Source of the DNA: a virus
Direction: 5' to 3' (one strand)
Length of the DNA stretch: 37,843 bases
Virus genome (UHGV): UHGV-1372824
In this document: positions 1 through 37,843 of the stretch, in pieces
How the letters are laid out: every line of letters begins with the position of its first letter
Position numbering within the stretch: the first letter of the stretch is position 1
Position numbers and translations under genes: made by a program
Notes under the pieces: generated by a model
Database searches by the model: none
What the model was told of the DNA's origin: nothing
The model's input: only the letters and a program-made list of their open reading frames with translations

Positions 1-485
1 ACCTTGTACACGATGCAGACGGAGAACTGACAAGCTATCAAGAGGGCGGCATTTATGAGGATTTGGACAACATTTCGGAGAACATTGGAGCAATAGACAC
101 AAAGGTCAAAAGCTTTGATGCAAGGGAAACGGCTATTTATAACGCCATACAGGACAACAGCCTTATAGCAAGAAAAAATGCAAGGGTTGAGGAAAATTCT
201 ATAATAATTACCAACGATACAACCACAGAAGACATCGCAAATCTGCTGAATTATCTACAACTTAATGCTGATTCTATTATGATTTACGGCGACGGAGATT
301 CGATTGTAACAATAGCAAAGACTGAAGGTAATGCTGGTTATATGGAAATGGCAGGAACATCTTTGCTTATAGCACAGGAGTCAAGGCTTTCCACGATTAG
401 ATTGAGGTCAGCAGACAAAATTGGAAGCCTTGCCTTTGTTGCAAGTAGTGACGGTCATGTGTCGTTAAGGGAGGTGCTGGATTAA
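1..485 (+). CDS. tail fibre protein, 3' part (5' end lies outside window; reading frame open from base 3)
   Basis: No stop codon from the window edge to 485; the frame is continuous with the 3'-open fibre ORF starting at 37501 if the window is circularised. Confidence 0.5.
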   Translation, partial: LVHDADGELTSYQEGGIYEDLDNISENIGAIDTKVKSFDARETAIYNAIQDNSLIARKNARVEENSIIITNDTTTEDIANLLNYLQLNADSIMIYGDGDSIVTIAKTEGNAGYMEMAGTSLLIAQESRLSTIRLRSADKIGSLAFVASSDGHVSLREVLD

Positions 486-1951
486 TGTCAACAGTATATT
501 CGGGATATTCGAAAGGGTGGAAACCAGTTGGTTCAGACATCTACAAGAAATACAGGGCAAGGCTTGATTATAGTTTAGTATCGGAAACAGCTACCACAAT
601 AACCTACAGGGCGGTTCTTTATGTAAATATAAATTCGTCTGTTAATGCGTCATATTCAGGAACACTTAACATCAGCGGCACAACATACACTGGTTCATGT
701 AAAACGGTGTTCGGTGAAACCAATACGGTAACTTGCGTTAGTGCCAAGACGAAGACATTCAATAAAGGAGCAACGGCAACTACCGCCACAATAAAGGGTG
801 GTGTACGGTCATCAAATGGCTCATGGACAGGAGCAACAGTAACGGCATCAGCCACAGTAACAATTCCTGCTCTTGCACCTGCTACCATTACATTCAATGC
901 CAACGGTGGTTCGGGTTCGGTTTCGGCAATCAGCACTTATGTTGGAGTTGCTAACACTATTCCGTCTAACAGCCTTACACGCACAGGATACACATTCAAC
1001 GGTTGGAACACAGCAAGCGATGGAAGCGGCACGGCATATGCGACAGGCTCAACCATTACACCATCGGGCGATGTAACATTGTATGCCCAGTGGAAAACAA
1101 CCTTTGTAAAACCTGAAATTCAGAACCTTTTGGCGTTCAGAACTGCTAATGCAAGCGGTGGAGCATCACCAACAGTTACAAGCACAGGCACAACAGGATT
1201 CTGTAAGTTCCAGCTTGTCGGCGGTGCAAATTATACATTCACAAGTGCAACGGTTCAGTTTGGCACGGCTACGGCAAAATCAATGAAAAAAAGTGGTACC
1301 ACTGTATACGAATATTCAACAGTCGGTTCAATCGCTCAAGCGTCAGCGTATACGGTCAAGGTTACAGTCGTTGTTAAAGGAACAGACGGAGTATCAAGGA
1401 CATACACTGATTCGACATATATATCAAAGTCAGTTCCTGTATTCGATGTGGCGAGCAATGGTAACTGTTTTGCGTTTTTCGGACCTGCTATAGATGGTCA
1501 GACAGACCCAAAACTTTTAATCAATGGGGAACTATCATTTGGTACAGAAGCAGCTGTGGCGAAAGCGATAGCAAATCTCGGTTTAACTGGAGCAGAAACA
1601 AAAAAGCTATTGTGGACTAATGCAAGCCCGACAAGCACATTTGCGGCACAGACGGTGAGTTTGGCTTTAAGTGGGTATGATGCGGTTGAAATCGAATACT
1701 ATGCGTCTACAAGTAAAGCAGTTTTAGACGTAACCAAGAAAAAAATTGGTGCATCTTCTATGCTAACGGGTTACCTTAACCCTCAATCCACAAATGGATA
1801 TATCAATCTTCTTTCACGTTTGTTTGATGTGACTACAAGTGGAATTACATTTAAAGGGGGATTTGCCAAAAGAACGTCTGACTCTTCCACCACTTCGAAT
1901 AATAACAGTTACTGCGTACCATACAAAATTTACGGCATTAAGGGGGTGTAA
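485..1951 (+). CDS. tail fibre / receptor-binding protein with a Listeria-Bacteroides (Flg_new-type) repeat
   Basis: 488-aa ORF, T/S/G-rich; the segment TGYTFNGWNTASDGSGTAYATGSTITPSGDVTLYAQW matches the Listeria-Bacteroides repeat signature; start overlaps upstream stop (ATTAATG). Confidence 0.55.
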   Translation: MSTVYSGYSKGWKPVGSDIYKKYRARLDYSLVSETATTITYRAVLYVNINSSVNASYSGTLNISGTTYTGSCKTVFGETNTVTCVSAKTKTFNKGATATTATIKGGVRSSNGSWTGATVTASATVTIPALAPATITFNANGGSGSVSAISTYVGVANTIPSNSLTRTGYTFNGWNTASDGSGTAYATGSTITPSGDVTLYAQWKTTFVKPEIQNLLAFRTANASGGASPTVTSTGTTGFCKFQLVGGANYTFTSATVQFGTATAKSMKKSGTTVYEYSTVGSIAQASAYTVKVTVVVKGTDGVSRTYTDSTYISKSVPVFDVASNGNCFAFFGPAIDGQTDPKLLINGELSFGTEAAVAKAIANLGLTGAETKKLLWTNASPTSTFAAQTVSLALSGYDAVEIEYYASTSKAVLDVTKKKIGASSMLTGYLNPQSTNGYINLLSRLFDVTTSGITFKGGFAKRTSDSSTTSNNNSYCVPYKIYGIKGV

Positions 1952-1954
1952 ACA

Positions 1955-2194
1955 ATGTATAGTTTAAATTTAGATACAGATAACAGAATATTATCGGCTT
2001 GTGTATGCCTTGAGGGTTTTGAGTATACGAACATTGTGGATGCACTTCCTGAAGGTGATATATCAGATTACAGGTACGCTGACGGTGAATATGTTTATGA
2101 CCCTCTGCCAGAGCCAGAGCCACAGCCAGAAGAACCAACGGCAGACGATGTGATTGATGCACTTCTCGGGATAGGAGGTAGCGGCAATGAATAG
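1955..2194 (+). CDS. hypothetical small acidic protein (PEPEPQPEEP linker)
   Basis: 79-aa ORF packed between fibre and lysis genes. Confidence 0.35.
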   Translation: MYSLNLDTDNRILSACVCLEGFEYTNIVDALPEGDISDYRYADGEYVYDPLPEPEPQPEEPTADDVIDALLGIGGSGNE

Positions 2195-2612
2195 ATTACA
2201 ATCGGCAGAACAATTCAGAAAGGCATTGCAGATGTATGCTCAAACTCTCACAGATGAACAGGCAATGGAAATAGCAACGGTATATCCAGCCTATGAAGTG
2301 GGCAGAGCATACACAACAGACGAGATGTTTACATACGGCATTAACGATGTAGGAGACCCACAGCTTTACAGGGTGGTGCAAGACCATACATCGCAGGAAG
2401 ATTGGAAGCCTGACAGCACTCCTGCACTTTATACGGCAATCGGGTTGAATCCGCAGGGCTATCCGACATGGTCAAGACCGACAGGCTCGCACGATGCTTA
2501 CAACACAGGCGATATTGTGGACTATAACGGAACTCTGTATAAGTCTCTGATAGACGGTAATGTGTGGTCTCCTGAAGAGTACCCAGCGGGATGGGAAGAG
2601 GTGACAGTATGA
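2187..2612 (+). CDS. protein with C-terminal CBM5/12-like (chitin-binding type 3) carbohydrate-binding domain
   Basis: AGGAGG RBS; C-terminal TWSRPTGSHDAYNTGDIVDYNGTLYKSLIDGNVWSPEEYPAGWEEV fits the W..Y..GD.V.Y.G..Y......P....W pattern of CBM5/12. Confidence 0.5.
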   Translation: MNRLQSAEQFRKALQMYAQTLTDEQAMEIATVYPAYEVGRAYTTDEMFTYGINDVGDPQLYRVVQDHTSQEDWKPDSTPALYTAIGLNPQGYPTWSRPTGSHDAYNTGDIVDYNGTLYKSLIDGNVWSPEEYPAGWEEVTV

Positions 2613-2734
2613 AATTTAACGAAATGACAATCGAACAGCTGAAGGCATACAGGGCGAGCGTTGAAGCATACGGCACAGCAAGAGAACTGTATGAAGTGGA
2701 AATGAGAATAAAGGAACTTGAGGGCAATCACTAA
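2609..2734 (+). CDS. small hypothetical protein (41 aa)
   Basis: ATGA start/stop overlap with upstream gene; below the size cut-off of the ORF track. Confidence 0.3.
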   Translation: MKFNEMTIEQLKAYRASVEAYGTARELYEVEMRIKELEGNH

Positions 2735-2774
2735 AGATTGCCTTTTTTAGTGCAAAGAAAGGAAAGGTATCGTT

Positions 2775-3074
2775 ATGAAGAAATCGTTAGTTACAGCAAT
2801 AGTATCCGTGATTGTGTTCATTCTTCTTGTAATCAACACAATTTTCGACACAAACCTTGAAGTCCCTGCGGATATTCTAGAGTCGGTAGCGGTGCTTATC
2901 GCAACAGGAATAATGTGGTTCATATCACACTACTACAATCAGGACTATTCAGCCGTCGCAAAGAAGATTACCCCGATAATGAGAAAAGCAAAGAAGCTGG
3001 CAAAGAACGGAGATAACTCACTGCTTGACTCAATAGAAATACTCGTTAAAGAGTGGGGTGGCAAAGATGATTAA
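2775..3074 (+). CDS. holin (two predicted TM helices, charged C-terminus)
   Basis: 99 aa, hydrophobic segments at residues 6-24 and 36-54, lysine-rich tail, immediately upstream of endolysin. Confidence 0.6.
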   Translation: MKKSLVTAIVSVIVFILLVINTIFDTNLEVPADILESVAVLIATGIMWFISHYYNQDYSAVAKKITPIMRKAKKLAKNGDNSLLDSIEILVKEWGGKDD

Positions 3075-3864
3075 CGCAATATACATTCTACCAACCAAGA
3101 CTGCAAGCTGCCCTGTTTTTGGCGACAAGGCAATCGCAAAGAAAATGAATGTTCCGTGGGGCAAGCATAAAGTCGGAGACATTGTGCTCTTCGACTTTAA
3201 CGGCAACGGAACATCAGACCATGCAGGTATCGTCATTGGTGTTAGCGGCAATACAATCACAACGATTGAGGGCAACACAGGAATCGGCAACAACACGAAC
3301 GGCGGACAGGTCCAGAAGAGGACAAGAAGCAGGGATGTTGTCAATTATTTCGTCAGGCCAAAATACAACGAAGATGTAACTGCAGACATGGTAATAGCCA
3401 CTGCAAAGGCAGAAATCGGGTACAAGGAATCACCTAAAAACTCGAACAAGACAAAGTACGGCAAGTGGATAGGCGCAGACGGACAGCCCTGGTGCTGTTC
3501 TTTTGTTTGTTGGCTGTTTGCGCATCTGATTAATACAAAGGCGCCTGTTAATCAGCCGGTGAAGAGTGAAAACAAATCTCAGAATAACAACTATGTTATA
3601 GGAAAGACATACACTATCAAGGCGAAGTCAGGACTGTATGTACGGACAGGTGCAGGAACTAAATATGCAATTAAGAAAGTCAATGACATGACAGCAGACG
3701 GAAAAGCCCACTGCACAAGAAGGAGCTCATCTGATAACGCAGTCCTGAAAAAGGGCACACGAGTAACGGTGCTGGCGGTTAAGAAGTCCGGCAAAGAGAC
3801 TTGGATTCGCATTCCGTCGGGCTGGATCTGCGCAATACAGAACGGGGCAGTATATGTAAAGTGA
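3058..3864 (+). CDS. endolysin: CHAP/NlpC-P60-like cysteine peptidase or amidase plus C-terminal SH3b cell-wall-binding domain
   Basis: His-type motif GDIVLFDF..HAGIVIGV..TIEGNTG and Cys-type motif YGKWIGADGQPWCCSFVCW; C-terminal KTYTIKAKSGLYVRTGAGTKY...WIRIPSGWI resembles SH3b. Confidence 0.7.
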   Translation: MAKMINAIYILPTKTASCPVFGDKAIAKKMNVPWGKHKVGDIVLFDFNGNGTSDHAGIVIGVSGNTITTIEGNTGIGNNTNGGQVQKRTRSRDVVNYFVRPKYNEDVTADMVIATAKAEIGYKESPKNSNKTKYGKWIGADGQPWCCSFVCWLFAHLINTKAPVNQPVKSENKSQNNNYVIGKTYTIKAKSGLYVRTGAGTKYAIKKVNDMTADGKAHCTRRSSSDNAVLKKGTRVTVLAVKKSGKETWIRIPSGWICAIQNGAVYVK

Positions 3865-3875
3865 GGTAGGCAAGA

Positions 3876-4109
3876 ATGACAGATGCTTTAATTTCAGCAG
3901 GAGCGGCAATACTTGTATGCGTGATTTCGAACTATTTTCAGAACAAGAAAACGACTGCGCTTATGGAATACAAGATTGACCAGTTGACCAAGAAGGTAGA
4001 TTTACACAATAACGCCATAACACGCCTGTATGAGGTAGAGAGAAGGCTTGGAATTGATGAGGAAAAAATAAAGGTCGCCAATCATAGAATTAAAGACTTG
4101 GAGAAGTAA
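3876..4109 (+). CDS. small membrane protein with N-terminal TM helix and coiled-coil tail (lysis accessory or holin-like)
   Basis: 77 aa, hydrophobic N-terminus AGAAILVCVISNYF, then heptad-like charged region; last gene of the lysis cassette. Confidence 0.4.
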   Translation: MTDALISAGAAILVCVISNYFQNKKTTALMEYKIDQLTKKVDLHNNAITRLYEVERRLGIDEEKIKVANHRIKDLEK

Positions 4110-4145
4110 TTGTATTAGTAATTAAATAGTGTTATTTTCGTTTCC

Positions 4146-4180
4146 GGAGGGTAGCATTGCTACCCTCTTATTTTTATTTC
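4146..4180. terminator. bidirectional rho-independent terminator
   Basis: Perfect hairpin GAGGGTAGCA/TGCTACCCTC followed by TTATTTTTATTT on + and preceded by an A-rich run (a T-run for the convergent minus-strand gene). Confidence 0.6.
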
Positions 4181-4501
4181 TGCGCTATCCACATAATAAT
4201 AGAGCCGTGATATGAACTGCGAGTTTGTGGGCTTTCCGTGCATGTTCCGGAACAAAAGATTGATGGTCTTATTCCTGTCCTGTTGCCAGCAGAGAGCAAT
4301 GGCATTTCTGATACACCGTTCCACGGAGCAGGGTGTTGTATCATACATCTGCGCTATCTCGTCATATAGGCATTTTAGGTGCCCGCTGTAGTCGTCCCCA
4401 TTTTCAATGCAAATAAGCAAGGCGTTCTCGATGTATTTGAATCCGAGCAGATTCGTCGGCACATTCAAGTCGAATAATGTGTTTCTGATATTGTTTAACA
4501 T
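4160..4501 (-). CDS. stand-alone Spo0A C-terminal (effector/DNA-binding) domain protein
   Basis: TTPCSVERCIRNAIALCW and HGKPTNSQFISRL align with the Spo0A C-terminal motifs TTASRVERAIRHAIEVAW and KAKPTNSEFIA; GGAGGA RBS before the internal ATG at 4501; no receiver domain. Confidence 0.7.
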   Translation of the reverse strand: MLNNIRNTLFDLNVPTNLLGFKYIENALLICIENGDDYSGHLKCLYDEIAQMYDTTPCSVERCIRNAIALCWQQDRNKTINLLFRNMHGKPTNSQFISRLYYYVDSAEIKIRG

Positions 4502-4550
4502 AATTCCTCCTCTAACAAACCAATACCGTAATCTAATCATAAAGAATAGT

Positions 4551-4579
4551 TTGACAACTTAAAATATCGGGCGTAACAT
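4551..4579 (+). promoter_or_regulatory. sigma-A-like promoter (TTGACA-17 nt-TAACAT) for the XRE/S24 gene
   Basis: Read directly from the sequence. Confidence 0.4.
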
Positions 4580-4595
4580 TAAAATTGTAAAATTT

Positions 4596-4620
4596 TGTCG
4601 AATTTATGTCATTGATGACA
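4596..4620. promoter_or_regulatory. canonical Spo0A 0A box TGTCGAA followed by the 14-bp palindrome TGTCATTGATGACA
   Basis: Exact 7-mer at 4596..4602; palindrome at 4607..4620 directly upstream of the RBS of the 4632 gene. Confidence 0.35.
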
Positions 4621-4631
4621 AAGAGGTAATT

Positions 4632-5312
4632 ATGCTCGGCAAGAATATAAAAGCAATGATGCGCATGAGGGGCATCAACTGCAGGGAGCTGTCAGAGGCT
4701 TCTAATGTGCCCATAGAGACAGTGAGAAATATCTACTATGGGAAAGTTAAGGACCCCAAGATATCAACCGTGATAGCCTTTTCAAGGGCTCTTGGCTGTA
4801 CTGTCAATCACCTGATGGGCGATGAGGTGTTCACTTCTAAAGAGATTAACTTAATTGAGAACTACAGGAAGTGCGGAACGCACGGCAAGGCCATTATGTC
4901 GCTAATAGGAAGATATGAAGCAATGACGGCCAAGCACGACGGAGAAACGCCGCACATTGTCCCTTGTTTTGTGCCGGAGGGTGTAATGGTGGACGGCTTC
5001 GAATACAAGAGCAGTGAAGTCGTTGATGTTGAGACGGATATACCGGACGCATACACGGCCATCAAGGTTAACAGCAATAATTATATGCCGTCGTTTTGCA
5101 AAGGCGATATTATCCTTCTTGAGGACCGGTTCCCGGAGAACGGAGAGCGAGCTGTTTTCGTGATAAACGGCGTCGGGTACTTCCGACGATTCATTGAAAA
5201 AGACGGGCGAAACACTATGCGTTCAATCAGTCGTCACGGTGACGATATAGTCATAAAAAGAGCCGACGAGGTAAACTGCGTCGGCACTTATATCGGAGTA
5301 ATTAAGGCGTAA
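4632..5312 (+). CDS. XRE-family HTH regulator with C-terminal S24 (LexA/CI-like) peptidase-fold domain
   Basis: N-terminal HTH ELSEASNVPIETVRNIYYGK; C-terminal NYMPSFCKGDIILLE...VIKRADE has an S24-like fold but the nucleophile Ser position appears substituted. Confidence 0.65.
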   Translation: MLGKNIKAMMRMRGINCRELSEASNVPIETVRNIYYGKVKDPKISTVIAFSRALGCTVNHLMGDEVFTSKEINLIENYRKCGTHGKAIMSLIGRYEAMTAKHDGETPHIVPCFVPEGVMVDGFEYKSSEVVDVETDIPDAYTAIKVNSNNYMPSFCKGDIILLEDRFPENGERAVFVINGVGYFRRFIEKDGRNTMRSISRHGDDIVIKRADEVNCVGTYIGVIKA

Positions 5313-5579
5313 AAGGTAGCGCTTATTTTTTTTGGTAAGTAACGTATAAGTAACAAATTTACTACCAAAACCCTTTAAGAATGGGTATTTTTCAACGATT
5401 TCAGATATTATATCGGTAATTCGCAGATATACATAGAATAAACCAACCCGCAAATTAAAAACAGCTTAAAACCTTGATAAATGTGCATTTTTCAACGCTT
5501 TTAGCTGTTTTTTGTTTTGTCTAAAATGCTTAAAAAACACCATAAAATCTTATTAAAAAGTAACACGTAAGTAACAGAT
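5313..5579. other. candidate attP / integrase arm-site region (AT-rich, repeat-rich intergenic)
   Basis: 25-nt direct repeats AAGTAAC..TAAGTAACA.ATTTA at 5337..5361 and 5558..5582; ATTTTTCAACG.TTT.AG repeated at 5386..5406 and 5485..5507; lies next to the int 3' end. Confidence 0.4.
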
Positions 5580-6752
5580 TTATAGGGTATATTTGTCGAT
5601 TTCCGCAACCAAATCTTCAATCATTGCGTGAGTGTATGTGTCCTGTGTAAGGTCTTGGGCGGAGTGTCCGATAATCTTCTTAACAAGTATCGGATTCATT
5701 CTTGATGCGGCTGCGTATGTTGCGAATGAGTGTCGGCACTCGTGCGGTGTATGCCTCATGCTAAAAGCATCGCACATAGGCTCAAAGAACGATGTCAGGT
5801 ATCCGTTATAGTCAATCTTCTTATCCTTGTTGTTTCTAAAAATATACCCTGTACTATTTAATACAATCCGTCTTTTTATCAGCGGAATGATTTTTTTATG
5901 AACCGGCACGATACGACGTGCGGCGGCTGTCTTTGTTCCTCGCAGATCTAACCATCTTTCCTCAAGGTGTATGTCCTCTGCCTTGAGCTCCAGAAGCTCA
6001 CTGATACGCATTCCTGTATATAGCATAATGACAACCGAATCCATCAGAGCGACGCCGGAAACGGCGCTTTTTCGTTCTGACTTATGCACCCATTCAAGGT
6101 TATCCCACACAACCTGAACCTCTTCCCTTGTGAAAGGTTTCTTCTCTTTTGACTCTTTTTCAGAAGTGATCTCGACGAATTTCGAATAATCTTTTTCAAC
6201 GAAGTTGTTTTTATCGGCAATCTTGTAAATTGCGTGGAACAGTTTCAGCAGATTGTTTTGTGTTGATTTAGACTTATCTGCATATTCATTGACAACATTC
6301 TGCATATGAGTTGTTACTATCTCATGCATCCTCATGTTGTACAGGCTCCCGCACTTCTTGTATGCACCCTCATACGATGCCTTTGCACCCGGCTTCATCT
6401 TGTCAATCTTTTCTGCCTTAAAAATCTCATATACTTGCTGAAATGTGATTGCCCTTTTGTCAAGGTCGTAAGGGTTCTTGTTGTACTCTGCAAGCGCTAT
6501 TTGAGCATCAGCCTGTTTCTCGTAATATCCGATAGCCACTTGATTCTGTTTTCCCTTCGGCTGCCTTGCAATGTATTCGTTATATGCAGTCTCTACCTGT
6601 TGGAACAGCTCCTCTGTCAGAGCCTCTTTCAGGAACGATATATCCCGCTTTTTCACACGCATCTCGTATCCGGTTGTGACGACTACCGCAAAAGGTCGCC
6701 TGCGATTGCCGGACAGCTTCTTGATTGTTCCATATCCGTTAGGATTTTTCAT
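5580..6752 (-). CDS. int: tyrosine site-specific recombinase (phage integrase)
   Basis: 390 aa; C-terminal catalytic region HTPHECRHSFATYAA...IIGHS...TYTH with conserved R..H..R..Y pattern. Confidence 0.9.
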   Translation of the reverse strand: MKNPNGYGTIKKLSGNRRRPFAVVVTTGYEMRVKKRDISFLKEALTEELFQQVETAYNEYIARQPKGKQNQVAIGYYEKQADAQIALAEYNKNPYDLDKRAITFQQVYEIFKAEKIDKMKPGAKASYEGAYKKCGSLYNMRMHEIVTTHMQNVVNEYADKSKSTQNNLLKLFHAIYKIADKNNFVEKDYSKFVEITSEKESKEKKPFTREEVQVVWDNLEWVHKSERKSAVSGVALMDSVVIMLYTGMRISELLELKAEDIHLEERWLDLRGTKTAAARRIVPVHKKIIPLIKRRIVLNSTGYIFRNNKDKKIDYNGYLTSFFEPMCDAFSMRHTPHECRHSFATYAAASRMNPILVKKIIGHSAQDLTQDTYTHAMIEDLVAEIDKYTL

Positions 6753-6766
6753 GCTGAATCACTCCT

Positions 6767-6793
6767 AAAAATAAAGGCGGGACATGCCCGCCT
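6767..6793 (-). terminator. rho-independent terminator of the lipoprotein gene
   Basis: GGCGGG-ACATG-CCCGCC hairpin; on the minus strand it is followed by TTTATTTTT. Confidence 0.5.
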
Positions 6794-6798
6794 GTTTA

Positions 6799-7221
6799 TT
6801 ACATCGCTGAATCCATATAGGCATCAGTTATTTGACCGGCATACTCTTCATATACGTCGTAAAGTTTTCCTGCCCATTCTTCGTATACTTCTTGTTCGTC
6901 TCCGTTTTCTAACATAAGCTCTGCCATTTTTTCTGTGCCCTCTGTTTCGATTTTAGCGAGCTCCTCAATCTTGCTGTTTGACAGCTCCGCAAGTGCGTTT
7001 ATATCGCCTGACAGTTCAGCGGCTTCCTCGTTATATTCATCAATGAGCCCTGGTGTTGCTTCTTCAATCTTCTGGGTATATTCTTCAAGGATGCTTTCGT
7101 ATGTTGCCGGTTCCGTTGCCGGTTCTGAGGATTCTCCGGAATCTCCGCCTGATCCGCAAGCCGTAAACGCAAAAACCATAGCCATCATAACCAACACTGA
7201 TATAATCTTCTTCATTTTCAT
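6799..7221 (-). CDS. secreted acidic lipoprotein (moron / lysogenic-conversion or superinfection-exclusion candidate)
   Basis: Signal peptide MKMKKIISVLVMMAMVFAFTAC with lipobox FTAC; very E/D-rich mature protein; strong RBS AGGAGGGAA; sits between int and cI. Confidence 0.6.
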   Translation of the reverse strand: MKMKKIISVLVMMAMVFAFTACGSGGDSGESSEPATEPATYESILEEYTQKIEEATPGLIDEYNEEAAELSGDINALAELSNSKIEELAKIETEGTEKMAELMLENGDEQEVYEEWAGKLYDVYEEYAGQITDAYMDSAM

Positions 7222-7481
7222 TCCCTCCTAAAATACATAGATAACTTATTCACCGTGCGGAGAGGGTGGAGGGCGTTCGTGCTTTTTATGTCCCATATCG
7301 TTTTCCTTTATTGTCGTAAATCTTCCTGCATTTTCCGTTGTGTCTGAATATTACAGACTTGTATAATATTTTCAGAAAGATATTTCAGTTGTGAAAGGAT
7401 GAAGTGCAATGACTAAAAACGAATACTTAGAATCAATCAACGAGCTTCTTTCCCAGGTTGAGAAAGAGAGCACTCTTGAAT

Positions 7482-7871
7482 TCATTTTCGTTCTGCTGAG
7501 GAAAATAATTTAAGACTGTCAAGCATAGACTTGACAGCTAACAGCTTACCATTGTCCATCTTGTACAGAGTCAGAACTAACTCACTATACAGCTTATCAG
7601 TTTCCATTCTTATTAAGACGTCCGTAGTGGCGTCTATTTTTTTACTTGTTTCGGGCTTGTCTGATTCCCATCCCATAATATAAGCGGGAGTGGTATTTAG
7701 AGCATTAGCAATAGCAACGATTTTGCTTTGTGGCAATCCGCTTGCGTCTCTTTCAATCTTATTAATGGAAGACCTGGACTTATACCCGAGCTTTTTCGCA
7801 AGGTCGTCCTGCGACATTTTCAAGCATTCACGTCTTTCTTTTATTCTGTCACCAATTTTTCCGTTAGACAT
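7482..7871 (-). CDS. CI-like repressor (XRE-family HTH)
   Basis: HTH LKMSQDDLAKKLGYKSRSSINKIE; divergent from a Cro-like gene; GGAGGG RBS. Confidence 0.7.
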   Translation of the reverse strand: MSNGKIGDRIKERRECLKMSQDDLAKKLGYKSRSSINKIERDASGLPQSKIVAIANALNTTPAYIMGWESDKPETSKKIDATTDVLIRMETDKLYSELVLTLYKMDNGKLLAVKSMLDSLKLFSSAERK

Positions 7872-7895
7872 TTGTGTTTCCCTCCCGTCAACATG

Positions 7896-7924
7896 ATTAT
7901 AACCGCCTGTATAATTTTTTTCAA
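7896..7924 (-). promoter_or_regulatory. candidate repressor-maintenance promoter (TTGAAA-17-TATAAT on the minus strand)
   Basis: Read as the reverse complement of 7896..7924; the -35 overlaps an operator half-site TTCAAC. Confidence 0.4.
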
Positions 7925-7942
7925 CATTTTTTATAAATTATA

Positions 7943-7971
7943 TTGACATAATTACAAAGGGATGGTATTAT
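7943..7971 (+). promoter_or_regulatory. early rightward promoter (TTGACA-17 nt-TATTAT)
   Basis: Near-consensus hexamers with 17-nt spacing, immediately followed by operator palindrome. Confidence 0.55.
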
Positions 7972-7977
7972 TTCGAT

Positions 7978-7994
7978 GTTGAAAAAACTTCAAC
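7978..7994. promoter_or_regulatory. operator palindrome GTTGAA-N5-TTCAAC (O1)
   Basis: Perfect inverted repeat overlapping the predicted transcription start. Confidence 0.5.
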
Positions 7995-8010
7995 AAACAA
8001 CAACGAGAAA

Positions 8011-8027
8011 GTTGAAAGAACTTAAAC
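8011..8027. promoter_or_regulatory. imperfect operator GTTGAA-N5-TTAAAC (O2), 33 bp centre-to-centre from O1
   Basis: One mismatch relative to O1. Confidence 0.4.
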
Positions 8028-8066
8028 AGAGCGGGGCGGCAAATCCCCGCAGGAAGTGAGGGAGAA

Positions 8067-8249
8067 ATGAGATACGCATTATATTTTGTCTGGAATGATG
8101 GCACTAAAGACAGCTTTAATGTAAACAGCGCAAGGGAAAGAGATTTAAACATAAAAGAGATGGTAGCACGACGAAAAGAGTTTAAAGAAATCAGCTATTG
8201 TAAAATTTACGCAAACGGTGAATATAGAGACAGGAAATATGTTTTATAA
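8067..8249 (+). CDS. hypothetical protein, first gene of rightward early operon
   Basis: GGGAG RBS; 60 aa. Confidence 0.4.
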   Translation: MRYALYFVWNDGTKDSFNVNSARERDLNIKEMVARRKEFKEISYCKIYANGEYRDRKYVL

Positions 8250-8307
8250 GGCGGCGGCTAAACCGCCCATACCTAATGCAGCCGAGGACGGTCACAAGCC
8301 CGTGTAA

Positions 8308-8574
8308 ATGCAGAGTGAGTATGGAAAAGGAGGTGTAAATGTGACAAACAGCGAGGAACTGAACAAGTTAATCAAGAAAAGCGGTCTCAAGCGGGGTCAT
8401 ATAGCCGAAGCTATTGGAATCTCATATTACAGCCTGAACAAGAAGATTAATAACGAATCTCCGTTCAAGGCAGGCGAGATTCAGATAATGTGCGAGCTGT
8501 TAGGTATTACCGACCTCGAAGAAAAGGAACGTATTTTTTTTGCGGAAGATGTTGAAAAATCTTCAACAAAATGA
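8308..8574 (+). CDS. Cro-like HTH regulator (likely true start GTG 8341 after AAGGAGG)
   Basis: HTH GLKRGHIAEAIGISYYSLNKKIN. Confidence 0.5.
   Translation: MQSEYGKGGVNVTNSEELNKLIKKSGLKRGHIAEAIGISYYSLNKKINNESPFKAGEIQIMCELLGITDLEEKERIFFAEDVEKSSTK
8551..8567. promoter_or_regulatory. third operator copy GTTGAA-N5-TTCAAC, about 570 bp downstream, inside the 3' end of the Cro-like gene
   Basis: 26-nt context GATGTTGAAAAA(A/T)CTTCAACAAA almost identical to O1. Confidence 0.45.
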
Positions 8575-8590
8575 TGGGAGAGGTGGAGAT

Positions 8591-8776
8591 ATGAAGATAA
8601 ACGAGGTGGCAGAAATGCTTGACACTACTCCGCTGACAATTCGGATAGGGCTTCAACAGGGAGTATTTCCATTCGGAGTAGCGTTCAAGAGGAGAGCAGA
8701 CAGCAAGAACTACACATACATAATTTATCCCGAGAAGCTTCGGGAGTATTGCAGAGGTAAGGAAGATGAAGCGTAA
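8591..8776 (+). CDS. excisionase/MerR-type HTH DNA-binding protein (Xis candidate)
   Basis: MKINEVAEMLDTTPLTIRIGLQQG resembles excisionase-family HTH; RBS GGAGAGGTGGAG. Confidence 0.45.
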   Translation: MKINEVAEMLDTTPLTIRIGLQQGVFPFGVAFKRRADSKNYTYIIYPEKLREYCRGKEDEA

Positions 8777-8885
8777 GTACAGAATCAGAGAGGGAAGCTT
8801 TTTAGACTGGTTTATTTCGATAACAGCACCGATTGCGGTGGTTCTGTTTATCGGACTTGGAACAGGAATAGTTGATTACATTTAG
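8766..8885 (+). CDS. small single-TM protein (39 aa)
   Basis: Overlapping start; hydrophobic segment ITAPIAVVLFIGLGTGIV; below ORF-track cut-off. Confidence 0.3.
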   Translation: MKRKYRIREGSFLDWFISITAPIAVVLFIGLGTGIVDYI

Positions 8886-8900
8886 AAAGGAGGTGTGAGC

Positions 8901-9080
8901 ATGGGGCTTTTACCAGAGAGAATCTACATTGCTGTTGAAGCAAACGAATATGAGGAGCTAATTGCCAACAGAACACGAATGGAAATCCTGCGTGATTATG
9001 TTGAAAGCGAAATCTATATGGATAAGAACACAATCAAGTGGATTATTGGTACAAACAGAAAGGAGAAAGACAATGGCTAA
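8901..9080 (+). CDS. hypothetical protein
   Basis: GGAGGTG RBS. Confidence 0.4.
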   Translation: MGLLPERIYIAVEANEYEELIANRTRMEILRDYVESEIYMDKNTIKWIIGTNRKEKDNG

Positions 9081-9546
9081 ACTATATGATTTAGTGCGGG
9101 AAATTGAAGATTTTGAGTTTGAAATTGACGAGGAAACAGGGGAAATCCTGAACGCAAAAGACCTTGACAAGCTGGAACTTGAAAAGAATGAAAAGATAGA
9201 ACAGCTTTGCCTTTGGATAAAGAACCTGAAATCAGATGCGGCGGCATACAAGGCAGAAAAGGACAGCTTTGCAAAGAAGCAGAAGGCTGCGGAAAACAAG
9301 GCTGAATCTATCAAGAATTACATTGCGTACATACTGGCAGGGGAAAAATTCAAGACTGATAGAGTCACAGTCAGCTACAGAAAATCAGAACAGGTTGAAT
9401 GCCTTGATATGTCACTGGTTGATGATGATTACCTGCGGTTCAAAGAGCCTGAACTTGACAAAGCGAAGATCAAGAAGGCGCTGAAGGACGGCATAAATGT
9501 GGGCGGATGTATGCTGGTTGAACGGCAGAACATGAACATCAAGTAA
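9073..9546 (+). CDS. Sipho_Gp157-family protein
   Basis: AAGGAGAAAG RBS and ATG at 9073; acidic coiled-coil protein of about 157 aa sitting directly upstream of an SSAP, as in Gp157-family members. Confidence 0.5.
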   Translation: MAKLYDLVREIEDFEFEIDEETGEILNAKDLDKLELEKNEKIEQLCLWIKNLKSDAAAYKAEKDSFAKKQKAAENKAESIKNYIAYILAGEKFKTDRVTVSYRKSEQVECLDMSLVDDDYLRFKEPELDKAKIKKALKDGINVGGCMLVERQNMNIK

Positions 9547-9572
9547 GAATTATAGAAAGAGAGATAAAAACG

Positions 9573-10223
9573 ATGGAAAAGAATCTTGAGTTATATAACA
9601 AGGTGCGACAGGTGCCGGAAAACGCACAGAAGACAATAAGGGGCGGCAGGCTCAAGGGAATGACGGACATTAACCCGATGTGGAGAATCAAGACTCTGAC
9701 AGATCTGTTCGGGCCCTGCGGCATCGGTTGGTATTACGAAGTAAAGGACAGATGGATTGAGTCGTCAATGAGTAATGAGGAAATCACAGCCAATGTGCTT
9801 ATAAGTCTGTACATAAAGAACGAGGGCGCATGGTCGGCACCTATTCAGGGCATCGGAGGCAGTAAGCTCGTTGCTAACGAAAAGCAGGGCTTATATGTCA
9901 ATGACGAGTGCTTCAAGATGGCTCTTACAGACGCCATTTCGGTAGCGTGCAAGGCTCTTGGCGTTGGTGCGGACATTTACTGGTCAAGCGACAACACAAA
10001 GTACATTGACACGAAAAAAGAGAACTTCGAGCAGGAAATGGAAGCCGAAAGAACAAAGCTGATTGACAAGGGCAAGCAGAAAGTACTCCTGCAGATGGCT
10101 GAAAGCTACGGCGTTTCCCTTGAGACAATATTGCAGAACTACGGCATTAAAAGCCTTGACGAAATGACCGCTGAAATGTACGGCAATGCTCTGAACAGGC
10201 TTAACGCAACGGGTAAAAAGTAA
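9573..10223 (+). CDS. Rad52/Sak-family single-strand annealing protein
   Basis: TLTDLFGPCGIGWYYEV and ALTDAISVACKALGVGADIYW match the Rad52 motifs IFGYNGWS and AVTDALKR..FGNALGNCLY. Confidence 0.65.
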   Translation: MEKNLELYNKVRQVPENAQKTIRGGRLKGMTDINPMWRIKTLTDLFGPCGIGWYYEVKDRWIESSMSNEEITANVLISLYIKNEGAWSAPIQGIGGSKLVANEKQGLYVNDECFKMALTDAISVACKALGVGADIYWSSDNTKYIDTKKENFEQEMEAERTKLIDKGKQKVLLQMAESYGVSLETILQNYGIKSLDEMTAEMYGNALNRLNATGKK

Positions 10224-10750
10224 TGGAGTGTACAGGTAAGTTGTGCGAAGTCAGTAAGGACTGGAGGAGCAGGCGGTTCAAGCTGACATTCGAAGTCGCA
10301 GAGGATGTCACAGGCTCAATAGATAAGCTGTCAGAGTGCGAGCGGTTGAGCATCAAGGTTAAAAAGTACAGAGAAAAGCGAAGCCTTGATGCAAACGCCT
10401 ACGCTTGGGTCCTTATGCAGAAGATAGCAGAGGCAACGCATCAGGAAAAATGGGATGTTTACCTTCAATGCCTGCAGCGGTACTCCAGAGCATTTACGCA
10501 CGTGATTGTCAAAGAAAATGCTGTTGAGAAGATGAAAGAGCTCTACAGAACCTGCGTTGACCTGGGAACCGTAACGGTGAACGGACAGACCGGGCATCAG
10601 CTACAAGTCTATTACGGCAGTAGCACCTTCGATAGCAAGGAGATGTCAGTGTTCATTGACGGTATTGTGTCGGAGTGCAAAGAGCTTGGCATTGAGACTA
10701 TGACACCACGAGACCTGGAGGTGATGAAAACAGCATGGCAAAACGGCTGA
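10223..10750 (+). CDS. NinB/Orf-family recombination mediator
   Basis: KLTFEV...EKRSLDANAYAWVLM parallels lambda NinB KLTFEI...RNRSLDQNRKLWACL. Confidence 0.5.
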   Translation: MECTGKLCEVSKDWRSRRFKLTFEVAEDVTGSIDKLSECERLSIKVKKYREKRSLDANAYAWVLMQKIAEATHQEKWDVYLQCLQRYSRAFTHVIVKENAVEKMKELYRTCVDLGTVTVNGQTGHQLQVYYGSSTFDSKEMSVFIDGIVSECKELGIETMTPRDLEVMKTAWQNG

Positions 10751-11028
10751 AATCAGTTTTCACGGAGGATATGGACACTTGCATATATACAGGAAGCCCG
10801 TATGTTGAGCGCCATCACATATACGGCGGCTTCAATAGAAAGAAATCTGAAAAGTATGGCTTTGTGGTTCCGCTCCGGTACGACCTGCATCCCAACGGAG
10901 CGAGAGCAGATGCACGGTTTGCAAAGGACATAGACGACCACTTGAAGCGGAAAGCACAGAAGTATTACGAGGAACACATAGGAACAAGGGACGATTTTAT
11001 CCGTGAATTCGGAAAGTCGTACCTATAA
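10735..11028 (+). CDS. small HNH-like endonuclease
   Basis: ERHHIYGGFNRK....LH fits the H-H..GG.N...H core. Confidence 0.4.
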   Translation: MAKRLKSVFTEDMDTCIYTGSPYVERHHIYGGFNRKKSEKYGFVVPLRYDLHPNGARADARFAKDIDDHLKRKAQKYYEEHIGTRDDFIREFGKSYL

Positions 11029-11037
11029 GGAGGAGTT

Positions 11038-11448
11038 ATGAATTTAGTTTTAATTAGTGGGAGATTGACAAAAGATCCAGAGGTTAGATACACAACAGGA
11101 ACGCAGATGGCTGTTGCAGTGTTCACACTGGCGATAGACCGGGGCAAGGATAAGAATGGCGAAGATATGGGAGCCGATTTCCCGAGGGTTACGGTTTTCG
11201 GTAAGCAGGCGGAAAACTGCGAGAGATACCTTGCTAAAGGTTGCCGTGTAGCAGTACAGGGCAAGATACAGACCGGCTTATATGAGGACAAGAACGGTCA
11301 GAAAGTCTTCACAACGGATGTTATTGCACAAAGGGTAGAGTTTATCGACTTCAAGGAAAAAACCCCGCAGAACGCAAATCAGGGCGTCTATGACGATACT
11401 CGGCAGGGGTTCTCAAGCCTATCAGAAGACGACATCCCATTCGCATAG
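11038..11448 (+). CDS. ssb: single-stranded DNA-binding protein
   Basis: OB-fold SSB motifs; acidic C-terminal tail ending DDIPF. Confidence 0.9.
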   Translation: MNLVLISGRLTKDPEVRYTTGTQMAVAVFTLAIDRGKDKNGEDMGADFPRVTVFGKQAENCERYLAKGCRVAVQGKIQTGLYEDKNGQKVFTTDVIAQRVEFIDFKEKTPQNANQGVYDDTRQGFSSLSEDDIPFA

Positions 11449-11457
11449 GAGGGAGCA

Positions 11458-11796
11458 ATGGTTAACTCGAGACAAAAGGGAGCCCGATTCGAACGGCTGC
11501 TTGCGTCAAGGCTTCGGGATTATGGGTACGATTGCCGGAGAGGACAGCAATACTGCGGAGCTAATGGCGATGCAGATGTTGTGGGTCTTCCCGGTATCCA
11601 CATCGAAGCAAAGGCCGTTGAACGGATGAGCCTGTATGACTGGATGGCGCAGGCGAAACACGATGCAAGGGACGGAGAACTTCCCGCAGTATTCCACAAG
11701 AAGAACAACGCCAAAATTCTTGTAACGATGGAGCTTGACGACTTCATGACCATATACCGGGAATATGAAGCCGGGAGAGGAGATAACGATGGATAA
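11458..11796 (+). CDS. Holliday junction resolvase (Hjc/RecU-like PD-(D/E)xK nuclease)
   Basis: RQKGARFERLLASRL..G....GDADVV.....IEAK pattern. Confidence 0.55.
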   Translation: MVNSRQKGARFERLLASRLRDYGYDCRRGQQYCGANGDADVVGLPGIHIEAKAVERMSLYDWMAQAKHDARDGELPAVFHKKNNAKILVTMELDDFMTIYREYEAGRGDNDG

Positions 11797-12103
11797 CTTG
11801 AAAAAATTGAGCGAGCTCGTTCACGACATCCTCGTGAAAAACGAAAAGGCTCGCAACAGCGACACATATCTTTATTACATAGTCTGCAACGAGAAGCTGA
11901 GGAGCAACGGACACGACATATCAAAGATTACTCTTGCCGATTCACTTCTTCACAGAGATGAGCTTGGACTTCCTCTGTTCGAAAGCGTGAGACGCACAAG
12001 GCAGAAAATACAGCACGATAATCAGGAGCTTGCCGGTTCGAAGGAAGTTGAAGCTTTCAGATCTAAAAACGAGAAGGAATACAGACAGTACGCAAGGAGC
12101 TGA
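11789..12103 (+). CDS. hypothetical protein
   Basis: ATG 11789 after GGAGAGGAG. Confidence 0.4.
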   Translation: MDNLKKLSELVHDILVKNEKARNSDTYLYYIVCNEKLRSNGHDISKITLADSLLHRDELGLPLFESVRRTRQKIQHDNQELAGSKEVEAFRSKNEKEYRQYARS

Positions 12104-12105
12104 CA

Positions 12106-12969
12106 ATGGCAGACAGGAGAATGTTTTCTAAAAGAATAATAAACAGTGCCCGGTTCTTAAAAATGCCGGTAAGCACACAGTGCCTGTACTTTCATCTTGG
12201 ACTACACGCAGATGATGACGGAATTGTTGAAGCCTATACAATCATTAACTCTGTTGGAGCGTCTGAGGACGACTTGAAAGTGTTAGTCGCAAAAGGGTTT
12301 GTCACAGTGCTTAATGATGACCTTGTTACATACATAACCGACTGGGCGGAAAACAACAAGATAAGGTCAGACAGAAAGGTTGACAGCATATATAGAGACC
12401 TACTGCTCCAGGTGTTACCCGATGTAAATATACAGCAGAAAACAATGAGGGCGGATGTCAGAAAGAAGCTGGACGTCCAATGGACGTCCAATGGACAACC
12501 AATGGACGGCGTAGGAAAGGATAGGATAGGAAAGGATAGGTTAGGAGAGGTTAGGGAAGGTAAGGACAGGTTAGGTGAGGAGAAAGCAATAGTATCTGTC
12601 GATACTATTTGCTCCAATGACTTGGAGCGTATATCCGAAGCCTGGAATTCACTTTCCGATGTTGGTATCACTCAGATTCGGGGAATCGTTGGGGGCACAA
12701 AGAGATATTCGCAAGTAAGAAAGCGTGTTAATGATTATGGAATTGATGCGGTATTAGTGGCCATACACAAAATCAGAGACAGCAAGTTCCTTCAGGGCAA
12801 AGCAACGGACTTCACGATTACCTTCGACTGGTTTATAAGGCCGAATAATTTCATAAAGGTGTATGAGGGAAATTACGACGATAAAATCAATCGCACCGGT
12901 AACAGGGGCGCCGATATGTTGGAGAAGTCGTACGAGATGATGAAGGAGTGGAGCGAGACAGATGGATAA
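12106..12969 (+). CDS. phage replisome organiser / DnaD-like replication initiator
   Basis: N-terminal MFSKRIINSARFLKMPVSTQCLYFHLGLHADDDG resembles Phage_rep_org_N; C-terminal FDWFIRPNNF is DnaD-like; iterons sit inside the gene. Confidence 0.65.
   Translation: MADRRMFSKRIINSARFLKMPVSTQCLYFHLGLHADDDGIVEAYTIINSVGASEDDLKVLVAKGFVTVLNDDLVTYITDWAENNKIRSDRKVDSIYRDLLLQVLPDVNIQQKTMRADVRKKLDVQWTSNGQPMDGVGKDRIGKDRLGEVREGKDRLGEEKAIVSVDTICSNDLERISEAWNSLSDVGITQIRGIVGGTKRYSQVRKRVNDYGIDAVLVAIHKIRDSKFLQGKATDFTITFDWFIRPNNFIKVYEGNYDDKINRTGNRGADMLEKSYEMMKEWSETDG
12471..12590. repeat. candidate origin of replication: iterons (T/A)CCAATGGAC x3 followed by AGGATAGG / GGTTAGG-type repeats
   Basis: GGACGTCCAATGGACGTCCAATGGACAACCAATGGAC then GGAAAGGATAGGATAGGAAAGGATAGGTTAGGAGAGGTTAGGGAAGGTAAGGACAGGTTAGGTGAGG. 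Confidence 0.6.
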
Positions 12970-13492
12970 GCGAGAGTTTGCGATTTTTGCGGCAGCGTTA
13001 AAAACCTATTACCCAAAAGAGACCCTTTTGCCGAATCCGCAGGCAATGGAGCTTTGGTACAGGCAACTCCATGACATTCCTTATCAGCTTGCAGAGATGG
13101 CTCTGAATAAGTGGGTCGCAACCAATAAATGGTCGCCGTCCATTGCGGAGATTAGGGAACAGGCATCGGCTATTAAGAACGGAGAAAAGCAGTTGTGGTC
13201 GGACGGTTGGGAAGAAGTGCTGAGGGCAATATCGAAGTACGGAATGTACAAAGAGACGGAAGCGCTGCAGTCAATGTCAGAGCTTACGAGAAAGGCGGTA
13301 AAGCGGCTCGGATTCAAGAGTATATGTATCTCTGAAAATATAATGGCGGACAGGGCAAATTTCAGAATGATATTTGAGCAACTGTCGGACAGAGAGAGCA
13401 CGGCACAGCAATTGCCGGCAGACTTGCAGAATCTGATTTCAGATTTCCGACTAAAACTTGCGGAGCCAAAAGAAAGGAGCGGAGATGGTTGA
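12962..13492 (+). CDS. hypothetical replication-module protein (no P-loop)
   Basis: Follows the replisome organiser with overlapping start. Confidence 0.4.
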   Translation: MDKREFAIFAAALKTYYPKETLLPNPQAMELWYRQLHDIPYQLAEMALNKWVATNKWSPSIAEIREQASAIKNGEKQLWSDGWEEVLRAISKYGMYKETEALQSMSELTRKAVKRLGFKSICISENIMADRANFRMIFEQLSDRESTAQQLPADLQNLISDFRLKLAEPKERSGDG

Positions 13493-13679
13493 GGTTTATG
13501 TAATAGGCACGGAGCCTGTGCCGTACTGGTGCAGGCGACTGATAACGCCGTACAGGAGGTTGGACGGCGGCACAGGTTACGAATTCCACGGCAAAAGAAC
13601 CGACTTTAATCTTCAAGCCGGCGATGAGCTTGAATGGAACGGCTACGAAATCCACGTGAGGAGTTATGCACATGATTGA
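13485..13679 (+). CDS. hypothetical protein
   Basis: ATG 13485 after AAAGGAGCGGAG. Confidence 0.35.
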   Translation: MVEVYVIGTEPVPYWCRRLITPYRRLDGGTGYEFHGKRTDFNLQAGDELEWNGYEIHVRSYAHD

Positions 13680-14157
13680 TGTCCAGAAATATCTATACAG
13701 ATTGCGAGACATAAACGAGCTGATTATGGGCGTTGCAGATGAGATAGAGCTGTGGAAGGTTATCGCAATGAAGACCACCGCCCAGGTTCAGACGGTCAAC
13801 ATCGGCGGAGAGCTTCACGCAGTTGAAAAGGTCCAATCTTCCGGGAGCGGTGATTCTATGGCGGAAGCTGTCTGCAAGTATGTGGATCTTGAAGCAGAAC
13901 TCGGCGCAGAAACGGCGGCACTCATAGAAGAGCGGCAGAGCATCATTGCCACAATAAAGAAGCTCCCGGCGAGAGAGTACCGGCTGATAAGGCTCATGTA
14001 TGTTGGTACTGTAGCTCGTAGTGGAGAAATCGTATATATGAGCTTGAAACAGGCGGCGGCAGATATGGGGATATCGAGACGGACGGCAACAGGAATACAC
14101 GGGAGCGCCCTTGACAGGCTCAGGAAGATTTTGAAGGAGGATAACAGTGGATATTAA
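13672..14157 (+). CDS. ArpU-family / sigma-70 region-4-like late transcriptional regulator
   Basis: C-terminal LPAREYRLIRLMYVG...MSLKQAAADMGISRRTATGIHGSALDRLRK resembles sigma region 4 / ArpU. Confidence 0.55.
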   Translation: MIDVQKYLYRLRDINELIMGVADEIELWKVIAMKTTAQVQTVNIGGELHAVEKVQSSGSGDSMAEAVCKYVDLEAELGAETAALIEERQSIIATIKKLPAREYRLIRLMYVGTVARSGEIVYMSLKQAAADMGISRRTATGIHGSALDRLRKILKEDNSGY

Positions 14158-14305
14158 GTTATTGCGTGCCGTAATTGAGGAGTTCGGCGCATACGAAGAA
14201 TATGTATCATTCCTGCACAAAAGCAGCGACTGCGATAAGTGCGAGTATTTCAGAGACTGCGAGAAGCAGTGCGGCAGGAACATATACGAGGAGGAAACGA
14301 AATGA
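14147..14305 (+). CDS. small Cys-rich protein (52 aa, GTG start after AAGGAGG)
   Basis: CDKCEYFRDCEKQC; ATGA overlap with next gene; not in the ORF track. Confidence 0.35.
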   Translation: MDIKLLRAVIEEFGAYEEYVSFLHKSSDCDKCEYFRDCEKQCGRNIYEEETK

Positions 14306-14475
14306 GAAAAGAAGACGCACCAACAAAAGCGGAACTGTGGGAACAGGTTATAAAGCTGACAGATATGTGCATTGACAAGGCTTGGCAGTACGGATACGAA
14401 GCAGGACAGAGAAGTGCGTTTGAAGCAACAGCCGGGATTATAGAACTTGATGACATTGAGGAGGACAAGGAATGA
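14302..14475 (+). CDS. hypothetical protein
   Basis: RBS GAGGAGGAAACGAA. Confidence 0.35.
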   Translation: MRKEDAPTKAELWEQVIKLTDMCIDKAWQYGYEAGQRSAFEATAGIIELDDIEEDKE

Positions 14476-14861
14476 AGAACTACGAGAAATATGCAGATGA
14501 GATAAAAAAATATAAAGGAGTTAACTTTTGCAAAGACTTTGTTAAGCCAAACATTCTGAAGTCAGAAGTTTGTGGTGGTCTGGCTTGTGGAGCATGCTAT
14601 ATGCTTCAGACGATATGGCTTATGGAAGATTACGAAGAACCCGAAACTGACTGGAGCAAGGTTGAAGTTGATACACCGATACTGGTGAGAGAGTCCGAAG
14701 ATGAAGAGTGGCTGAAAAGACACTTCGCTAAATATGAAAATGGAAAAGTATATGCGTGGCAGGCTGTATGCACAAGTTGGACTGCACTTGATGACGAAGA
14801 TGTGACAGATTGGAAATACGCAAAACTGGCAGAAAGTGAGGAAGGCGGTAAAAATGAATAA
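14472..14861 (+). CDS. hypothetical Cys-rich protein, paralogue A
   Basis: About 65% identical to the 16142..16570 product and shares identical DNA blocks with it. Confidence 0.5.
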   Translation: MKNYEKYADEIKKYKGVNFCKDFVKPNILKSEVCGGLACGACYMLQTIWLMEDYEEPETDWSKVEVDTPILVRESEDEEWLKRHFAKYENGKVYAWQAVCTSWTALDDEDVTDWKYAKLAESEEGGKNE

Positions 14862-15090
14862 TCATCAGAAAGTGACATCCGAGTGGATACCAGTAAGTGA
14901 GAGATTGCCCAAGAATATATCTACAGTTATTGTTCAGGTAAAAGAAATTATAAAGCCAACACTTGGATGGTATGGCTCTATCAATGGATGGAGATTGTTA
15001 GAAAAGGATTTTGTGGGCTTAACAGGATTTTCTGTTATTGCGTGGATGCCGTTACCAGAGCCATATAAGGAGCAGAACGATGATATTTGA
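14854..15090 (+). CDS. hypothetical protein
   Basis: ATG 14854 after GAGGAAGG. Confidence 0.4.
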   Translation: MNNHQKVTSEWIPVSERLPKNISTVIVQVKEIIKPTLGWYGSINGWRLLEKDFVGLTGFSVIAWMPLPEPYKEQNDDI

Positions 15091-15289
15091 TGTGGAACTG
15101 CACTGCGACAAATGGAAAGACTGCAAGACCAAATGGTGTAACGGCGATGGCGGCTTTTGGTGTAATGAGGACTGCAAGGCAGGAGTTAAGCTGCCGAAGA
15201 AAAAGAAAGTCGAAAAAGTGTTGAGTAACAGTGATGTTGTGTACATCCTGTATGCCGATGGAACTTGGAGGAAGATGCAGAAGAAATGA
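15080..15289 (+). CDS. hypothetical Cys-rich protein
   Basis: HCDKWKDCKTKWCNGDGGFWCNEDC. Confidence 0.4.
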   Translation: MIFDVELHCDKWKDCKTKWCNGDGGFWCNEDCKAGVKLPKKKKVEKVLSNSDVVYILYADGTWRKMQKK

Positions 15290-15543
15290 GATTGATAGAT
15301 GCTGATAAATTGCTTGAAGAATTAAGGCAGGATCGCCCACCAAGCATAAGCTACGACATACTAAGTGACACTGAATATTTCCCGACAGCCTATGATGTGG
15401 AGAATGTGGTGAAAATCCTCGAGGAAAAGGCAAGAAACTGCCAAAACAATGCTAAATACTACGGAGAAAAAGCAGAATGGATGAGTAAAGCTTATCGAGA
15501 TGCGATTGAAGTGGTAAAAGGAGGTAAAAGAGGTACAGAATGA
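15286..15543 (+). CDS. hypothetical protein
   Basis: Overlapping small-gene array. Confidence 0.4.
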   Translation: MRLIDADKLLEELRQDRPPSISYDILSDTEYFPTAYDVENVVKILEEKARNCQNNAKYYGEKAEWMSKAYRDAIEVVKGGKRGTE

Positions 15544-15752
15544 AAGACGGATTATATACAAGGCACGAAGTAGCCTGCATTATTGCTGATTTGTTCGGTG
15601 GCACTTGTGCCTGTGACTATAGCGGTAATGACGAGTGGCTGCCACAACACTGCGAGTTTGCTGACAATGTATGCCCTGATACAGTTGGTGTTGCTTGTTG
15701 GGAACAGTATTTGAAGCATATGGACAGAAAGCAGGTGAGCAGGAATGAGTAA
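15540..15752 (+). CDS. hypothetical Cys-rich protein
   Basis: ATGA overlap with upstream gene. Confidence 0.4.
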   Translation: MKDGLYTRHEVACIIADLFGGTCACDYSGNDEWLPQHCEFADNVCPDTVGVACWEQYLKHMDRKQVSRNE

Positions 15753-15963
15753 GCTAAAAAACCCGACATTGAGAAACAGAACAGAAGAACTGTGCGAACA
15801 CGCAAATAACTTTGAGGAAACATTCCAGATTGGTTACGAACTAAAAAACATAGGTAGACTGATTCAGGATATGTCAATTCATATCAGAGACTTACAGGAC
15901 AAGGTTAATAGTCAAGCTGAACACATTAAAGCGTTGTTAGATAAGGCAGGTGAGCAGGAATGA
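15745..15963 (+). CDS. hypothetical protein
   Basis: Overlap-coupled start. Confidence 0.4.
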   Translation: MSKLKNPTLRNRTEELCEHANNFEETFQIGYELKNIGRLIQDMSIHIRDLQDKVNSQAEHIKALLDKAGEQE

Positions 15964-16145
15964 AGTATAAACGCATAGAAGAGCAAGGCAGACTGATAGA
16001 AATTATCAGATGCGGTGAGTGTGAACATTTTGATACCACAGGCTGTTCTGAAGGTTGCGGATGGTGTGATATGTGGAACATTGGTAGATTTAGTGATGGT
16101 TATTGCGACAAAGCAAAGCTGGCAGAAAAGGAAGGTGCAAAATGA
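15960..16145 (+). CDS. hypothetical Cys-rich protein (CGECEHF...GCSEGCGWCD)
   Basis: Overlap-coupled start. Confidence 0.4.
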   Translation: MKYKRIEEQGRLIEIIRCGECEHFDTTGCSEGCGWCDMWNIGRFSDGYCDKAKLAEKEGAK

Positions 16146-16570
16146 AAAACTATGAAAAGTATGCAGAAATAATTAAAAATTTTGATGGCAGAGCATTTTG
16201 CTCAGAATTCGTAATACCAAATATATTAAAACCATTAGGCAAAAGATGCGTAGGCATGAACTGTCAAACGTGCAATGGTTTATTCACTTTATGGCTTATG
16301 GAAGAATATGAAGAACCAGAAGAACCCGAAGTTGACTGGAGCAAGGTTGAGGTTGATACACCGATACTGGTGAAGGATTTCGAAGATAAAGCGTGGTACA
16401 GAAGATACTTTGCCAGATATGAAAACGGAATTGTGTATGCGTGGAATTGTGGCTGCACAAGTTGGAGTGAAAATATTATGACAGATTGGAAATACGCAAA
16501 ACTGGCAGAAAGTGAGGAAGGCGGTAAATCAGATACGATAAATTCAGATGCAGTGAGTGTGGGTTTATAA
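16142..16570 (+). CDS. hypothetical Cys-rich protein, paralogue B
   Basis: Paralogue of 14472..14861. Confidence 0.5.
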   Translation: MKNYEKYAEIIKNFDGRAFCSEFVIPNILKPLGKRCVGMNCQTCNGLFTLWLMEEYEEPEEPEVDWSKVEVDTPILVKDFEDKAWYRRYFARYENGIVYAWNCGCTSWSENIMTDWKYAKLAESEEGGKSDTINSDAVSVGL

Positions 16571-16649
16571 AAGAGTTTGCAGATTGGCATGCCGCACAGT
16601 ATAAATATTGTCCACGGTGCGGACAGCGTTTGGACTGGGAGGGAATAGA

Positions 16650-17036
16650 ATGACGAACAAAGAAGCTATTGAAATGTTCAAGGCTATTATGATGGCAGAA
16701 ATTGAACGCATCCCGTCTCACTACGATGCAGAAGTAGATGACGATGTATATGACGACATAAGTAAGGTTAATGAGATATTGAAACTTAACAAAATTGTCA
16801 GCAAAGCCCTTGAAAAAGCCGACAAGTACAAGTGGCACGACTTGAGGAAGAATCCCGATGATTTGCCCGAAGCTGACGGAAACAGCGAGAGTGATTATGT
16901 ACTTGTTATGATTGGTACACCTGAATGGAACAGTTGGGAACAGGCTTATTACCATCACGGCAAAAGGCTGTGGTCAACATATGAGCAGAATGTATTCGCT
17001 TGGCGATATATTGAACCGTTTGAGGAGGAAGAATGA
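16650..17036 (+). CDS. hypothetical protein
   Basis: ATG 16650 after GGGAGGGAATAGA. Confidence 0.45.
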   Translation: MTNKEAIEMFKAIMMAEIERIPSHYDAEVDDDVYDDISKVNEILKLNKIVSKALEKADKYKWHDLRKNPDDLPEADGNSESDYVLVMIGTPEWNSWEQAYYHHGKRLWSTYEQNVFAWRYIEPFEEEE

Positions 17037-17212
17037 TTATTGAAAAGACAGGGCTGTACGGAGAACACGCTCAAATAGTGCCGGAGTGTCTATTCGACAA
17101 GACGGTGCCGTGCAGACTTCATCCTTGTTGTGAAGCCCAAAATGTTAGCTGTTGTCACGCGTGCATATACCGCAAGTGTCCGAGCAGATGCGAGAAAGGA
17201 ACGAAGAAATGA
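17033..17212 (+). CDS. small Cys-rich protein (59 aa)
   Basis: ATGA overlaps at both ends; CRLHPCCEAQNVSCCHACIYRKCPSRC. Confidence 0.35.
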   Translation: MIIEKTGLYGEHAQIVPECLFDKTVPCRLHPCCEAQNVSCCHACIYRKCPSRCEKGTKK

Positions 17213-17460
17213 TTGACGAAAGAGAACTGATAAAAACCCTGCTGCAGTGGAAAGAAAACAGCAACAAGTTTGCAGGACTGAAAGAAGACGCACTTATTGA
17301 CAAGTTGATTGCAGAAATAACCAATATGTCAATAAGGACAAGGATAACTGTAACTGACTTACTGGACAATGTAAAGACAGAAATGTGCCTGCAGTGTACA
17401 AAAGCTGACAGGTGCGACGCAGAAGGTCGGGCGGTTTATTGTCCGCTTGACTGCCTGTAA
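17209..17460 (+). CDS. hypothetical protein with Cys-rich C-terminus
   Basis: RBS AAAGGAACGAAGAA. Confidence 0.4.
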   Translation: MIDERELIKTLLQWKENSNKFAGLKEDALIDKLIAEITNMSIRTRITVTDLLDNVKTEMCLQCTKADRCDAEGRAVYCPLDCL

Positions 17461-17587
17461 GCGATTTCAAGCCCGAATCATCCGCTGAAACTGTGCGTAC
17501 AATCATCACAAAACACAAACAAAGTCCTTGCAGGGTGTAAGGCATTATAAACAAACGAAACGGATGGGGCTGAAATATATCAACACA

Positions 17588-17670
17588 GCAAAAGGCGGCC
17601 AACTAAGTTATTTTAAGGAATTGAAAATGAATTGAAATTGTGTTATTTCCGAATCGAGGCCGCCTTTTGC
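17588..17670. promoter_or_regulatory. 13-bp perfect inverted repeat GCAAAAGGCGGCC / GGCCGCCTTTTGC enclosing a 57-nt AT-rich loop with a GAATTGAAA tandem repeat
   Basis: Read directly; the 3' arm abuts the RBS of the next gene. Confidence 0.3.
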
Positions 17671-17685
17671 GGAAAGGAGTTTTTT

Positions 17686-17940
17686 ATGAAAAAGACAAAA
17701 GCTATTGCGGATTATTACGGTAAAGAGCATCAGACCATAAAGGCGATTGAAGAACTGGCAGAGCTGATACAGGCACTTGCCAAAGGCGAGATAGAGAACA
17801 TCAAAGAGGAAATAGCGGACGTCCGTGTGATGCTTGAACAGATTGAATATTTATACGGCATATCAGAAGAAGAAATCACTCTGAGGATATGCGCCAAGTT
17901 ATGGAGACAACTGGAAAGGATGGAAGGGGAAAATGGTTAG
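17686..17940 (+). CDS. MazG-like all-alpha NTP pyrophosphohydrolase
   Basis: IEELAELIQA...EEIADVRVMLEQI...GISEEEI fits the EExxE / EExxD MazG signature. Confidence 0.45.
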   Translation: MKKTKAIADYYGKEHQTIKAIEELAELIQALAKGEIENIKEEIADVRVMLEQIEYLYGISEEEITLRICAKLWRQLERMEGENG

Positions 17941-18115
17941 ATGCGACAAGGCAATGAGGCGGTCTAAAGAAAAGCCTGTGCCGTACATAGGCAAGCCGTG
18001 GCGGTGTAACGGACAGTGCAAGACCTGCATATGCGGATTACATCAAAACGACGATGGTACCTGGAGCCATACCCCGTATCGAAAAGACGGGAGGGTAACA
18101 GAGTACAGATTATAA
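17933..18115 (+). CDS. small Cys-rich protein
   Basis: PWRCNGQCKTCICGLH. Confidence 0.35.
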   Translation: MVRCDKAMRRSKEKPVPYIGKPWRCNGQCKTCICGLHQNDDGTWSHTPYRKDGRVTEYRL

Positions 18116-18122
18116 TAAAGAG

Positions 18123-18153
18123 GGGCAGGCGAATAAGCCTGCTCTTTTATTTT
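18123..18153 (+). terminator. rho-independent terminator
   Basis: GCAGGC-GAATAA-GCCTGC followed by TCTTTTATTTT. Confidence 0.55.
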
Positions 18154-18248
18154 GCTCATAATTGCGCACATTTGCGCACTATTTCCCACCACTTCCTGCA
18201 CATAAAGCTATATGATGTAATCGGAAAGTCCATCGTTTTTATACAGAG

Positions 18249-18280
18249 CGTCCCACGGTTTATCCGTGGGGCGTTTTTTA
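18249..18280 (+). terminator. rho-independent terminator
   Basis: CGTCCCACGG-TTTAT-CCGTGGGGCG followed by TTTTTT. Confidence 0.6.
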
Positions 18281-18306
18281 ATACAAAACTGAAAAGAGTT
18301 GATATT

Positions 18307-18429
18307 GTGGGATTCAATTACAAGCAGCAGTACGCAGTAGTGGTAATGTGCAAAGACGAATCAGAGCAGGAAGCTGTATATAACCGACTGAAAGCGGAGG
18401 GCTTCAAGCTCAAGGTGGTGGCTGTATGA
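18307..18429 (+). CDS. small protein (about 40 aa, GTG start), first gene of the ABC-GNAT cassette
   Basis: In-frame GTG after the terminator; its TGA stop overlaps the ATG of the next gene. The 18016 ORF in the track runs through two terminators, so only this 3' part is plausible. Confidence 0.3.
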   Translation: MGFNYKQQYAVVVMCKDESEQEAVYNRLKAEGFKLKVVAV

Positions 18430-19565
18430 TTGAGATTCACAATAGAGTAAGTGACTTTGACTCGTACAGAGCCGCAAGAGTGAAAAGCCTGTTCAATGCG
18501 GAGAGCGGATGTAACTTTGATTTAAGGATTGAAGGTGTGGACCTTTCCGGAGAATGGAGCATTGGTGTTGTTGTCGGTCCCTCCGGATCTGGAAAGACTT
18601 CAATCGGCAAGATGATATTTGGAGACAACAAGATTGCGAGCCTGTCAGATGGATGGCACACAGACAGACCTATCGTTGATGACATTGCACCAAGCAGAGA
18701 TTTCAACATCGTAACAGGGATGCTTGCATCGGTGGGGCTTGGTGATGTTCCGGCGTGGCTCCGTCCGTTTCATGTGCTATCAAACGGGGAGCAGTTCCGG
18801 GCGGGGCTTGCAAGACTTATATGCGAAGCTCCGGAGGAAGTTGTAATTGACGAATTCACATCAGTAGTTGACAGGCAGATTGCAAGAATAGGAGCGGGAG
18901 CGTTCCAGAAAGCGTGGCGGCGGGAGAACCCGACAGGCAGGGCCGTGCTGTTAACTCCGCACTATGATGTTGTGGACTGGTTACAGCCCGATTGGATTAT
19001 AGACACAAAGAACAAAACATTTGAACGGGGGAATCCCCGGCGCAGGCCACCGATTGAACTTGAAATACGGAAGGTCGACGGAAGTTACTGGCGATATTTT
19101 GAGCCGCATTATTATTTGAAACTGCCAAGACCTATTGCAGCAGAATATTTCATTGGAACAGTAGACGGAGAGCTTGCATGTCATATGGCTGTATGTCCGT
19201 GGTTCCATCTTAACGGATACCGGGCAACAAGACTTGTGACAATGCCGGAATGGCAGGGCGCAGGAGTAGGAACAAGGTTCCTTAATGCTGTGGCAGAGTA
19301 TCACCTTGAAGGGAACGGAAGAAGAAACAGAAAACTTCCGACATTCTTCCACACTTCGCATCCGCAGCTATGCGATGCACTGAGGAGAAGCCATAAATGG
19401 GTTCAAGTATCAGCGAAGCTATACGGAGACAATAAGACACGAAGCAATAAATCACTAACGAAATCAGCAAAGAAGAAAGGGTTCAAGGAAATTGGAAGCG
19501 GCTATGGCGGCCATTTCCGTGCCGTACAGGGCTTCAAATACATTGGAGAGGGTGTAATGCCTTGA
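18426..19565 (+). CDS. fusion protein: ABC-type ATPase domain (N-terminal) plus GNAT-like acetyltransferase domain (C-terminal)
   Basis: Walker A GPSGSGKTS; ABC signature LSNGEQFRAGLARL; Walker B EVVIDEFTSVVD; H-loop LLTPHYD; C-terminal RLVTMPEWQGAGVGTRFLNAV fits GNAT motif A. Confidence 0.6.
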   Translation: MIEIHNRVSDFDSYRAARVKSLFNAESGCNFDLRIEGVDLSGEWSIGVVVGPSGSGKTSIGKMIFGDNKIASLSDGWHTDRPIVDDIAPSRDFNIVTGMLASVGLGDVPAWLRPFHVLSNGEQFRAGLARLICEAPEEVVIDEFTSVVDRQIARIGAGAFQKAWRRENPTGRAVLLTPHYDVVDWLQPDWIIDTKNKTFERGNPRRRPPIELEIRKVDGSYWRYFEPHYYLKLPRPIAAEYFIGTVDGELACHMAVCPWFHLNGYRATRLVTMPEWQGAGVGTRFLNAVAEYHLEGNGRRNRKLPTFFHTSHPQLCDALRRSHKWVQVSAKLYGDNKTRSNKSLTKSAKKKGFKEIGSGYGGHFRAVQGFKYIGEGVMP

Positions 19566-19780
19566 AGCAAATAAAAACCGTTATACGGCCAATTAGCGGC
19601 GCCACACAGTTTGATAGTGCTGTGAACAGACTGCTCCAGGAAGGTTGGGAGCTTAAGACCAGGAAAACAATTAACGCACACGGAGATATATCGGAGGCAT
19701 TCAATATCCCTGTGTGTCAGATTTTATATGCAGAACTTGAAAAGGAATGCACAGAGAAGTTTGAGGAAGTGACATTGTAA
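19562..19780 (+). CDS. hypothetical protein (72 aa), third gene of the cassette
   Basis: TTG start after GGAGAGGGTG; overlaps the upstream stop. Confidence 0.4.
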   Translation: MKQIKTVIRPISGATQFDSAVNRLLQEGWELKTRKTINAHGDISEAFNIPVCQILYAELEKECTEKFEEVTL

Positions 19781-19793
19781 GGAGGGAATACAG

Positions 19794-20105
19794 ATGGCTA
19801 TGCCGGGCGGAAATCCGAAAAACTTAATAGTGCCAACCTCGGAACAAGCTCGGATAAATGGAGCAAAGGGTGGACGAGCCTCAGCGAACAAAAAGAAGCT
19901 GCTCAAGTCGTTCCGGGAGCTTGATGTTGAGAACACGAGCAACGAAGAGCGGATGAAGATGCTCGCAAAGGTTAAGCAGATGGCGGAGCGTGGAAACCTC
20001 AATGCAATCAAACTGTATCTTGAGATTATAGGCGAGTATGAAATCAACATAAACGCAACTGCGGATATGGAACTGAACATCAAGATAGATTACGGGGATG
20101 AGTAA
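19794..20105 (+). CDS. terminase small subunit (candidate)
   Basis: 103 aa, helical, N-terminal GNPKNLIVPTSEQARINGAKGG; immediately upstream of TerL with overlapping stop/start. Confidence 0.45.
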   Translation: MAMPGGNPKNLIVPTSEQARINGAKGGRASANKKKLLKSFRELDVENTSNEERMKMLAKVKQMAERGNLNAIKLYLEIIGEYEININATADMELNIKIDYGDE

Positions 20106-21349
20106 TGAACATAAATGTGCAAATGAATCCCTGCTTTAAGGAAGTTGACAGGAGCGCCAAAAGGTACATCGCTCTTAAAGGCTCTGCGGGCTCCGGTAAG
20201 AGCGTTGACACAGCGCAAAACTACATCCTGCGGCTGATGCAGGACAAGGGCAGAAACCTTGTGGCAATGCGCAAGTCTGATATCACGAACAGAGACAGCA
20301 CTTTTGCAGAGCTGACGGGTGCGCTGTATCGCATGTTCGGAGACAAGACGGACCTCTACTGGAAGATTAACAAGAGCCCGCTTCAGATTACATTCAAGCC
20401 GAATGGCAATCAGATAATATTCAGAGGAATGAACGACGACAAGCAACGAGAGAAGCTGAAGTCAATCACATTCCCGAAAGGCAAGCTGACAGATGTGTGG
20501 CTTGAGGAGGCAACGGAGTTCACGCAATCAGATCTGGAAATCATAGACGACCGTTTAAGGGGCGAGCTTCCCGACGGACTGTTCTATCAAATAAGGATGA
20601 CCTTCAATCCGGTTAGCAAAACGCACTGGATAAAGAAGGTCTTTTTTGATTTTGCAGATGAGAATGTGCTGACACATCACAGCACATATCAGATGAACCG
20701 CTTCATTGACGAAGCATACAGGCAGAGGATGGAGCGACGCAGACTTGTAGACCCGGACGGTTACAGGATATACGGACTCGGGGAGTGGGGAGAAGTCGGC
20801 GGGCTGATTCTGTCTAACTACATCATTGAGGAATTCGACACATCACCGGAGCGGTTTGATTATATGGTCAATGCTCAGGACTTCGGATTCAATCACGCAA
20901 ACTGCATCGGAGAGGTTGGATTCAAGGACGGCGAGCTGTACCTTTGTCAGGAGCTGTATGTGTATGAGAAGGACACAGACGAGATTATTCAGATGGCAGA
21001 GGGAAGGTTCAGAAAGAACATCACAATGTGGTGCGATTCCGCAGAGCCCGACAGAATCCGAATGTGGAAGAAAGCAGGATATAGGGCACTTCCGGTAAAG
21101 AAAGAGCCCAACAGTGTCCGGGCGCAGATTGACCACTTAAAACAACACAGGATTCACATTCACCCCTCCTGCGTTAATACCATTAAGGAAATTCAGCAAT
21201 GGAAGTGGAAAAAAGATGAAAAGACAAACACATACACGGACGAGCCTGTGAACTTCTTCGATGATGCAATGGCAATGCTGAGATATTCCATTGAAGAAGA
21301 ACGCCGCACGTCACCAAGATTAAACAGAAAAATAAAAGGAGGCATTTAA
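20105..21349 (+). CDS. terL: terminase large subunit
   Basis: Walker A ALKGSAGSGKS, ATPase plus C-terminal nuclease fold; position and size. Confidence 0.9.
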   Translation: MNINVQMNPCFKEVDRSAKRYIALKGSAGSGKSVDTAQNYILRLMQDKGRNLVAMRKSDITNRDSTFAELTGALYRMFGDKTDLYWKINKSPLQITFKPNGNQIIFRGMNDDKQREKLKSITFPKGKLTDVWLEEATEFTQSDLEIIDDRLRGELPDGLFYQIRMTFNPVSKTHWIKKVFFDFADENVLTHHSTYQMNRFIDEAYRQRMERRRLVDPDGYRIYGLGEWGEVGGLILSNYIIEEFDTSPERFDYMVNAQDFGFNHANCIGEVGFKDGELYLCQELYVYEKDTDEIIQMAEGRFRKNITMWCDSAEPDRIRMWKKAGYRALPVKKEPNSVRAQIDHLKQHRIHIHPSCVNTIKEIQQWKWKKDEKTNTYTDEPVNFFDDAMAMLRYSIEEERRTSPRLNRKIKGGI

Positions 21350-22665
21350 TGTTCCGATTAGCAAGAGACACGGAAATGACGCTCACACTTCTGAGCGAGT
21401 TTCTGACAAAACACGCCCATGAAGTAAAGAACAGGTACGAGCCGCTATACAATGCGTACACAAGTGACCACGAGATTCTGCACGACCCGGCAAAGCCAAA
21501 ATATAAACCTGACAACAGAGTTGTGGTCAACTTCCCAAAGTACATCGTGGATACGATGAACGGATTCTTTATCGGAAACCCGATTAAGATTGTTGCGGAA
21601 GACGAAGCTGTCGCAGATTATGTTGAATATCTGGACAGATACAATGACCAGGACGACAACAACGCAGAGCTTGCTAAGATATGCAGCATATACGGCAAAG
21701 GTAACGAAATGTATTACACCGATGAGGAGTCGGAGCTTTGCATCACATATTTAGATCCTAAAGAGGCATTCATGATATACGACGAGTCTATCATAGAAAG
21801 GCCTCTTTTCTTTGTGCGCAGATATGTAGACAGAGAGGGCTTCGAGTATGGGAGCATATCGGACGAAACGTCGGTGCGGAACTTCAAGGTGACAGGCGGG
21901 CTGAGATGGCTCGATGAATGGACGCCACATTATTTCCCGGGTGTTCCTGCAACAGAGTACGTGGAGAACGGAGAACGTCAGGGCATATTTGAACCGGTAA
22001 TGTCGATGGTCAACGCCTACAACAAGGCGATATCGGAAAAGGCGAACGATGTTGACTATTTCGCAGATGCTTATCTGAAAGTGCTTGGCACAGCCATAGA
22101 CAAGGACGATGTGCAATTCATCCGTGACAACAGAATCGTAAACTTCGAGGGTGACGGCTCAGACAAAATAATCGCAGAGTTTATGGAGAAACCTAATAGC
22201 GATACAACACAGGAAAATCTGCTTGAAAGACTTGAACGGCTTATCTTCCAGATATCAATGGTGGCCAACATCTCTGATGAGAACTTCGGAACATCCTCCG
22301 GCATTGCAATGAAGTACAAGCTCCAGTCAATGTCAAACCTTGAGAAGACAAAAGAAAGAAAGTTCACTGCCGGAATGAACCGCAGATATCAGCTCCTGTT
22401 CGGGCATCCCGCTTCAAAGGTTACTGCTGATGCGTGGATTCAGCTCCAGTACAAGTTCACTCCTAACATTCCGGCAAACCTTCAGGAGGAAGCGCAGATT
22501 GCATCACAGCTTGATGGAATTGTGTCGCATGAAACACAGCTTAAGGTTGTTTCAGCCGTTGAGGATGTCAAGGGCGAACTGGACAAAATCGAGGAAGAAA
22601 ACAAGCCTGTTTTGACGCCTGTTGACAGGCAGATGTTCCCGGACGAGGAAAAGGACAATGTTTAA
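21349..22665 (+). CDS. portal protein
   Basis: 438 aa directly after TerL; translationally coupled. Confidence 0.75.
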   Translation: MFRLARDTEMTLTLLSEFLTKHAHEVKNRYEPLYNAYTSDHEILHDPAKPKYKPDNRVVVNFPKYIVDTMNGFFIGNPIKIVAEDEAVADYVEYLDRYNDQDDNNAELAKICSIYGKGNEMYYTDEESELCITYLDPKEAFMIYDESIIERPLFFVRRYVDREGFEYGSISDETSVRNFKVTGGLRWLDEWTPHYFPGVPATEYVENGERQGIFEPVMSMVNAYNKAISEKANDVDYFADAYLKVLGTAIDKDDVQFIRDNRIVNFEGDGSDKIIAEFMEKPNSDTTQENLLERLERLIFQISMVANISDENFGTSSGIAMKYKLQSMSNLEKTKERKFTAGMNRRYQLLFGHPASKVTADAWIQLQYKFTPNIPANLQEEAQIASQLDGIVSHETQLKVVSAVEDVKGELDKIEEENKPVLTPVDRQMFPDEEKDNV

Positions 22666-23740
22666 CTTGCAGCTATTTGCATCGGCTGACTACTGGCGAA
22701 AGCGAGAGGAGCAGAACCTAAAAAGCAACCTCAAACAGGAGGCCGAATACGACAAGGAAATTGAGCGCATATACAAGGATATGCTCGATGCCACGCAAAA
22801 GGAAATAGACGCCTTTTTAGGCAAGTATGCTGATGCGGAGGGCATAACCCTTGCCGAAGCTAAAAAAAGGGTCTCACAGCTCGATATAGAGGCTTATGAG
22901 CGCAAGGCAAAGAAGTATGTCGAAGCCGCTTCACAGGATAGAGCGAACACGGGCAAGACAAACAAGCGGGCGTTTTACTTCTCGAAGCGGGCGAATGAGG
23001 AGATGCGGCTTTATAACCTCACAATGAAAGTAAACCGCCTTGAAATGCTGAAAGCCAACATCGGGCTTGAACTTATCAAAGGCCACGCAGAGCTTGAAAC
23101 ATTTATGAGCGAGATCCTGCAAGGCAGGACGCAGGAAGAACTGGAAAGACAGGCGGGAATACTCGGAAAGAGCATCAAGAACAATGCGAAGCTGGCAGAT
23201 ACAATCGTCAATGCGTCGTTCAAGAACGCTACATTTTCGGACAGGCTTTGGATGTACCACGACCAGATGAAAGCGGACCTGTCGAAGCTCCTGCAAAGCG
23301 GAATGATTCAGGGCAAGAACTCAAGACAGCTCGCAAAGGACCTGAGAAAGTACTACTACGGCCCCGAATACCTAAAGAACGGCAAGAAGGGTGCCGTGTA
23401 CAACACAGAACGGCTGATGCGCACGGAGCTTGCGAGAGTGCAGACAGAGGCACAGCGGCAGAGCTTCGAGAGAAACGGCTTCACGGAGTACACATTCCTT
23501 GCCCTTGCTGACTGTTGCGAAATATGCGCTGAAATAAACGGAAAACACTTCAAGGTAAAGGATATGATGCCTGGTGAGAATGCTCCTCCGATGCACCCTC
23601 ATTGCCGGTGCAGTACATCAGCTTATGAGGACAGCAAGGAATATGAAGCGTGGCTTGATTATCTTGAGAGCGGCGGAACTACTGAGGACTGGAACAAGTT
23701 CGGCAAGGCGAATTGGAAAGGAGAACAACATGGCCTGTAA
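22658..23740 (+). CDS. minor head protein (Mu F / SPP1 gp7 family); N-terminal LQLFA motif
   Basis: C-terminal ...ENAPPMHPHCRCST motif of the Mu F family; N-terminus MFNLQLFAS. Confidence 0.8.
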   Translation: MFNLQLFASADYWRKREEQNLKSNLKQEAEYDKEIERIYKDMLDATQKEIDAFLGKYADAEGITLAEAKKRVSQLDIEAYERKAKKYVEAASQDRANTGKTNKRAFYFSKRANEEMRLYNLTMKVNRLEMLKANIGLELIKGHAELETFMSEILQGRTQEELERQAGILGKSIKNNAKLADTIVNASFKNATFSDRLWMYHDQMKADLSKLLQSGMIQGKNSRQLAKDLRKYYYGPEYLKNGKKGAVYNTERLMRTELARVQTEAQRQSFERNGFTEYTFLALADCCEICAEINGKHFKVKDMMPGENAPPMHPHCRCSTSAYEDSKEYEAWLDYLESGGTTEDWNKFGKANWKGEQHGL

Positions 23741-23764
23741 AAAGAGAAAGGGAAAGAAAAAGAA

Positions 23765-23884
23765 ATGAAAACAATGCAAGAATATTACGCATACAGAATC
23801 AGAACGGGGCAGATGACCATTGACAGTGTCCCCGAAAAATGGAGAGCAGAAGTTGAGAAGCTGTTGGGGATGACCGAAGAATGA
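23765..23884 (+). CDS. small protein (39 aa)
   Basis: RBS GAAAGGGAAAG; ATGA overlap with the Prp-like gene. Confidence 0.3.
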   Translation: MKTMQEYYAYRIRTGQMTIDSVPEKWRAEVEKLLGMTEE

Positions 23885-24183
23885 TAGAAATACGCCAAGA
23901 CGGCAACAGAATCACTGTCAGAGGTCACGCAGAATATGCGGAACACGGCAGAGATATAGTGTGTGCGGCCATATCGACCCTCTCGCAGGTGTTTGTGGCT
24001 TCTGTGGAGGAATTGACCGCCGCACAAATAAAAACCGCTCAAACAGGCGGATATATGGAAATCGTTATTGAAGAGTCAACGGAACGTGCGCAAGTTCTGC
24101 TTGATTCTTTTTTATTAGGCTGTCGGATGATATCCGACCAGTACCCGGACAATGTTCGGGTTTTTTTAATGTCCAAGCTATGA
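23881..24183 (+). CDS. Prp-family (DUF464, ribosomal-processing cysteine protease-like) protease
   Basis: ITVRGHAEYAEHGRDIVCAAISTLSQ matches the Prp His/Cys dyad region GHADHGEYGHDIVCAGASAV. Confidence 0.7.
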   Translation: MIEIRQDGNRITVRGHAEYAEHGRDIVCAAISTLSQVFVASVEELTAAQIKTAQTGGYMEIVIEESTERAQVLLDSFLLGCRMISDQYPDNVRVFLMSKL

Positions 24184-24274
24184 CGACATAAAAAGCATTA
24201 GGAGCAGGGCAGGCGTGGAACCCTTAAAAGCTACGGAAAACAAGCGTTAAGTTTCAAAAAACGGAGGTAGAAGA

Positions 24275-24892
24275 ATGAAGAAACACTTACTTGATTTACA
24301 GCTCTTTGCGGATGAGGGAGCTGACGGCTCGGAAACTCAGGAGCCTGCAAACCCAAACAAGGAGACCAAAGAGGCAGAGGAGAAAGAGAACGAGCCGAAG
24401 CCTGAGAAGAAATACTCGGACGATGATGTGGACAAGATTCTGAACAAGAAGTTCGCTGAATGGGAGAAGAAGAAGCAGAAAGAAGTTGACGAGGCAAAGA
24501 AACTGGCGGATATGAACGCAAAGGAAAAAGCCGAGTATGAACGAGACAAGCTGCAGAAAGAGCTTGATGCGCTCAGGGAAAAAGACTCCCTGTCAGAAAT
24601 GACAAAGACAGCCCGCAAGATGCTGTCAGACGAGGGTGTAAGTGTTTCTGATGATGTACTGAGCATGATTGTCTCTACAGATGCGGAAAAGACAAAGGCG
24701 GCAGTTGATGCCTTTGCAAAAGCATTCAACGAGGCAGTTGAAGCGGCAGTAAAAGAGAAGCTGAAGGGCAACCCGCCAAAGAAGGGAACCGGCGGCGGCG
24801 CTCCGATGACGAAAGAACAGATCCTTGCAATCAAGGACAACGAAGCACGTCAGAAGGCGATGCTCGAAAACAGAGAACTATTTAATTTTTAG
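24275..24892 (+). CDS. scaffolding protein with N-terminal DLQLFA motif
   Basis: E/K-rich coiled-coil; sits between the portal/Mu F genes and the capsid gene. Confidence 0.65.
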   Translation: MKKHLLDLQLFADEGADGSETQEPANPNKETKEAEEKENEPKPEKKYSDDDVDKILNKKFAEWEKKKQKEVDEAKKLADMNAKEKAEYERDKLQKELDALREKDSLSEMTKTARKMLSDEGVSVSDDVLSMIVSTDAEKTKAAVDAFAKAFNEAVEAAVKEKLKGNPPKKGTGGGAPMTKEQILAIKDNEARQKAMLENRELFNF

Positions 24893-24903
24893 GAGGACAC
24901 ATA

Positions 24904-25800
24904 ATGAAAAAGTTTGATTTACAGATGTTTGCAGTAGATGCAAAGACAGTTAAGGAGGCCGACCTTGCAAAGGTAAGAGACGTTGACTTCACAGAAAGAT
25001 TCTCAAAAGGAATCGACACTCTTATGGCTATGCTGGGTGTTACAAGGAAGCAGGAAAAGAGAGCCGGTGAAGTTCTCAAGGTATACAAGGCAACAGGAAC
25101 TCTTGAATCAGGAGTAGTGGCAGAAGGTGAAGTAATTCCGCTCTCCAAGTATCAGACAACATATGAGGCCATTGGCGAAGCCGTTCTGAATAAGTGGAGA
25201 AAGGTTACTACTGCTGAAGCCATCTCCTCAAAGGGATACGGACAGGCAGTCAACGACACAAACGACAAGATGCTCAAGGACATTCAGAAGGGTGTTAGAA
25301 CTTCATTTGTTAATTTCCTTGCAACAGGTACAGGCGAAGCTGCAGGAACAGGACTTCAGGCAACACTTGCACAGGCTTGGGGACAGCTCCAGGTACTCTT
25401 TGAAGATACATCTGTTCAGTCTGTTTACTTCATGAACCCTCTCGATGTTGCTGACTATCTCGGAGGTGCACAGATTTCAACTCAGACTGCATTCGGTATG
25501 AGCTACATTGAGAACTTCCTGGGACTCGGTACAGTAATCCTGGCATCAGATGTTCCAAAGGGCAAGCTTTATGCAACTGCCGCTGAAAACATCGTGCTGT
25601 ACTACATCCCTGTTACTTCAGCAGATATGGCACAGGCATTCGACCTGACATCAGATGCAACCGGACTTATCGGAATTCACACTGGCCCGACTTACGACAA
25701 CCTGTCAGCCGAAACAGTAGCCGCTTCAGGTGTTGGCCTGTTCGCAGAAAAGCTCGATGGTATCGTAGTAGGCACTATCAATCCGGCAACAGGAGCATAA
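24904..25800 (+). CDS. major capsid protein with N-terminal DLQMFA motif
   Basis: Position after scaffold, strong RBS, 298 aa. Confidence 0.7.
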   Translation: MKKFDLQMFAVDAKTVKEADLAKVRDVDFTERFSKGIDTLMAMLGVTRKQEKRAGEVLKVYKATGTLESGVVAEGEVIPLSKYQTTYEAIGEAVLNKWRKVTTAEAISSKGYGQAVNDTNDKMLKDIQKGVRTSFVNFLATGTGEAAGTGLQATLAQAWGQLQVLFEDTSVQSVYFMNPLDVADYLGGAQISTQTAFGMSYIENFLGLGTVILASDVPKGKLYATAAENIVLYYIPVTSADMAQAFDLTSDATGLIGIHTGPTYDNLSAETVAASGVGLFAEKLDGIVVGTINPATGA

Positions 25801-25812
25801 GGAGGTTAAGCA

Positions 25813-26016
25813 ATGGCTTACAAGGTAATTAAGCTGTTCACTGACCTGCACGACAACGATTATCTCTATAAAGTGGGGGATACATTCCCCCGCAAAGGGA
25901 TATCGGTTACAGAAGAGCGCATCGCTGAACTGTCAGGCAGTGACAATAAACAGCACACTCCACTCATTGAGAAGGTGAGCCGAAGAGGAATAAAGCTTCC
26001 GGTAAGTAGGAGGTGA
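25813..26016 (+). CDS. hypothetical head-associated protein
   Basis: 67 aa. Confidence 0.4.
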   Translation: MAYKVIKLFTDLHDNDYLYKVGDTFPRKGISVTEERIAELSGSDNKQHTPLIEKVSRRGIKLPVSRR

Positions 26017-26020
26017 TATC

Positions 26021-26338
26021 GTGCTTGACAAGTTGAAACTTATGCTTGGAATTGAGGAAGCAGACCTTGACGAAAAGCTGTCGCTCATTCTCTCGGGCGC
26101 AACCTCAAGGCTCAAGATACTGCTCGGGGGCACAGAACCGCCTCAGGAGATGGAACACATTATCCTCGATGTGGCAATAGCACGGTTTAACCGCATCGGC
26201 TCCGAAGGGCTTACGGGTCATACTGTTGAGGGTGAGAGCCTGACATTCACTGAAAACGACTTTGACCAGTTTTCAGATGAAATACAGGCGTGGCTTTCCT
26301 GCAACAGCGAGAGCCGGGGAAAGTTGAGGTTCATATGA
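26021..26338 (+). CDS. head-tail connector (gp6/gp15-like)
   Basis: MLDKLKLMLGIEEADLDEKLSLIL N-terminus typical of this family; GTG start after AGGAGGTG. Confidence 0.55.
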   Translation: MLDKLKLMLGIEEADLDEKLSLILSGATSRLKILLGGTEPPQEMEHIILDVAIARFNRIGSEGLTGHTVEGESLTFTENDFDQFSDEIQAWLSCNSESRGKLRFI

Positions 26339-26628
26339 GATATGATACACCGATATATTTCCAGCATTACGGCAAGCCTGAATATAATCCTGCTACTGGT
26401 GATTATGAGCAGAGCCCTCCTGTTGAGCATAAGAGATACGCTTCGGTGACTGACTCGGGCATCGAGGTAATGAAGCTCGTATATAGCGACATAAAGCAGG
26501 GTAGCAAGGTGATACGGCTCCAGCGTCCATATACTGGAGCCTATGACAGCATCCGCATCGGGGATGAACGCTACCACGTGGATATGAGCCGCAAAGGCAA
26601 GGTCTATATCGTAAGCGAGGTGCAGTGA
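26335..26628 (+). CDS. head closure / head-tail adaptor protein
   Basis: About 97 aa; position. Confidence 0.5.
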   Translation: MRYDTPIYFQHYGKPEYNPATGDYEQSPPVEHKRYASVTDSGIEVMKLVYSDIKQGSKVIRLQRPYTGAYDSIRIGDERYHVDMSRKGKVYIVSEVQ

Positions 26629-26975
26629 TGGCTAAAATCAAATGGGAAGGCCTGGACAAGCTCCAGAAGAAGCTCAAAGAGAACGTCACAATGAACGACG
26701 TCAAAAGAGTCGTCAGGCAGAACGGGGCAGAGCTGCAGCAGAAGATACAGGAAAAAGCGGAATTCACGAAAGGCTATCAGACCGGGCAGACCAAAAGAAG
26801 CGTAAACCTTGAGATTAAGGGCGGCGGCTTCACAGCGGAGTCGGGCCCAACTACCGAGTATTCCCCGTATGTTGAGTACGGAACCCGCTTTATGGACGCA
26901 CAGCCTTTTGTCCGTCCTGCACTTGAGGAACAGGCATCGAAGTTCAAGAGAGATATGCAGAAACTTGTGAGGTGA
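26625..26975 (+). CDS. HK97 gp10-like tail-completion protein
   Basis: YSPYVEYGTRFMDAQPF motif. Confidence 0.6.
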   Translation: MMAKIKWEGLDKLQKKLKENVTMNDVKRVVRQNGAELQQKIQEKAEFTKGYQTGQTKRSVNLEIKGGGFTAESGPTTEYSPYVEYGTRFMDAQPFVRPALEEQASKFKRDMQKLVR

Positions 26976-26979
26976 TTAT

Positions 26980-27354
26980 ATGGACGTACAGCAGGCTGTA
27001 TTCACGCAGTTAAAGGTTGATATTGAATCGCTCGGATATGACGTATATGACGGTGAATTGCCGTCTGAAGGCACACCGTATCCGTTTGTGTATCTCGGCA
27101 ACAGCAATCAGAGCGACAACAGCACTAAGGCAGGTAACATCGGGACGGTCTCGCAGATGATACACGTGTGGCATAACGATGTACAAAAGCGGGGCACGGT
27201 CTCTGCTATGCTTGCGGATATCAAGGATGTTTGCAGAGAACTTGAGCGCAAATATCCTGTCATATTGTCGGGGATGACACAGGACATCCTGCCCGACAAC
27301 ACAACAACACAACCATTACTTCACGGCGTTTTGACCGTGAATTTATTGTTTTAG
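26980..27354 (+). CDS. tail terminator / completion protein
   Basis: Position immediately before the major tail protein. Confidence 0.45.
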   Translation: MDVQQAVFTQLKVDIESLGYDVYDGELPSEGTPYPFVYLGNSNQSDNSTKAGNIGTVSQMIHVWHNDVQKRGTVSAMLADIKDVCRELERKYPVILSGMTQDILPDNTTTQPLLHGVLTVNLLF

Positions 27355-27363
27355 GAGGTAAAC

Positions 27364-27891
27364 ATGAAGAAACTTGATTTACAGATGTTTGCGAAACCGG
27401 TCAGCGGCAAGAAGATTGTATATCTGTTCAGGGTGTTAGATTCTGCCGCAACCGATGACGCTGTGGCAATGGCATTCACAACAGAGAACACAAACACAAT
27501 CTCAAAAGACGCTGATTCGACGGTAACAAAGGACGGCACAATCAGAACTCCGGGCGGAGCTGAAATCGAAATCACAGCAACAGCACTTCTCGCACAGGGT
27601 GATACGCTGTACGACAAGCTCAAGGCGGCAATGATTGCTGATAAGCTGGTTGAGGTCTGGGAGGCAAACCTTGAGGAGCCTGCCGATAGTGGCGAAAACA
27701 AGTTCAAGGGTATGTACTACCAGGGCTATCTGACAGAGTTCGAGAAGACTTCAAACGCAGAGGATTATGTTGAATGTTCAACCACTTTCGCAATCAATGG
27801 CACCGGCGCAAGCGGAGATGTTACTGTAACGGCTGCACAGCAGGAAGTAGCGGCTTATGTCTTCACTGACACACAGAAGACAGGCGCATAA
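27364..27891 (+). CDS. major tail protein with N-terminal DLQMFA motif
   Basis: 175 aa; followed by a terminator and the chaperone/TMP genes. Confidence 0.65.
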   Translation: MKKLDLQMFAKPVSGKKIVYLFRVLDSAATDDAVAMAFTTENTNTISKDADSTVTKDGTIRTPGGAEIEITATALLAQGDTLYDKLKAAMIADKLVEVWEANLEEPADSGENKFKGMYYQGYLTEFEKTSNAEDYVECSTTFAINGTGASGDVTVTAAQQEVAAYVFTDTQKTGA

Positions 27892-27897
27892 CTAACA

Positions 27898-27927
27898 ACG
27901 GGGTGAAATATCCCCGTTTATTTTTTT
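27898..27927 (+). terminator. rho-independent terminator after the major tail gene
   Basis: ACGGGG-TGAAATAT-CCCCGT followed by TTATTTTTTT. Confidence 0.6.
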
Positions 27928-27940
27928 AGGAGGAATAAAA

Positions 27941-28318
27941 ATGCTTGAATTAACAATCAATGAACAGGTTTACGAATTTAACTTCGGAATGGGCTTTATG
28001 AGAGAGATTAACAAGAGAGTGGGAACTCCTGTTGATGGTCTTCCGGACATAAAGAAAAACATTGGCTTGCAGTATTACATTGCAGGAGTAATGGACGGCG
28101 ATGTTGAGTCGCTCGTTGAAATTCTCGATGTTGCCAACAAAGGACACGACCCGAGAGTGACGAAGAAGCTTCTTGATGCGTATATCGACGACGAGAGAAC
28201 AGACATTGACGAGCTTTTCGACAAGGTGATGGTTTTTTTATCGAAAGCGAATGCTACCAAGAACACAGTGAAGAATCTCCGGACAGCGATAGAGCTTCAG
28301 AAGGAACAGAACCAGTAA
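27941..28318 (+). CDS. tail assembly chaperone (G-like)
   Basis: Position between the major tail and TMP genes. Confidence 0.55.
   Translation: MLELTINEQVYEFNFGMGFMREINKRVGTPVDGLPDIKKNIGLQYYIAGVMDGDVESLVEILDVANKGHDPRVTKKLLDAYIDDERTDIDELFDKVMVFLSKANATKNTVKNLRTAIELQKEQNQ
28234..28240 (+). promoter_or_regulatory. slippery heptamer T TTT TTA for a -1 programmed frameshift into the downstream chaperone frame
   Basis: Phased X XXY YYZ in the upstream ORF frame; the -1 frame is open from here to 28653. Confidence 0.5.
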
Positions 28319-28329
28319 CATTCGATGAG

Positions 28330-28653
28330 GTGTATCGGGAGGTTGCTCTTAATTGCATCCGCTTCCTGGACTACAAGAGCCTTGAGGAAGTCGACAGGCT
28401 GACCATTGCAGAATACAAGCTGTTAATGGAGGGCGTAAGGCTGAAAGAGATTGACAAGGATTATCGCAATCACCTGCAGGCATTCCTTAATTTCTCCGTC
28501 AGATCTGAAAGAAAAGCGGGCAAGGGTAAGAGCAAACCGGTATACACGAAATTCAAGCAGTTTTACGACTATGAAAGAGAGCTTGAAAAGGTCAATAACA
28601 AGAAAAAGAGCCGGTTCGAGGGAATCGGCAAACTATTAGCGAAAGAGAGGTGA
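28330..28653 (+). CDS. tail assembly chaperone frameshift extension (T-like); probably made mainly as a fusion from 27941
   Basis: -1 frame open upstream through the slippery site; no good RBS of its own. Confidence 0.45.
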   Translation: MYREVALNCIRFLDYKSLEEVDRLTIAEYKLLMEGVRLKEIDKDYRNHLQAFLNFSVRSERKAGKGKSKPVYTKFKQFYDYERELEKVNNKKKSRFEGIGKLLAKER

Positions 28654-28657
28654 AAAC

Positions 28658-31546
28658 ATGTCAGATATGTCCGTAAGGGCGATATTATCAGCAGTTGACA
28701 GGGGTTTCTCCTCAACAATGAAGCAGGCGATGGGTATTGCCGGCAAACTTGACAAGAAAACAAGCAGCTTCATGACCGGAATACTGCAGGGCGCAGGACA
28801 GCAGGCTTTTTACATGTTGGCTGGCGGCTGCAGGGAGCTTGTATCGGAGATAGATGCATCGAATGTGGCTTGGAAGACTTTCGAGGGCAATATGCGAATC
28901 CTCGGCAAGAGCGATAAGCAGATAGGCAAGGTCAGAAAGTCTATGCAGAAATACGCAGAGCAGACCATCTACAGTTCATCCGATATGGCGTCCACATATT
29001 CACAGCTTGCGGCGGTTGGCGTCAAGTCAGCGGATAAACTGGTAACAGGCTTCGGCGGTCTTGCGGCTGCGGCCGAAAATCCACAGCAGGCAATGAAGAC
29101 ACTTTCACAGCAGGCTACACAGATGGCAGGAAGACCGAAAGTCGCTTGGCAGGACTTCAAGCTGATGCTTGAGCAGACTCCTGCGGGTATTGCGGCCGTA
29201 GCAAAAGAGATGGGAATGACCACCTCCGAGCTCGTAAGCAAAATCCAGGCTGGCGAGGTCAAGACAAAGGACTTCTTTAATGCGATTGAAAAGGTCGGCA
29301 ACAGTAAAGGCTTCACTAAGCTTGCGACATCGTACAAGTCTGCAGGGCAGGCTATGGACGGTCTGAAAGAGACCATCGGAAACAAGTTGACACCTGCATA
29401 TGATGCGCTGTCTAAGAAAGCTATAGGCGGAATCGAGGGCATTATTGACAAGGTCAGCGAGCTTGACGGCGAAGAAATCAAGGATAAGGTTCTGGCGGGA
29501 ATCGACAAGGCGATGCCATATTGGGAGCAGTTTAAGAATGTTCTTTCAGTAACAGGGACAGTGCTTAAAACTGTCGGAAAGTTCTTTATGAACCATTCGA
29601 ACATTCTCTCGAAGGGAATTCCGATAGTTCTCGGACTTGTTGCGGCGTACAAGGGCTTTAAGGTCGTCAATACAGTTGTCGGCGGCGTTAAGAGCTTCGT
29701 TGGAAGTATAACCTCGCTTGCCGGAGGAACAGGAAGCAAGGTTGCAGAAAATCTCAATAAAACGGCAACAGCACAGCAGAATGTCGGCAAGGTTAGCCAG
29801 GCATCATCAACACAGATGATGGCATCGGCAAAGGCATTTATGATGATGGGCGCAGGAGTGCTTCTGATTGCGGCGGGCTTCGGAATCCTCGCATATTCCG
29901 CTATTCAGTTAGCGAATGCAGGGCCTGCGGCAATAGCGGTAATGGCAGGAATGGTCGCCGCTCTTGTTGGAGTCAGCTTCGCTATGGCGGCGGTACTCAA
30001 GTTCCTTGCACCAATGTCGGCACAGCTTATGCCTGCGGCTACGGCGATGCTTGCTATGGGTGCGGCTGTCGTACTCGTTGCGGCAGGATTTGCGCTGATG
30101 TCTTATGCGGCTATACAGCTTGCTAACTCAGGCGGTCTTGCAATAGGAGTAATGGCCGGAATGGTAGTAGCTATGGCAGGGCTCATGGTTCTTGCGGCTG
30201 TCCTCGGTCCCGCTCTTACGGCAGGGGCTGTTGGCATGCTTGCATTCGGTGCGGCTGCACTTCTTGTAGGTGCGGGCGTTGCCCTTGCGTGTGTAGGTCT
30301 TGCACAGCTTGCAGGTGTTCTGCCTATCATTGTGGCATACGGAGTACAGGCGGCGGGTGCTATTGTGGCACTCGGAGCCGGTATGACCGTATTTGCGGCG
30401 GGTGCGCTTCTTGCGGGAGCGGCATCACTTGTACTTGGCGCAGGGCTTGTTGTAGCGGGGGCAGGAGCTCTTGTTGCGGCGGCTGGCGTAACTGCTCTTG
30501 GTGCAGGAGTATTGGTGCTCGGCGCAGGACTTCTTTTAACTGCGGCAGGAGCTACCATGCTTGCGGCGGCACTTCCGACAGTAGCGGCGGGCGCAATGAT
30601 GACTGGCGCATCCTTTACGATGCTTCTTGCAATGTCTGTGGCTCTTATGGCTGTAATGATTCCGCTCGGAGCTTCTATGACAGTATTAGGAGCAATGGCA
30701 CTTGTAGCAATGGCGGGCATCCTCGCATTCGGTGTGGCAATGACAACCGGTGCGGCGGGCACACTTGTAATGGCGGCGGCACTTAAAGCCGTGAACTCAA
30801 GTATGAAGAGTATTGCAAGCAGTGCCAACAGAGCGAAAAGCTCCCTCACATCAATGAGGGGTGCTGTGAAGACTGTTGAAAGCGGATTAAACGCCATTGG
30901 AAGCAAGGCGAAATCTGCAATGAGCAAGATGACAAGTGCATTCAGCGGAGCGGCAGGAAAGGCCAAGTCTGCGGGCAACCAGGTCGGTAAGGGGTTCTCA
31001 AACGGCGTAAAGTCTGGAATGAACACTGCCAAGTCTGCGGCATCCGCAGGAGTTAAGGCTGTAAACACAAAGCTCAAATCGGGAAGCGGTCAGGCTCGCA
31101 GTGCCGGTGCAATGATATCGAGAGGCTTTGCGGCGGGTATGCGGTCTTGCCTTGCGCAGATCAGGGCGGCGGCAAATGAAATGGTTAACGCCGCAAACAA
31201 AGCAATCCGGGCCAAGGCTAAAATCAAATCACCGTCGAGGGTAACTAAAGCATTAGGCGGATACTATGGCGAAGGTTACGAGCTTGGTATTCTCGATATG
31301 GTCAGAGATGCCAAGCGTGCGGCAGAAAAGCTCGTTTCTGTACCAACTGCATCCGTTCCGGCGCTTGCAATGGCATACGAGGGCGGTCTTTCATCTGAGT
31401 ATGACTATTACAGGCAGAACGAGTACAGAATTGAGGTACCGCTTACTATAGACGGCAGAGAGGTTGCCAGAACAACGGTTGACTACACTCAGGAGGAGCT
31501 CGACAAGAGAGAGAGACGAAATAACAGAAAGAAAGGAAAGGTTTAA
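28658..31546 (+). CDS. tape measure protein
   Basis: 962 aa; helical ends; roughly 300-residue A/G/L/V/M-rich tandem-repeat core. Confidence 0.85.
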   Translation: MSDMSVRAILSAVDRGFSSTMKQAMGIAGKLDKKTSSFMTGILQGAGQQAFYMLAGGCRELVSEIDASNVAWKTFEGNMRILGKSDKQIGKVRKSMQKYAEQTIYSSSDMASTYSQLAAVGVKSADKLVTGFGGLAAAAENPQQAMKTLSQQATQMAGRPKVAWQDFKLMLEQTPAGIAAVAKEMGMTTSELVSKIQAGEVKTKDFFNAIEKVGNSKGFTKLATSYKSAGQAMDGLKETIGNKLTPAYDALSKKAIGGIEGIIDKVSELDGEEIKDKVLAGIDKAMPYWEQFKNVLSVTGTVLKTVGKFFMNHSNILSKGIPIVLGLVAAYKGFKVVNTVVGGVKSFVGSITSLAGGTGSKVAENLNKTATAQQNVGKVSQASSTQMMASAKAFMMMGAGVLLIAAGFGILAYSAIQLANAGPAAIAVMAGMVAALVGVSFAMAAVLKFLAPMSAQLMPAATAMLAMGAAVVLVAAGFALMSYAAIQLANSGGLAIGVMAGMVVAMAGLMVLAAVLGPALTAGAVGMLAFGAAALLVGAGVALACVGLAQLAGVLPIIVAYGVQAAGAIVALGAGMTVFAAGALLAGAASLVLGAGLVVAGAGALVAAAGVTALGAGVLVLGAGLLLTAAGATMLAAALPTVAAGAMMTGASFTMLLAMSVALMAVMIPLGASMTVLGAMALVAMAGILAFGVAMTTGAAGTLVMAAALKAVNSSMKSIASSANRAKSSLTSMRGAVKTVESGLNAIGSKAKSAMSKMTSAFSGAAGKAKSAGNQVGKGFSNGVKSGMNTAKSAASAGVKAVNTKLKSGSGQARSAGAMISRGFAAGMRSCLAQIRAAANEMVNAANKAIRAKAKIKSPSRVTKALGGYYGEGYELGILDMVRDAKRAAEKLVSVPTASVPALAMAYEGGLSSEYDYYRQNEYRIEVPLTIDGREVARTTVDYTQEELDKRERRNNRKKGKV

Positions 31547-31555
31547 GGGCGGCAT

Positions 31556-33208
31556 ATGTACATTTTCAGAGATGTTAATGAGGCTTTGGACGGCATAGCG
31601 CTGCCCTCCGAAGCCTTACAGATTAACGGCGAGTATATCGAGAACTTAATATCCGGATATACCACGCTTCACGTAAAAGGCAGAGAAGCCTTATCCCCGG
31701 AGCTTGAGACATTCGAGACAGGAGCGAGGGACGGAAGTACGCTGAAAAAACGGCGATTTCCCGCACGGACTATCACTGTTACCTATAAGTTGTCGGCGGA
31801 AAGCAATTCGGCGTTCAGAGAGGCGTATAACGCCCTTGCGGGGGTGCTTAATGTTGAAGACGCACAGCTTATTTTCAATGATGAGCAGGACAAATACTAT
31901 ACCGGCACACCATCGTCCATTGGAGAGGTTGAACCGGGCAGAAACAGTATTGTTAGCTCGTTCGATATCCTGTGTGTGGACCCGTTCAAGTATTCGCTGA
32001 CAGAGTACGAGGTGGCGCCAACAGTTGACGACGGTTTAGGCTTCGTTATCAACTACAACGGCACTTATAACTCATTTCCGGAGCTTGAGGCAGATTTTTA
32101 CCGTGAAGACGAGGCAAGCGACGACGGAGAAGTAACACTGAGCCTCACGGGTAACGGTGACTGCGGATATGTGGCTTTTTTCAATGACCAGGGCAAAATC
32201 GTTCAGCTTGGCGACCCGGAAGAAACCGACGGCGAATCACTCCCGAAATCGCAGACCCTTGTAAGCTCGGAGTTCAAGAAGACTTCCGCCTGGGGAACTG
32301 CGGCAAAGGCCATATGGAAAGTAAACAGCGGAGTTGTAACCAGTGGCACACAGACAGGAAGCCCCGGCATCGCAAAATCCGCTGATACTGAATACTACCT
32401 AACCGGCACGAGCTACGGCAGCGGTTCGTCCTGGCACGGTCCGTCTATTTCCCGGACACTTCCGGCAGATGCGGCAGGAGATGTGGGAGCAACAAACTTC
32501 ACAGTGACGGTTAAGCATAAAATGTGCATCGGTTCCGGAAAGAACGACGTCAAACAGAAAGGCGCTTTTCAGTGTCTGCTGACCGATTCAGATTCAAAGA
32601 TTGTTGCAGGATTCAACATATCCAAGAGTGCCAGCGGTAAAAAGGCAAATCTGCAATTCTATGTAAACGGCAAAACAAAGGACACTATATCCATAGACCT
32701 GTCCTACTACAACAAATACTTCGGCAGTAACAGAGCGGCAAACAAGAAGAAAAAAATCAAGGCTTTGAAAACCTGCAAGACCTCTACAATCACGAAGTCA
32801 GGCAACACAATAACCTTCAATGTCGGGGGCATTAAGAAGGTATACAGAGATGACGGCATAGCATCTACCGTATCAAAGAAATTAACTCTGACATTCTTTA
32901 GAGCCGGGACTTCTCCGGGGCTCAAGTACAACGGCATATACTGGGTAAAACTCGTCAAAGACAACTGCGACACATACCGTGACATCCCTAACAAATTCGG
33001 GGCAAACGACATTGTGATTGCAGATTGCAGAGAGGGTGAAATATACCTGAACAACACGAGGAGCCCTGAGCTTGGCGCACTGGGTAACGACTGGGAAGAG
33101 TTTTATCTGACTCCCGGAGTGAATCAGATCGGAGCGGCTTACTCCGATTGGGTGGCGGATGAATATGCTCCGACATTCAAGCTGAGGTATAGAGAGGTGT
33201 TCTTATGA
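31556..33208 (+). CDS. distal tail protein (Dit-like, extended)
   Basis: First gene after TMP, 550 aa. Confidence 0.55.
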   Translation: MYIFRDVNEALDGIALPSEALQINGEYIENLISGYTTLHVKGREALSPELETFETGARDGSTLKKRRFPARTITVTYKLSAESNSAFREAYNALAGVLNVEDAQLIFNDEQDKYYTGTPSSIGEVEPGRNSIVSSFDILCVDPFKYSLTEYEVAPTVDDGLGFVINYNGTYNSFPELEADFYREDEASDDGEVTLSLTGNGDCGYVAFFNDQGKIVQLGDPEETDGESLPKSQTLVSSEFKKTSAWGTAAKAIWKVNSGVVTSGTQTGSPGIAKSADTEYYLTGTSYGSGSSWHGPSISRTLPADAAGDVGATNFTVTVKHKMCIGSGKNDVKQKGAFQCLLTDSDSKIVAGFNISKSASGKKANLQFYVNGKTKDTISIDLSYYNKYFGSNRAANKKKKIKALKTCKTSTITKSGNTITFNVGGIKKVYRDDGIASTVSKKLTLTFFRAGTSPGLKYNGIYWVKLVKDNCDTYRDIPNKFGANDIVIADCREGEIYLNNTRSPELGALGNDWEEFYLTPGVNQIGAAYSDWVADEYAPTFKLRYREVFL

Positions 33209-34884
33209 TTCTATACTTTGCGAATAGAGTAATGAACATACTTGGTCAGGCGTCAACGAAACTGCCAGAGGGGTTCGTCATCCTTGAGGACAGCAAGGTT
33301 GAGGATGTTGATACAGGTGTAGCAACCTTTGAGTGTAGAATAGGCTTCAACAAGGCAAACAGGCTACAGCTTGAGGATATGACGGAATCCGGCAATTACA
33401 TTCTGCGGAGCCACGATAACGAGCAGGAATTCTATACCATCATCGACACGGAGATAGATACCAAGAATCAGGAAGTATATGTGTATGCAGAAGATGCGGG
33501 GCTCGACCTTCTTAATGAGGTTGTGGGCGAGTTTGCCGCAACGCAGTCCTATAATGCGGAATGGTACATAAACAAGTACACCAATGACAGCGGCTTTGAG
33601 ATAGGAATAAATGAAATCCCTTCAACCGCAACAAGAAAGCTGTCCTGGGACGGAGAAGCGACCTGCACGGAAAGGCTCGCAAGCGTGGCAACACAGTTCG
33701 GCGGCTATGAGATTTCATATTCCTTTGACATAAAGGGTATGGAGATTCAGCACAAGTATATCAACATATACAAGAAGCGGGGCAAGAGCCTTGACGAAGA
33801 GCTTCGGCTGAACCGTGACATCGACAGAATAATTACAAAGAAATCCGTTGCAAATCTCGCAACGGCTTTTTATTGTACCGGCGGCGTCCCAAAAGGCAAG
33901 GACAAGCCGATTACACTTAGCGGCTACAAGTACGACGACGGAGATTTCTATGTCAGCGGTGCTTATCTGCGCTCAAGGAAAGCCAACGCCAAGTGGAGCC
34001 GCTATATCTGGAACAAGGAGCCGAACAGGAAGAGCACGGATTATGGGTTCATAGTCAAGCCTTATTCGTATGAGACCACAAGTCAGCAGACCTTATGCTC
34101 CCACGCAATCACGGAATTAAAGAAAGTCTGCGATATGGAGGTCAATTACGAAGTCGACATCAATACCCTGCCCGACAATATAAAAATCGGAGACAGGGTG
34201 AACATTGTTGACGATGCGGGCGAGCTGTATTTATCCGCAAGGATACTCAAACTCGAGACATCCGTGGTAAAGGATTCATACAAGGCTACGCTTGGAGAAT
34301 ATCTGATAAAAGATAGCGGCATCTCACAGCAAGTTGAGGCACTGGCGACGCAGTTTGCGGAGCTTGCGGCAAACAGGACTTTTTATACCTGGATAGCATA
34401 CGCAGATGACGAAACCGGAACCGGAATCAGCCTTGACCCAACAGGCAAGGCGTACCTCGGCACGGCGGCTAATCAGGTAGTTGATGAGGTGAGCATAACA
34501 GACCCGACCATTTTCACGTGGTCGAAGATAAAAGGAGACCCTGGCACACAGGGTCCGCAAGGAGAGAATGGAACTGATGGAGAAGATGCAACTCTACTGC
34601 ATATAGATTCATCAGAGGGCACAGTATTTAAGGACAATTCTGCGACTACTGTGCTGACAGCGACGATATTTAGAGGAGCTAACCGGATAACCAGCGCCAC
34701 TACACTGGCGGCGGTATTCGGGAGCGGTGCCTATTTGCAGTGGAGGTTCAAAAAGGCAGGAGAGAGCAGTTATACAATCATATCTTCGGATGATTCGAGA
34801 CTGTCCAATGGGGGCTTCACATTGACCGTATCAATGGCCGATGTTGACACCTCTATTACCTATTCTGCCGAGTTAATCACTTAA
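33205..34884 (+). CDS. tail-associated protein (Tal-like) with collagen-like GDPGTQGPQGENGTDGEDA segment and Ig-like C-terminal domain
   Basis: Second gene after TMP; Gly-X-Y repeats. Confidence 0.5.
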   Translation: MILYFANRVMNILGQASTKLPEGFVILEDSKVEDVDTGVATFECRIGFNKANRLQLEDMTESGNYILRSHDNEQEFYTIIDTEIDTKNQEVYVYAEDAGLDLLNEVVGEFAATQSYNAEWYINKYTNDSGFEIGINEIPSTATRKLSWDGEATCTERLASVATQFGGYEISYSFDIKGMEIQHKYINIYKKRGKSLDEELRLNRDIDRIITKKSVANLATAFYCTGGVPKGKDKPITLSGYKYDDGDFYVSGAYLRSRKANAKWSRYIWNKEPNRKSTDYGFIVKPYSYETTSQQTLCSHAITELKKVCDMEVNYEVDINTLPDNIKIGDRVNIVDDAGELYLSARILKLETSVVKDSYKATLGEYLIKDSGISQQVEALATQFAELAANRTFYTWIAYADDETGTGISLDPTGKAYLGTAANQVVDEVSITDPTIFTWSKIKGDPGTQGPQGENGTDGEDATLLHIDSSEGTVFKDNSATTVLTATIFRGANRITSATTLAAVFGSGAYLQWRFKKAGESSYTIISSDDSRLSNGGFTLTVSMADVDTSITYSAELIT

Positions 34885-34897
34885 CAGGAGGAATCTT

Positions 34898-35587
34898 ATG
34901 GCAATTAAGGCAGTGGATCAGATAACCATCGTCGATGTGACCGACGCTTATTCGGTCATCTTAACAAGTGAAGCGTACACCTTTGTAGGGAATACATCGG
35001 GAGCTCCGTCGGGGCTCTCGTGCTCTACACAGGCAGTAGCGTTCTGCGGTTCAAATCAATGCTCCGTGGTGAATGTTACGGCATCGGACATTGAATGTCC
35101 GTCGGGTATTTCCGCAACAGTCACAAACAGCGGCACATCATCACCTACAATCACATTCAGGACCACGGCAACAATAACGGATGCCTGCGAGGCAACTATT
35201 CCTGTTGTGGTAGACGGAATCACGGTGAATAAGAAGTTCTCTTTTGCAGTAGCAAAGAAGGGAGCGACCGGGACGGCTGGCACCAACGGAACAAACGGCA
35301 CAAACGGAAAGGACGGAGCCGCCGGAGCTGATGCAATATCAATGGCAATATCAAGCTCAAACGGAACCGTATTCAAGAACAATTCCGGCTCGACAGTGTT
35401 AACAGCTCACGTATACAAGGGCGGTGTTGAGCAGTCAATCACGGATGCCGGAGTGTGCGGCACGCTTGGTAGCGTCAAATGGTACAAGGGAGGGGATGCC
35501 ACGGCAATAGCAACGGCAAAATCAGTAACAGTAAATGCGGCTGATGTTGCAAGCGCAGTAGCGTACACTTGTAAGCTGGAGCAGTAA
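34898..35587 (+). CDS. tail fibre component with collagen-like GATGTAGTNGTNGTNGKDGAAGADA and Ig-like domain
   Basis: Gly-X-Y run; domain paralogous to the C-terminus of the preceding gene. Confidence 0.5.
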   Translation: MAIKAVDQITIVDVTDAYSVILTSEAYTFVGNTSGAPSGLSCSTQAVAFCGSNQCSVVNVTASDIECPSGISATVTNSGTSSPTITFRTTATITDACEATIPVVVDGITVNKKFSFAVAKKGATGTAGTNGTNGTNGKDGAAGADAISMAISSSNGTVFKNNSGSTVLTAHVYKGGVEQSITDAGVCGTLGSVKWYKGGDATAIATAKSVTVNAADVASAVAYTCKLEQ

Positions 35588-37479
35588 TGACTGTAAGGGC
35601 AAGCGCCACGGTCACGGTCTCGAAATACCGGGATATAACATCGACCGTGCGGTACTACAAATTGCAGACCTCGACATTGTCCGCTCCCGCAAAGCCCACA
35701 ACAAACCCTCCGAGCGGGTGGAGCGATTCAGAGCCGGCATATTCGAGCGGCACATATACGTTATACTTCTGCGACCTCTCTGTTTTTTCGGATGGCACCT
35801 GGAGTTATTCGGCGGTCAGCAAGTCAAGCAGCTATGAAGCGGCAAAGGAAGCCTACAACAAGGCGGTTGAAGCGGCAAAGGTTGCAACAAACTTTATGCT
35901 TCTGACCGATGAGGACGGACTTGTCATCGGTAACATAACGGCGAATGTTCTCCGGGGCAACATACAACTAAAAGCAGAGACAAGCGGAGCATCAATATCA
36001 CTTCGAGACGGCACGAACATTCTCGCAAGGTTCTCGGCAACAAATAAGTCGTTCACCGGCATTACATCGGCTGTGACTTCAACCTCGAGTGATTCAAGCT
36101 CAGAACAGGGGGAGGCGGGAAGCTCAAGCGGAACAATTACAGGTGCATCGCAGACAGTCACAAGCGGGCAGTCAAAAGACATCGTGAAGATTGAGAGCCT
36201 TAACCCTGTTTACTTTCCGCAAGGAATTACAACAGACGGGGTTATTGTCAACGACGACAGCTTGATATCCAATGTGGATTTCACTCTGAACGGCAGAATC
36301 TTTGATAAGAACGGCAGATCTGCATTCGAACCGTACACAGGAGACGGGAACCTGTCAATCGGATATGGGCGTTTCAAGGCCGCCACGGCAAGCAGTACGG
36401 ACTGGAGCATTCTTTATGGGAATAAGGTCAAGCTCGCCACAAAAAACGGTGTATGGCTCACTCAGGACGGCTCAGTGGCATTTGAGACATACAATTCCAA
36501 CGGCAACATGTCGATGGGCTACCACCTTTACAAGAAGGGCACCGGAGACTTGAATCTGTACGGCGGGGCTGACATCAATCTGCGAGCCAAAACGACATCC
36601 ATTATAGACTCCACGGGAAGCTCCTGCTTCGAAGCTAAAAACGCTAACGGTAACACGGTTATCGGGTATGCCCGGTACTCCAAAGGCGGCAATACTAATA
36701 TTTATGGAGGAACCGAAATAAATTTAGTAACCAATAGCGGAAATGTTGTTGCTAATTGTTCGATAATACCAGAGACAAATTCGTCGATGGCATTAGGCAA
36801 GTACAACGAGCTCGGATGGTCGAACATCTATATCGGAAATGCCAGCGGGGTGTATAACGGGCTTCGTGTTATTGTAGACGGCTCAAGTAAGAACCTATGC
36901 GGTAGAGACGGAGACGGACACGTTATCTTCGGAAATATTGACGGTGTAATGCATTACCAGGCTAAGAATGTTAACGCCTCAAACACCGGTAATGCGTTCA
37001 GAATCACTTCCGGGAATAACGACGCAAAGAACAACACAACTTCTATATGGCTATTCGGTGCGGCTGACTCCACATCCCGATATATCGGCTCTTATATGGC
37101 ATACGACCGCACATATTCCTCTGCGGCAAATATGGTGGTTACTGGAAACGGAGTATTCGGGCGCAGTACATCATCATCTGAGCGATACAAAACCGATATA
37201 GAACTTGCCGACATCGGAGAGCTGAAAGGTCTTTACAGTCTGCCTGTCAAGCGGTTCAAGTATCGCAAAGACTACATTGCAGAGGATGACGAGCTGTACA
37301 ACACGGATATATACGGCTTTATCGTGGAAGACCTGGAGGAAGTGCTACCGTGTGCGGTACAGCATATAGAATCTGACGACGGCACGAAACTGCCCGAGAT
37401 GTGGAACAGTAACATCATCGTGCCGGCACTATTAAGTCTTATTCAAGACCTGAACAACAGAGTAAGCGTTCTTGAATGA
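35587..37479 (+). CDS. tail fibre / receptor-binding protein with C-terminal S74-type intramolecular chaperone (self-cleaving) domain
   Basis: Three tandem ~45-aa repeats (FE.Y..NGN.S.GY.RYKKG...N.YGG..INL); C-terminal SERYKTDIELADIGELKGLYSLPVKRFKY...IVPALLSLIQDLNNRVSVLE resembles endosialidase/L-shaped fibre chaperone domains. Confidence 0.6.
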   Translation: MTVRASATVTVSKYRDITSTVRYYKLQTSTLSAPAKPTTNPPSGWSDSEPAYSSGTYTLYFCDLSVFSDGTWSYSAVSKSSSYEAAKEAYNKAVEAAKVATNFMLLTDEDGLVIGNITANVLRGNIQLKAETSGASISLRDGTNILARFSATNKSFTGITSAVTSTSSDSSSEQGEAGSSSGTITGASQTVTSGQSKDIVKIESLNPVYFPQGITTDGVIVNDDSLISNVDFTLNGRIFDKNGRSAFEPYTGDGNLSIGYGRFKAATASSTDWSILYGNKVKLATKNGVWLTQDGSVAFETYNSNGNMSMGYHLYKKGTGDLNLYGGADINLRAKTTSIIDSTGSSCFEAKNANGNTVIGYARYSKGGNTNIYGGTEINLVTNSGNVVANCSIIPETNSSMALGKYNELGWSNIYIGNASGVYNGLRVIVDGSSKNLCGRDGDGHVIFGNIDGVMHYQAKNVNASNTGNAFRITSGNNDAKNNTTSIWLFGAADSTSRYIGSYMAYDRTYSSAANMVVTGNGVFGRSTSSSERYKTDIELADIGELKGLYSLPVKRFKYRKDYIAEDDELYNTDIYGFIVEDLEEVLPCAVQHIESDDGTKLPEMWNSNIIVPALLSLIQDLNNRVSVLE

Positions 37480-37500
37480 GCATGAGAAAGGAAACTGATA

Positions 37501-37843
37501 ATGACAATTAAAGCACAGGCATTGACTACCCTTGTAATTAACAAGGATGGCGAGGCAGGTCCGCAAGGCGAACCTGGAGCTGACGGCTATTCCCCGACAG
37601 TAACCACAGGCACATCATCAGACGGAAGCACTACGGTAACTGTTACAAACAAGGACGGTTCAACGACAACCGTACTTGTAGACGGAACAGCGAGAACTGG
37701 CGTTGATTCACTTAATGACACTGTATTCGGAGTACAGACTTTTGAGTATATCCTTGACGGTGTAACCATCCCTGCCCACAAAAGGGAAGACGGCACTTAT
37801 TACTACATCCTCAACGATGAGGAAGTTACGGTTGCAGAAGCTG
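37501..37843 (+). CDS. tail fibre protein, 5' part (open at window end), collagen-like GEAGPQGEPGADG
   Basis: ATG 37501; no stop before the window end. Confidence 0.5.
   Translation, partial: MTIKAQALTTLVINKDGEAGPQGEPGADGYSPTVTTGTSSDGSTTVTVTNKDGSTTTVLVDGTARTGVDSLNDTVFGVQTFEYILDGVTIPAHKREDGTYYYILNDEEVTVAEA

Follow-up and report, generated by a model that had tools for sequence, protein, structure and literature searches.

Our analysis reveals that the window, meaning the whole 37,843-nucleotide stretch of viral DNA that was analysed (UHGV-1372824), encodes a complete stand-alone Spo0A effector (DNA-binding) domain, and that the gene for this 113-residue protein is paired with a divergent gene for an XRE/pseudo-S24 repressor, across a 130-bp gap that holds a 0A box and a palindrome. 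We read the two genes as an autonomous two-regulator cassette that may act as a transcriptional toggle, with a probability of about 0.45; the output of such a toggle would most likely be a phosphorylation-independent 0A-box binder. The locus comprises the following elements:

4146 to 4168, plus strand: terminator hairpin of the lysis operon, with a 10-pair stem whose right arm holds the stop codon of the Spo0A_C gene
4160 to 4501, minus strand: Spo0A_C gene, 113-aa product (Pfam, NCBIfam and PDB matches and an AF2 model)
4506 to 4510, minus strand: Shine-Dalgarno (SD) sequence GGAGG of the Spo0A_C gene, 4 nt 5′ of the ATG (read directly from the sequence)
4551 to 4579, plus strand: predicted promoter of the XRE/S24 gene, P_xre, TTGACA-17-TAACAT, predicted start near 4586 (consensus scan, 10 of 12 positions)
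4563 to 4612, minus strand: candidate promoters of the Spo0A_C gene, in a region overlapping P_xre on the opposite strand (consensus scan)
4596 to 4602, plus strand: exact 0A box TGTCGAA, in extended form TTTTGTCGAAT (motif scan)
4607 to 4620, no strand assigned: 14-bp palindrome TGTCAT-TG-ATGACA (TGTCATTGATGACA), beside the SD sequence of the XRE/S24 gene (palindrome scan)
4632 to 5312, plus strand: divergent partner gene, 226-aa XRE-type HTH repressor with a LexA/CI-like C-terminal domain (Pfam HTH_26 and Peptidase_S24)
5305 to 5324, plus strand: terminator-like hairpin 3′ of the XRE/S24 gene (hairpin scan)
5580 to 6752, minus strand: tyrosine integrase gene (Pfam Phage_integrase)

The Spo0A_C gene extends from an ATG at 4501–4499 to a TAG stop at 4162–4160, and the gene call on the source contig gives the same 113 residues, one fewer than the 114 first reported. 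An alternative start at 4540, which would yield a 126-aa ORF and has no SD sequence, was rejected. The profile search proposed in the preliminary description returned a match to Pfam Spo0A_C (PF08769) with E = 2.5e-24 and 85.7 bits (cut-off 25), covering profile positions 1–103 of 104. TIGR02875, the Spo0A equivalog model, is matched at 70.8 bits (cut-off 200) and only at positions 151–249 of 262, indicating that the receiver domain is absent; the view of the product as a receiver-less, stand-alone effector domain thus holds. The protein has neither the receiver with a phospho-acceptor Asp nor the TIGR02875 score that would mark a Spo0A orthologue. PDB entries 1FC3 and 1LQ1 match it with E of about 1e-12, and its VERcIRnAI and KPTNSqFI segments align with VERAIRHAI and KPTNSEFI of the two structures. 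The AF2 model (pLDDT 85.8) adopts the six-helix fold of the solved Spo0A effector domain and is aligned by Foldseek with 1LQ1_C at a TM of 0.83 and an rmsd of 1.8 Å over 104 columns, with E above 0.8 for the next unrelated fold.

The recognition-helix region and the KPTNS motif, which had been described as kept, are indeed retained relative to 1FC3/1LQ1. Specifically, E61, R62, R65 and K90–F96 align with B. subtilis E213, R214, R217 and KPTNSxF, and the residues at these positions are invariant or nearly so in alignments of relatives. In B. subtilis Spo0A, E213, R214 and R217 are reported to read the 0A box (Zhao et al. 2002). The counterparts of B. subtilis R211 and H218 are S and N in the 113-aa protein. 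This lineage also has S233 replaced by N and a 4-residue deletion in the loop aligned with the B. subtilis region around V240, which is the sigma-A-activating region of Spo0A. Together, the deletion and the S233N change suggest that the protein may be a repressor or competitor and not an activator.

The partner matches Peptidase_S24 at 33.4 bits (cut-off 23.3) over profile positions 30–115 of 116, its family profile matches LexA 3K2Z with E = 8.6e-4, and its HTH segment is nearly invariant among orthologues. The position of the catalytic Ser is occupied by N150 (N, D, R or L across ten orthologues) and that of the catalytic Lys by R185, which is invariant in orthologues; both positions were placed by hhalign to LexA/CI sequences and, independently, by an hmmsearch alignment to PDB 3K2Z. 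Because the S24 domain lacks both catalytic residues, self-cleavage of the partner under SOS is predicted to be unlikely. The XRE/S24 assignment of the preliminary description therefore stands at the level of the two profile matches, but the self-cleaving dyad is missing, which corrects the expectation that the partner is linked to the SOS response. In the linker, where an Ala-Gly cleavage site would be expected, the partner contains an invariant IPC..P.G, in which the residue before Gly is variable and where the LexA alignment is of low confidence.

The control region between the two genes contains a well-conserved promoter for the partner. In particular, P_xre has identical hexamers and spacing in 10 of the 11 lineages aligned, between which protein identity is only about 42%, and the predicted promoter is strongly supported by this conservation. 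On the opposite strand, the consensus scan gives TTTACA(4591..4586)-17-GATATT(4568..4563) and ATGACA(4612..4607)-17-TACAAT(4589..4584) as candidate promoters of the Spo0A_C gene, with scores of 9 and 10 of 12. Consensus-level candidates for this promoter number three, none of them kept in all lineages or as well as P_xre; an ATAT inside the P_xre spacer is invariant in all lineages and agrees with a −10 element of the opposite strand. The TGTCAT/ATGACA palindrome is located, as had been noted, just 5′ of the XRE/S24 gene, and palindromes of the type TGTCA-N4-TGACA are present in essentially every aligned lineage in the same place, between P_xre and the start codon of the partner. We infer that the palindrome is a candidate operator of the XRE/S24 dimer. 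Its TGTCA half-sites have TGTC in common with the 0A box. At the other end of the Spo0A_C gene, the stem of the lysis-operon hairpin is followed by TATTTTTATT, with a T-run on the plus strand only; the structure previously taken for a bidirectional terminator beside the pair is the terminator of the lysis operon and is not clearly bidirectional.

The exact 0A box, confirmed at the position first given for it within the divergent gap, is located at about +10 to +16 of P_xre, 11 bp before the palindrome (start to start), and matches the canonical host site exactly, flanking TTTGTCGAA included. [quoted passage not shown] In 7 of 27 clusters, the canonical spo0A genes of the same sample are preceded by tandem 0A boxes, and thus a 0A box at a Spo0A-family gene fits known autoregulatory logic.

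Across the whole window, TGTCGAA occurs 8 times versus 5.4 ± 2.3 expected (19 of 100 shuffles reach 8) and is not enriched; the remaining seven copies are all within ORFs. The degenerate TGNCGAA is mildly high (33 versus 20.6 expected), with nearly all copies intragenic. A copy at 17093 was considered as a second non-coding box and rejected because a small ORF with its own SD sequence, starting at 17034, contains it. Since the 7-mer is not enriched window-wide, the significance of the box comes from positional conservation in related cassettes only. Specifically, 8 of 17 cassette lineages (including the later-found L183, L192 and L197) carry it on the same strand and in the same place, upstream of the palindrome by one or two turns of the helix (spacings of 11, 11, 11, 22, 22, 22, 21 and 22 bp). 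In the first 11 lineages, 5 carriers were observed; shuffling with dinucleotide content preserved predicts 0.18, and none of 5000 shuffles gave as many as 5. The frequency comparison suggested in the preliminary description therefore gives a divided answer, namely chance level in the window but a conserved position among lineages, and the box in the divergent control region is, as judged from these alignments, non-random.

We consider it very unlikely that the box is incidental, with TTCGACA being a near-copy of the −35 hexamer TTGACA in an AT-rich promoter and the protein having drifted to another specificity, such as the TGTCA palindrome. The window-wide count, the nine lineages that lack the box, the S and N at the R211 and H218 positions, and the coincidence of the box in L002 and L020 with what may be the −35 hexamer of a Spo0A_C promoter candidate would all be compatible with such an origin, but it would have to account for five carriers where shuffling predicts 0.18, for the box being on one strand and in a fixed helical phase to the palindrome in 8 of 8 carriers, and for the invariance of the E213/R214/R217-equivalent residues in family alignments.

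The box cannot be essential to the core circuit of the cassette, because 9 of the 17 lineages lack it in spite of an invariant recognition helix. Occurrence in some lineages only is what would be expected of an accessory input, as distinct from a core operator, and the site is identical to that of the host down to its flanks. Both observations point to a different reading, possible though doubtful, in which the box would be an input for host Spo0A~P: rising Spo0A~P would shut the partner off and free the Spo0A_C gene, resulting in a feed-forward lock or in a timing signal for the phage in a sporulating cell. The cassette protein has the same recognition helix, and for this reason sequence cannot separate the host protein from the cassette protein as the binder. 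The pooled 17 lineages, with the box in 6 of 8 cassettes on phages and in 2 of 9 on chromosomes, would also agree with a host-state sensor, but this trend towards phages is post hoc (Fisher one-sided about 0.04) and is not relied on. Its counterpart as a prediction, that the box is a phage-specific addition, was drawn from the first 13 lineages and failed in six further look-ups, with phage L193 lacking the box and chromosomal L197 carrying it.

The pair itself recurs well beyond this phage. It was present in 22 of 178 fetched loci and, with later look-ups, in a total of 17 lineages, some on phages that are unrelated to each other and some on chromosomes of gut Clostridia, in ordinary neighbourhoods. 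Identity among these lineages is 34–68% for Spo0A_C and 41–76% for the partner, the genes flanking the cassette are unrelated from lineage to lineage, and look-ups of partner homologues found a divergent Spo0A_C gene 131–176 bp away in 8 of 9 cases. About half of the cassette lineages have housekeeping genes around them and no phage genes within 4–5 kb. The pair is therefore not phage-specific, and a description of the protein as a phage-borne hijacker is too narrow. More widely, 12,499 clusters at 50% identity match the Spo0A_C profile, many of them stand-alone.

The window is a complete circular genome of a 37.8-kb temperate phage (the 37,962-bp source contig exceeds it by a 119-bp k-mer overlap), with genes for tail, lysis, integrase, SSB and Gp157, and the cassette has the lysis genes on one side and the attP/int end on the other. 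A search for near-identical DNA among GenBank phages found none, and only 12 phage records, all of uncultured faecal phages, encode a homologue (31–37% identity). PHROGs already includes a family of such truncated homologues, phrog_24603, annotated as function unknown; PADLOC defence-system models gave nothing relevant in the window, and a tRNA search at the att-like gap gave none.

Several of these phage contexts would suit a regulator internal to the phage or element, in which the locus would be a second immunity/antirepressor region, Spo0A_C would be its small second DNA-binding protein, and host sporulation would be unaffected. The divergent genes with overlapping promoters resemble phage switches, and the layout is comparable to P22 immI or cI/cro pairs; moreover, the cassette adjoins the integrase gene in six phage lineages (WIN, L004/L186, L002, L020, L183 and L192), in 81 loci of one related gut phage, the most abundant, the Spo0A_C gene comes after an AntA antirepressor gene, and the divergent partner in relative L122 is XRE only. 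We regard a purely internal role as unlikely, since the phage already has a cI/cro-like pair of its own at 7482–8574, separate from the cassette, and about half of the lineages are in the phage-free chromosomal settings described above. Furthermore, a scan of the window found no non-coding 0A box and no intergenic palindrome outside the cassette, and thus no other target in the phage is evident on which such a regulator could act.

We return to the two-regulator toggle as the preferred reading. Because the 113-aa protein has no receiver domain or phospho-acceptor, its regulation must be transcriptional. The partner would dimerise through its catalytically dead LexA-like domain and bind the palindrome, thereby regulating its own gene and holding off the overlapping promoter of the Spo0A_C gene on the opposite strand. 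The Spo0A_C protein, once made, would bind the 0A box just downstream of the P_xre start in unphosphorylated form and shut the partner off, and this shut-off would lock the state. The protein would next occupy 0A boxes of the host Spo0A regulon, as a mimic of, or a competitor with, Spo0A~P. In the phage, the cassette would be cargo at the attP-proximal end, beside the lysis genes.

A broader form of the toggle reading, which we rate as improbable, is a "phosphorelay bypass" switch: the pair, horizontally mobile, present on phages and fixed in many chromosomes of gut Clostridia, would flip cells into or out of the Spo0A-ON programme without the sporulation kinases, on a signal sensed by the dead-protease domain of the partner. 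If true, gut Firmicutes would have in such a switch a second level, so far unrecognised, at which their sporulation and transmission are controlled. A large share of these bacteria depend on sporulation for their persistence and their spread between hosts, Spo0A is its single entry point, and receiver-less Spo0A copies are very common. The locus offers a compact handle on them, with two genes, one 130-bp control region and three defined elements in about 1.2 kb, and could show whether 0A boxes are bound by proteins of this kind, whether their effect on the Spo0A regulon is activation or a block, and how they are controlled.

Effector-domain-only spo0A genes in human-gut phages, and the idea of a phosphorylation bypass, were reported by Schwartz, Rebolleda-Gomez and Lennon (mBio 2023; PMC10294663), who present 29 virome sequences as an alignment. 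The hypothesis of the preliminary description, that such a gene might reprogram host sporulation or couple to host Spo0A~P, is likewise already in print there for truncated spo0A genes of phages. A term search of that paper gave no neighbours, 0A boxes or prophages, and repressor and LexA as gene-table entries only. The genes described there and here are both effector-only, both in phages of gut Firmicutes, and both proposed to be independent of the phosphorelay; the partner gene, the architecture of the control region and the chromosomal copies are additions here. The Spo0A_C domain is also known to be enriched on gut mobile elements (PMC6907783). A literature search on orphan Spo0A_C, or on its pairing with a repressor, gave nothing beyond these two survey papers. 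Thus, the truncated phage gene has already been reported, while the conserved cassette that it forms with its partner seems to have been undescribed until now.

Compared with Spo0A itself (TIGR02875; 1LQ1, 1FC3), the phage protein has in common the C-terminal fold, the helix-turn-helix, VERxIRxAI and KPTNSxF, and, like autoregulated spo0A genes, its gene has a 0A box at its own locus. It differs in having no receiver or phospho-acceptor, in its identity of about 30% to the solved domains and, in this lineage, in the shortened loop at the sigma-A-activating region. The canonical neighbourhood of spo0A is spoIVB-recN, whereas the phage gene is paired with a repressor gene.

The position of the box also has a counterpart in the control of abrB, which B. 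subtilis Spo0A represses through 0A boxes downstream of the transcription start. Binding of Spo0A to abrB has been shown (PMC3485338). In both systems a 0A box is located just downstream of the start of a repressor-gene promoter, and a Spo0A-type protein bound there would block transcription of the repressor and thereby de-repress its targets. The cassette differs in having a single exact box instead of tandem boxes, and an XRE-type repressor instead of AbrB.

In architecture, the cassette resembles the lambda CI/Cro and P2/186 switches, in which a repressor and a small second regulator have divergent or face-to-face promoters. It combines two divergently transcribed DNA-binding proteins, about 130 bp of shared control DNA, overlapping candidate promoters and a palindrome as putative operator, and its repressor has an XRE HTH and a LexA/CI-like C-terminal domain. 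Unlike in these switches, the cassette repressor has no protease dyad and a single palindrome is evident. In addition, the second protein has the Spo0A_C fold in place of Cro, Cox or Apl, and the cassette is distinct from the main immunity region of the phage and occurs outside phages too.

The minus-strand ORF at window 4160..4540 (126 aa) contains an internal ATG (4501-4499) with GGAGG 5′ of it at 4510-4506, and a start at this ATG yields a 113-aa product, MLNNIRN...KIRG, identical to the public gene call for the source contig. The product matches Pfam Spo0A_C over profile positions 1-103 of 104 (E=2.5e-24; 85.7 bits, cut-off 25), and it matches the NCBIfam equivalog for full-length Spo0A at positions 151-249 of 262 only, with a score of 70.8 vs a cut-off of 200, indicating that the receiver domain is absent. 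The preliminary description, which had proposed a profile search as a check, is thus upheld in the identity of its stand-alone effector gene and in the missing receiver; its length of 114 aa is corrected to 113 aa. The sole phmmer matches in the PDB are the solved Spo0A effector domains 1FC3 and 1LQ1 (E about 1e-12). An AlphaFold2 model (pLDDT 85.8) superposes on DNA-bound 1LQ1_C with a TM score of 0.83 and an rmsd of 1.8 Å, and no unrelated fold matches this model better than E 0.8. In the PDB alignment, E61, R62, and R65 correspond to recognition-helix residues E213, R214, and R217 of B. subtilis Spo0A, and K90-F96 corresponds to the KPTNSEF signature of Spo0A; these residues are said to contact bases in the 1LQ1 complex. 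B. subtilis R211 and H218 are replaced by S and N. In the window lineage, four residues are missing from the loop aligned with Y238-S241, and S233 is replaced by N; this region is the σA-activating surface of B. subtilis Spo0A, so the window protein may or may not be able to activate transcription. The presence of a stand-alone Spo0A effector gene in the window, in identity and in fold, is confirmed.

The control DNA between this gene and its divergent XRE/S24 partner contains the following elements, the promoters being predicted by consensus scan:

4557..4530, minus strand: candidate Spo0A_C promoter, TTGTCA-16-TAGATT
4551 to 4579, toward the XRE/S24 gene: partner promoter, TTGACA(4551)-17-TAACAT(4579)
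4591..4563, minus strand: candidate Spo0A_C promoter, TTTACA-17-GATATT
4612..4584, minus strand: candidate Spo0A_C promoter, ATGACA-17-TACAAT
4596-4602: exact 0A box, TGTCGAA
4607-4620: perfect palindrome, TGTCATTGATGACA

The exact 0A box and the palindrome are located where the preliminary description had placed them, in the divergent control DNA. Two of the three candidate Spo0A_C promoters overlap the partner promoter core, the third sharing its −35 hexamer alone, and the 0A box spans about +10 to +16 relative to the predicted partner promoter start. The hairpin at 4146-4168, which has a T-run on the + strand only, is the predicted terminator of the lysis operon, with the Spo0A_C stop codon inside; its earlier reading as a bidirectional terminator is supported for the + strand only.

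The partner has a Pfam S24 match above cut-off, and its sequence indicates that it is no working S24 peptidase. Specifically, hhalign comparison with E. coli LexA, B. subtilis LexA, and λ CI aligns the nucleophile S119 with N150 and K156 with R185, and, independently, a partner-family profile matched to PDB LexA 3K2Z (E=8.6e-4) places the GESM Ser opposite the same Asn. Among ten partner orthologues, the Ser position is N, D, R, or L, and R185 is invariant. Because the catalytic positions are replaced, RecA-stimulated self-cleavage appears unlikely, and the S24-like domain probably serves for dimerisation or for sensing something else. Cys residues in IPC (110-112) and YCKGD (155-159) never vary in the partner family, nor does an NRFP..GE motif of the dead S24 domain, which suggests a conserved non-proteolytic function, e.g. 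ligand, redox, or partner binding. The HTH segment is nearly invariant, in agreement with the conserved palindrome; among solved structures, a Lactobacillus prophage repressor and SinR are closest to it.

The pairing is conserved. Spo0A_C patterns retrieved 178 loci from collections of viruses, genomes, and metagenomes; in 22 of these, a homologue of the window XRE/S24 gene is divergent from, and immediately upstream of, a stand-alone Spo0A_C gene. Partner homologues form 67 clusters, and look-ups from the partner side found a divergent Spo0A_C gene 131-176 bp away in 8/9. The exception is a phage with the partner and no Spo0A_C gene (L196); its control region (L196:4400-5003) has two copies of TCATTTTCGACA at a distance of 43 bp, in which the 0A core is on the opposite strand, and one copy is part of the palindrome. 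In all, the cassette is found in 17 lineages, with 34-68% (Spo0A_C) and 41-76% (partner) identity to the window proteins and with flanking genes that are unrelated between lineages. Eight lineages are phages or prophages, and six of these adjoin an integrase: the cassette lies beside a tyrosine-type integrase in the window and in loci L004/L186, L183, and L192, and beside a large serine-type integrase in L002 and L020; it lies beside a Resolvase-family serine recombinase in L193 and a terminase in L001. The other nine lie among ordinary genes (e.g. leuA-like/clpB, rpsI/rplM, thrS, Na/Pi cotransporter/trkAH, azlCD, LytTR/ABC/GNAT, cation ATPase). Two distinct chromosomal lineages, L100 and L197, lie beside thrS in differing local arrangements, with an exact 0A box in L197 only. 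As a unit the cassette is autonomous, and it is no speciality of phages.

Alignment of control regions from 11 lineages reveals conserved elements in a conserved geometry. The partner promoter TTGACA-17-TAACAT is present in 10/11, a TGTCA-N4-TGACA-type palindrome beside the partner SD in 11/11, and an ATAT within the promoter spacer is invariant; since promoter spacers are normally unconstrained, the ATAT fits a −10 element of an opposite-strand promoter. Over the whole window, TGTCGAA is not enriched (8 observed vs 5.4 ± 2.3 expected, the remaining seven all within ORFs), which, on frequency alone, counts against the proposal of the preliminary description. In the control regions, five of the 11 lineages examined first have an exact 0A box vs 0.18 expected, and 0/5000 dinucleotide-preserving shuffles reach 5. 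L183, L192, and L197 bring the carriers to eight, and all eight carry it on the coding strand of the partner, with the partner −10 element on one side and the palindrome on the other, at start-to-start distances from the palindrome of 11, 11, 11, 22, 22, 22, 21, and 22 bp, i.e., one or two helical turns. An incidental box is hard to square with the shuffle result and this fixed phasing, and we consider it very improbable. With its flanks the box reads TTTGTCGAA, which we take to match the extended Bacillus 0A-box consensus; full-length spo0A clusters in the same sample have exact upstream boxes in 7/27, often in tandem with 10-bp spacing.

We favor, at a probability of roughly 0.45, a reading of the cassette as a toggle with phosphorylation-free action on host 0A boxes; we infer which protein binds each site, in which direction regulation goes, and any effect on the host. 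A partner dimer on the palindrome would autoregulate and would block the overlapping Spo0A_C promoter. Spo0A_C protein would bind the 0A box a short way past the partner transcription start, on the same helix face as the palindrome, and so would turn the partner off and lock its own expression on; it would then act at host 0A boxes without phosphorylation. The isolated DNA-binding domain of genuine Spo0A binds real targets unphosphorylated, and both Bacillus and C. difficile Spo0A recognise TGTCGAA via G2, C4, and G5 (PMC3485338). The main alternative, in which host Spo0A~P acts on the cassette through the box, seems unlikely to us. Sequence alone does not distinguish host Spo0A~P from the cassette protein as binder.

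The box was present in 5/6 phage vs 1/7 chromosomal lineages among the first 13. Phage specificity was recorded as a prediction, and six further partner homologues were then looked up; these gave two phages, with the box in one of them, and two chromosomal cassettes, again with the box in one. A phage-specific addition was not borne out by this hold-out; the pooled counts are 6/8 phage vs 2/9 chromosomal (one-sided Fisher about 0.04, a post hoc comparison).

The window corresponds to a metagenomic contig of 37,962 bp from which a k-mer overlap of 119 bp is removed, which indicates a complete circular genome. Tail fibre genes, holin, CHAP/SH3 lysin, an XhlA-like gene, and the terminator precede Spo0A_C (−) and XRE/S24 (+); there follow a repeat-rich attP-like gap, tyrosine integrase (−), lipoprotein (−), XRE cI-like (−), and cro-like (+) genes, and then, on the + strand throughout, the early, replication, packaging, and tail genes. 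By its place in this order the pair is cargo at the attP-proximal end, apart from the phage's own immunity genes. The gap (5313-5579) contains a 42-nt direct repeat (5368-5409/5468-5509; 100 bp apart, 76% identical) and a 32-nt inverted repeat (5452-5483/5486-5517), probably integrase arm sites or attP; there are no tRNA genes in the whole window. TGTCA-N4-TGACA (≤1 mismatch) occurs seven times in the window vs 1.6 expected (0/100 shuffles reach 7), the copies outside the cassette (17327, 24591, 27266, 27858, 35922, and 36246) all lying within ORFs, 24591 within ORF 24275..24892. In the early/middle region, a 161-163-aa ORF (13666-14157, +) with a weak Sigma70_r4 match in the source contig annotation may encode a phage sigma-like or late regulator.

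With a profile built from the window Spo0A_C protein and its seven closest relatives (E<=1e-3), 12,499 clusters at 50% identity match, including many stand-alone 117-190-aa proteins and many with 2-8 tandem Spo0A_C domains. Receiver-less tandem arrays include database proteins P0008 (454 aa), P0014 (221 aa), P0019 (849 aa), and P0042 (959 aa), in which VER.IR is kept in some repeats and lost in others; to our knowledge, such arrays have not been described. One phage syntenic with the window (L180, region L180:5400-6480; Gp157, SSB, PDDEXK, CHAP lysin) lacks the entire XRE/S24-integrase-cI block, and its Spo0A_C ORF starts from TTG with no SD and with the first ~8 residues missing; the phage has the appearance of a deletion derivative from which the lysogeny module was lost. 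In a very abundant gut phage group (L024-L098; 81 loci on about 60-kb IMG/VR contigs), a 126-aa stand-alone Spo0A_C gene lies directly 3′ of an AntA/AntB antirepressor gene in the same direction, with neither the XRE/S24 partner nor an exact upstream 0A box. A role purely internal to the element would fit these AntA-linked relatives and the switch-like layout, but it leaves the chromosomal copies and the absence of other targets in the window phage without explanation, and we hold it to be decidedly unlikely.

A receiver-less Spo0A on a gut phage is no new finding: in mBio 2023 (PMC10294663), Schwartz et al. described human-gut virome spo0A homologues (n=29) truncated to the effector domain and proposed that they possibly need no host signals. 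By term search, that article does not mention neighbours, 0A boxes, or prophages, and has repressor and LexA as gene-table entries only. Jiang et al. (PLoS One 2019, PMC6907783) found an enrichment of PF08769 among mobile elements of gut Firmicutes, and the PHROGs family, phrog_24603, is annotated 'unknown function'. Our literature search found no experimental work on receiver-less Spo0A copies. No earlier description appears to exist of the cassette architecture, of the phased 0A box that recurs in it, or of the dead-protease partner; these features open the published hypothesis to direct testing.

Follow-up and report, generated by a model that had tools for sequence, protein, structure and literature searches.

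A phage ABC ATPase-GNAT fusion protein, preceded by a ParB-related mini-protein and encoded beside the terminase genes of a gut phage: a candidate late DNA acyltransferase

Why would a small temperate gut phage place an ABC ATPase fused to an acetyltransferase directly before its packaging genes? The question is raised by a cassette in UHGV virus genome UHGV-1372824, of which a stretch of 37,843 nucleotides (the window) was analysed; all features described here lie on its plus strand. The central gene (18426-19565) is one continuous reading frame for a 379-aa protein, an ABC ATPase domain fused to a GNAT domain with intact catalytic motifs. The ABC-type nucleotide-binding domain (NBD; residues 1-201, 18426..19028) has the fold and, in canonical order, the motifs of the superfamily: Walker A (GPSGSGKTS, residues 51-59, 18576-18602), the ABC signature (LSNGEQFR, residues 118-125, with LSNGE at 18777-18791), Walker B with the catalytic Glu (18840-18854, within VVIDEFTS, residues 139-146), the D-loop SVVD just after Walker B, and the H-loop His179 (18960-18962; TPH is residues 177-179). 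The GNAT-fold acyl-CoA transferase domain (residues 212-379, 19059..19565) has the alpha/beta fold and a motif-A segment, RLVTMPEWQGAGVGTRFLNAV (residues 269-289), with the CoA pyrophosphate-binding loop QGAGVG (19254-19271) conforming to the Q/R-x-x-G-x-G/A pattern of acyl-CoA binding. Each of these elements was found where the original prediction had placed it.

Conservation and profile matches bear out both domain assignments. The motif residues show no variation across 54 homologues of 54-94% identity, and among 68 ParB-fused homologues they are invariant except for K57, N120 and E122, each at least 90% conserved. The GNAT-domain segments FHTSHP (308-313) and GGHFRAVQGF (361-370) are mostly invariant, and a helix near the N-terminus (R15-N24) is conserved. 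Pfam ABC_tran matches the protein at 29.8 bits and passes its gathering score of 25; the Pfam GNAT models reach 19.6 and 17.5 bits, under the gathering score, and exceed it in other members of the same family. Three readings that would have undone the assignment fell away. The C-terminal half has the fold and motif A of a GNAT domain. A divergent terminase or packaging ATPase was rejected, with no terminase family match to the protein in Pfam or PHROG and a separate terminase large subunit present. Nor is the cassette a frameshifted fusion of two genes, because the same one-ORF architecture recurs across thousands of sequence clusters. A split of ABC-GNAT into two ORFs was seen only in lactic-acid-bacteria phages.

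The architecture had been described as unrecognised, which does not hold: the 379-aa protein matches PHROG 11143 at 3e-146 over residues 2-375, and JGI labels the family "ABC-type ATPase with predicted acetyltransferase domain". The family comprises more than 7,900 sequence clusters at 90% identity and 475 clusters at 50% identity (E<=1e-30), and tblastn with the 379-aa protein matched 61 phage records, and coverage was 80% or more in 38. Carriers include phages of Burkholderia, Pseudomonas, Porphyromonas, Gordonia, Streptococcus, Lactococcus and Leptospira, as well as jumbo phages. One of the latter, Tenacibaculum phage pT24, encodes a protein (QAX98348.1) homologous through both domains (E 9e-30 and 2.5e-40), the same phage-encoded two-domain architecture discussed by Iyer et al. 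(Viruses 2021; PMC7824862), although the present phage is a small temperate siphovirus. Those authors count the pairing of a GNAT with an ABC ATPase among predicted but uncharacterised acyl modifications of DNA bases, restating a prediction of Iyer, Zhang, Burroughs & Aravind (NAR 2013). Literature searches on ABC-GNAT, COG2401 and N4-acetyl-deoxycytidine in phage found no experimental work, including on any member of the family, and no annotated phage closely related in DNA sequence was found. We conclude that the architecture is not new, and by its matches the 379-aa protein is assigned to this already catalogued and very large phage family, whose function is so far only predicted.

The gene upstream offers a clue to that function. 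A 40-aa ORF with a GTG start (18307..18429) ends in an ATGA overlap with the ABC-GNAT start; a TTGA overlap joins the downstream 72-aa ORF to the ABC-GNAT stop, and both overlaps were confirmed. The 40-aa mini-protein has a predicted beta-alpha-beta pattern and matches PHROG 28816 at 7e-17. By BLAST it matches the C-terminal ~38 residues of ParB_N proteins as well as 40 stand-alone mini-ORFs at related loci, and alignment places it with ParB C-terminal mini-domains. Of 82 loci, 75 have a homologue of it upstream of ABC-GNAT: a full ParB_N protein at 32, a mini-ORF (the reduced form) at 40, and at the other 3 a gene cut off by the contig edge. Natural ParB-mini-ABC-GNAT fusions form at least 65 distinct clusters, and an AlphaFold2 model of one natural ParB-ABC-GNAT fusion is confident (pLDDT 85.9). 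A custom HMM built from the 32 neighbour proteins matched only the mini-ORF, with no ParB_N domain in the whole window, and the ParB N-domain is likewise missing in the gut relatives of this phage. On these alignments and counts, we identify the 40-aa ORF as the C-terminal mini-domain of a ParB-like protein standing on its own; in most other phages the ParB-like protein precedes the enzyme or is fused to it. The ORF is thus a genuine conserved partner rather than an antitoxin or anti-CRISPR. In one Porphyromonas phage record, the mini-ORF carries the label "acr candidate".

The downstream gene does not have the same standing. The 72-aa ORF (TTG start, 19562..19780) shares 69% identity with the ORF of locus L086 and 43% with that of locus L006, and MT835521 was its sole match in the phage database. 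It gave no match in Pfam, NCBIfam or PADLOC and a weak one in PHROG; its resemblance to the 40-aa ORF (31% over 32 aa) is statistically not meaningful. At 62 of the 72 related loci that have a downstream ORF, the gene in this slot is a formyltransferase. The top match of these partner enzymes is the N-domain of 10-formyl-THF dehydrogenase (1e-25); matches to methionyl-tRNA formyltransferase range from 4.5e-15 to 5e-21, and the Fmt C-terminal tRNA-binding domain is lacking. The N-domain of 10-formyl-THF dehydrogenase hands its formyl group to a phosphopantetheine thiol. A custom HMM from 61 neighbour proteins found no formyltransferase in the window, and the 72-aa ORF itself was rejected as a formyltransferase remnant, having no match to that HMM. 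As far as its homologues indicate, the 72-aa ORF is conserved solely in a close gut-phage clade, where it holds the formyltransferase slot. The original description of a three-gene cassette calls for revision: among relatives it holds for the upstream ORF, and the downstream one recurs only within the gut-phage clade. The present phage has its ParB partner cut to a 40-aa mini-protein and has no formyltransferase.

The setting of the cassette suggests expression late in infection. Two predicted rho-independent terminators precede it, and both fold strongly and carry a U-run. Terminator 1 (18119..18153; 12-bp stem, then a U-run) closes the early/middle gene block, and terminator 2 (18245..18283; 14-bp stem, then U6) ends ~25 nt before the mini-ORF start. 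The folds have energies of -19.9 kcal/mol (18119-18148; z -4.5) and -24.0 kcal/mol (18245-18277; z -6.4), with 0 of 200 shuffles as stable in each case. Downstream and outside the module, a 103-aa ORF (19794..20105) directly precedes the gene for the terminase large subunit (20105..21349; Pfam Terminase_3, 2.4e-50; Terminase_3C, 1.8e-10), which marks the packaging genes. The 103-aa ORF has no significant family match and is unlike the Terminase_2 protein of relatives; by position it is a candidate for the small terminase subunit. The cassette thus lies between the early genes and the terminase, as first described. Its GC content (0.47-0.51) is that of the late region, by which a compositional island or moron was ruled out. 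Because a scan found no sigma-70-type promoter for the cassette, we infer its late expression from position alone. This late-operon position speaks against an early host-takeover effector, another role that had been offered.

Related loci repeat this arrangement or set the gene among others that act on DNA. ABC-GNAT immediately precedes the terminase genes in this phage, in other gut phages and in Gordonia, Streptococcus, Lactococcus and Leptospira phages. A BLAST search with five seed terminases detected one downstream in only 10 of 50 IMG/VR loci with enough flank; the figure is a minimum, since terminases vary widely and the sequence of many loci stops at the boundary of a contig or prophage. 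In virulent phages the gene lies between primase and helicase or beside DNA polymerase and deoxyguanosine kinase, the kinase being its neighbour in Enterococcus phage 9184. In the Mu-like phages phiE255 and Komp_PAO1_1 the cassette follows the tail-fibre genes at the end of the tail-gene block, the slot in which Mu carries mom. An ASCH-domain protein neighbours ABC-GNAT in streptococcal phages, and Amidoligase_2 and a glutamine amidotransferase are found near it in soil phages; like the formyltransferase, these accessory enzymes could elaborate an adduct.

With moderate confidence, we propose as the most likely function of the 379-aa enzyme that it acts late, as an ATP-dependent acyl-CoA transferase on replicated phage DNA, either ahead of packaging or while packaging proceeds. 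The ParB link, the DNA-centred neighbourhoods, the adduct-elaborating accessory enzymes and the late position (after two terminators, overlap-coupled and with late-region GC) argue for this proposal, and of the roles originally offered, nucleic-acid acetylation tied to packaging is the best-supported reading. The enzyme would be expressed together with the packaging genes. Two ABC domains would dimerise around ATP, as is usual for ABC ATPases; the ATP-bound dimer would clamp or remodel nucleic acid so as to bring a base amine into the GNAT active site, and a CoA-borne acyl group, probably acetyl, would be moved onto the base. The resulting modification would shield phage DNA against host nucleases. 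The 40-aa mini-protein is probably a small assembly or dimerisation subunit, and the present phage would represent a reduced system, with no ParB N-domain, no formyltransferase and the 72-aa protein in that slot. We infer the chemistry, timing, biological role and small-protein roles, and DNA as the target from context alone. A fuller version of the proposal, a new class of modification, is possible and is put forward tentatively: post-replicative N-acylation of canonical bases (for example N-acetyl or N-formyl on A, C or G) with the ABC dimer as an ATP-gated clamp and the ParB-tail peptide as the minimal assembly or activation subunit, in which, for the majority form, the partner formyltransferase might yield a formyl-CoA donor for the GNAT or else a formylated aminoacyl adduct and the reduced form would write a simpler mark, probably acetyl.

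Known systems offer points of comparison. Mom of phage Mu, a member of the GNAT superfamily, produces N6-carbamoylmethyl-adenine in DNA. Mom and ABC-GNAT are both phage-encoded GNAT-fold enzymes with a proposed anti-restriction DNA modification, but Mom has neither the ATPase domain nor the ParB partner found in the ABC-GNAT family. A ParB-like protein with N-terminal nucleotide-binding and C-terminal domains, from a phage, was demonstrated experimentally to activate its cognate post-replicative DNA-modifying enzyme, the 5mYOX thymine dioxygenase, on double-stranded DNA, and the genes often lie near terminase genes (PNAS 2026; PMC13229309). Both systems place the gene for a (proposed) DNA-modifying enzyme beside a ParB-like gene, often close to the terminase. 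However, the 5mYOX enzyme is an Fe/2-oxoglutarate dioxygenase unrelated to ABC-GNAT, and both ParB domains were needed, whereas the present phage has the C-terminal mini-domain alone. The strongest link to DNA, the ParB N-domain, is therefore missing here, which counts against the proposal.

The domains themselves also raise doubts about DNA as the substrate. The ABC domain resembles transporter-type and ABC-F-type NBDs (FtsE, CcmA, EttA) and not the SMC, Rad50 or MutS DNA-binding ABC clades. In structure, the GNAT domain comes closest to protein or small-molecule acetyltransferases such as RimI, Naa50 and an IAA acetyltransferase, and no known nucleic-acid-modifying GNAT is among the nearest. 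A protein acetyltransferase directed at a phage or host protein, such as the terminase, the ParB-like partner, a capsid protein or a host defence or transcription protein, with the ATPase as a switch or chaperone, is an alternative that we regard as rather unlikely.

An RNA or tRNA acyltransferase in the manner of TmcA/NAT10, acting on a tRNA or rRNA base or on aminoacyl-tRNA, with the formyltransferase working on the same aminoacyl or amine substrate, seems to us distinctly doubtful. The pairing of ATPase and GNAT follows the logic of TmcA, the ABC domain weakly matches the ribosome- and tRNA-associated ABC-F protein EttA and ribosomal-protection proteins, and the ASCH neighbour in streptococcal phages and the Fmt-like formyltransferases fit an RNA or aminoacyl-tRNA substrate equally well as DNA. 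On the other side, the 379-aa protein has neither a tRNA-binding domain nor a helicase-type ATPase, the formyltransferase lacks the Fmt tRNA-binding domain and is closer to the 10-formyl-THF dehydrogenase N-domain, and ParB-like partners belong to DNA-associated modules in the cases studied. TmcA/NAT10 also combines an NTPase and a GNAT domain in one polypeptide and may share ATP-driven presentation of a base to the acetyl-CoA site, but its ATPase is a RecD-like helicase domain rather than an ABC domain. In the Pfam search, the TmcA-type model GNAT_acetyltr_2 reached 12.1 bits against a cutoff of 24.6 (E 0.12), and DUF1726, helicase and tRNA_bind_2 were not matched. The relation is best described as functional analogy and not membership, a likeness in logic only, as had been suggested.

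A role in acylating free nucleotides or metabolites ahead of replication, or in detoxifying a host antiphage compound, is very unlikely. Many GNATs use small amines, the structural matches include diamine, glyphosate and aminoglycoside acetyltransferases, and deoxyguanosine kinase is the neighbour in phage 9184; a soluble small substrate would need neither an ABC ATPase clamp nor a ParB adaptor, however, and in the present phage, which is temperate, the cassette is not accompanied by polymerase or dNTP-pathway genes.

GNAT toxins such as TacT and AtaT exist, but it is scarcely credible that this locus is a toxin-like module, or one for abortive infection or superinfection exclusion, in which the small ORFs act as antitoxins; a toxin-like module with small partner proteins had been among the roles offered. 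Small ORFs do overlap the enzyme gene on both sides, and the mini-ORF of the Porphyromonas phage has the "acr candidate" tag noted above. The 40-aa ORF, however, corresponds to a ParB C-terminal mini-domain and not to an antitoxin fold, and many phages have it fused to the enzyme. The PADLOC matches are a generic ABC one, to mad3, and a HicA-like one that is not significant (E 0.02), and the gene lies in the late operon, outside the lysogeny/moron region. The TacT/AtaT/ItaT toxin-antitoxin group pairs a free-standing GNAT toxin with a neighbouring DNA-binding antitoxin; membership in it was rejected on the fusion of GNAT to ABC, the ParB mini-domain neighbour and the generic PADLOC match.

If late DNA acylation is correct, thousands of phages would carry the gene for an enzyme that places acyl marks on DNA, among them abundant human-gut phages, Streptococcus pyogenes and lactococcal prophages, and Mu-like phages of Burkholderia and Pseudomonas. 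This would be new DNA modification chemistry, relevant to how phages withstand restriction and other defences, to artefacts in sequencing and to enzyme tools. The analysis supplies a defined minimal system (the 40-aa mini-protein and the 379-aa enzyme), an identity for the small ORF as a ParB tail, and a set of cultured carrier phages, among them Gordonia phage Axumite, Burkholderia phiE255, Pseudomonas Komp_PAO1_1, Lactococcus P335 and S. pyogenes phiNIH1.1.

Between the two terminators lies a tandem TTGCGCAC direct repeat of 9-10 nt (ATTGCGCAC / TTTGCGCAC; 18161..18179). These two copies are the only exact ones in the window, and the repeat may be a regulator or late-promoter element.

The ORF at 18426-19565 (plus strand) encodes a 379-aa ABC ATPase fused to a GNAT acetyltransferase (ABC-GNAT). 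The ATPase motifs lie at residues 51-59 (GPSGSGKTS), 118-125 (LSNGEQFR), 139-146 (VVIDEFTS) and 177-179 (TPH), and the GNAT motif segment RLVTMPEWQGAGVGTRFLNAV occupies residues 269-289. Pfam ABC_tran scores 29.8 bits, above its gathering threshold, and a PDB search with the family profile hit ABC ATPases (2.6e-8). Pfam GNAT models fall below threshold for this protein and pass it in family members; the C-terminal half is a GNAT domain, as the original prediction proposed. Conservation was assessed in two sets: 54 sequences sharing 54-94% identity, and 68 homologues fused to ParB. Invariant in both sets are three glycines and one serine of Walker A, the signature Leu-Ser and Gly, the Walker B Asp-Glu, D-loop residues, the H-loop His, and, in the GNAT loop, Q277, G278, G280 and G282; among the fused homologues, K57 in Walker A and N120 and E122 in the signature are at least 90% conserved. 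Because these residues are conserved in both sets, the two catalytic centres both look functional. The ORF is not a frameshift fusion of two ordinary genes, nor is its N-terminal half a divergent terminase, a separate terminase large subunit being encoded at 20105-21349 (Pfam Terminase_3, 2.4e-50).

Though the architecture was at first not recognised, it is that of a large, already catalogued family. Over its full length the protein matches PHROG 11143 (function unknown; 3e-146), and it is a member of the ABC superfamily, the GNAT superfamily and the phage ABC-GNAT family for which DNA-base acyl modification has been predicted (Iyer et al., 2021; PMC7824862). The example given by those authors, who cite their 2013 NAR paper, is a Tenacibaculum pT24 protein, a homologue of the present one. 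Among the source-database labels is "ABC-type ATPase with predicted acetyltransferase domain", and the architecture as such would not surprise a specialist. A word-indexed search returned at least 7,951 clusters at 90% identity, and an exhaustive search of 50%-identity representatives returned 2,820 clusters at E<=1e-3, of which 475 reach E<=1e-30. By tblastn, 61 deposited phage genomes carry the gene, including Porphyromonas, Burkholderia phiE255 (gp29), Pseudomonas, Gordonia (gene 2), Lactococcus P335, Oenococcus, Leptospira LE3/LE4, Arthrobacter and Nonlabens phages, Streptococcus pyogenes prophages, and the jumbo phages Tenacibaculum pT24 and Aeromonas PX29. Full-text literature searches, with the 2013 NAR paper outside their scope, turned up no experiments on any of its members.

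The 40-aa ORF upstream (18307-18429, plus strand, GTG start) overlaps the ABC-GNAT start as ATGA and matches PHROG 28816 (7e-17). To survey neighbours, ORFs abutting the enzyme were extracted from 80 IMG/VR loci with relatives at 52-81% identity. The upstream ORF fell in the homology cluster of the 40-aa ORF in 75 of 82 loci. It is a separate, window-like mini-ORF of 40-80 aa in 40 loci (three more are cut off at contig edges) and in 32 a protein of 170-260 aa bearing the Pfam ParB_N domain, the last ~38 residues of which align with the 40-aa ORF free of gaps; residues 165-201 of Gordonia Axumite gp1 are 68% identical to it. phiE255 gp28 and a Porphyromonas "acr candidate" are the same mini-protein. 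ParB_N, mini-domain, ABC and GNAT are joined in one polypeptide in at least 65 distinct clusters. On this cluster membership, tail alignment and natural fusion, we conclude that the 40-aa ORF is, by homology, a true, conserved partner of the enzyme, namely the C-terminal mini-domain of a ParB protein left without its N-domain; no ParB N-domain was found anywhere in the window. In an AlphaFold2 model of one ParB-ABC-GNAT fusion (pLDDT 85.9), the mini-domain helix is present and the flanking segments form no sheet inside the monomer, which is compatible with, and does not prove, a dimerisation element.

Downstream, 62 of the 72 loci having a downstream ORF encode a 157-247-aa Formyl_trans_N protein, which in the PDB is most similar to the N-domain of 10-formyl-THF dehydrogenase (1e-25), with Fmt and sugar formyltransferases next. 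No formyltransferase was found anywhere in the window; here and in close gut-phage relatives, a 72-aa ORF (19562-19780, plus strand, TTG start, overlapping the ABC-GNAT stop as TTGA) stands in place of the ParB N-domain and formyltransferase. This ORF is 69% and 43% identical to its counterparts at two related loci (L086 and L006, respectively), has MT835521 as its sole match in the phage database, and showed no recognisable family in family and profile searches. Its N-terminal half (19562-19660) and the 40-aa mini-protein (18322-18417) have a common strand-helix-strand pattern, and could be two copies of one small fold, the 31% identity over 32 aa being statistically not meaningful. Soil phage contigs (L098/L099, 6919-8486) encode a ParB-ABC-GNAT fusion and, in the place of a formyltransferase behind it, Amidoligase_2 plus a class-II glutamine amidotransferase, which suggests an alternative downstream chemistry on the same adduct. 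Streptococcal phages have an ASCH-domain protein among the neighbours. Relative to the published description, with the 2013 NAR paper outside the comparison, the detached ParB tail, the formyltransferase partner in 62 of those 72 loci, and the minimal form without ParB N-domain and formyltransferase may each be new.

The ORF, its motifs, the small overlapping ORFs, two terminators and placement between early genes and terminase are all present as first described. The hairpins at 18119-18148 (-19.9 kcal/mol, z -4.5) and 18245-18277 (-24.0 kcal/mol, z -6.4) are each followed by a U-run, and no shuffled sequence folded equally well. Upstream are genes for a tyrosine integrase, an S24/HTH repressor, a Gp157-like protein, a G39P-like helicase loader and a sigma-70 region 4 protein; given these, and the terminase downstream, the cassette lies where early genes give way to late ones in a temperate siphovirus. 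Its GC content (0.47-0.51) is that of the late region. No sigma-70-type promoter was found by scanning between the terminators and the mini-ORF, and we therefore infer from position that the cassette is expressed with the late genes. Between the terminators, a tandem direct repeat, ATTGCGCAC / TTTGCGCAC (18161-18179; sole exact copies in the window), lies just upstream of the second, a layout that resembles lambda PR'-tR', in which a late promoter/operator precedes a terminator under antitermination control. The 163-aa sigma-70 region 4 protein (13666-14157; 3.5e-6) is a candidate late-gene activator in a RinA/ArpU-like role, and could drive the ABC-GNAT-led operon. The 103-aa ORF between cassette and terminase (19794-20105) has no family match and no relationship to Terminase_2, the small subunit encoded here in relatives whose ABC-GNAT is ~81% identical; the small-terminase slot is evidently exchanged between otherwise similar phages.

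ABC-GNAT lies directly upstream of the terminase genes in temperate siphoviruses (this phage, gut relatives, and Gordonia, Streptococcus, Lactococcus P335 and Leptospira phages). It closes the tail-gene block in Mu-like phages, the position at which Mu itself carries mom. Virulent phages have it within the replication genes, either between primase and helicase or next to DNA polymerase and deoxyguanosine kinase. These consistent DNA-metabolism and packaging neighbourhoods, the fusion of a catalytically intact ABC domain to a GNAT whose CoA loop is likewise intact, the adjacent, overlapping or fused ParB-derived partner, and recurrent amide-bond-forming or -decorating enzymes nearby support acyl modification of DNA bases before packaging, a model to which, as a whole, we give about an even chance. 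ABC domains work as ATP-sandwich dimers. ABC-GNAT would dimerise on ATP and engage phage DNA after replication, with the ParB N-domain acting as loader in phages that have one, and would move an acyl group from CoA onto a base; in most phages a formyltransferase or amidoligase would elaborate the adduct or supply the donor, and the mark, made before packaging, would protect the injected genome. Some DNA-modifying enzymes of phages that act after replication can be activated by a cognate ParB-like protein, and this specifically on double-stranded DNA (PMC13229309). The main weaknesses of the model are the absence of the ParB N-domain here, an ABC domain that is transporter-like or ABC-F-like rather than SMC/Rad50-like, and the nearest structural neighbours of the GNAT domain, which are protein and small-molecule acetyltransferases. 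Among the rival readings, acetylation of a protein is unlikely. TmcA-like acylation of RNA or tRNA is improbable: the TmcA/NAT10 comparison stands as a possible analogy, in that this protein, like TmcA and Mom, may couple a nucleic-acid base to an acyl-CoA site, and fails as homology, since the GNAT_acetyltr_2 score (E 0.12) and the different class of ATPase rule out family membership. Modification of a small molecule or nucleotide, to which the same GNAT neighbours would point, is harder still to credit given the ParB-derived partner. A toxin-like module, also first offered, is very improbable, the cassette being judged no member of the GNAT toxin-antitoxin pairs. The family is abundant, and DNA acylation by ABC-GNAT could plausibly yield a new DNA modification.

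Several homologues depart from the usual arrangement. One of 715 aa (P0349) carries an intein (Hint with a LAGLIDADG homing endonuclease) within its ATPase domain, and another (P0372) a PTM/DIR17-like Tudor domain. In Streptococcus and Lactococcus phages (L005, 3959-4992; L091, 2980-4034), the ABC and GNAT halves, seen as two tblastn pieces, lie in separate reading frames or ORFs, and could be genuinely separate subunits or products of a programmed frameshift. In the window itself, which derives from a gut-metagenome contig of 37,962 nt, tail genes at the 3' end (35587-37843) are followed in gene order, across 1-7300, by a Listeria-Bacteroides repeat protein (485-1951), a CHAP/SH3 endolysin (3058-3864), the S24/HTH repressor (4632-5312) and the integrase (5580-6752, minus strand), so that it has the look of a temperate phage genome, circularly permuted and close to complete.

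What the first reader, a model, noticed from the sequence alone, without database searches (positions are those of the whole stretch)
22658..27405. L27-like N-terminal cleavage motif (D/N)LQ(L/M)FA present on four structural proteins, including the major tail protein
N-termini read directly from the sequence. Minor head Mu F protein: MFNLQLFAS. Scaffold: MKKHLLDLQLFAD. Major capsid protein: MKKFDLQMFAV. Major tail protein: MKKLDLQMFAK. This is the L27/Prp recognition motif (cleavage after FA) known from Firmicute ribosomal protein L27 and from staphylococcal phage capsid and scaffold proteins. Its presence on a major tail protein and on the Mu F-type minor head protein is not the commonly described case. 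The MCP and MTP share a 19-nt identical DNA stretch, TTGATTTACAGATGTTTGC, across the motif. That suggests exchange of a short leader cassette between genes.
Basis: partly seen in the sequence, partly recalled or inferred. Interest (0 to 1): 0.65.

Follow-up and report, generated by a model that had tools for sequence, protein, structure and literature searches.

The report
Phage-encoded Prp protease with four leader-tagged substrates
A temperate gut phage carries its own copy of the bacterial protease (Prp) that trims ribosomal protein L27, together with four virion proteins (two head proteins, the scaffold and the tail tube protein) that begin with an L27-like cleavage tag, so it probably brings its own enzyme for a maturation step so far described only with the host's enzyme.

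Summary
[DN]LQ[LM]FA occurs exactly four times in the six-frame translation (0.007 expected). All four sit 8-12 residues from Shine-Dalgarno-preceded starts of the Mu F minor head protein, scaffold, major capsid protein (MCP) and major tail protein (MTP).

It encodes a Prp-family cysteine protease: Pfam PF04327 E=8e-23, all mutationally essential S. aureus Prp residues conserved, and an AF2 model matching SaPrp 7KLD at TM 0.88.

The arrangement portal, Mu F, Prp, scaffold, MCP, then MTP recurs in gut Clostridia prophages and in Oenococcus, Brochothrix and Latilactobacillus phages.
- Leaders are usual on scaffold (16/18), MTP (8/10) and MCP (7/10).
- A leader on Mu F is rare (1/19).
- Leaderless homologues start at, or within a few residues of, the predicted cut site.

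The 19-nt MCP/MTP identity does not support cassette exchange. It follows from the same peptide plus leader-wide codon habits (p about 0.05-0.09), and all three flanking synonymous sites differ.

Verdict: a real, uncharacterised variant of the known Prp/L27-leader system. It is phage-encoded and spans head and tail. No cleavage was demonstrated here.

The parts
22658..23740 (+). Mu F / SPP1 gp7-type minor head protein (360 aa). Its start overlaps the portal stop codon. It is a short form without the C-terminal toxin domain seen in many close homologues.
   Evidence: PF04233 E=4.7e-17, phrog_115 E=1e-105, TIGR01641; homologue lengths
22658..22681 (+). Mu F leader MFNLQLFA; predicted cut after Ala8, written MFNLQLFA|SADYWRKRE as elsewhere in this report
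   Evidence: About 45 of the top 120 homologues carry NLQ[QL]FA. The leaderless ones start M[NDS]SKEYWRKRE, at the predicted mature end.
23765..23884 (+). 39-aa ORF whose stop overlaps the prp start (ATGA). A 38-aa gene sits in the same place on the independent contig L009.
   Evidence: function unknown
23881..24183 (+). Phage-encoded Prp-family cysteine protease (100 aa). Predicted catalytic His16 (23926-23928) and Cys28 (23962-23964).
   Evidence: PF04327 80.9 bits against a cut-off of 27. PDB sequence hits 2g0i, 2idl, 4peo/7kld. G15, H16, G23, D25, C28 and S32 are invariant in 21 phage Prps and correspond to SaPrp G21, H22, G29, D31, C34 and S38. AF2 pLDDT 90.9; Foldseek top hit 7KLD, TM 0.88, rmsd 2.0 A.
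24275..24892 (+). Head scaffolding protein (205 aa). Leader MKKHLLDLQLFA (24275-24310), predicted cut before D13.
   Evidence: PF14265 E=2.7e-35, phrog_172; 16/18 scaffolds in Prp-encoding loci carry the motif
24904..25800 (+). Major capsid protein (298 aa). Leader MKKFDLQMFA (24904-24933), predicted mature N-terminus VDAKTVKEADLAK.
   Evidence: phrog_544 E=3.4e-55. Leaderless homologues begin MAVDPKLIKKADLAR, at the predicted cut; 19/150 family representatives carry the leader.
27364..27891 (+). Major tail (tube) protein, TP901-1 family (175 aa). Leader MKKLDLQMFA (27364-27393), predicted mature N-terminus KPVSGKKIVY.
   Evidence: PF06199 and TIGR02126, whose model starts at residue 10. 110/120 closest homologues carry xLQxFA. 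Solved leaderless homologues 9m7c Gp11 and 80alpha gp53 start at about residues 9-10. In the AF2 model residues 1-12 are coil with pLDDT below 50.

Best explanation
The window is a complete temperate siphophage genome from a gut Clostridia (probably Lachnospiraceae) host.

Its late operon encodes a small Prp-family cysteine protease between the Mu F and scaffold genes. Four virion proteins are made as precursors with an 8-12-residue N-terminal leader that copies the leader of the host's ribosomal protein L27: hydrophobic-[D/N]-L-Q-[L/M]-F-A.

The proposed mechanism has four steps.
1. The Prp dimer binds the leader in an extended conformation, with P1 Phe, P3 Gln and P4 Leu as the main determinants.
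2. Cys28 attacks the scissile bond at the end of the motif, assisted by His16. By analogy with S. aureus L27 and 80alpha this is the Phe-Ala bond; the '|' marks used in this report are drawn after the Ala and so are one residue off from that bond.
3. The leader is released. This leaves mature N-termini equal to, or within a few residues of, those of leaderless homologues.
4. Because the tail tube protein never enters the procapsid, cleavage must act on soluble subunits in the cytoplasm. That differs from a classical prohead protease, which works inside the shell.

The phage copy probably supplies enough enzyme for hundreds of MCP, scaffold and MTP copies per virion without depending on the host's essential ribosomal Prp. 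The leader, and possibly Prp binding itself, most likely acts as a folding or assembly-licensing tag, as the scaffold leader does in phage 80alpha.

Shown here: the motifs, the gene, conserved catalytic residues and fold, conserved synteny, and co-occurrence across phages. Inferred: that cleavage occurs, that the phage enzyme rather than the host enzyme performs it, and what the leader is for.
For: Motif and translation:
- Four motifs, all N-terminal, against 0.007 expected by chance.
- Shine-Dalgarno sequences precede the leader ATGs.

The protease:
- The Prp gene meets the Pfam threshold.
- It aligns to solved Prps with H16/C28 on SaPrp H22/C34.
- All residues whose mutation inactivates SaPrp (G21, H22, D31, C34, S38; PMC9405229) are invariant in 21 phage Prps.
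- The AF2 model matches substrate-bound SaPrp at TM 0.88.
- No other protease domain was found in the head-tail module.

Conservation across phages:
- The synteny portal, Mu F, Prp, scaffold, MCP, then MTP, with leaders, recurs in 7 metagenomic loci, in about 20 prophage loci of named Clostridia MAGs, and in cultured Oenococcus, Brochothrix and Latilactobacillus phages.
- The tally is scaffold 16/18, MTP 8/10, MCP 7/10, Mu F 1/19, and portal, terminase, tape measure and connectors 0.
- Phage leaders share the P6-P1' profile of 57 L27 leaders, including Lachnospiraceae MMKMNLQLFA|HKKG.

Position of the cut:
- Leaderless homologues of MCP (MAVDPK...), Mu F (MNSKEYWRKRE...) and MTP (MAEAVQGKK..., 9m7c, 80alpha gp53) begin at or within a few residues of the predicted cut.

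Precedent:
- Host Prp cleaves 80alpha CP and SP at F|A, and the SP leader is required for assembly (PMC5744158).

Suggestive contrast (two phages only):
- Brochothrix BL3 has its own Prp and leaders on scaffold, MCP and MTP. Brochothrix NF5 has no Prp gene and a leader on the scaffold only.
Against: - No cleavage was observed; everything rests on sequence and structure prediction.
- The host almost certainly has its own Prp, whose L27 substrate has the same P6-P1' motif, so the phage enzyme is not demonstrably required.
- In 80alpha, cleavage itself is dispensable for viability (PMC5744158), so processing may be incidental to another role of the leader.
- The phage Prp scores far below all 12 NCBIfam Prp equivalog cut-offs (63 against 166 bits). 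It also has clade-specific residues along helix alpha-1 near the substrate groove, so its specificity could differ.
- The P2 residues Met (MCP, MTP) and Gln (most Mu F relatives) are not seen among the 57 L27 leaders surveyed here.
- The NJ tree separating phage from ribosomal Prps has no support values.
Confidence: 0.7

Rival explanations
1. The host's ribosomal Prp does the processing, as in 80alpha. The phage Prp is then either redundant or has a different job, such as acting on host L27 or ribosome maturation during infection, or compensating for Prp shortage in lysogens.
For: Phage leaders and host-type L27 leaders share P6-P1'. Phages without their own Prp still carry leaders: 80alpha CP and SP, phi13 MTP and the NF5 scaffold. 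A mobile-element protease (Rrp) can substitute for Prp in S. pneumoniae TIGR4 (bioRxiv 10.64898/2026.08.10.744006).
Against: The prp gene always sits inside the late head module, directly upstream of the scaffold and MCP genes. That placement fits a morphogenetic role rather than host manipulation. In the one matched pair examined, the phage with its own Prp has more leader-tagged, high-copy substrates (BL3 against NF5). The phage Prp clade is old and stably phage-borne.
Confidence: 0.15
2. The leader is mainly a binding tag. Prp, phage or host, acts as a chaperone or assembly gate that holds subunits until release, and proteolysis is secondary or dispensable. This is compatible with the best explanation and differs only in emphasis.
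For: In 80alpha the SP leader is essential but its cleavage is not, and CP cleavage is dispensable (PMC5744158). A chaperone role of Prp for L27 has been proposed (PMC9405229). The leader is attached to self-polymerising proteins (capsid, scaffold, tail tube). In the AF2 model the MTP leader is a flexible, exposed coil.
Against: The catalytic dyad and every residue needed for catalysis are invariant in all phage Prps examined, which argues that catalysis is under selection. P1 Phe and P1' Ala are invariant in 58 phage leaders.
Confidence: 0.25
3. One reading: the MCP and MTP leaders are a short DNA cassette recently exchanged between genes within this genome.
For: There is a 19-nt exact identity. 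Leaders are modular at family level, present or absent with a breakpoint at the cleavage site in the MCP, MTP and Mu F families.
Against: Identity at the four synonymous sites has p about 0.05-0.09 given the same peptide. TTA/TTG, CAG and TTT dominate in 32 leaders from 12 loci regardless of gene. The three synonymous sites flanking the 19-mer all differ. Orthologous MTPs at 94-86% identity already carry MKK[LF]DLQMFA.
Confidence: 0.07
4. Chance similarity or mis-called start codons, with true starts lying downstream of the motif.
For: MCP and MTP have an internal Met at P2 that could in principle serve as a start.
Against: Strong Shine-Dalgarno sequences sit before the first ATG, not before the internal Met. 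The observed count is 4 against 0.007 expected. The whole leader is conserved in 110/120 MTP homologues.
Confidence: 0.01

Closest known systems
Staphylococcus aureus Prp (MEROPS C108; PDB 4PEO, 7KLD) processing L27 and the phage 80alpha capsid and scaffold proteins
   Same: Same protease fold and catalytic residues. Same substrate logic: a short N-terminal leader ending in LQxF|A. Capsid and scaffold proteins are substrates (PMC5744158; PMC9405229).
   Different: Here the protease gene is on the phage, in the head module, not in the host rplU-prp-rpmA operon. It falls below the NCBIfam equivalog cut-offs. There are four substrates rather than two, including the tail tube protein and a Mu F-type minor head protein. 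P2 can be Met or Gln, and P2' is acidic or variable rather than Ser/His-Lys-Lys.
phi13 major tail protein carrying the Prp motif (one-sentence remark in Kizziah et al. 2017, PMC5744158)
   Same: A tail tube protein with an N-terminal ...KLNLQHFA|D leader, verified here.
   Different: phi13 has no Prp gene and uses an HK97-type head protease for its capsid. Its MTP belongs to a different, longer family. Cleavage has not been reported experimentally in the papers I could read.
Classical phage prohead proteases (HK97 gp4/S78, lambda C/S49, T4 gp21/U9)
   Same: A phage-encoded protease located between the portal and capsid genes that trims capsid and scaffold proteins during morphogenesis.
   Different: Unrelated fold and chemistry. 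Those enzymes are packaged and act inside the procapsid, usually removing long delta or scaffold domains. Here only 8-12 residues are removed, and a tail protein is a substrate, so the enzyme must act in the cytoplasm.
Rrp (SP_1145) of S. pneumoniae TIGR4, a mobile-element-borne protease that rescues L27 processing (bioRxiv 10.64898/2026.08.10.744006)
   Same: A horizontally mobile, phage-like element carries an enzyme able to remove the L27-type leader.
   Different: Rrp is an Ntn hydrolase with loose specificity and no known phage substrates. The protein here is a true Prp homologue with its own set of tagged substrates.

Membership tests
Prp cysteine protease (Pfam PF04327 / MEROPS C108) | Sequence matches the family model above the curated threshold | tested here: met
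   PF04327 80.9 bits against a gathering score of 27, E=7.9e-23, covering profile positions 12-90 of 90
Prp cysteine protease (Pfam PF04327 / MEROPS C108) | Catalytic His/Cys dyad (SaPrp H22/C34) and the essential G21, D31 and S38 | tested here: met
   H16, C28, G15, D25 and S32 align to these residues. They are invariant in 21 phage Prps and near-universal in 93 Prps. Residue roles are taken from PMC9405229.
Prp cysteine protease (Pfam PF04327 / MEROPS C108) | Prp fold (two beta-beta-alpha units plus a terminal strand) | tested here: met
   AF2 pLDDT 90.9. The top 14 Foldseek PDB hits are all Prps; the best is 7KLD at TM 0.88, rmsd 2.0 A.
Ribosomal-processing Prp (NCBIfam equivalogs NF0111xx; the rplU-prp-rpmA operon gene) | Scores above an equivalog cut-off and lies between the L21 and L27 genes | tested here: not met
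   The best equivalog score is 63 bits against a cut-off of 166; all 12 models fall below their cut-offs. The gene lies between Mu F and scaffold. 54 ribosomal-context loci collected for comparison have L27 directly downstream.
Prp cysteine protease (Pfam PF04327 / MEROPS C108) | Cleaves after Phe in ...LQxF|A leaders | not testable with these tools
   Needs a biochemical assay or virion proteomics
Prp substrates (L27-type N-terminal leader) | Motif (D/N)-L-Q-(F/L)-F|A within the first 8-15 residues, small P1' residue | tested here: met
   All four proteins have [D/N]LQ[L/M]FA at residues 3-12. The profile is the same as 57 L27 leaders, except P2 Met in two of the four.
Prp substrates (L27-type N-terminal leader) | P2'-P3' (S/H)-K-K as in L27 | tested here: not met
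   P2' is S, D, V or K here. The known 80alpha substrates also lack this feature (ADQS, ASNN), so it is specific to L27 and not required for cleavage.
Prp substrates (L27-type N-terminal leader) | Leader absent from the mature protein | not testable with these tools
   Indirect support only: leaderless homologues start at or near the predicted cut
Classical prohead protease systems (S78/U35, S49/S14, U9) | Homologous protease domain in the head module | tested here: not met
   No such Pfam or PHROG hit for any ORF from terminase to tape measure

The most novel reading that the evidence does not exclude
A distinct, stably phage-borne clade of Prp proteases forms a single cytoplasmic 'licensing' system. 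It would co-ordinate head, tail and ejection-protein maturation through one shared leader tag, which is a different logic from procapsid-confined proteases. Because it recognises the same tag as L27, a temperate phage carrying it could also process host L27, and so could spread resistance to future Prp-targeting antibiotics or alter ribosome maturation during infection.
Probability: 0.2. Interest if true: 0.75.

Novelty: new variant of a known kind. Interest (0 to 1): 0.5.

Why it matters
Prp-mediated leader removal is known from one experimental phage system (80alpha), where the enzyme is the host's. Why L27 and phage proteins carry the leader at all is still stated as an open question by the discovering labs (PMC5744158; bioRxiv 10.64898/2026.08.10.744006).

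Phages that bring their own Prp and tag up to four structural proteins, including the tail tube, offer a self-contained system that can be manipulated genetically. Enzyme and substrates sit on one small genome, the phage gene is not essential to the host, and cultured relatives exist (Brochothrix BL3, Oenococcus phiS13, Dorea DO134P1). That makes it possible to test whether the leader is a folding tag, an assembly brake or a regulatory device.

It also bears on Prp as a proposed narrow-spectrum antibiotic target, because temperate phages of gut Firmicutes commonly carry a mobile Prp paralogue.

For annotation, these genes are currently labelled 'peptidase' or 'hypothetical'. The predicted mature N-termini of MCP, MTP, scaffold and Mu F proteins in many Firmicute phages should be corrected by 8-12 residues.

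Tried and rejected
- Megablast of the 8.5-kb head-tail region against 50,697 GenBank phages found no match.
- A viral-contig scan with the single Prp sequence gave no confirmed relative. I switched to tblastn and to metagenome and genome look-ups.
- From the alignment start positions, I first inferred that S. pyogenes prophage MTPs carry the leader. Reading Javan489 directly showed they do not, so that claim was dropped.
- I considered recent leader-cassette exchange and rejected it after the codon analysis.
- I considered mis-called starts at the internal Met and rejected this on Shine-Dalgarno positions.
- I looked for group-specific active-site changes that might explain the broader P2 tolerance. 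Only helix alpha-1 and core differences appeared (positions 38, 40, 66, 77, 81), with no clear specificity determinant.
- Seven literature searches found no description of phage-encoded Prp or of tail-protein cleavage beyond the phi13 remark. The two key Wall et al. papers (PMC4418427, PMC5397363) are not held, so I cannot exclude that they mention phage-borne homologues.
- The AF2 model of the MTP is only moderate (pLDDT 71.6). I used it only to say that the leader is unstructured.

Full report
**1. Observation**

In this report '|' is drawn after the Ala that ends the motif. In S. aureus L27 and 80alpha the published cut is between Phe and Ala (PMC5744158, PMC9405229), so the true mature ends may start one residue earlier, at that Ala.

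A six-frame scan with the strict motif and with looser variants returns these four sites and no others. In 300 shuffles of the window the strict motif appears 0.007 times on average. Each start codon has a GGAGG-like Shine-Dalgarno sequence at the usual distance. The internal Met at P2 of MCP and MTP has none, so the leaders are translated.

The protein identities hold:
- PF04233 / TIGR01641 for Mu F
- PF14265 for the scaffold
- phrog_544 for the MCP
- PF06199 / TIGR02126 for the MTP
- an SPP1-type portal and a Terminase_3 large subunit upstream

The 19-nt identity between MCP and MTP is real.

**2.

A 100-aa ORF at 23881-24183, between Mu F and scaffold, reads ...GHAEYAEHGRDIVCAAIS.... It is a Prp-family cysteine protease.
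- It scores 80.9 bits on PF04327 against a threshold of 27 and hits phrog_4478 'peptidase'.
- It aligns to the solved Prps of S. mutans, S. pneumoniae and S. aureus, placing His16 and Cys28 on the SaPrp dyad His22/Cys34.
- In an alignment of 21 phage homologues, G15, H16, G23, D25, C28 and S32 are invariant. These correspond to SaPrp G21, H22, G29, D31, C34 and S38. Mutation of G21, H22, D31, C34 or S38 abolishes SaPrp activity (PMC9405229).
- An AlphaFold2 model (pLDDT 90.9) has only Prps among its 14 significant PDB matches. The best is substrate-bound SaPrp 7KLD (TM 0.88, rmsd 2.0 A).
- No other protease domain is present from terminase to tape measure.

It is not the ribosomal gene. It scores far below all twelve NCBIfam 'ribosomal-processing cysteine protease Prp' equivalog cut-offs (63 against 166 bits for the best), and it lies in a phage late operon.

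**3. Surroundings**

The window is a whole temperate siphophage genome in circular permutation:
- tail fibre, CBM5/12 and CHAP lysin genes at the start
- an S24 repressor (4632-5312)
- an integrase (5580-6752, minus strand)
- a replication module, then terminase, head and tail genes

It has no close DNA relative among deposited phages. The exact Prp protein occurs on a human-gut metagenome contig. The best-named relatives of its proteins come from Dorea and Lachnospiraceae MAGs.

**4. Relatives**

tblastn with the Prp finds 20 GenBank phage records. One of them, MT836103, turned out to be a bacterial rplU-prp-rpmA fragment. The rest include:
- Dorea phage DO134P1
- Acutalibacter phage Fontainebleau
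- Oenococcus phages phiS13, phi9805 and phiS11
- Brochothrix phage BL3
- Latilactobacillus phage TMW 1.1365 P3

In the Oenococcus, Brochothrix and Latilactobacillus phages, and in the closest faecal contig, the scaffold, MCP and MTP all begin with xLQxFA leaders.

Seven metagenomic loci recovered through Prp homologues share the same order: portal, Mu F, variable small genes, Prp, scaffold, MCP, then MTP. All have leaders on scaffold, MCP and MTP.

A scan of one genome per species with the Prp alignment returned 80 loci. Of the 96 loci then in hand (80 from this scan plus 16 fetched earlier), my first-pass classifier put 54 in the ribosomal operon, with an L27 gene carrying its leader directly downstream. 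It put 27 in phage head modules and left 15 unclear; a slightly looser L27 pattern moved three of the unclear ones to ribosomal.

Across the phage-context loci the strict motif is present on 16/18 scaffolds, 8/10 MTPs and 7/10 MCPs, plus several unclassified MCP-sized ORFs. It is on only 1/19 Mu F proteins and on no portal, terminase, tape measure, connector or chaperone.

Family-wide searches agree:
- 110 of the 120 closest MTP homologues have xLQxFA, and the rest have near-variants.
- About 45 of the top 120 Mu F homologues have NLQ[QL]FA, essentially those above roughly 78% identity.
- In the broad MCP family, 19 of 150 cluster representatives have it.

The Mu F leader is the rare feature, confined to the window's subclade (the window and L010/L011).

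**5. Position of the cut**

Leaderless homologues act as natural controls.
- MCPs without the leader begin MAVDPKLIKKADLAR..., against the window's ...QMFAVDAKTVKEADLAK. After removal of the initiator Met these would start AVDPK, which matches a Phe|Ala cut in the window protein.
- Mu F proteins without it begin M[NDS]SKEYWRKRE..., against ...LFASADYWRKRE.
- One MTP homologue starts MAEAVQGKK... where its relatives have ...FAEAVQGKK.
- The solved leaderless tube proteins 9m7c Gp11 and 80alpha gp53 start at about window residues 9-10. Reading Brochothrix NF5 shows its MTP begins MAEAKKG and matches the aligned 9m7c sequence.
- The TIGR02126 model begins at residue 10.

The leader is therefore a discrete add-on whose boundary coincides with the end of the motif. 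In the moderate-confidence AF2 model of the MTP, residues 1-12 are unstructured with pLDDT below 50, as expected for an accessible tag.

**6. Comparison with L27**

In the 57 L27 leaders collected here, P5 is N or D, P4 is L, P3 is Q, P2 is L or F, P1 is F, P1' is A, P2' is H or S, and P3' is K. Lachnospiraceae and Blautia read MMKMNLQLFAHKKG.

The 58 phage leaders share P5 to P1'. They also allow M, K, R, H or Q at P2, and they mostly have acidic residues after the Ala.

A neighbour-joining tree of 93 Prps puts the gut-Clostridia phage enzymes in one clade next to the Lachnospiraceae ribosomal Prps. The enzymes from Lactobacillales and Brochothrix phages lie elsewhere on long branches. The tree has no support values, so this is suggestive only. 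The phage clade has its own conserved residues along helix alpha-1 and in the core.

**7. Mechanism**

The best-supported reading is that the phage supplies its own Prp, which removes the leaders from four virion proteins at the end of the LQxFA motif.

Because the tail tube protein is a substrate, the enzyme must work on free subunits in the cytoplasm. This is consistent with 80alpha, where proteins isolated from procapsids are already cut (PMC5744158).

Why carry the gene? The likely reason is supply. MCP, scaffold and MTP are needed in hundreds of copies per virion, while the host enzyme serves ribosome assembly. One matched pair fits this. Brochothrix BL3 has its own Prp and three tagged proteins. 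Brochothrix NF5 has no Prp gene and only a tagged scaffold. Likewise 80alpha (two substrates) and phi13 (MTP only) lack the gene.

What the leader does is inferred by analogy. In 80alpha the scaffold leader is essential for assembly, while cleavage is not. A folding, chaperone or anti-polymerisation role is therefore plausible.

Nothing here demonstrates cleavage.

**8. The cassette idea**

Given identical residues, the four synonymous sites inside the 19-mer match with probability about 0.05 using window codon usage, and about 0.09 using the codon usage of leaders themselves.

Across 32 leaders from 12 loci, the motif Leu is TTA or TTG in 28, Gln is CAG in 22 and Phe is TTT in 21, whatever the gene. 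In this window TTA accounts for only 10% of Leu codons overall. So the shared codons are a property of leaders in general, either an AT-rich 5' bias or old common descent.

The three synonymous sites flanking the 19-mer (two Lys, one Ala) all differ. The nearest MTP orthologues already carry MKK[LF]DLQMFA.

Recent exchange within the genome is not supported. What is supported is modular gain and loss of leaders over longer times.

**9. Known or new**

The Prp/L27-leader system and its use by 80alpha are established. One sentence in Kizziah et al. 2017 notes the motif on the phi13 MTP and the phage 80 CP.

I found no paper in the searchable library describing phage-encoded Prp, processing of a tail or Mu F protein, or this conserved gene arrangement. 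The discovering lab's 2025 and 2026 preprints still refer only to 'some staphylococcal bacteriophages'. The two Wall et al. papers could not be read.

Databases label the gene 'peptidase' or 'hypothetical'.

I therefore class this as a new variant of a known kind. The features are real and widespread in Firmicute siphophages. They are of moderate interest to specialists and would be useful as a tractable model, but not categorically new.

Noticed in passing
window 22658-23740: Close homologues of this Mu F protein (90-96% identity) are often 500-600 aa long and carry C-terminal toxin-type domains (PF15644, PF21814, PF12294). The window has a short 360-aa form without such a domain, so the C-terminal cargo is swapped or lost between near-identical phages.
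   Followed up: partly
window 23765-23884: A 39-aa ORF (MKTMQEYYAYRIRTGQMTIDSVPEKWRAEVEKLLGMTEE) has a stop codon that overlaps the prp start (ATGA). A 38-aa gene occupies the same place on the independent gut contig L009. Function unknown; it may be translationally coupled to Prp.
   Followed up: partly
window 24143-24161 and 27897-27918: There are two terminator-like hairpins with T-runs. One lies inside the last codons of prp, where most relatives' Prp ends 5 residues earlier at ...VRVF. The other lies just after the MTP gene, a common place for attenuation before the tail chaperone genes.
   Followed up: no
window 25813-26016: A 67-aa ORF directly after the MCP matches PHROG families named 'Arc-like repressor' (E=1e-20). 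A 65-76-aa ORF sits at the same position in every related head module examined. That placement suggests a structural or morphogenetic role and makes the regulatory label doubtful.
   Followed up: no
window 1-7900 and 35587-37843: The window is a complete, circularly permuted temperate phage genome. A tail fibre with an S74 chaperone domain sits at the end. A Listeria-Bacteroides-repeat protein, a CBM5/12 protein and a CHAP lysin sit at the start. An S24 repressor (4632-5312) and an integrase (5580-6752, minus strand) follow.
   Followed up: partly
window 28658-31546: The tape measure protein has a central stretch of roughly 330 residues made almost entirely of A, G, V, L and M, which is hydrophobic and repeat-like.
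   Followed up: no
L008 (GenBank MT836103, 'Bacteriophage sp.', human faeces), about 5500-6100: This record is a bacterial rplU-prp-rpmA fragment, with an L27 starting [24 protein letters not shown]. It is not phage DNA, so the deposited virome record is mis-binned.
   Followed up: yes
L002 (Acutalibacter phage Fontainebleau) 9001-11289: This is a variant system. Scaffold and MCP begin MKKHFNLQLFDDGG and MKKRFFNLQLFDTDA, with Asp where the other leaders have Ala. The phage's Prp has Asn in place of the otherwise invariant Asp25. Its MTP belongs to another family and has no leader.
   Followed up: partly
L006 (Latilactobacillus phage TMW 1.1365 P3) 655-885; L016 1931-2629: Two proteins outside the structural module carry motif-like N-termini: a 76-aa protein MEIKQVPSRMQLQLFAD..., and a 232-aa protein ...KFNIQLFGGRG. 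They may be non-structural Prp substrates, or chance matches.
   Followed up: no
L004 (Brochothrix BL3) and L099 (Brochothrix NF5): These two phages infect the same host genus. BL3 encodes a Prp and has leaders on scaffold, MCP and MTP. NF5 has no Prp gene, a leader only on its scaffold (KLNIQYFAE...), and an MTP starting MAEAKKG. The NF5 MTP matches the aligned sequence of the solved chain 9m7c Gp11.
   Followed up: partly

Follow-up and report, generated by a model that had tools for sequence, protein, structure and literature searches.

[quoted passage not shown] We consider it likely that the phage-made Prp clips these leaders off the Mu F-like minor head protein, the scaffold, the major capsid protein (MCP) and the tail tube protein, and so replaces a classical prohead protease. 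The whole stretch of DNA analysed, 37,843 nt, is referred to as the window. The first-pass annotation had read the gene as a Prp-type maturation protease, and this reading was supported in silico. We infer cleavage, the exact cut sites and catalytic activity from the sequence.

The prp product is a Prp-family protein

The gene and its immediate surroundings contain the following features:

23765–23884, plus strand: orf39, a 39-aa ORF of PHROG 1382 (unknown function); its stop codon overlaps the prp start (ATGA)
23881–24183 (stop codon included), plus strand: prp, predicted Prp (C108) cysteine protease of 100 aa (ORF call, PF04327, PHROG 4478, PDB, AlphaFold2 and Foldseek)
24143–24168, plus strand: terminator-like hairpin and T7 run inside the 3′ end of prp

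The prp ORF runs from ATG to TGA and has 100 codons. A Pfam search matched its product to PF04327 (Peptidase_Prp) with an E value of 7.9e-23 and 80.9 bits, compared with a gathering cutoff of 27 bits; the match spanned profile positions 12–90 of 90. This profile match bore out the Prp/DUF464 identity proposed in the first-pass annotation, and the His/Cys dyad region GHA...EHG.DIVCAA.S could be read in the translated ORF exactly as quoted there. The product also matched PHROG 4478 'peptidase' (E 4e-23). PDB sequence matches included Prp of Streptococcus mutans (2G0I), Streptococcus pneumoniae (2IDL) and Staphylococcus aureus (4PEO/7KLD), with E values of 2.7e-11 to 3e-7; the solved host Prps are about 25–33% identical to the window Prp. 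The predicted pI of the window Prp was 4.88. Firmicute Prps that cleave L27 are likewise acidic (PMC9405229).

Homodimers are among the traits of the Prp family; the window Prp was modeled as a monomer using AlphaFold2, and the model had a mean pLDDT of 87.7 and a pTM of 0.81. Its β-strands (residues 2–7, 10–14, 49–55, 58–65 and 92–97) and α-helices (26–45 and 68–87) are arranged as ββαββαβ, the order that defines family C108. When the model was compared with the PDB using Foldseek, all 14 of the 14 significant matches were Prp structures. The best was S. aureus Prp (7KLD chain B, 7KLD_B), with a TM-score of 0.84.

The predicted catalytic residues fall within one segment:

23923–23976, plus strand: active-site segment G15-H16...D25-I-V-C28-A-A-I-S32 (alignment of 19 homologues)
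23926–23928, plus strand: codon of His16
23962–23964, plus strand: codon of Cys28
23974–23976, plus strand: codon of Ser32

The string in the window Prp is R-G15-H16-A-E-Y-A-E-H-G-R-D25-I-V-C28-A-A-I-S32. Nineteen diverse homologues with 50–93% identity were aligned, and G15, H16, A17, G23, D25, V27, C28, A29 and S32 were invariant in all of them (19/19). The His-to-Cys spacing was 12 in 87 of 88 loci. In S. aureus Prp, the dyad consists of His22 and Cys34, and the scissile bond is oriented by Ser38 (PMC9405229). The spacing of these three residues equals that of His16, Cys28 and Ser32 in the window Prp, where Ser is located four residues after Cys.

A genome contig scan with the window Prp gave a single distant match in a host genome, L088. 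It is a host operon (rng-rplU-prp-rpmA-obg) in a Bacillota MAG, and its Prp is 33% identical to the window's. The active-site loop of the window Prp, GHAEYAEHGRDIVCAA, was identical to the loop of this genuine host Prp.

Most prp homologues are 95 aa long and end with ...NVRVF. The window Prp has 100 aa because an extra T in the T run shifts the stop codon and adds LMSKL. The hairpin within the 3′ end of prp is ACCCGGACAATGTTCGGGT, followed by T7; judged from its sequence, it is a possible attenuator or mRNA stabiliser. The next gene starts 91 nt downstream and is preceded by a GGAGG ribosome-binding site. At the 5′ end, orf39 and prp are probably translationally coupled. In relatives, the orf39 slot holds other small ORFs (63, 51 and 94 aa).

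prp is located in the late operon between minor head and scaffold genes

The late genes are ordered as TerL (20105), SPP1-type portal (21349), Mu F-like protein (22658), orf39, prp, DUF4355 scaffold (24275), MCP (24904), connector proteins, major tail protein (27364), chaperones, tape measure protein and distal tail proteins. prp thus sits between the Mu F-like minor head gene and the scaffold gene. Host ribosomal prp (ysxB) is recognised by its location between rplU (L21) and rpmA (L27), and the window prp is not found between these genes.

We scanned 29 packaging, head, tail, lysis and adjacent late-region ORFs with Pfam and/or PHROG, and no S78/U35, ClpP/S14, S49 or T4-type (U9) protease was found among them. 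Ten early-region ORFs were scanned as well, and the sole other peptidase domain was the S24 autocleavage domain of a CI-like repressor. Two earlier claims about the context, that the head module has no S78, U35 or ClpP-type protease and that Prp stands where a maturation protease is expected, agreed with these results for the genes scanned and with the place of prp in the head operon, in the interval from Mu F-like gene to scaffold gene. The Mu F-like protein is also labelled PHROG 595 'head maturation protease'. This label was rejected as evidence of a protease; it is a family label for Mu F homologues, and no protease domain is present.

Its gene content suggests that the window is the complete genome of a temperate siphovirus, in permuted order. 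It encodes a tyrosine integrase, a CI-like S24 repressor, SSB, holin and endolysin. Two of these markers are located as follows:

4632–5312: CI-like S24 repressor
5580–6752, minus strand: integrase

The tail fibre genes run off the end of the window and resume at its start, followed by holin and endolysin genes. The regions considered for the permuted order were 1–8000 and 31556–37843. No exact terminal repeat was found in the window. We infer gut Bacillota/Clostridia as the phage host because of the metagenome sources and the similarity to Dorea phage DO134P1.

Other genes of the window had features of their own. A 67-aa ORF right after the MCP gene (25813–26016) matched PHROGs 3673 and 390 'Arc-like repressor'; the label looks doubtful because 38 of the 80 related loci have the ORF at this same place among the structural genes. 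A 379-aa protein of PHROG 11143 (unknown function), encoded at 18426–19565 directly before the packaging genes, combines the signature of an ABC-type ATPase with a C-terminus that resembles acetyltransferases. The tape measure protein (28658–31546) has a very long hydrophobic centre rich in Ala, Gly, Val and Leu (about residues 330–700).

Four virion proteins begin with L27-like leaders

The pattern LQxF[AGS] was searched in the six-frame translation of the whole window. Four matches were obtained. All were on the plus strand, all were at the N-termini of virion proteins and all read LQxF|A. As a control, residues were permuted within each called protein in 2000 trials; on average, 0.05 ORFs carried the motif within their first 25 residues, and the maximum was 2. 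The four genes and their leaders are as follows:

22658–23740, plus strand: Mu F-like minor head protein gene (PF04233, PHROG 115)
22658–22678, plus strand: Mu F-like leader MFNLQLF, 7 aa, predicted cut before Ala8 (ASADYW)
24275–24892, plus strand: scaffold gene, DUF4355 (PF14265, E 2.7e-35; PHROG 172)
24275–24307, plus strand: scaffold leader MKKHLLDLQLF, 11 aa, predicted cut before Ala12 (ADEG)
24904–25800, plus strand: MCP gene (PHROG 544, E 3.4e-55)
24904–24930, plus strand: MCP leader MKKFDLQMF, 9 aa, predicted cut before Ala10 (AVDA)
27364–27891, plus strand: major tail (tube) protein gene (PF06199, E 4e-17; PHROG 238)
27364–27390, plus strand: major tail leader MKKLDLQMF, 9 aa, predicted cut before Ala10 (AKPV)

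The first-pass annotation had placed an L27-like cleavage motif on structural proteins. The motif was found on four of them, and these are not head proteins alone: the major tail protein is also tagged. In S. aureus, the Prp site in L27 is MLKLNLQFF|ASKK, and phage 80α has ...NLQFF|ADQ in its scaffold and ...NLQHF|ASNN in its capsid protein (PMC5744158). The window motif is closest to clostridial-type L27 leaders, e.g. NLQLF|A (PMC9405229), and is also close to the L27 of the L088 host, MIKEMNLQLF|AQKK.

The longest ORF of the Mu F-like protein begins at TTG 22622. The start is likely ATG 22658 instead, and GAGGA is located 9 nt upstream of this ATG. Since there is no start codon downstream of the motif, the Mu F-like leader must be translated. 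A misassigned start was therefore rejected as the source of the leader; in addition, a ribosome-binding site precedes ATG 22658, and close relatives also have the leader.

Other LQ-type matches were considered. With a relaxed pattern, N-terminal matches in portal proteins ('LLQEFLDKH') were obtained and rejected as false positives. Tape measure proteins of many relatives (the L001–L040 set, e.g. L001 12392) have an internal KKELQxFAEQT[IV]Y at about residues 103–109. It was set aside as a further cleavage site; the window tape measure protein reads SMQKYAEQTIY there, and LQxFA is probably a conserved tape measure motif rather than a Prp site. In L027 (6154) and also in L046, the sequence ...SSLKLNLQLF|AKKAED occurs inside the ORF that precedes prp, at 71 residues from the C-terminal end. 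Either an internal site for Prp or fusion to a small protein could account for it.

The module is conserved in related phages

More than 150 homologues of the window Prp were present in the protein database. Those listed were all from metagenomes, and the closest listed was 93% identical; the exact window protein was present on a gut metagenome contig. In IMG/VR, at least 523 contigs, from 599 candidate stretches, encode a Prp relative.

Eighty IMG/VR loci were compared in detail. The first leader-bearing ORF was located at about +0.4 kb from prp (about 200 aa, scaffold), the second at about +1.0 kb (300–400 aa, MCP) and the third at about +3.5–3.8 kb (about 170–180 aa, major tail protein), so that the MCP and major tail leaders of the window are conserved in its relatives. 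In 61 of 77 loci, the start of a leader-bearing ORF was located 300–620 nt downstream of the prp start. Where at least 4.6 kb of downstream sequence was available (62 loci), 43 loci had three or more leader-bearing ORFs, 11 had two, 8 had one and 0 had none. Long metagenomic contigs of closer relatives showed the same synteny and contained no other protease family.

The module was also present in two cultured gut phages, Acutalibacter phage Fontainebleau (L089) and Dorea phage DO134P1 (L090, OP172779). The Fontainebleau record annotates prp as 'peptidase'. In DO134P1, the Prp ORF (5001–5282) has a TTG start and is unannotated in GenBank.

Three phages with a homologous scaffold and a negative Prp profile search (E up to 10) were used as controls. 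Javan87 had no leader. In PLE3 and phiEf11, the scaffold alone carried a leader, which was of the Bacilli type (LQFF|A).

Mu F leaders were found in close relatives of the window phage, MMRLNLQQF|ASADYW in L081 and MNNINLQLF|ASDTYW in L084. None of the 44 Mu F homologues in the IMG/VR loci had such a leader (they start MSSxEYW), and it was also absent from L086 (MSSKEYW). The Mu F leader is thus limited to the window's sub-lineage, in which its residues vary and NLQxF|A is kept. The comparison points to acquisition of the leader by the window phage and its nearest relatives in front of the same mature sequence, and the leader would behave as a movable tag.

Variant sites point to the phage enzyme

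P1′ is Ala in every L27 sequence tabulated (PMC9405229). The genomes L005, L021, L032, L054, L089 and L090 deviate from this L27-type F|A site. L005 has Tyr at P1 in 3/3 substrates (Tyr|Ala), and L054 has Gly at P1′ in 3/3 substrates. In the L021 group, the P1′ residues are Thr, Thr and Gly. In Fontainebleau, 3/3 substrates carry Asp at P1′, and the loop of its Prp is three residues longer. These patterns point to the phage enzyme, not the host enzyme, as the cutter, because some genomes shift all their sites in concert off the Ala of L27 and because the leader behaves as a movable tag, as in the Mu F gain.

In L039–L042, L050, L052 and L053, the scaffold carries LQLF|A, the MCP LQLH|A and the tail protein LQLC|A. 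His or Cys at P1 would be unusual for Prp; the sites may escape cleavage, or the enzyme may accept a wider range of residues.

A different assignment is that the host's own Prp cuts the virion proteins, as in 80α, and that the phage copy is auxiliary (for dosage, as a backup or where the host Prp is limiting or mismatched). We regard this as unlikely. The host enzyme, constrained by L27, is not expected to prefer the Asp, Gly or Thr at P1′ or the Tyr at P1 that several lineages show in concert, and the conservation of prp at one position across hundreds of phages speaks for a role that is not redundant. Some observations do fit the host enzyme. The four window sites are F|A, as in L27 leaders such as that of L088; they resemble clostridial-type leaders so closely that the host Prp might also cleave them, which might make the phage copy redundant. 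The phage active-site loop equals the L088 host loop. 80α-type phages have no Prp of their own (PMC5744158). Homologues of the window scaffold were found in 176 phage records, and only 8 phage records had a detectable Prp. Cutting by the host Prp and cutting by the phage Prp are not mutually exclusive.

In the opposite direction, cross-reaction of the phage Prp with host L27 is plausible because its loop is identical to that of the L088 host Prp, whose cognate L27 has the leader given above. From there, one may ask whether host L27, and with it ribosome assembly, is the main target and the virion leaders are incidental mimicry. The identical loop and the same preferred motif would suit this explanation, and S. 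pneumoniae TIGR4 has, on a horizontally acquired element, another protease that processes L27 (bioRxiv 10.64898/2026.08.10.744006), so mobile elements can affect the L27 pathway. The TIGR4 enzyme, however, is an unrelated Ntn hydrolase (bioRxiv 10.64898/2026.08.10.744006), and Prp is reported to be present already, as an essential protein, in Firmicute hosts (PMC9405229). Moreover, prp is embedded in the structural operon, where it would be expressed late with its putative substrates, and the three to four leader-bearing virion proteins per genome co-vary with each other, not with L27. L27 as the main target is very improbable.

Least probable of all, Prp could lack catalytic activity and serve as a chaperone or in assembly, binding the leaders but leaving them intact. 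For S. aureus Prp, a chaperone-like action on L27 was suggested (PMC9261936), and 80α needs its scaffold leader but can do without the cleavage (PMC5744158). Against this, His16, Cys28 and Ser32 are invariant in all homologues examined, which is hard to explain without catalysis.

Discussion

We propose the following course for processing by the phage Prp. Prp would be made from the late head operon together with its substrates, and its synthesis would probably be coupled to that of orf39. It would recognise leaders of the form Met-(Lys/Arg-rich)-x-(Asp/Asn)-Leu-Gln-(Leu/Met)-Phe, bind this short basic/hydrophobic stretch and cut after Phe. Cys28 would be the nucleophile and His16 the general base, and Ser32 would position the scissile bond. 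The Mu F-like protein, scaffold, MCP and major tail protein would lose 7, 11, 9 and 9 residues, respectively, and the four mature proteins would each begin with Ala. Prp would act as a leader peptidase for head and tail subunits, not as an encapsidated degradative protease.

The leader would more likely serve folding, assembly control or polymerisation timing than act as a maturation trigger, because the 80α scaffold leader is needed and its cleavage is dispensable. In 80α, the scaffold leader is required for assembly, and cleavage of the capsid protein (CP) and the scaffold (SP) is dispensable for viability (PMC5744158). By analogy, leader processing may not be essential in the window phage either.

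The closest known case is the host enzyme of S. aureus. S. aureus Prp (YsxB) belongs to the same family as the window Prp and has the same fold, the dyad with 12-residue spacing and Ser at Cys+4. It cleaves 80α CP (gp47) and SP (gp46) at F|A (PMC5744158). The sites in 80α and in S. aureus L27 are of the same type as those of the window (...NLQ-x-F|A) and lie, like them, at the extreme N-terminus. The window scaffold matches PF14265 (DUF4355), whose Pfam name comes from 'Capsid assembly scaffolding protein Gp46', and homologues of it were present in 103 Staphylococcus phage records. There are also differences. S. aureus prp is host-encoded between rplU and rpmA, whereas the window prp is phage-encoded in the head operon. 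Two proteins are tagged in 80α, whereas four are tagged in the window, including the tail tube and Mu F-like proteins, as read from the genes. The major tail protein of φ13 has been noted to carry an L27-like motif (PMC5744158).

Streptococcal phage Cp-1 provides a phage-encoded case. Its maturation protease is a 104-aa Cys protease placed with Prp in MEROPS clan CR, family C108 (PMC12445089; PMC9261936). It is reported to be essential for maturation and trims the N-terminus of the major head protein (PMC12445089; PMC9261936). A weak match of the window Prp to Cp-1 orf13 was obtained with hhalign (E 0.003, probability 10%), with GH...CA..ST in register. We take orf13, a hypothetical protein in the GenBank record, to be the maturation protease of Martín et al. 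1998. A Cp-1-like phage protein (SOCP) was also a fold match of the window Prp, with a TM-score of 0.74. These results are compatible with the same clan and not the same subfamily. The loop of Cp-1 orf13 is shorter than that of the window Prp (8 residues), and the Cp-1 protease cuts off 48 residues, at a site unlike that of L27, in contrast to the predicted window leaders of 7–11 residues. Cp-1 is a podovirus with protein-primed replication, unlike the window phage.

Classical prohead proteases, such as HK97 gp4 (U35-S78), ClpP-like S14 enzymes, λ C (S49) and T4 gp21, occupy the same slot, from portal/minor head genes to scaffold/MCP genes. Their general task, N-terminal trimming of head proteins, is the one proposed for the window Prp. 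Their folds and catalytic types are unrelated to it, and since a tail protein is also tagged in the window, the action of Prp would not be confined to the prohead interior. The tagged Mu F-like protein recalls the capsid-targeting sequences of T4, which are removed by gp21.

Database entries of the same family and gene position exist: PHROG 4478 'peptidase', UniProt 'YsxB-like protein [Siphoviridae sp.]' and the Fontainebleau 'peptidase'. These are automatic labels without a substrate or function, unlike the reading given here for the window. In the literature, which was searched in full text, a phage-encoded Prp with L27-like leaders on the phage's own virion proteins was not found, although an earlier mention is possible. 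Nor did the searched literature contain a biochemical or proteomic study of any phage-encoded Prp. Preprints of 2025–2026 mention the L27-like extension only in 'some staphylococcal bacteriophages' and present it as an intriguing peculiarity of that group (bioRxiv 10.64898/2026.08.10.744006).

The novelty is modest. The module is common among gut phages and predictable from homology, and 80α cleavage by host Prp, the Cp-1 protease and phage YsxB-like entries were already known. Two points go further: the tag is also carried by the tail tube and, within this lineage, by the Mu F-like protein, and other lineages shift the site specificity in concert. The phage Prp module does not overturn current understanding. 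So far, trimming of phage capsid and scaffold by Prp has been established only with a host enzyme, in phage 80α; our results suggest that many gut Firmicute phages carry their own Prp and tag three to four virion proteins with its site, including the tail tube.

A bolder reading, which we hold possible if doubtful, is that Prp and the leader form a portable, phage-private 'tag-and-clip' system with lineage-orthogonal pairs of enzyme and site, and that the phage Prp may also process host L27. If this is true, further virion proteins could receive the leader, which would serve as a transferable tag that licenses assembly; the recent gain on the Mu F-like protein and the leader of the tail tube would be instances of such grafting. 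The pairs with Asp, Gly or Thr at P1′ or Tyr at P1 would be independent of, or uncut by, the host Prp, which is constrained by L27. A phage Prp that processes host L27 would bypass inhibition or depletion of the host enzyme.

The module offers a tractable system for the function of the leader, with two cultured phages and an enzyme of 95–100 aa that is suited to expression in E. coli, a species lacking both Prp and the extension of L27. The lineage-specific site variants could yield small orthogonal site-specific proteases. Prp is also considered as an antibiotic target, and prophage-borne copies of Prp could give resistance or redundancy.
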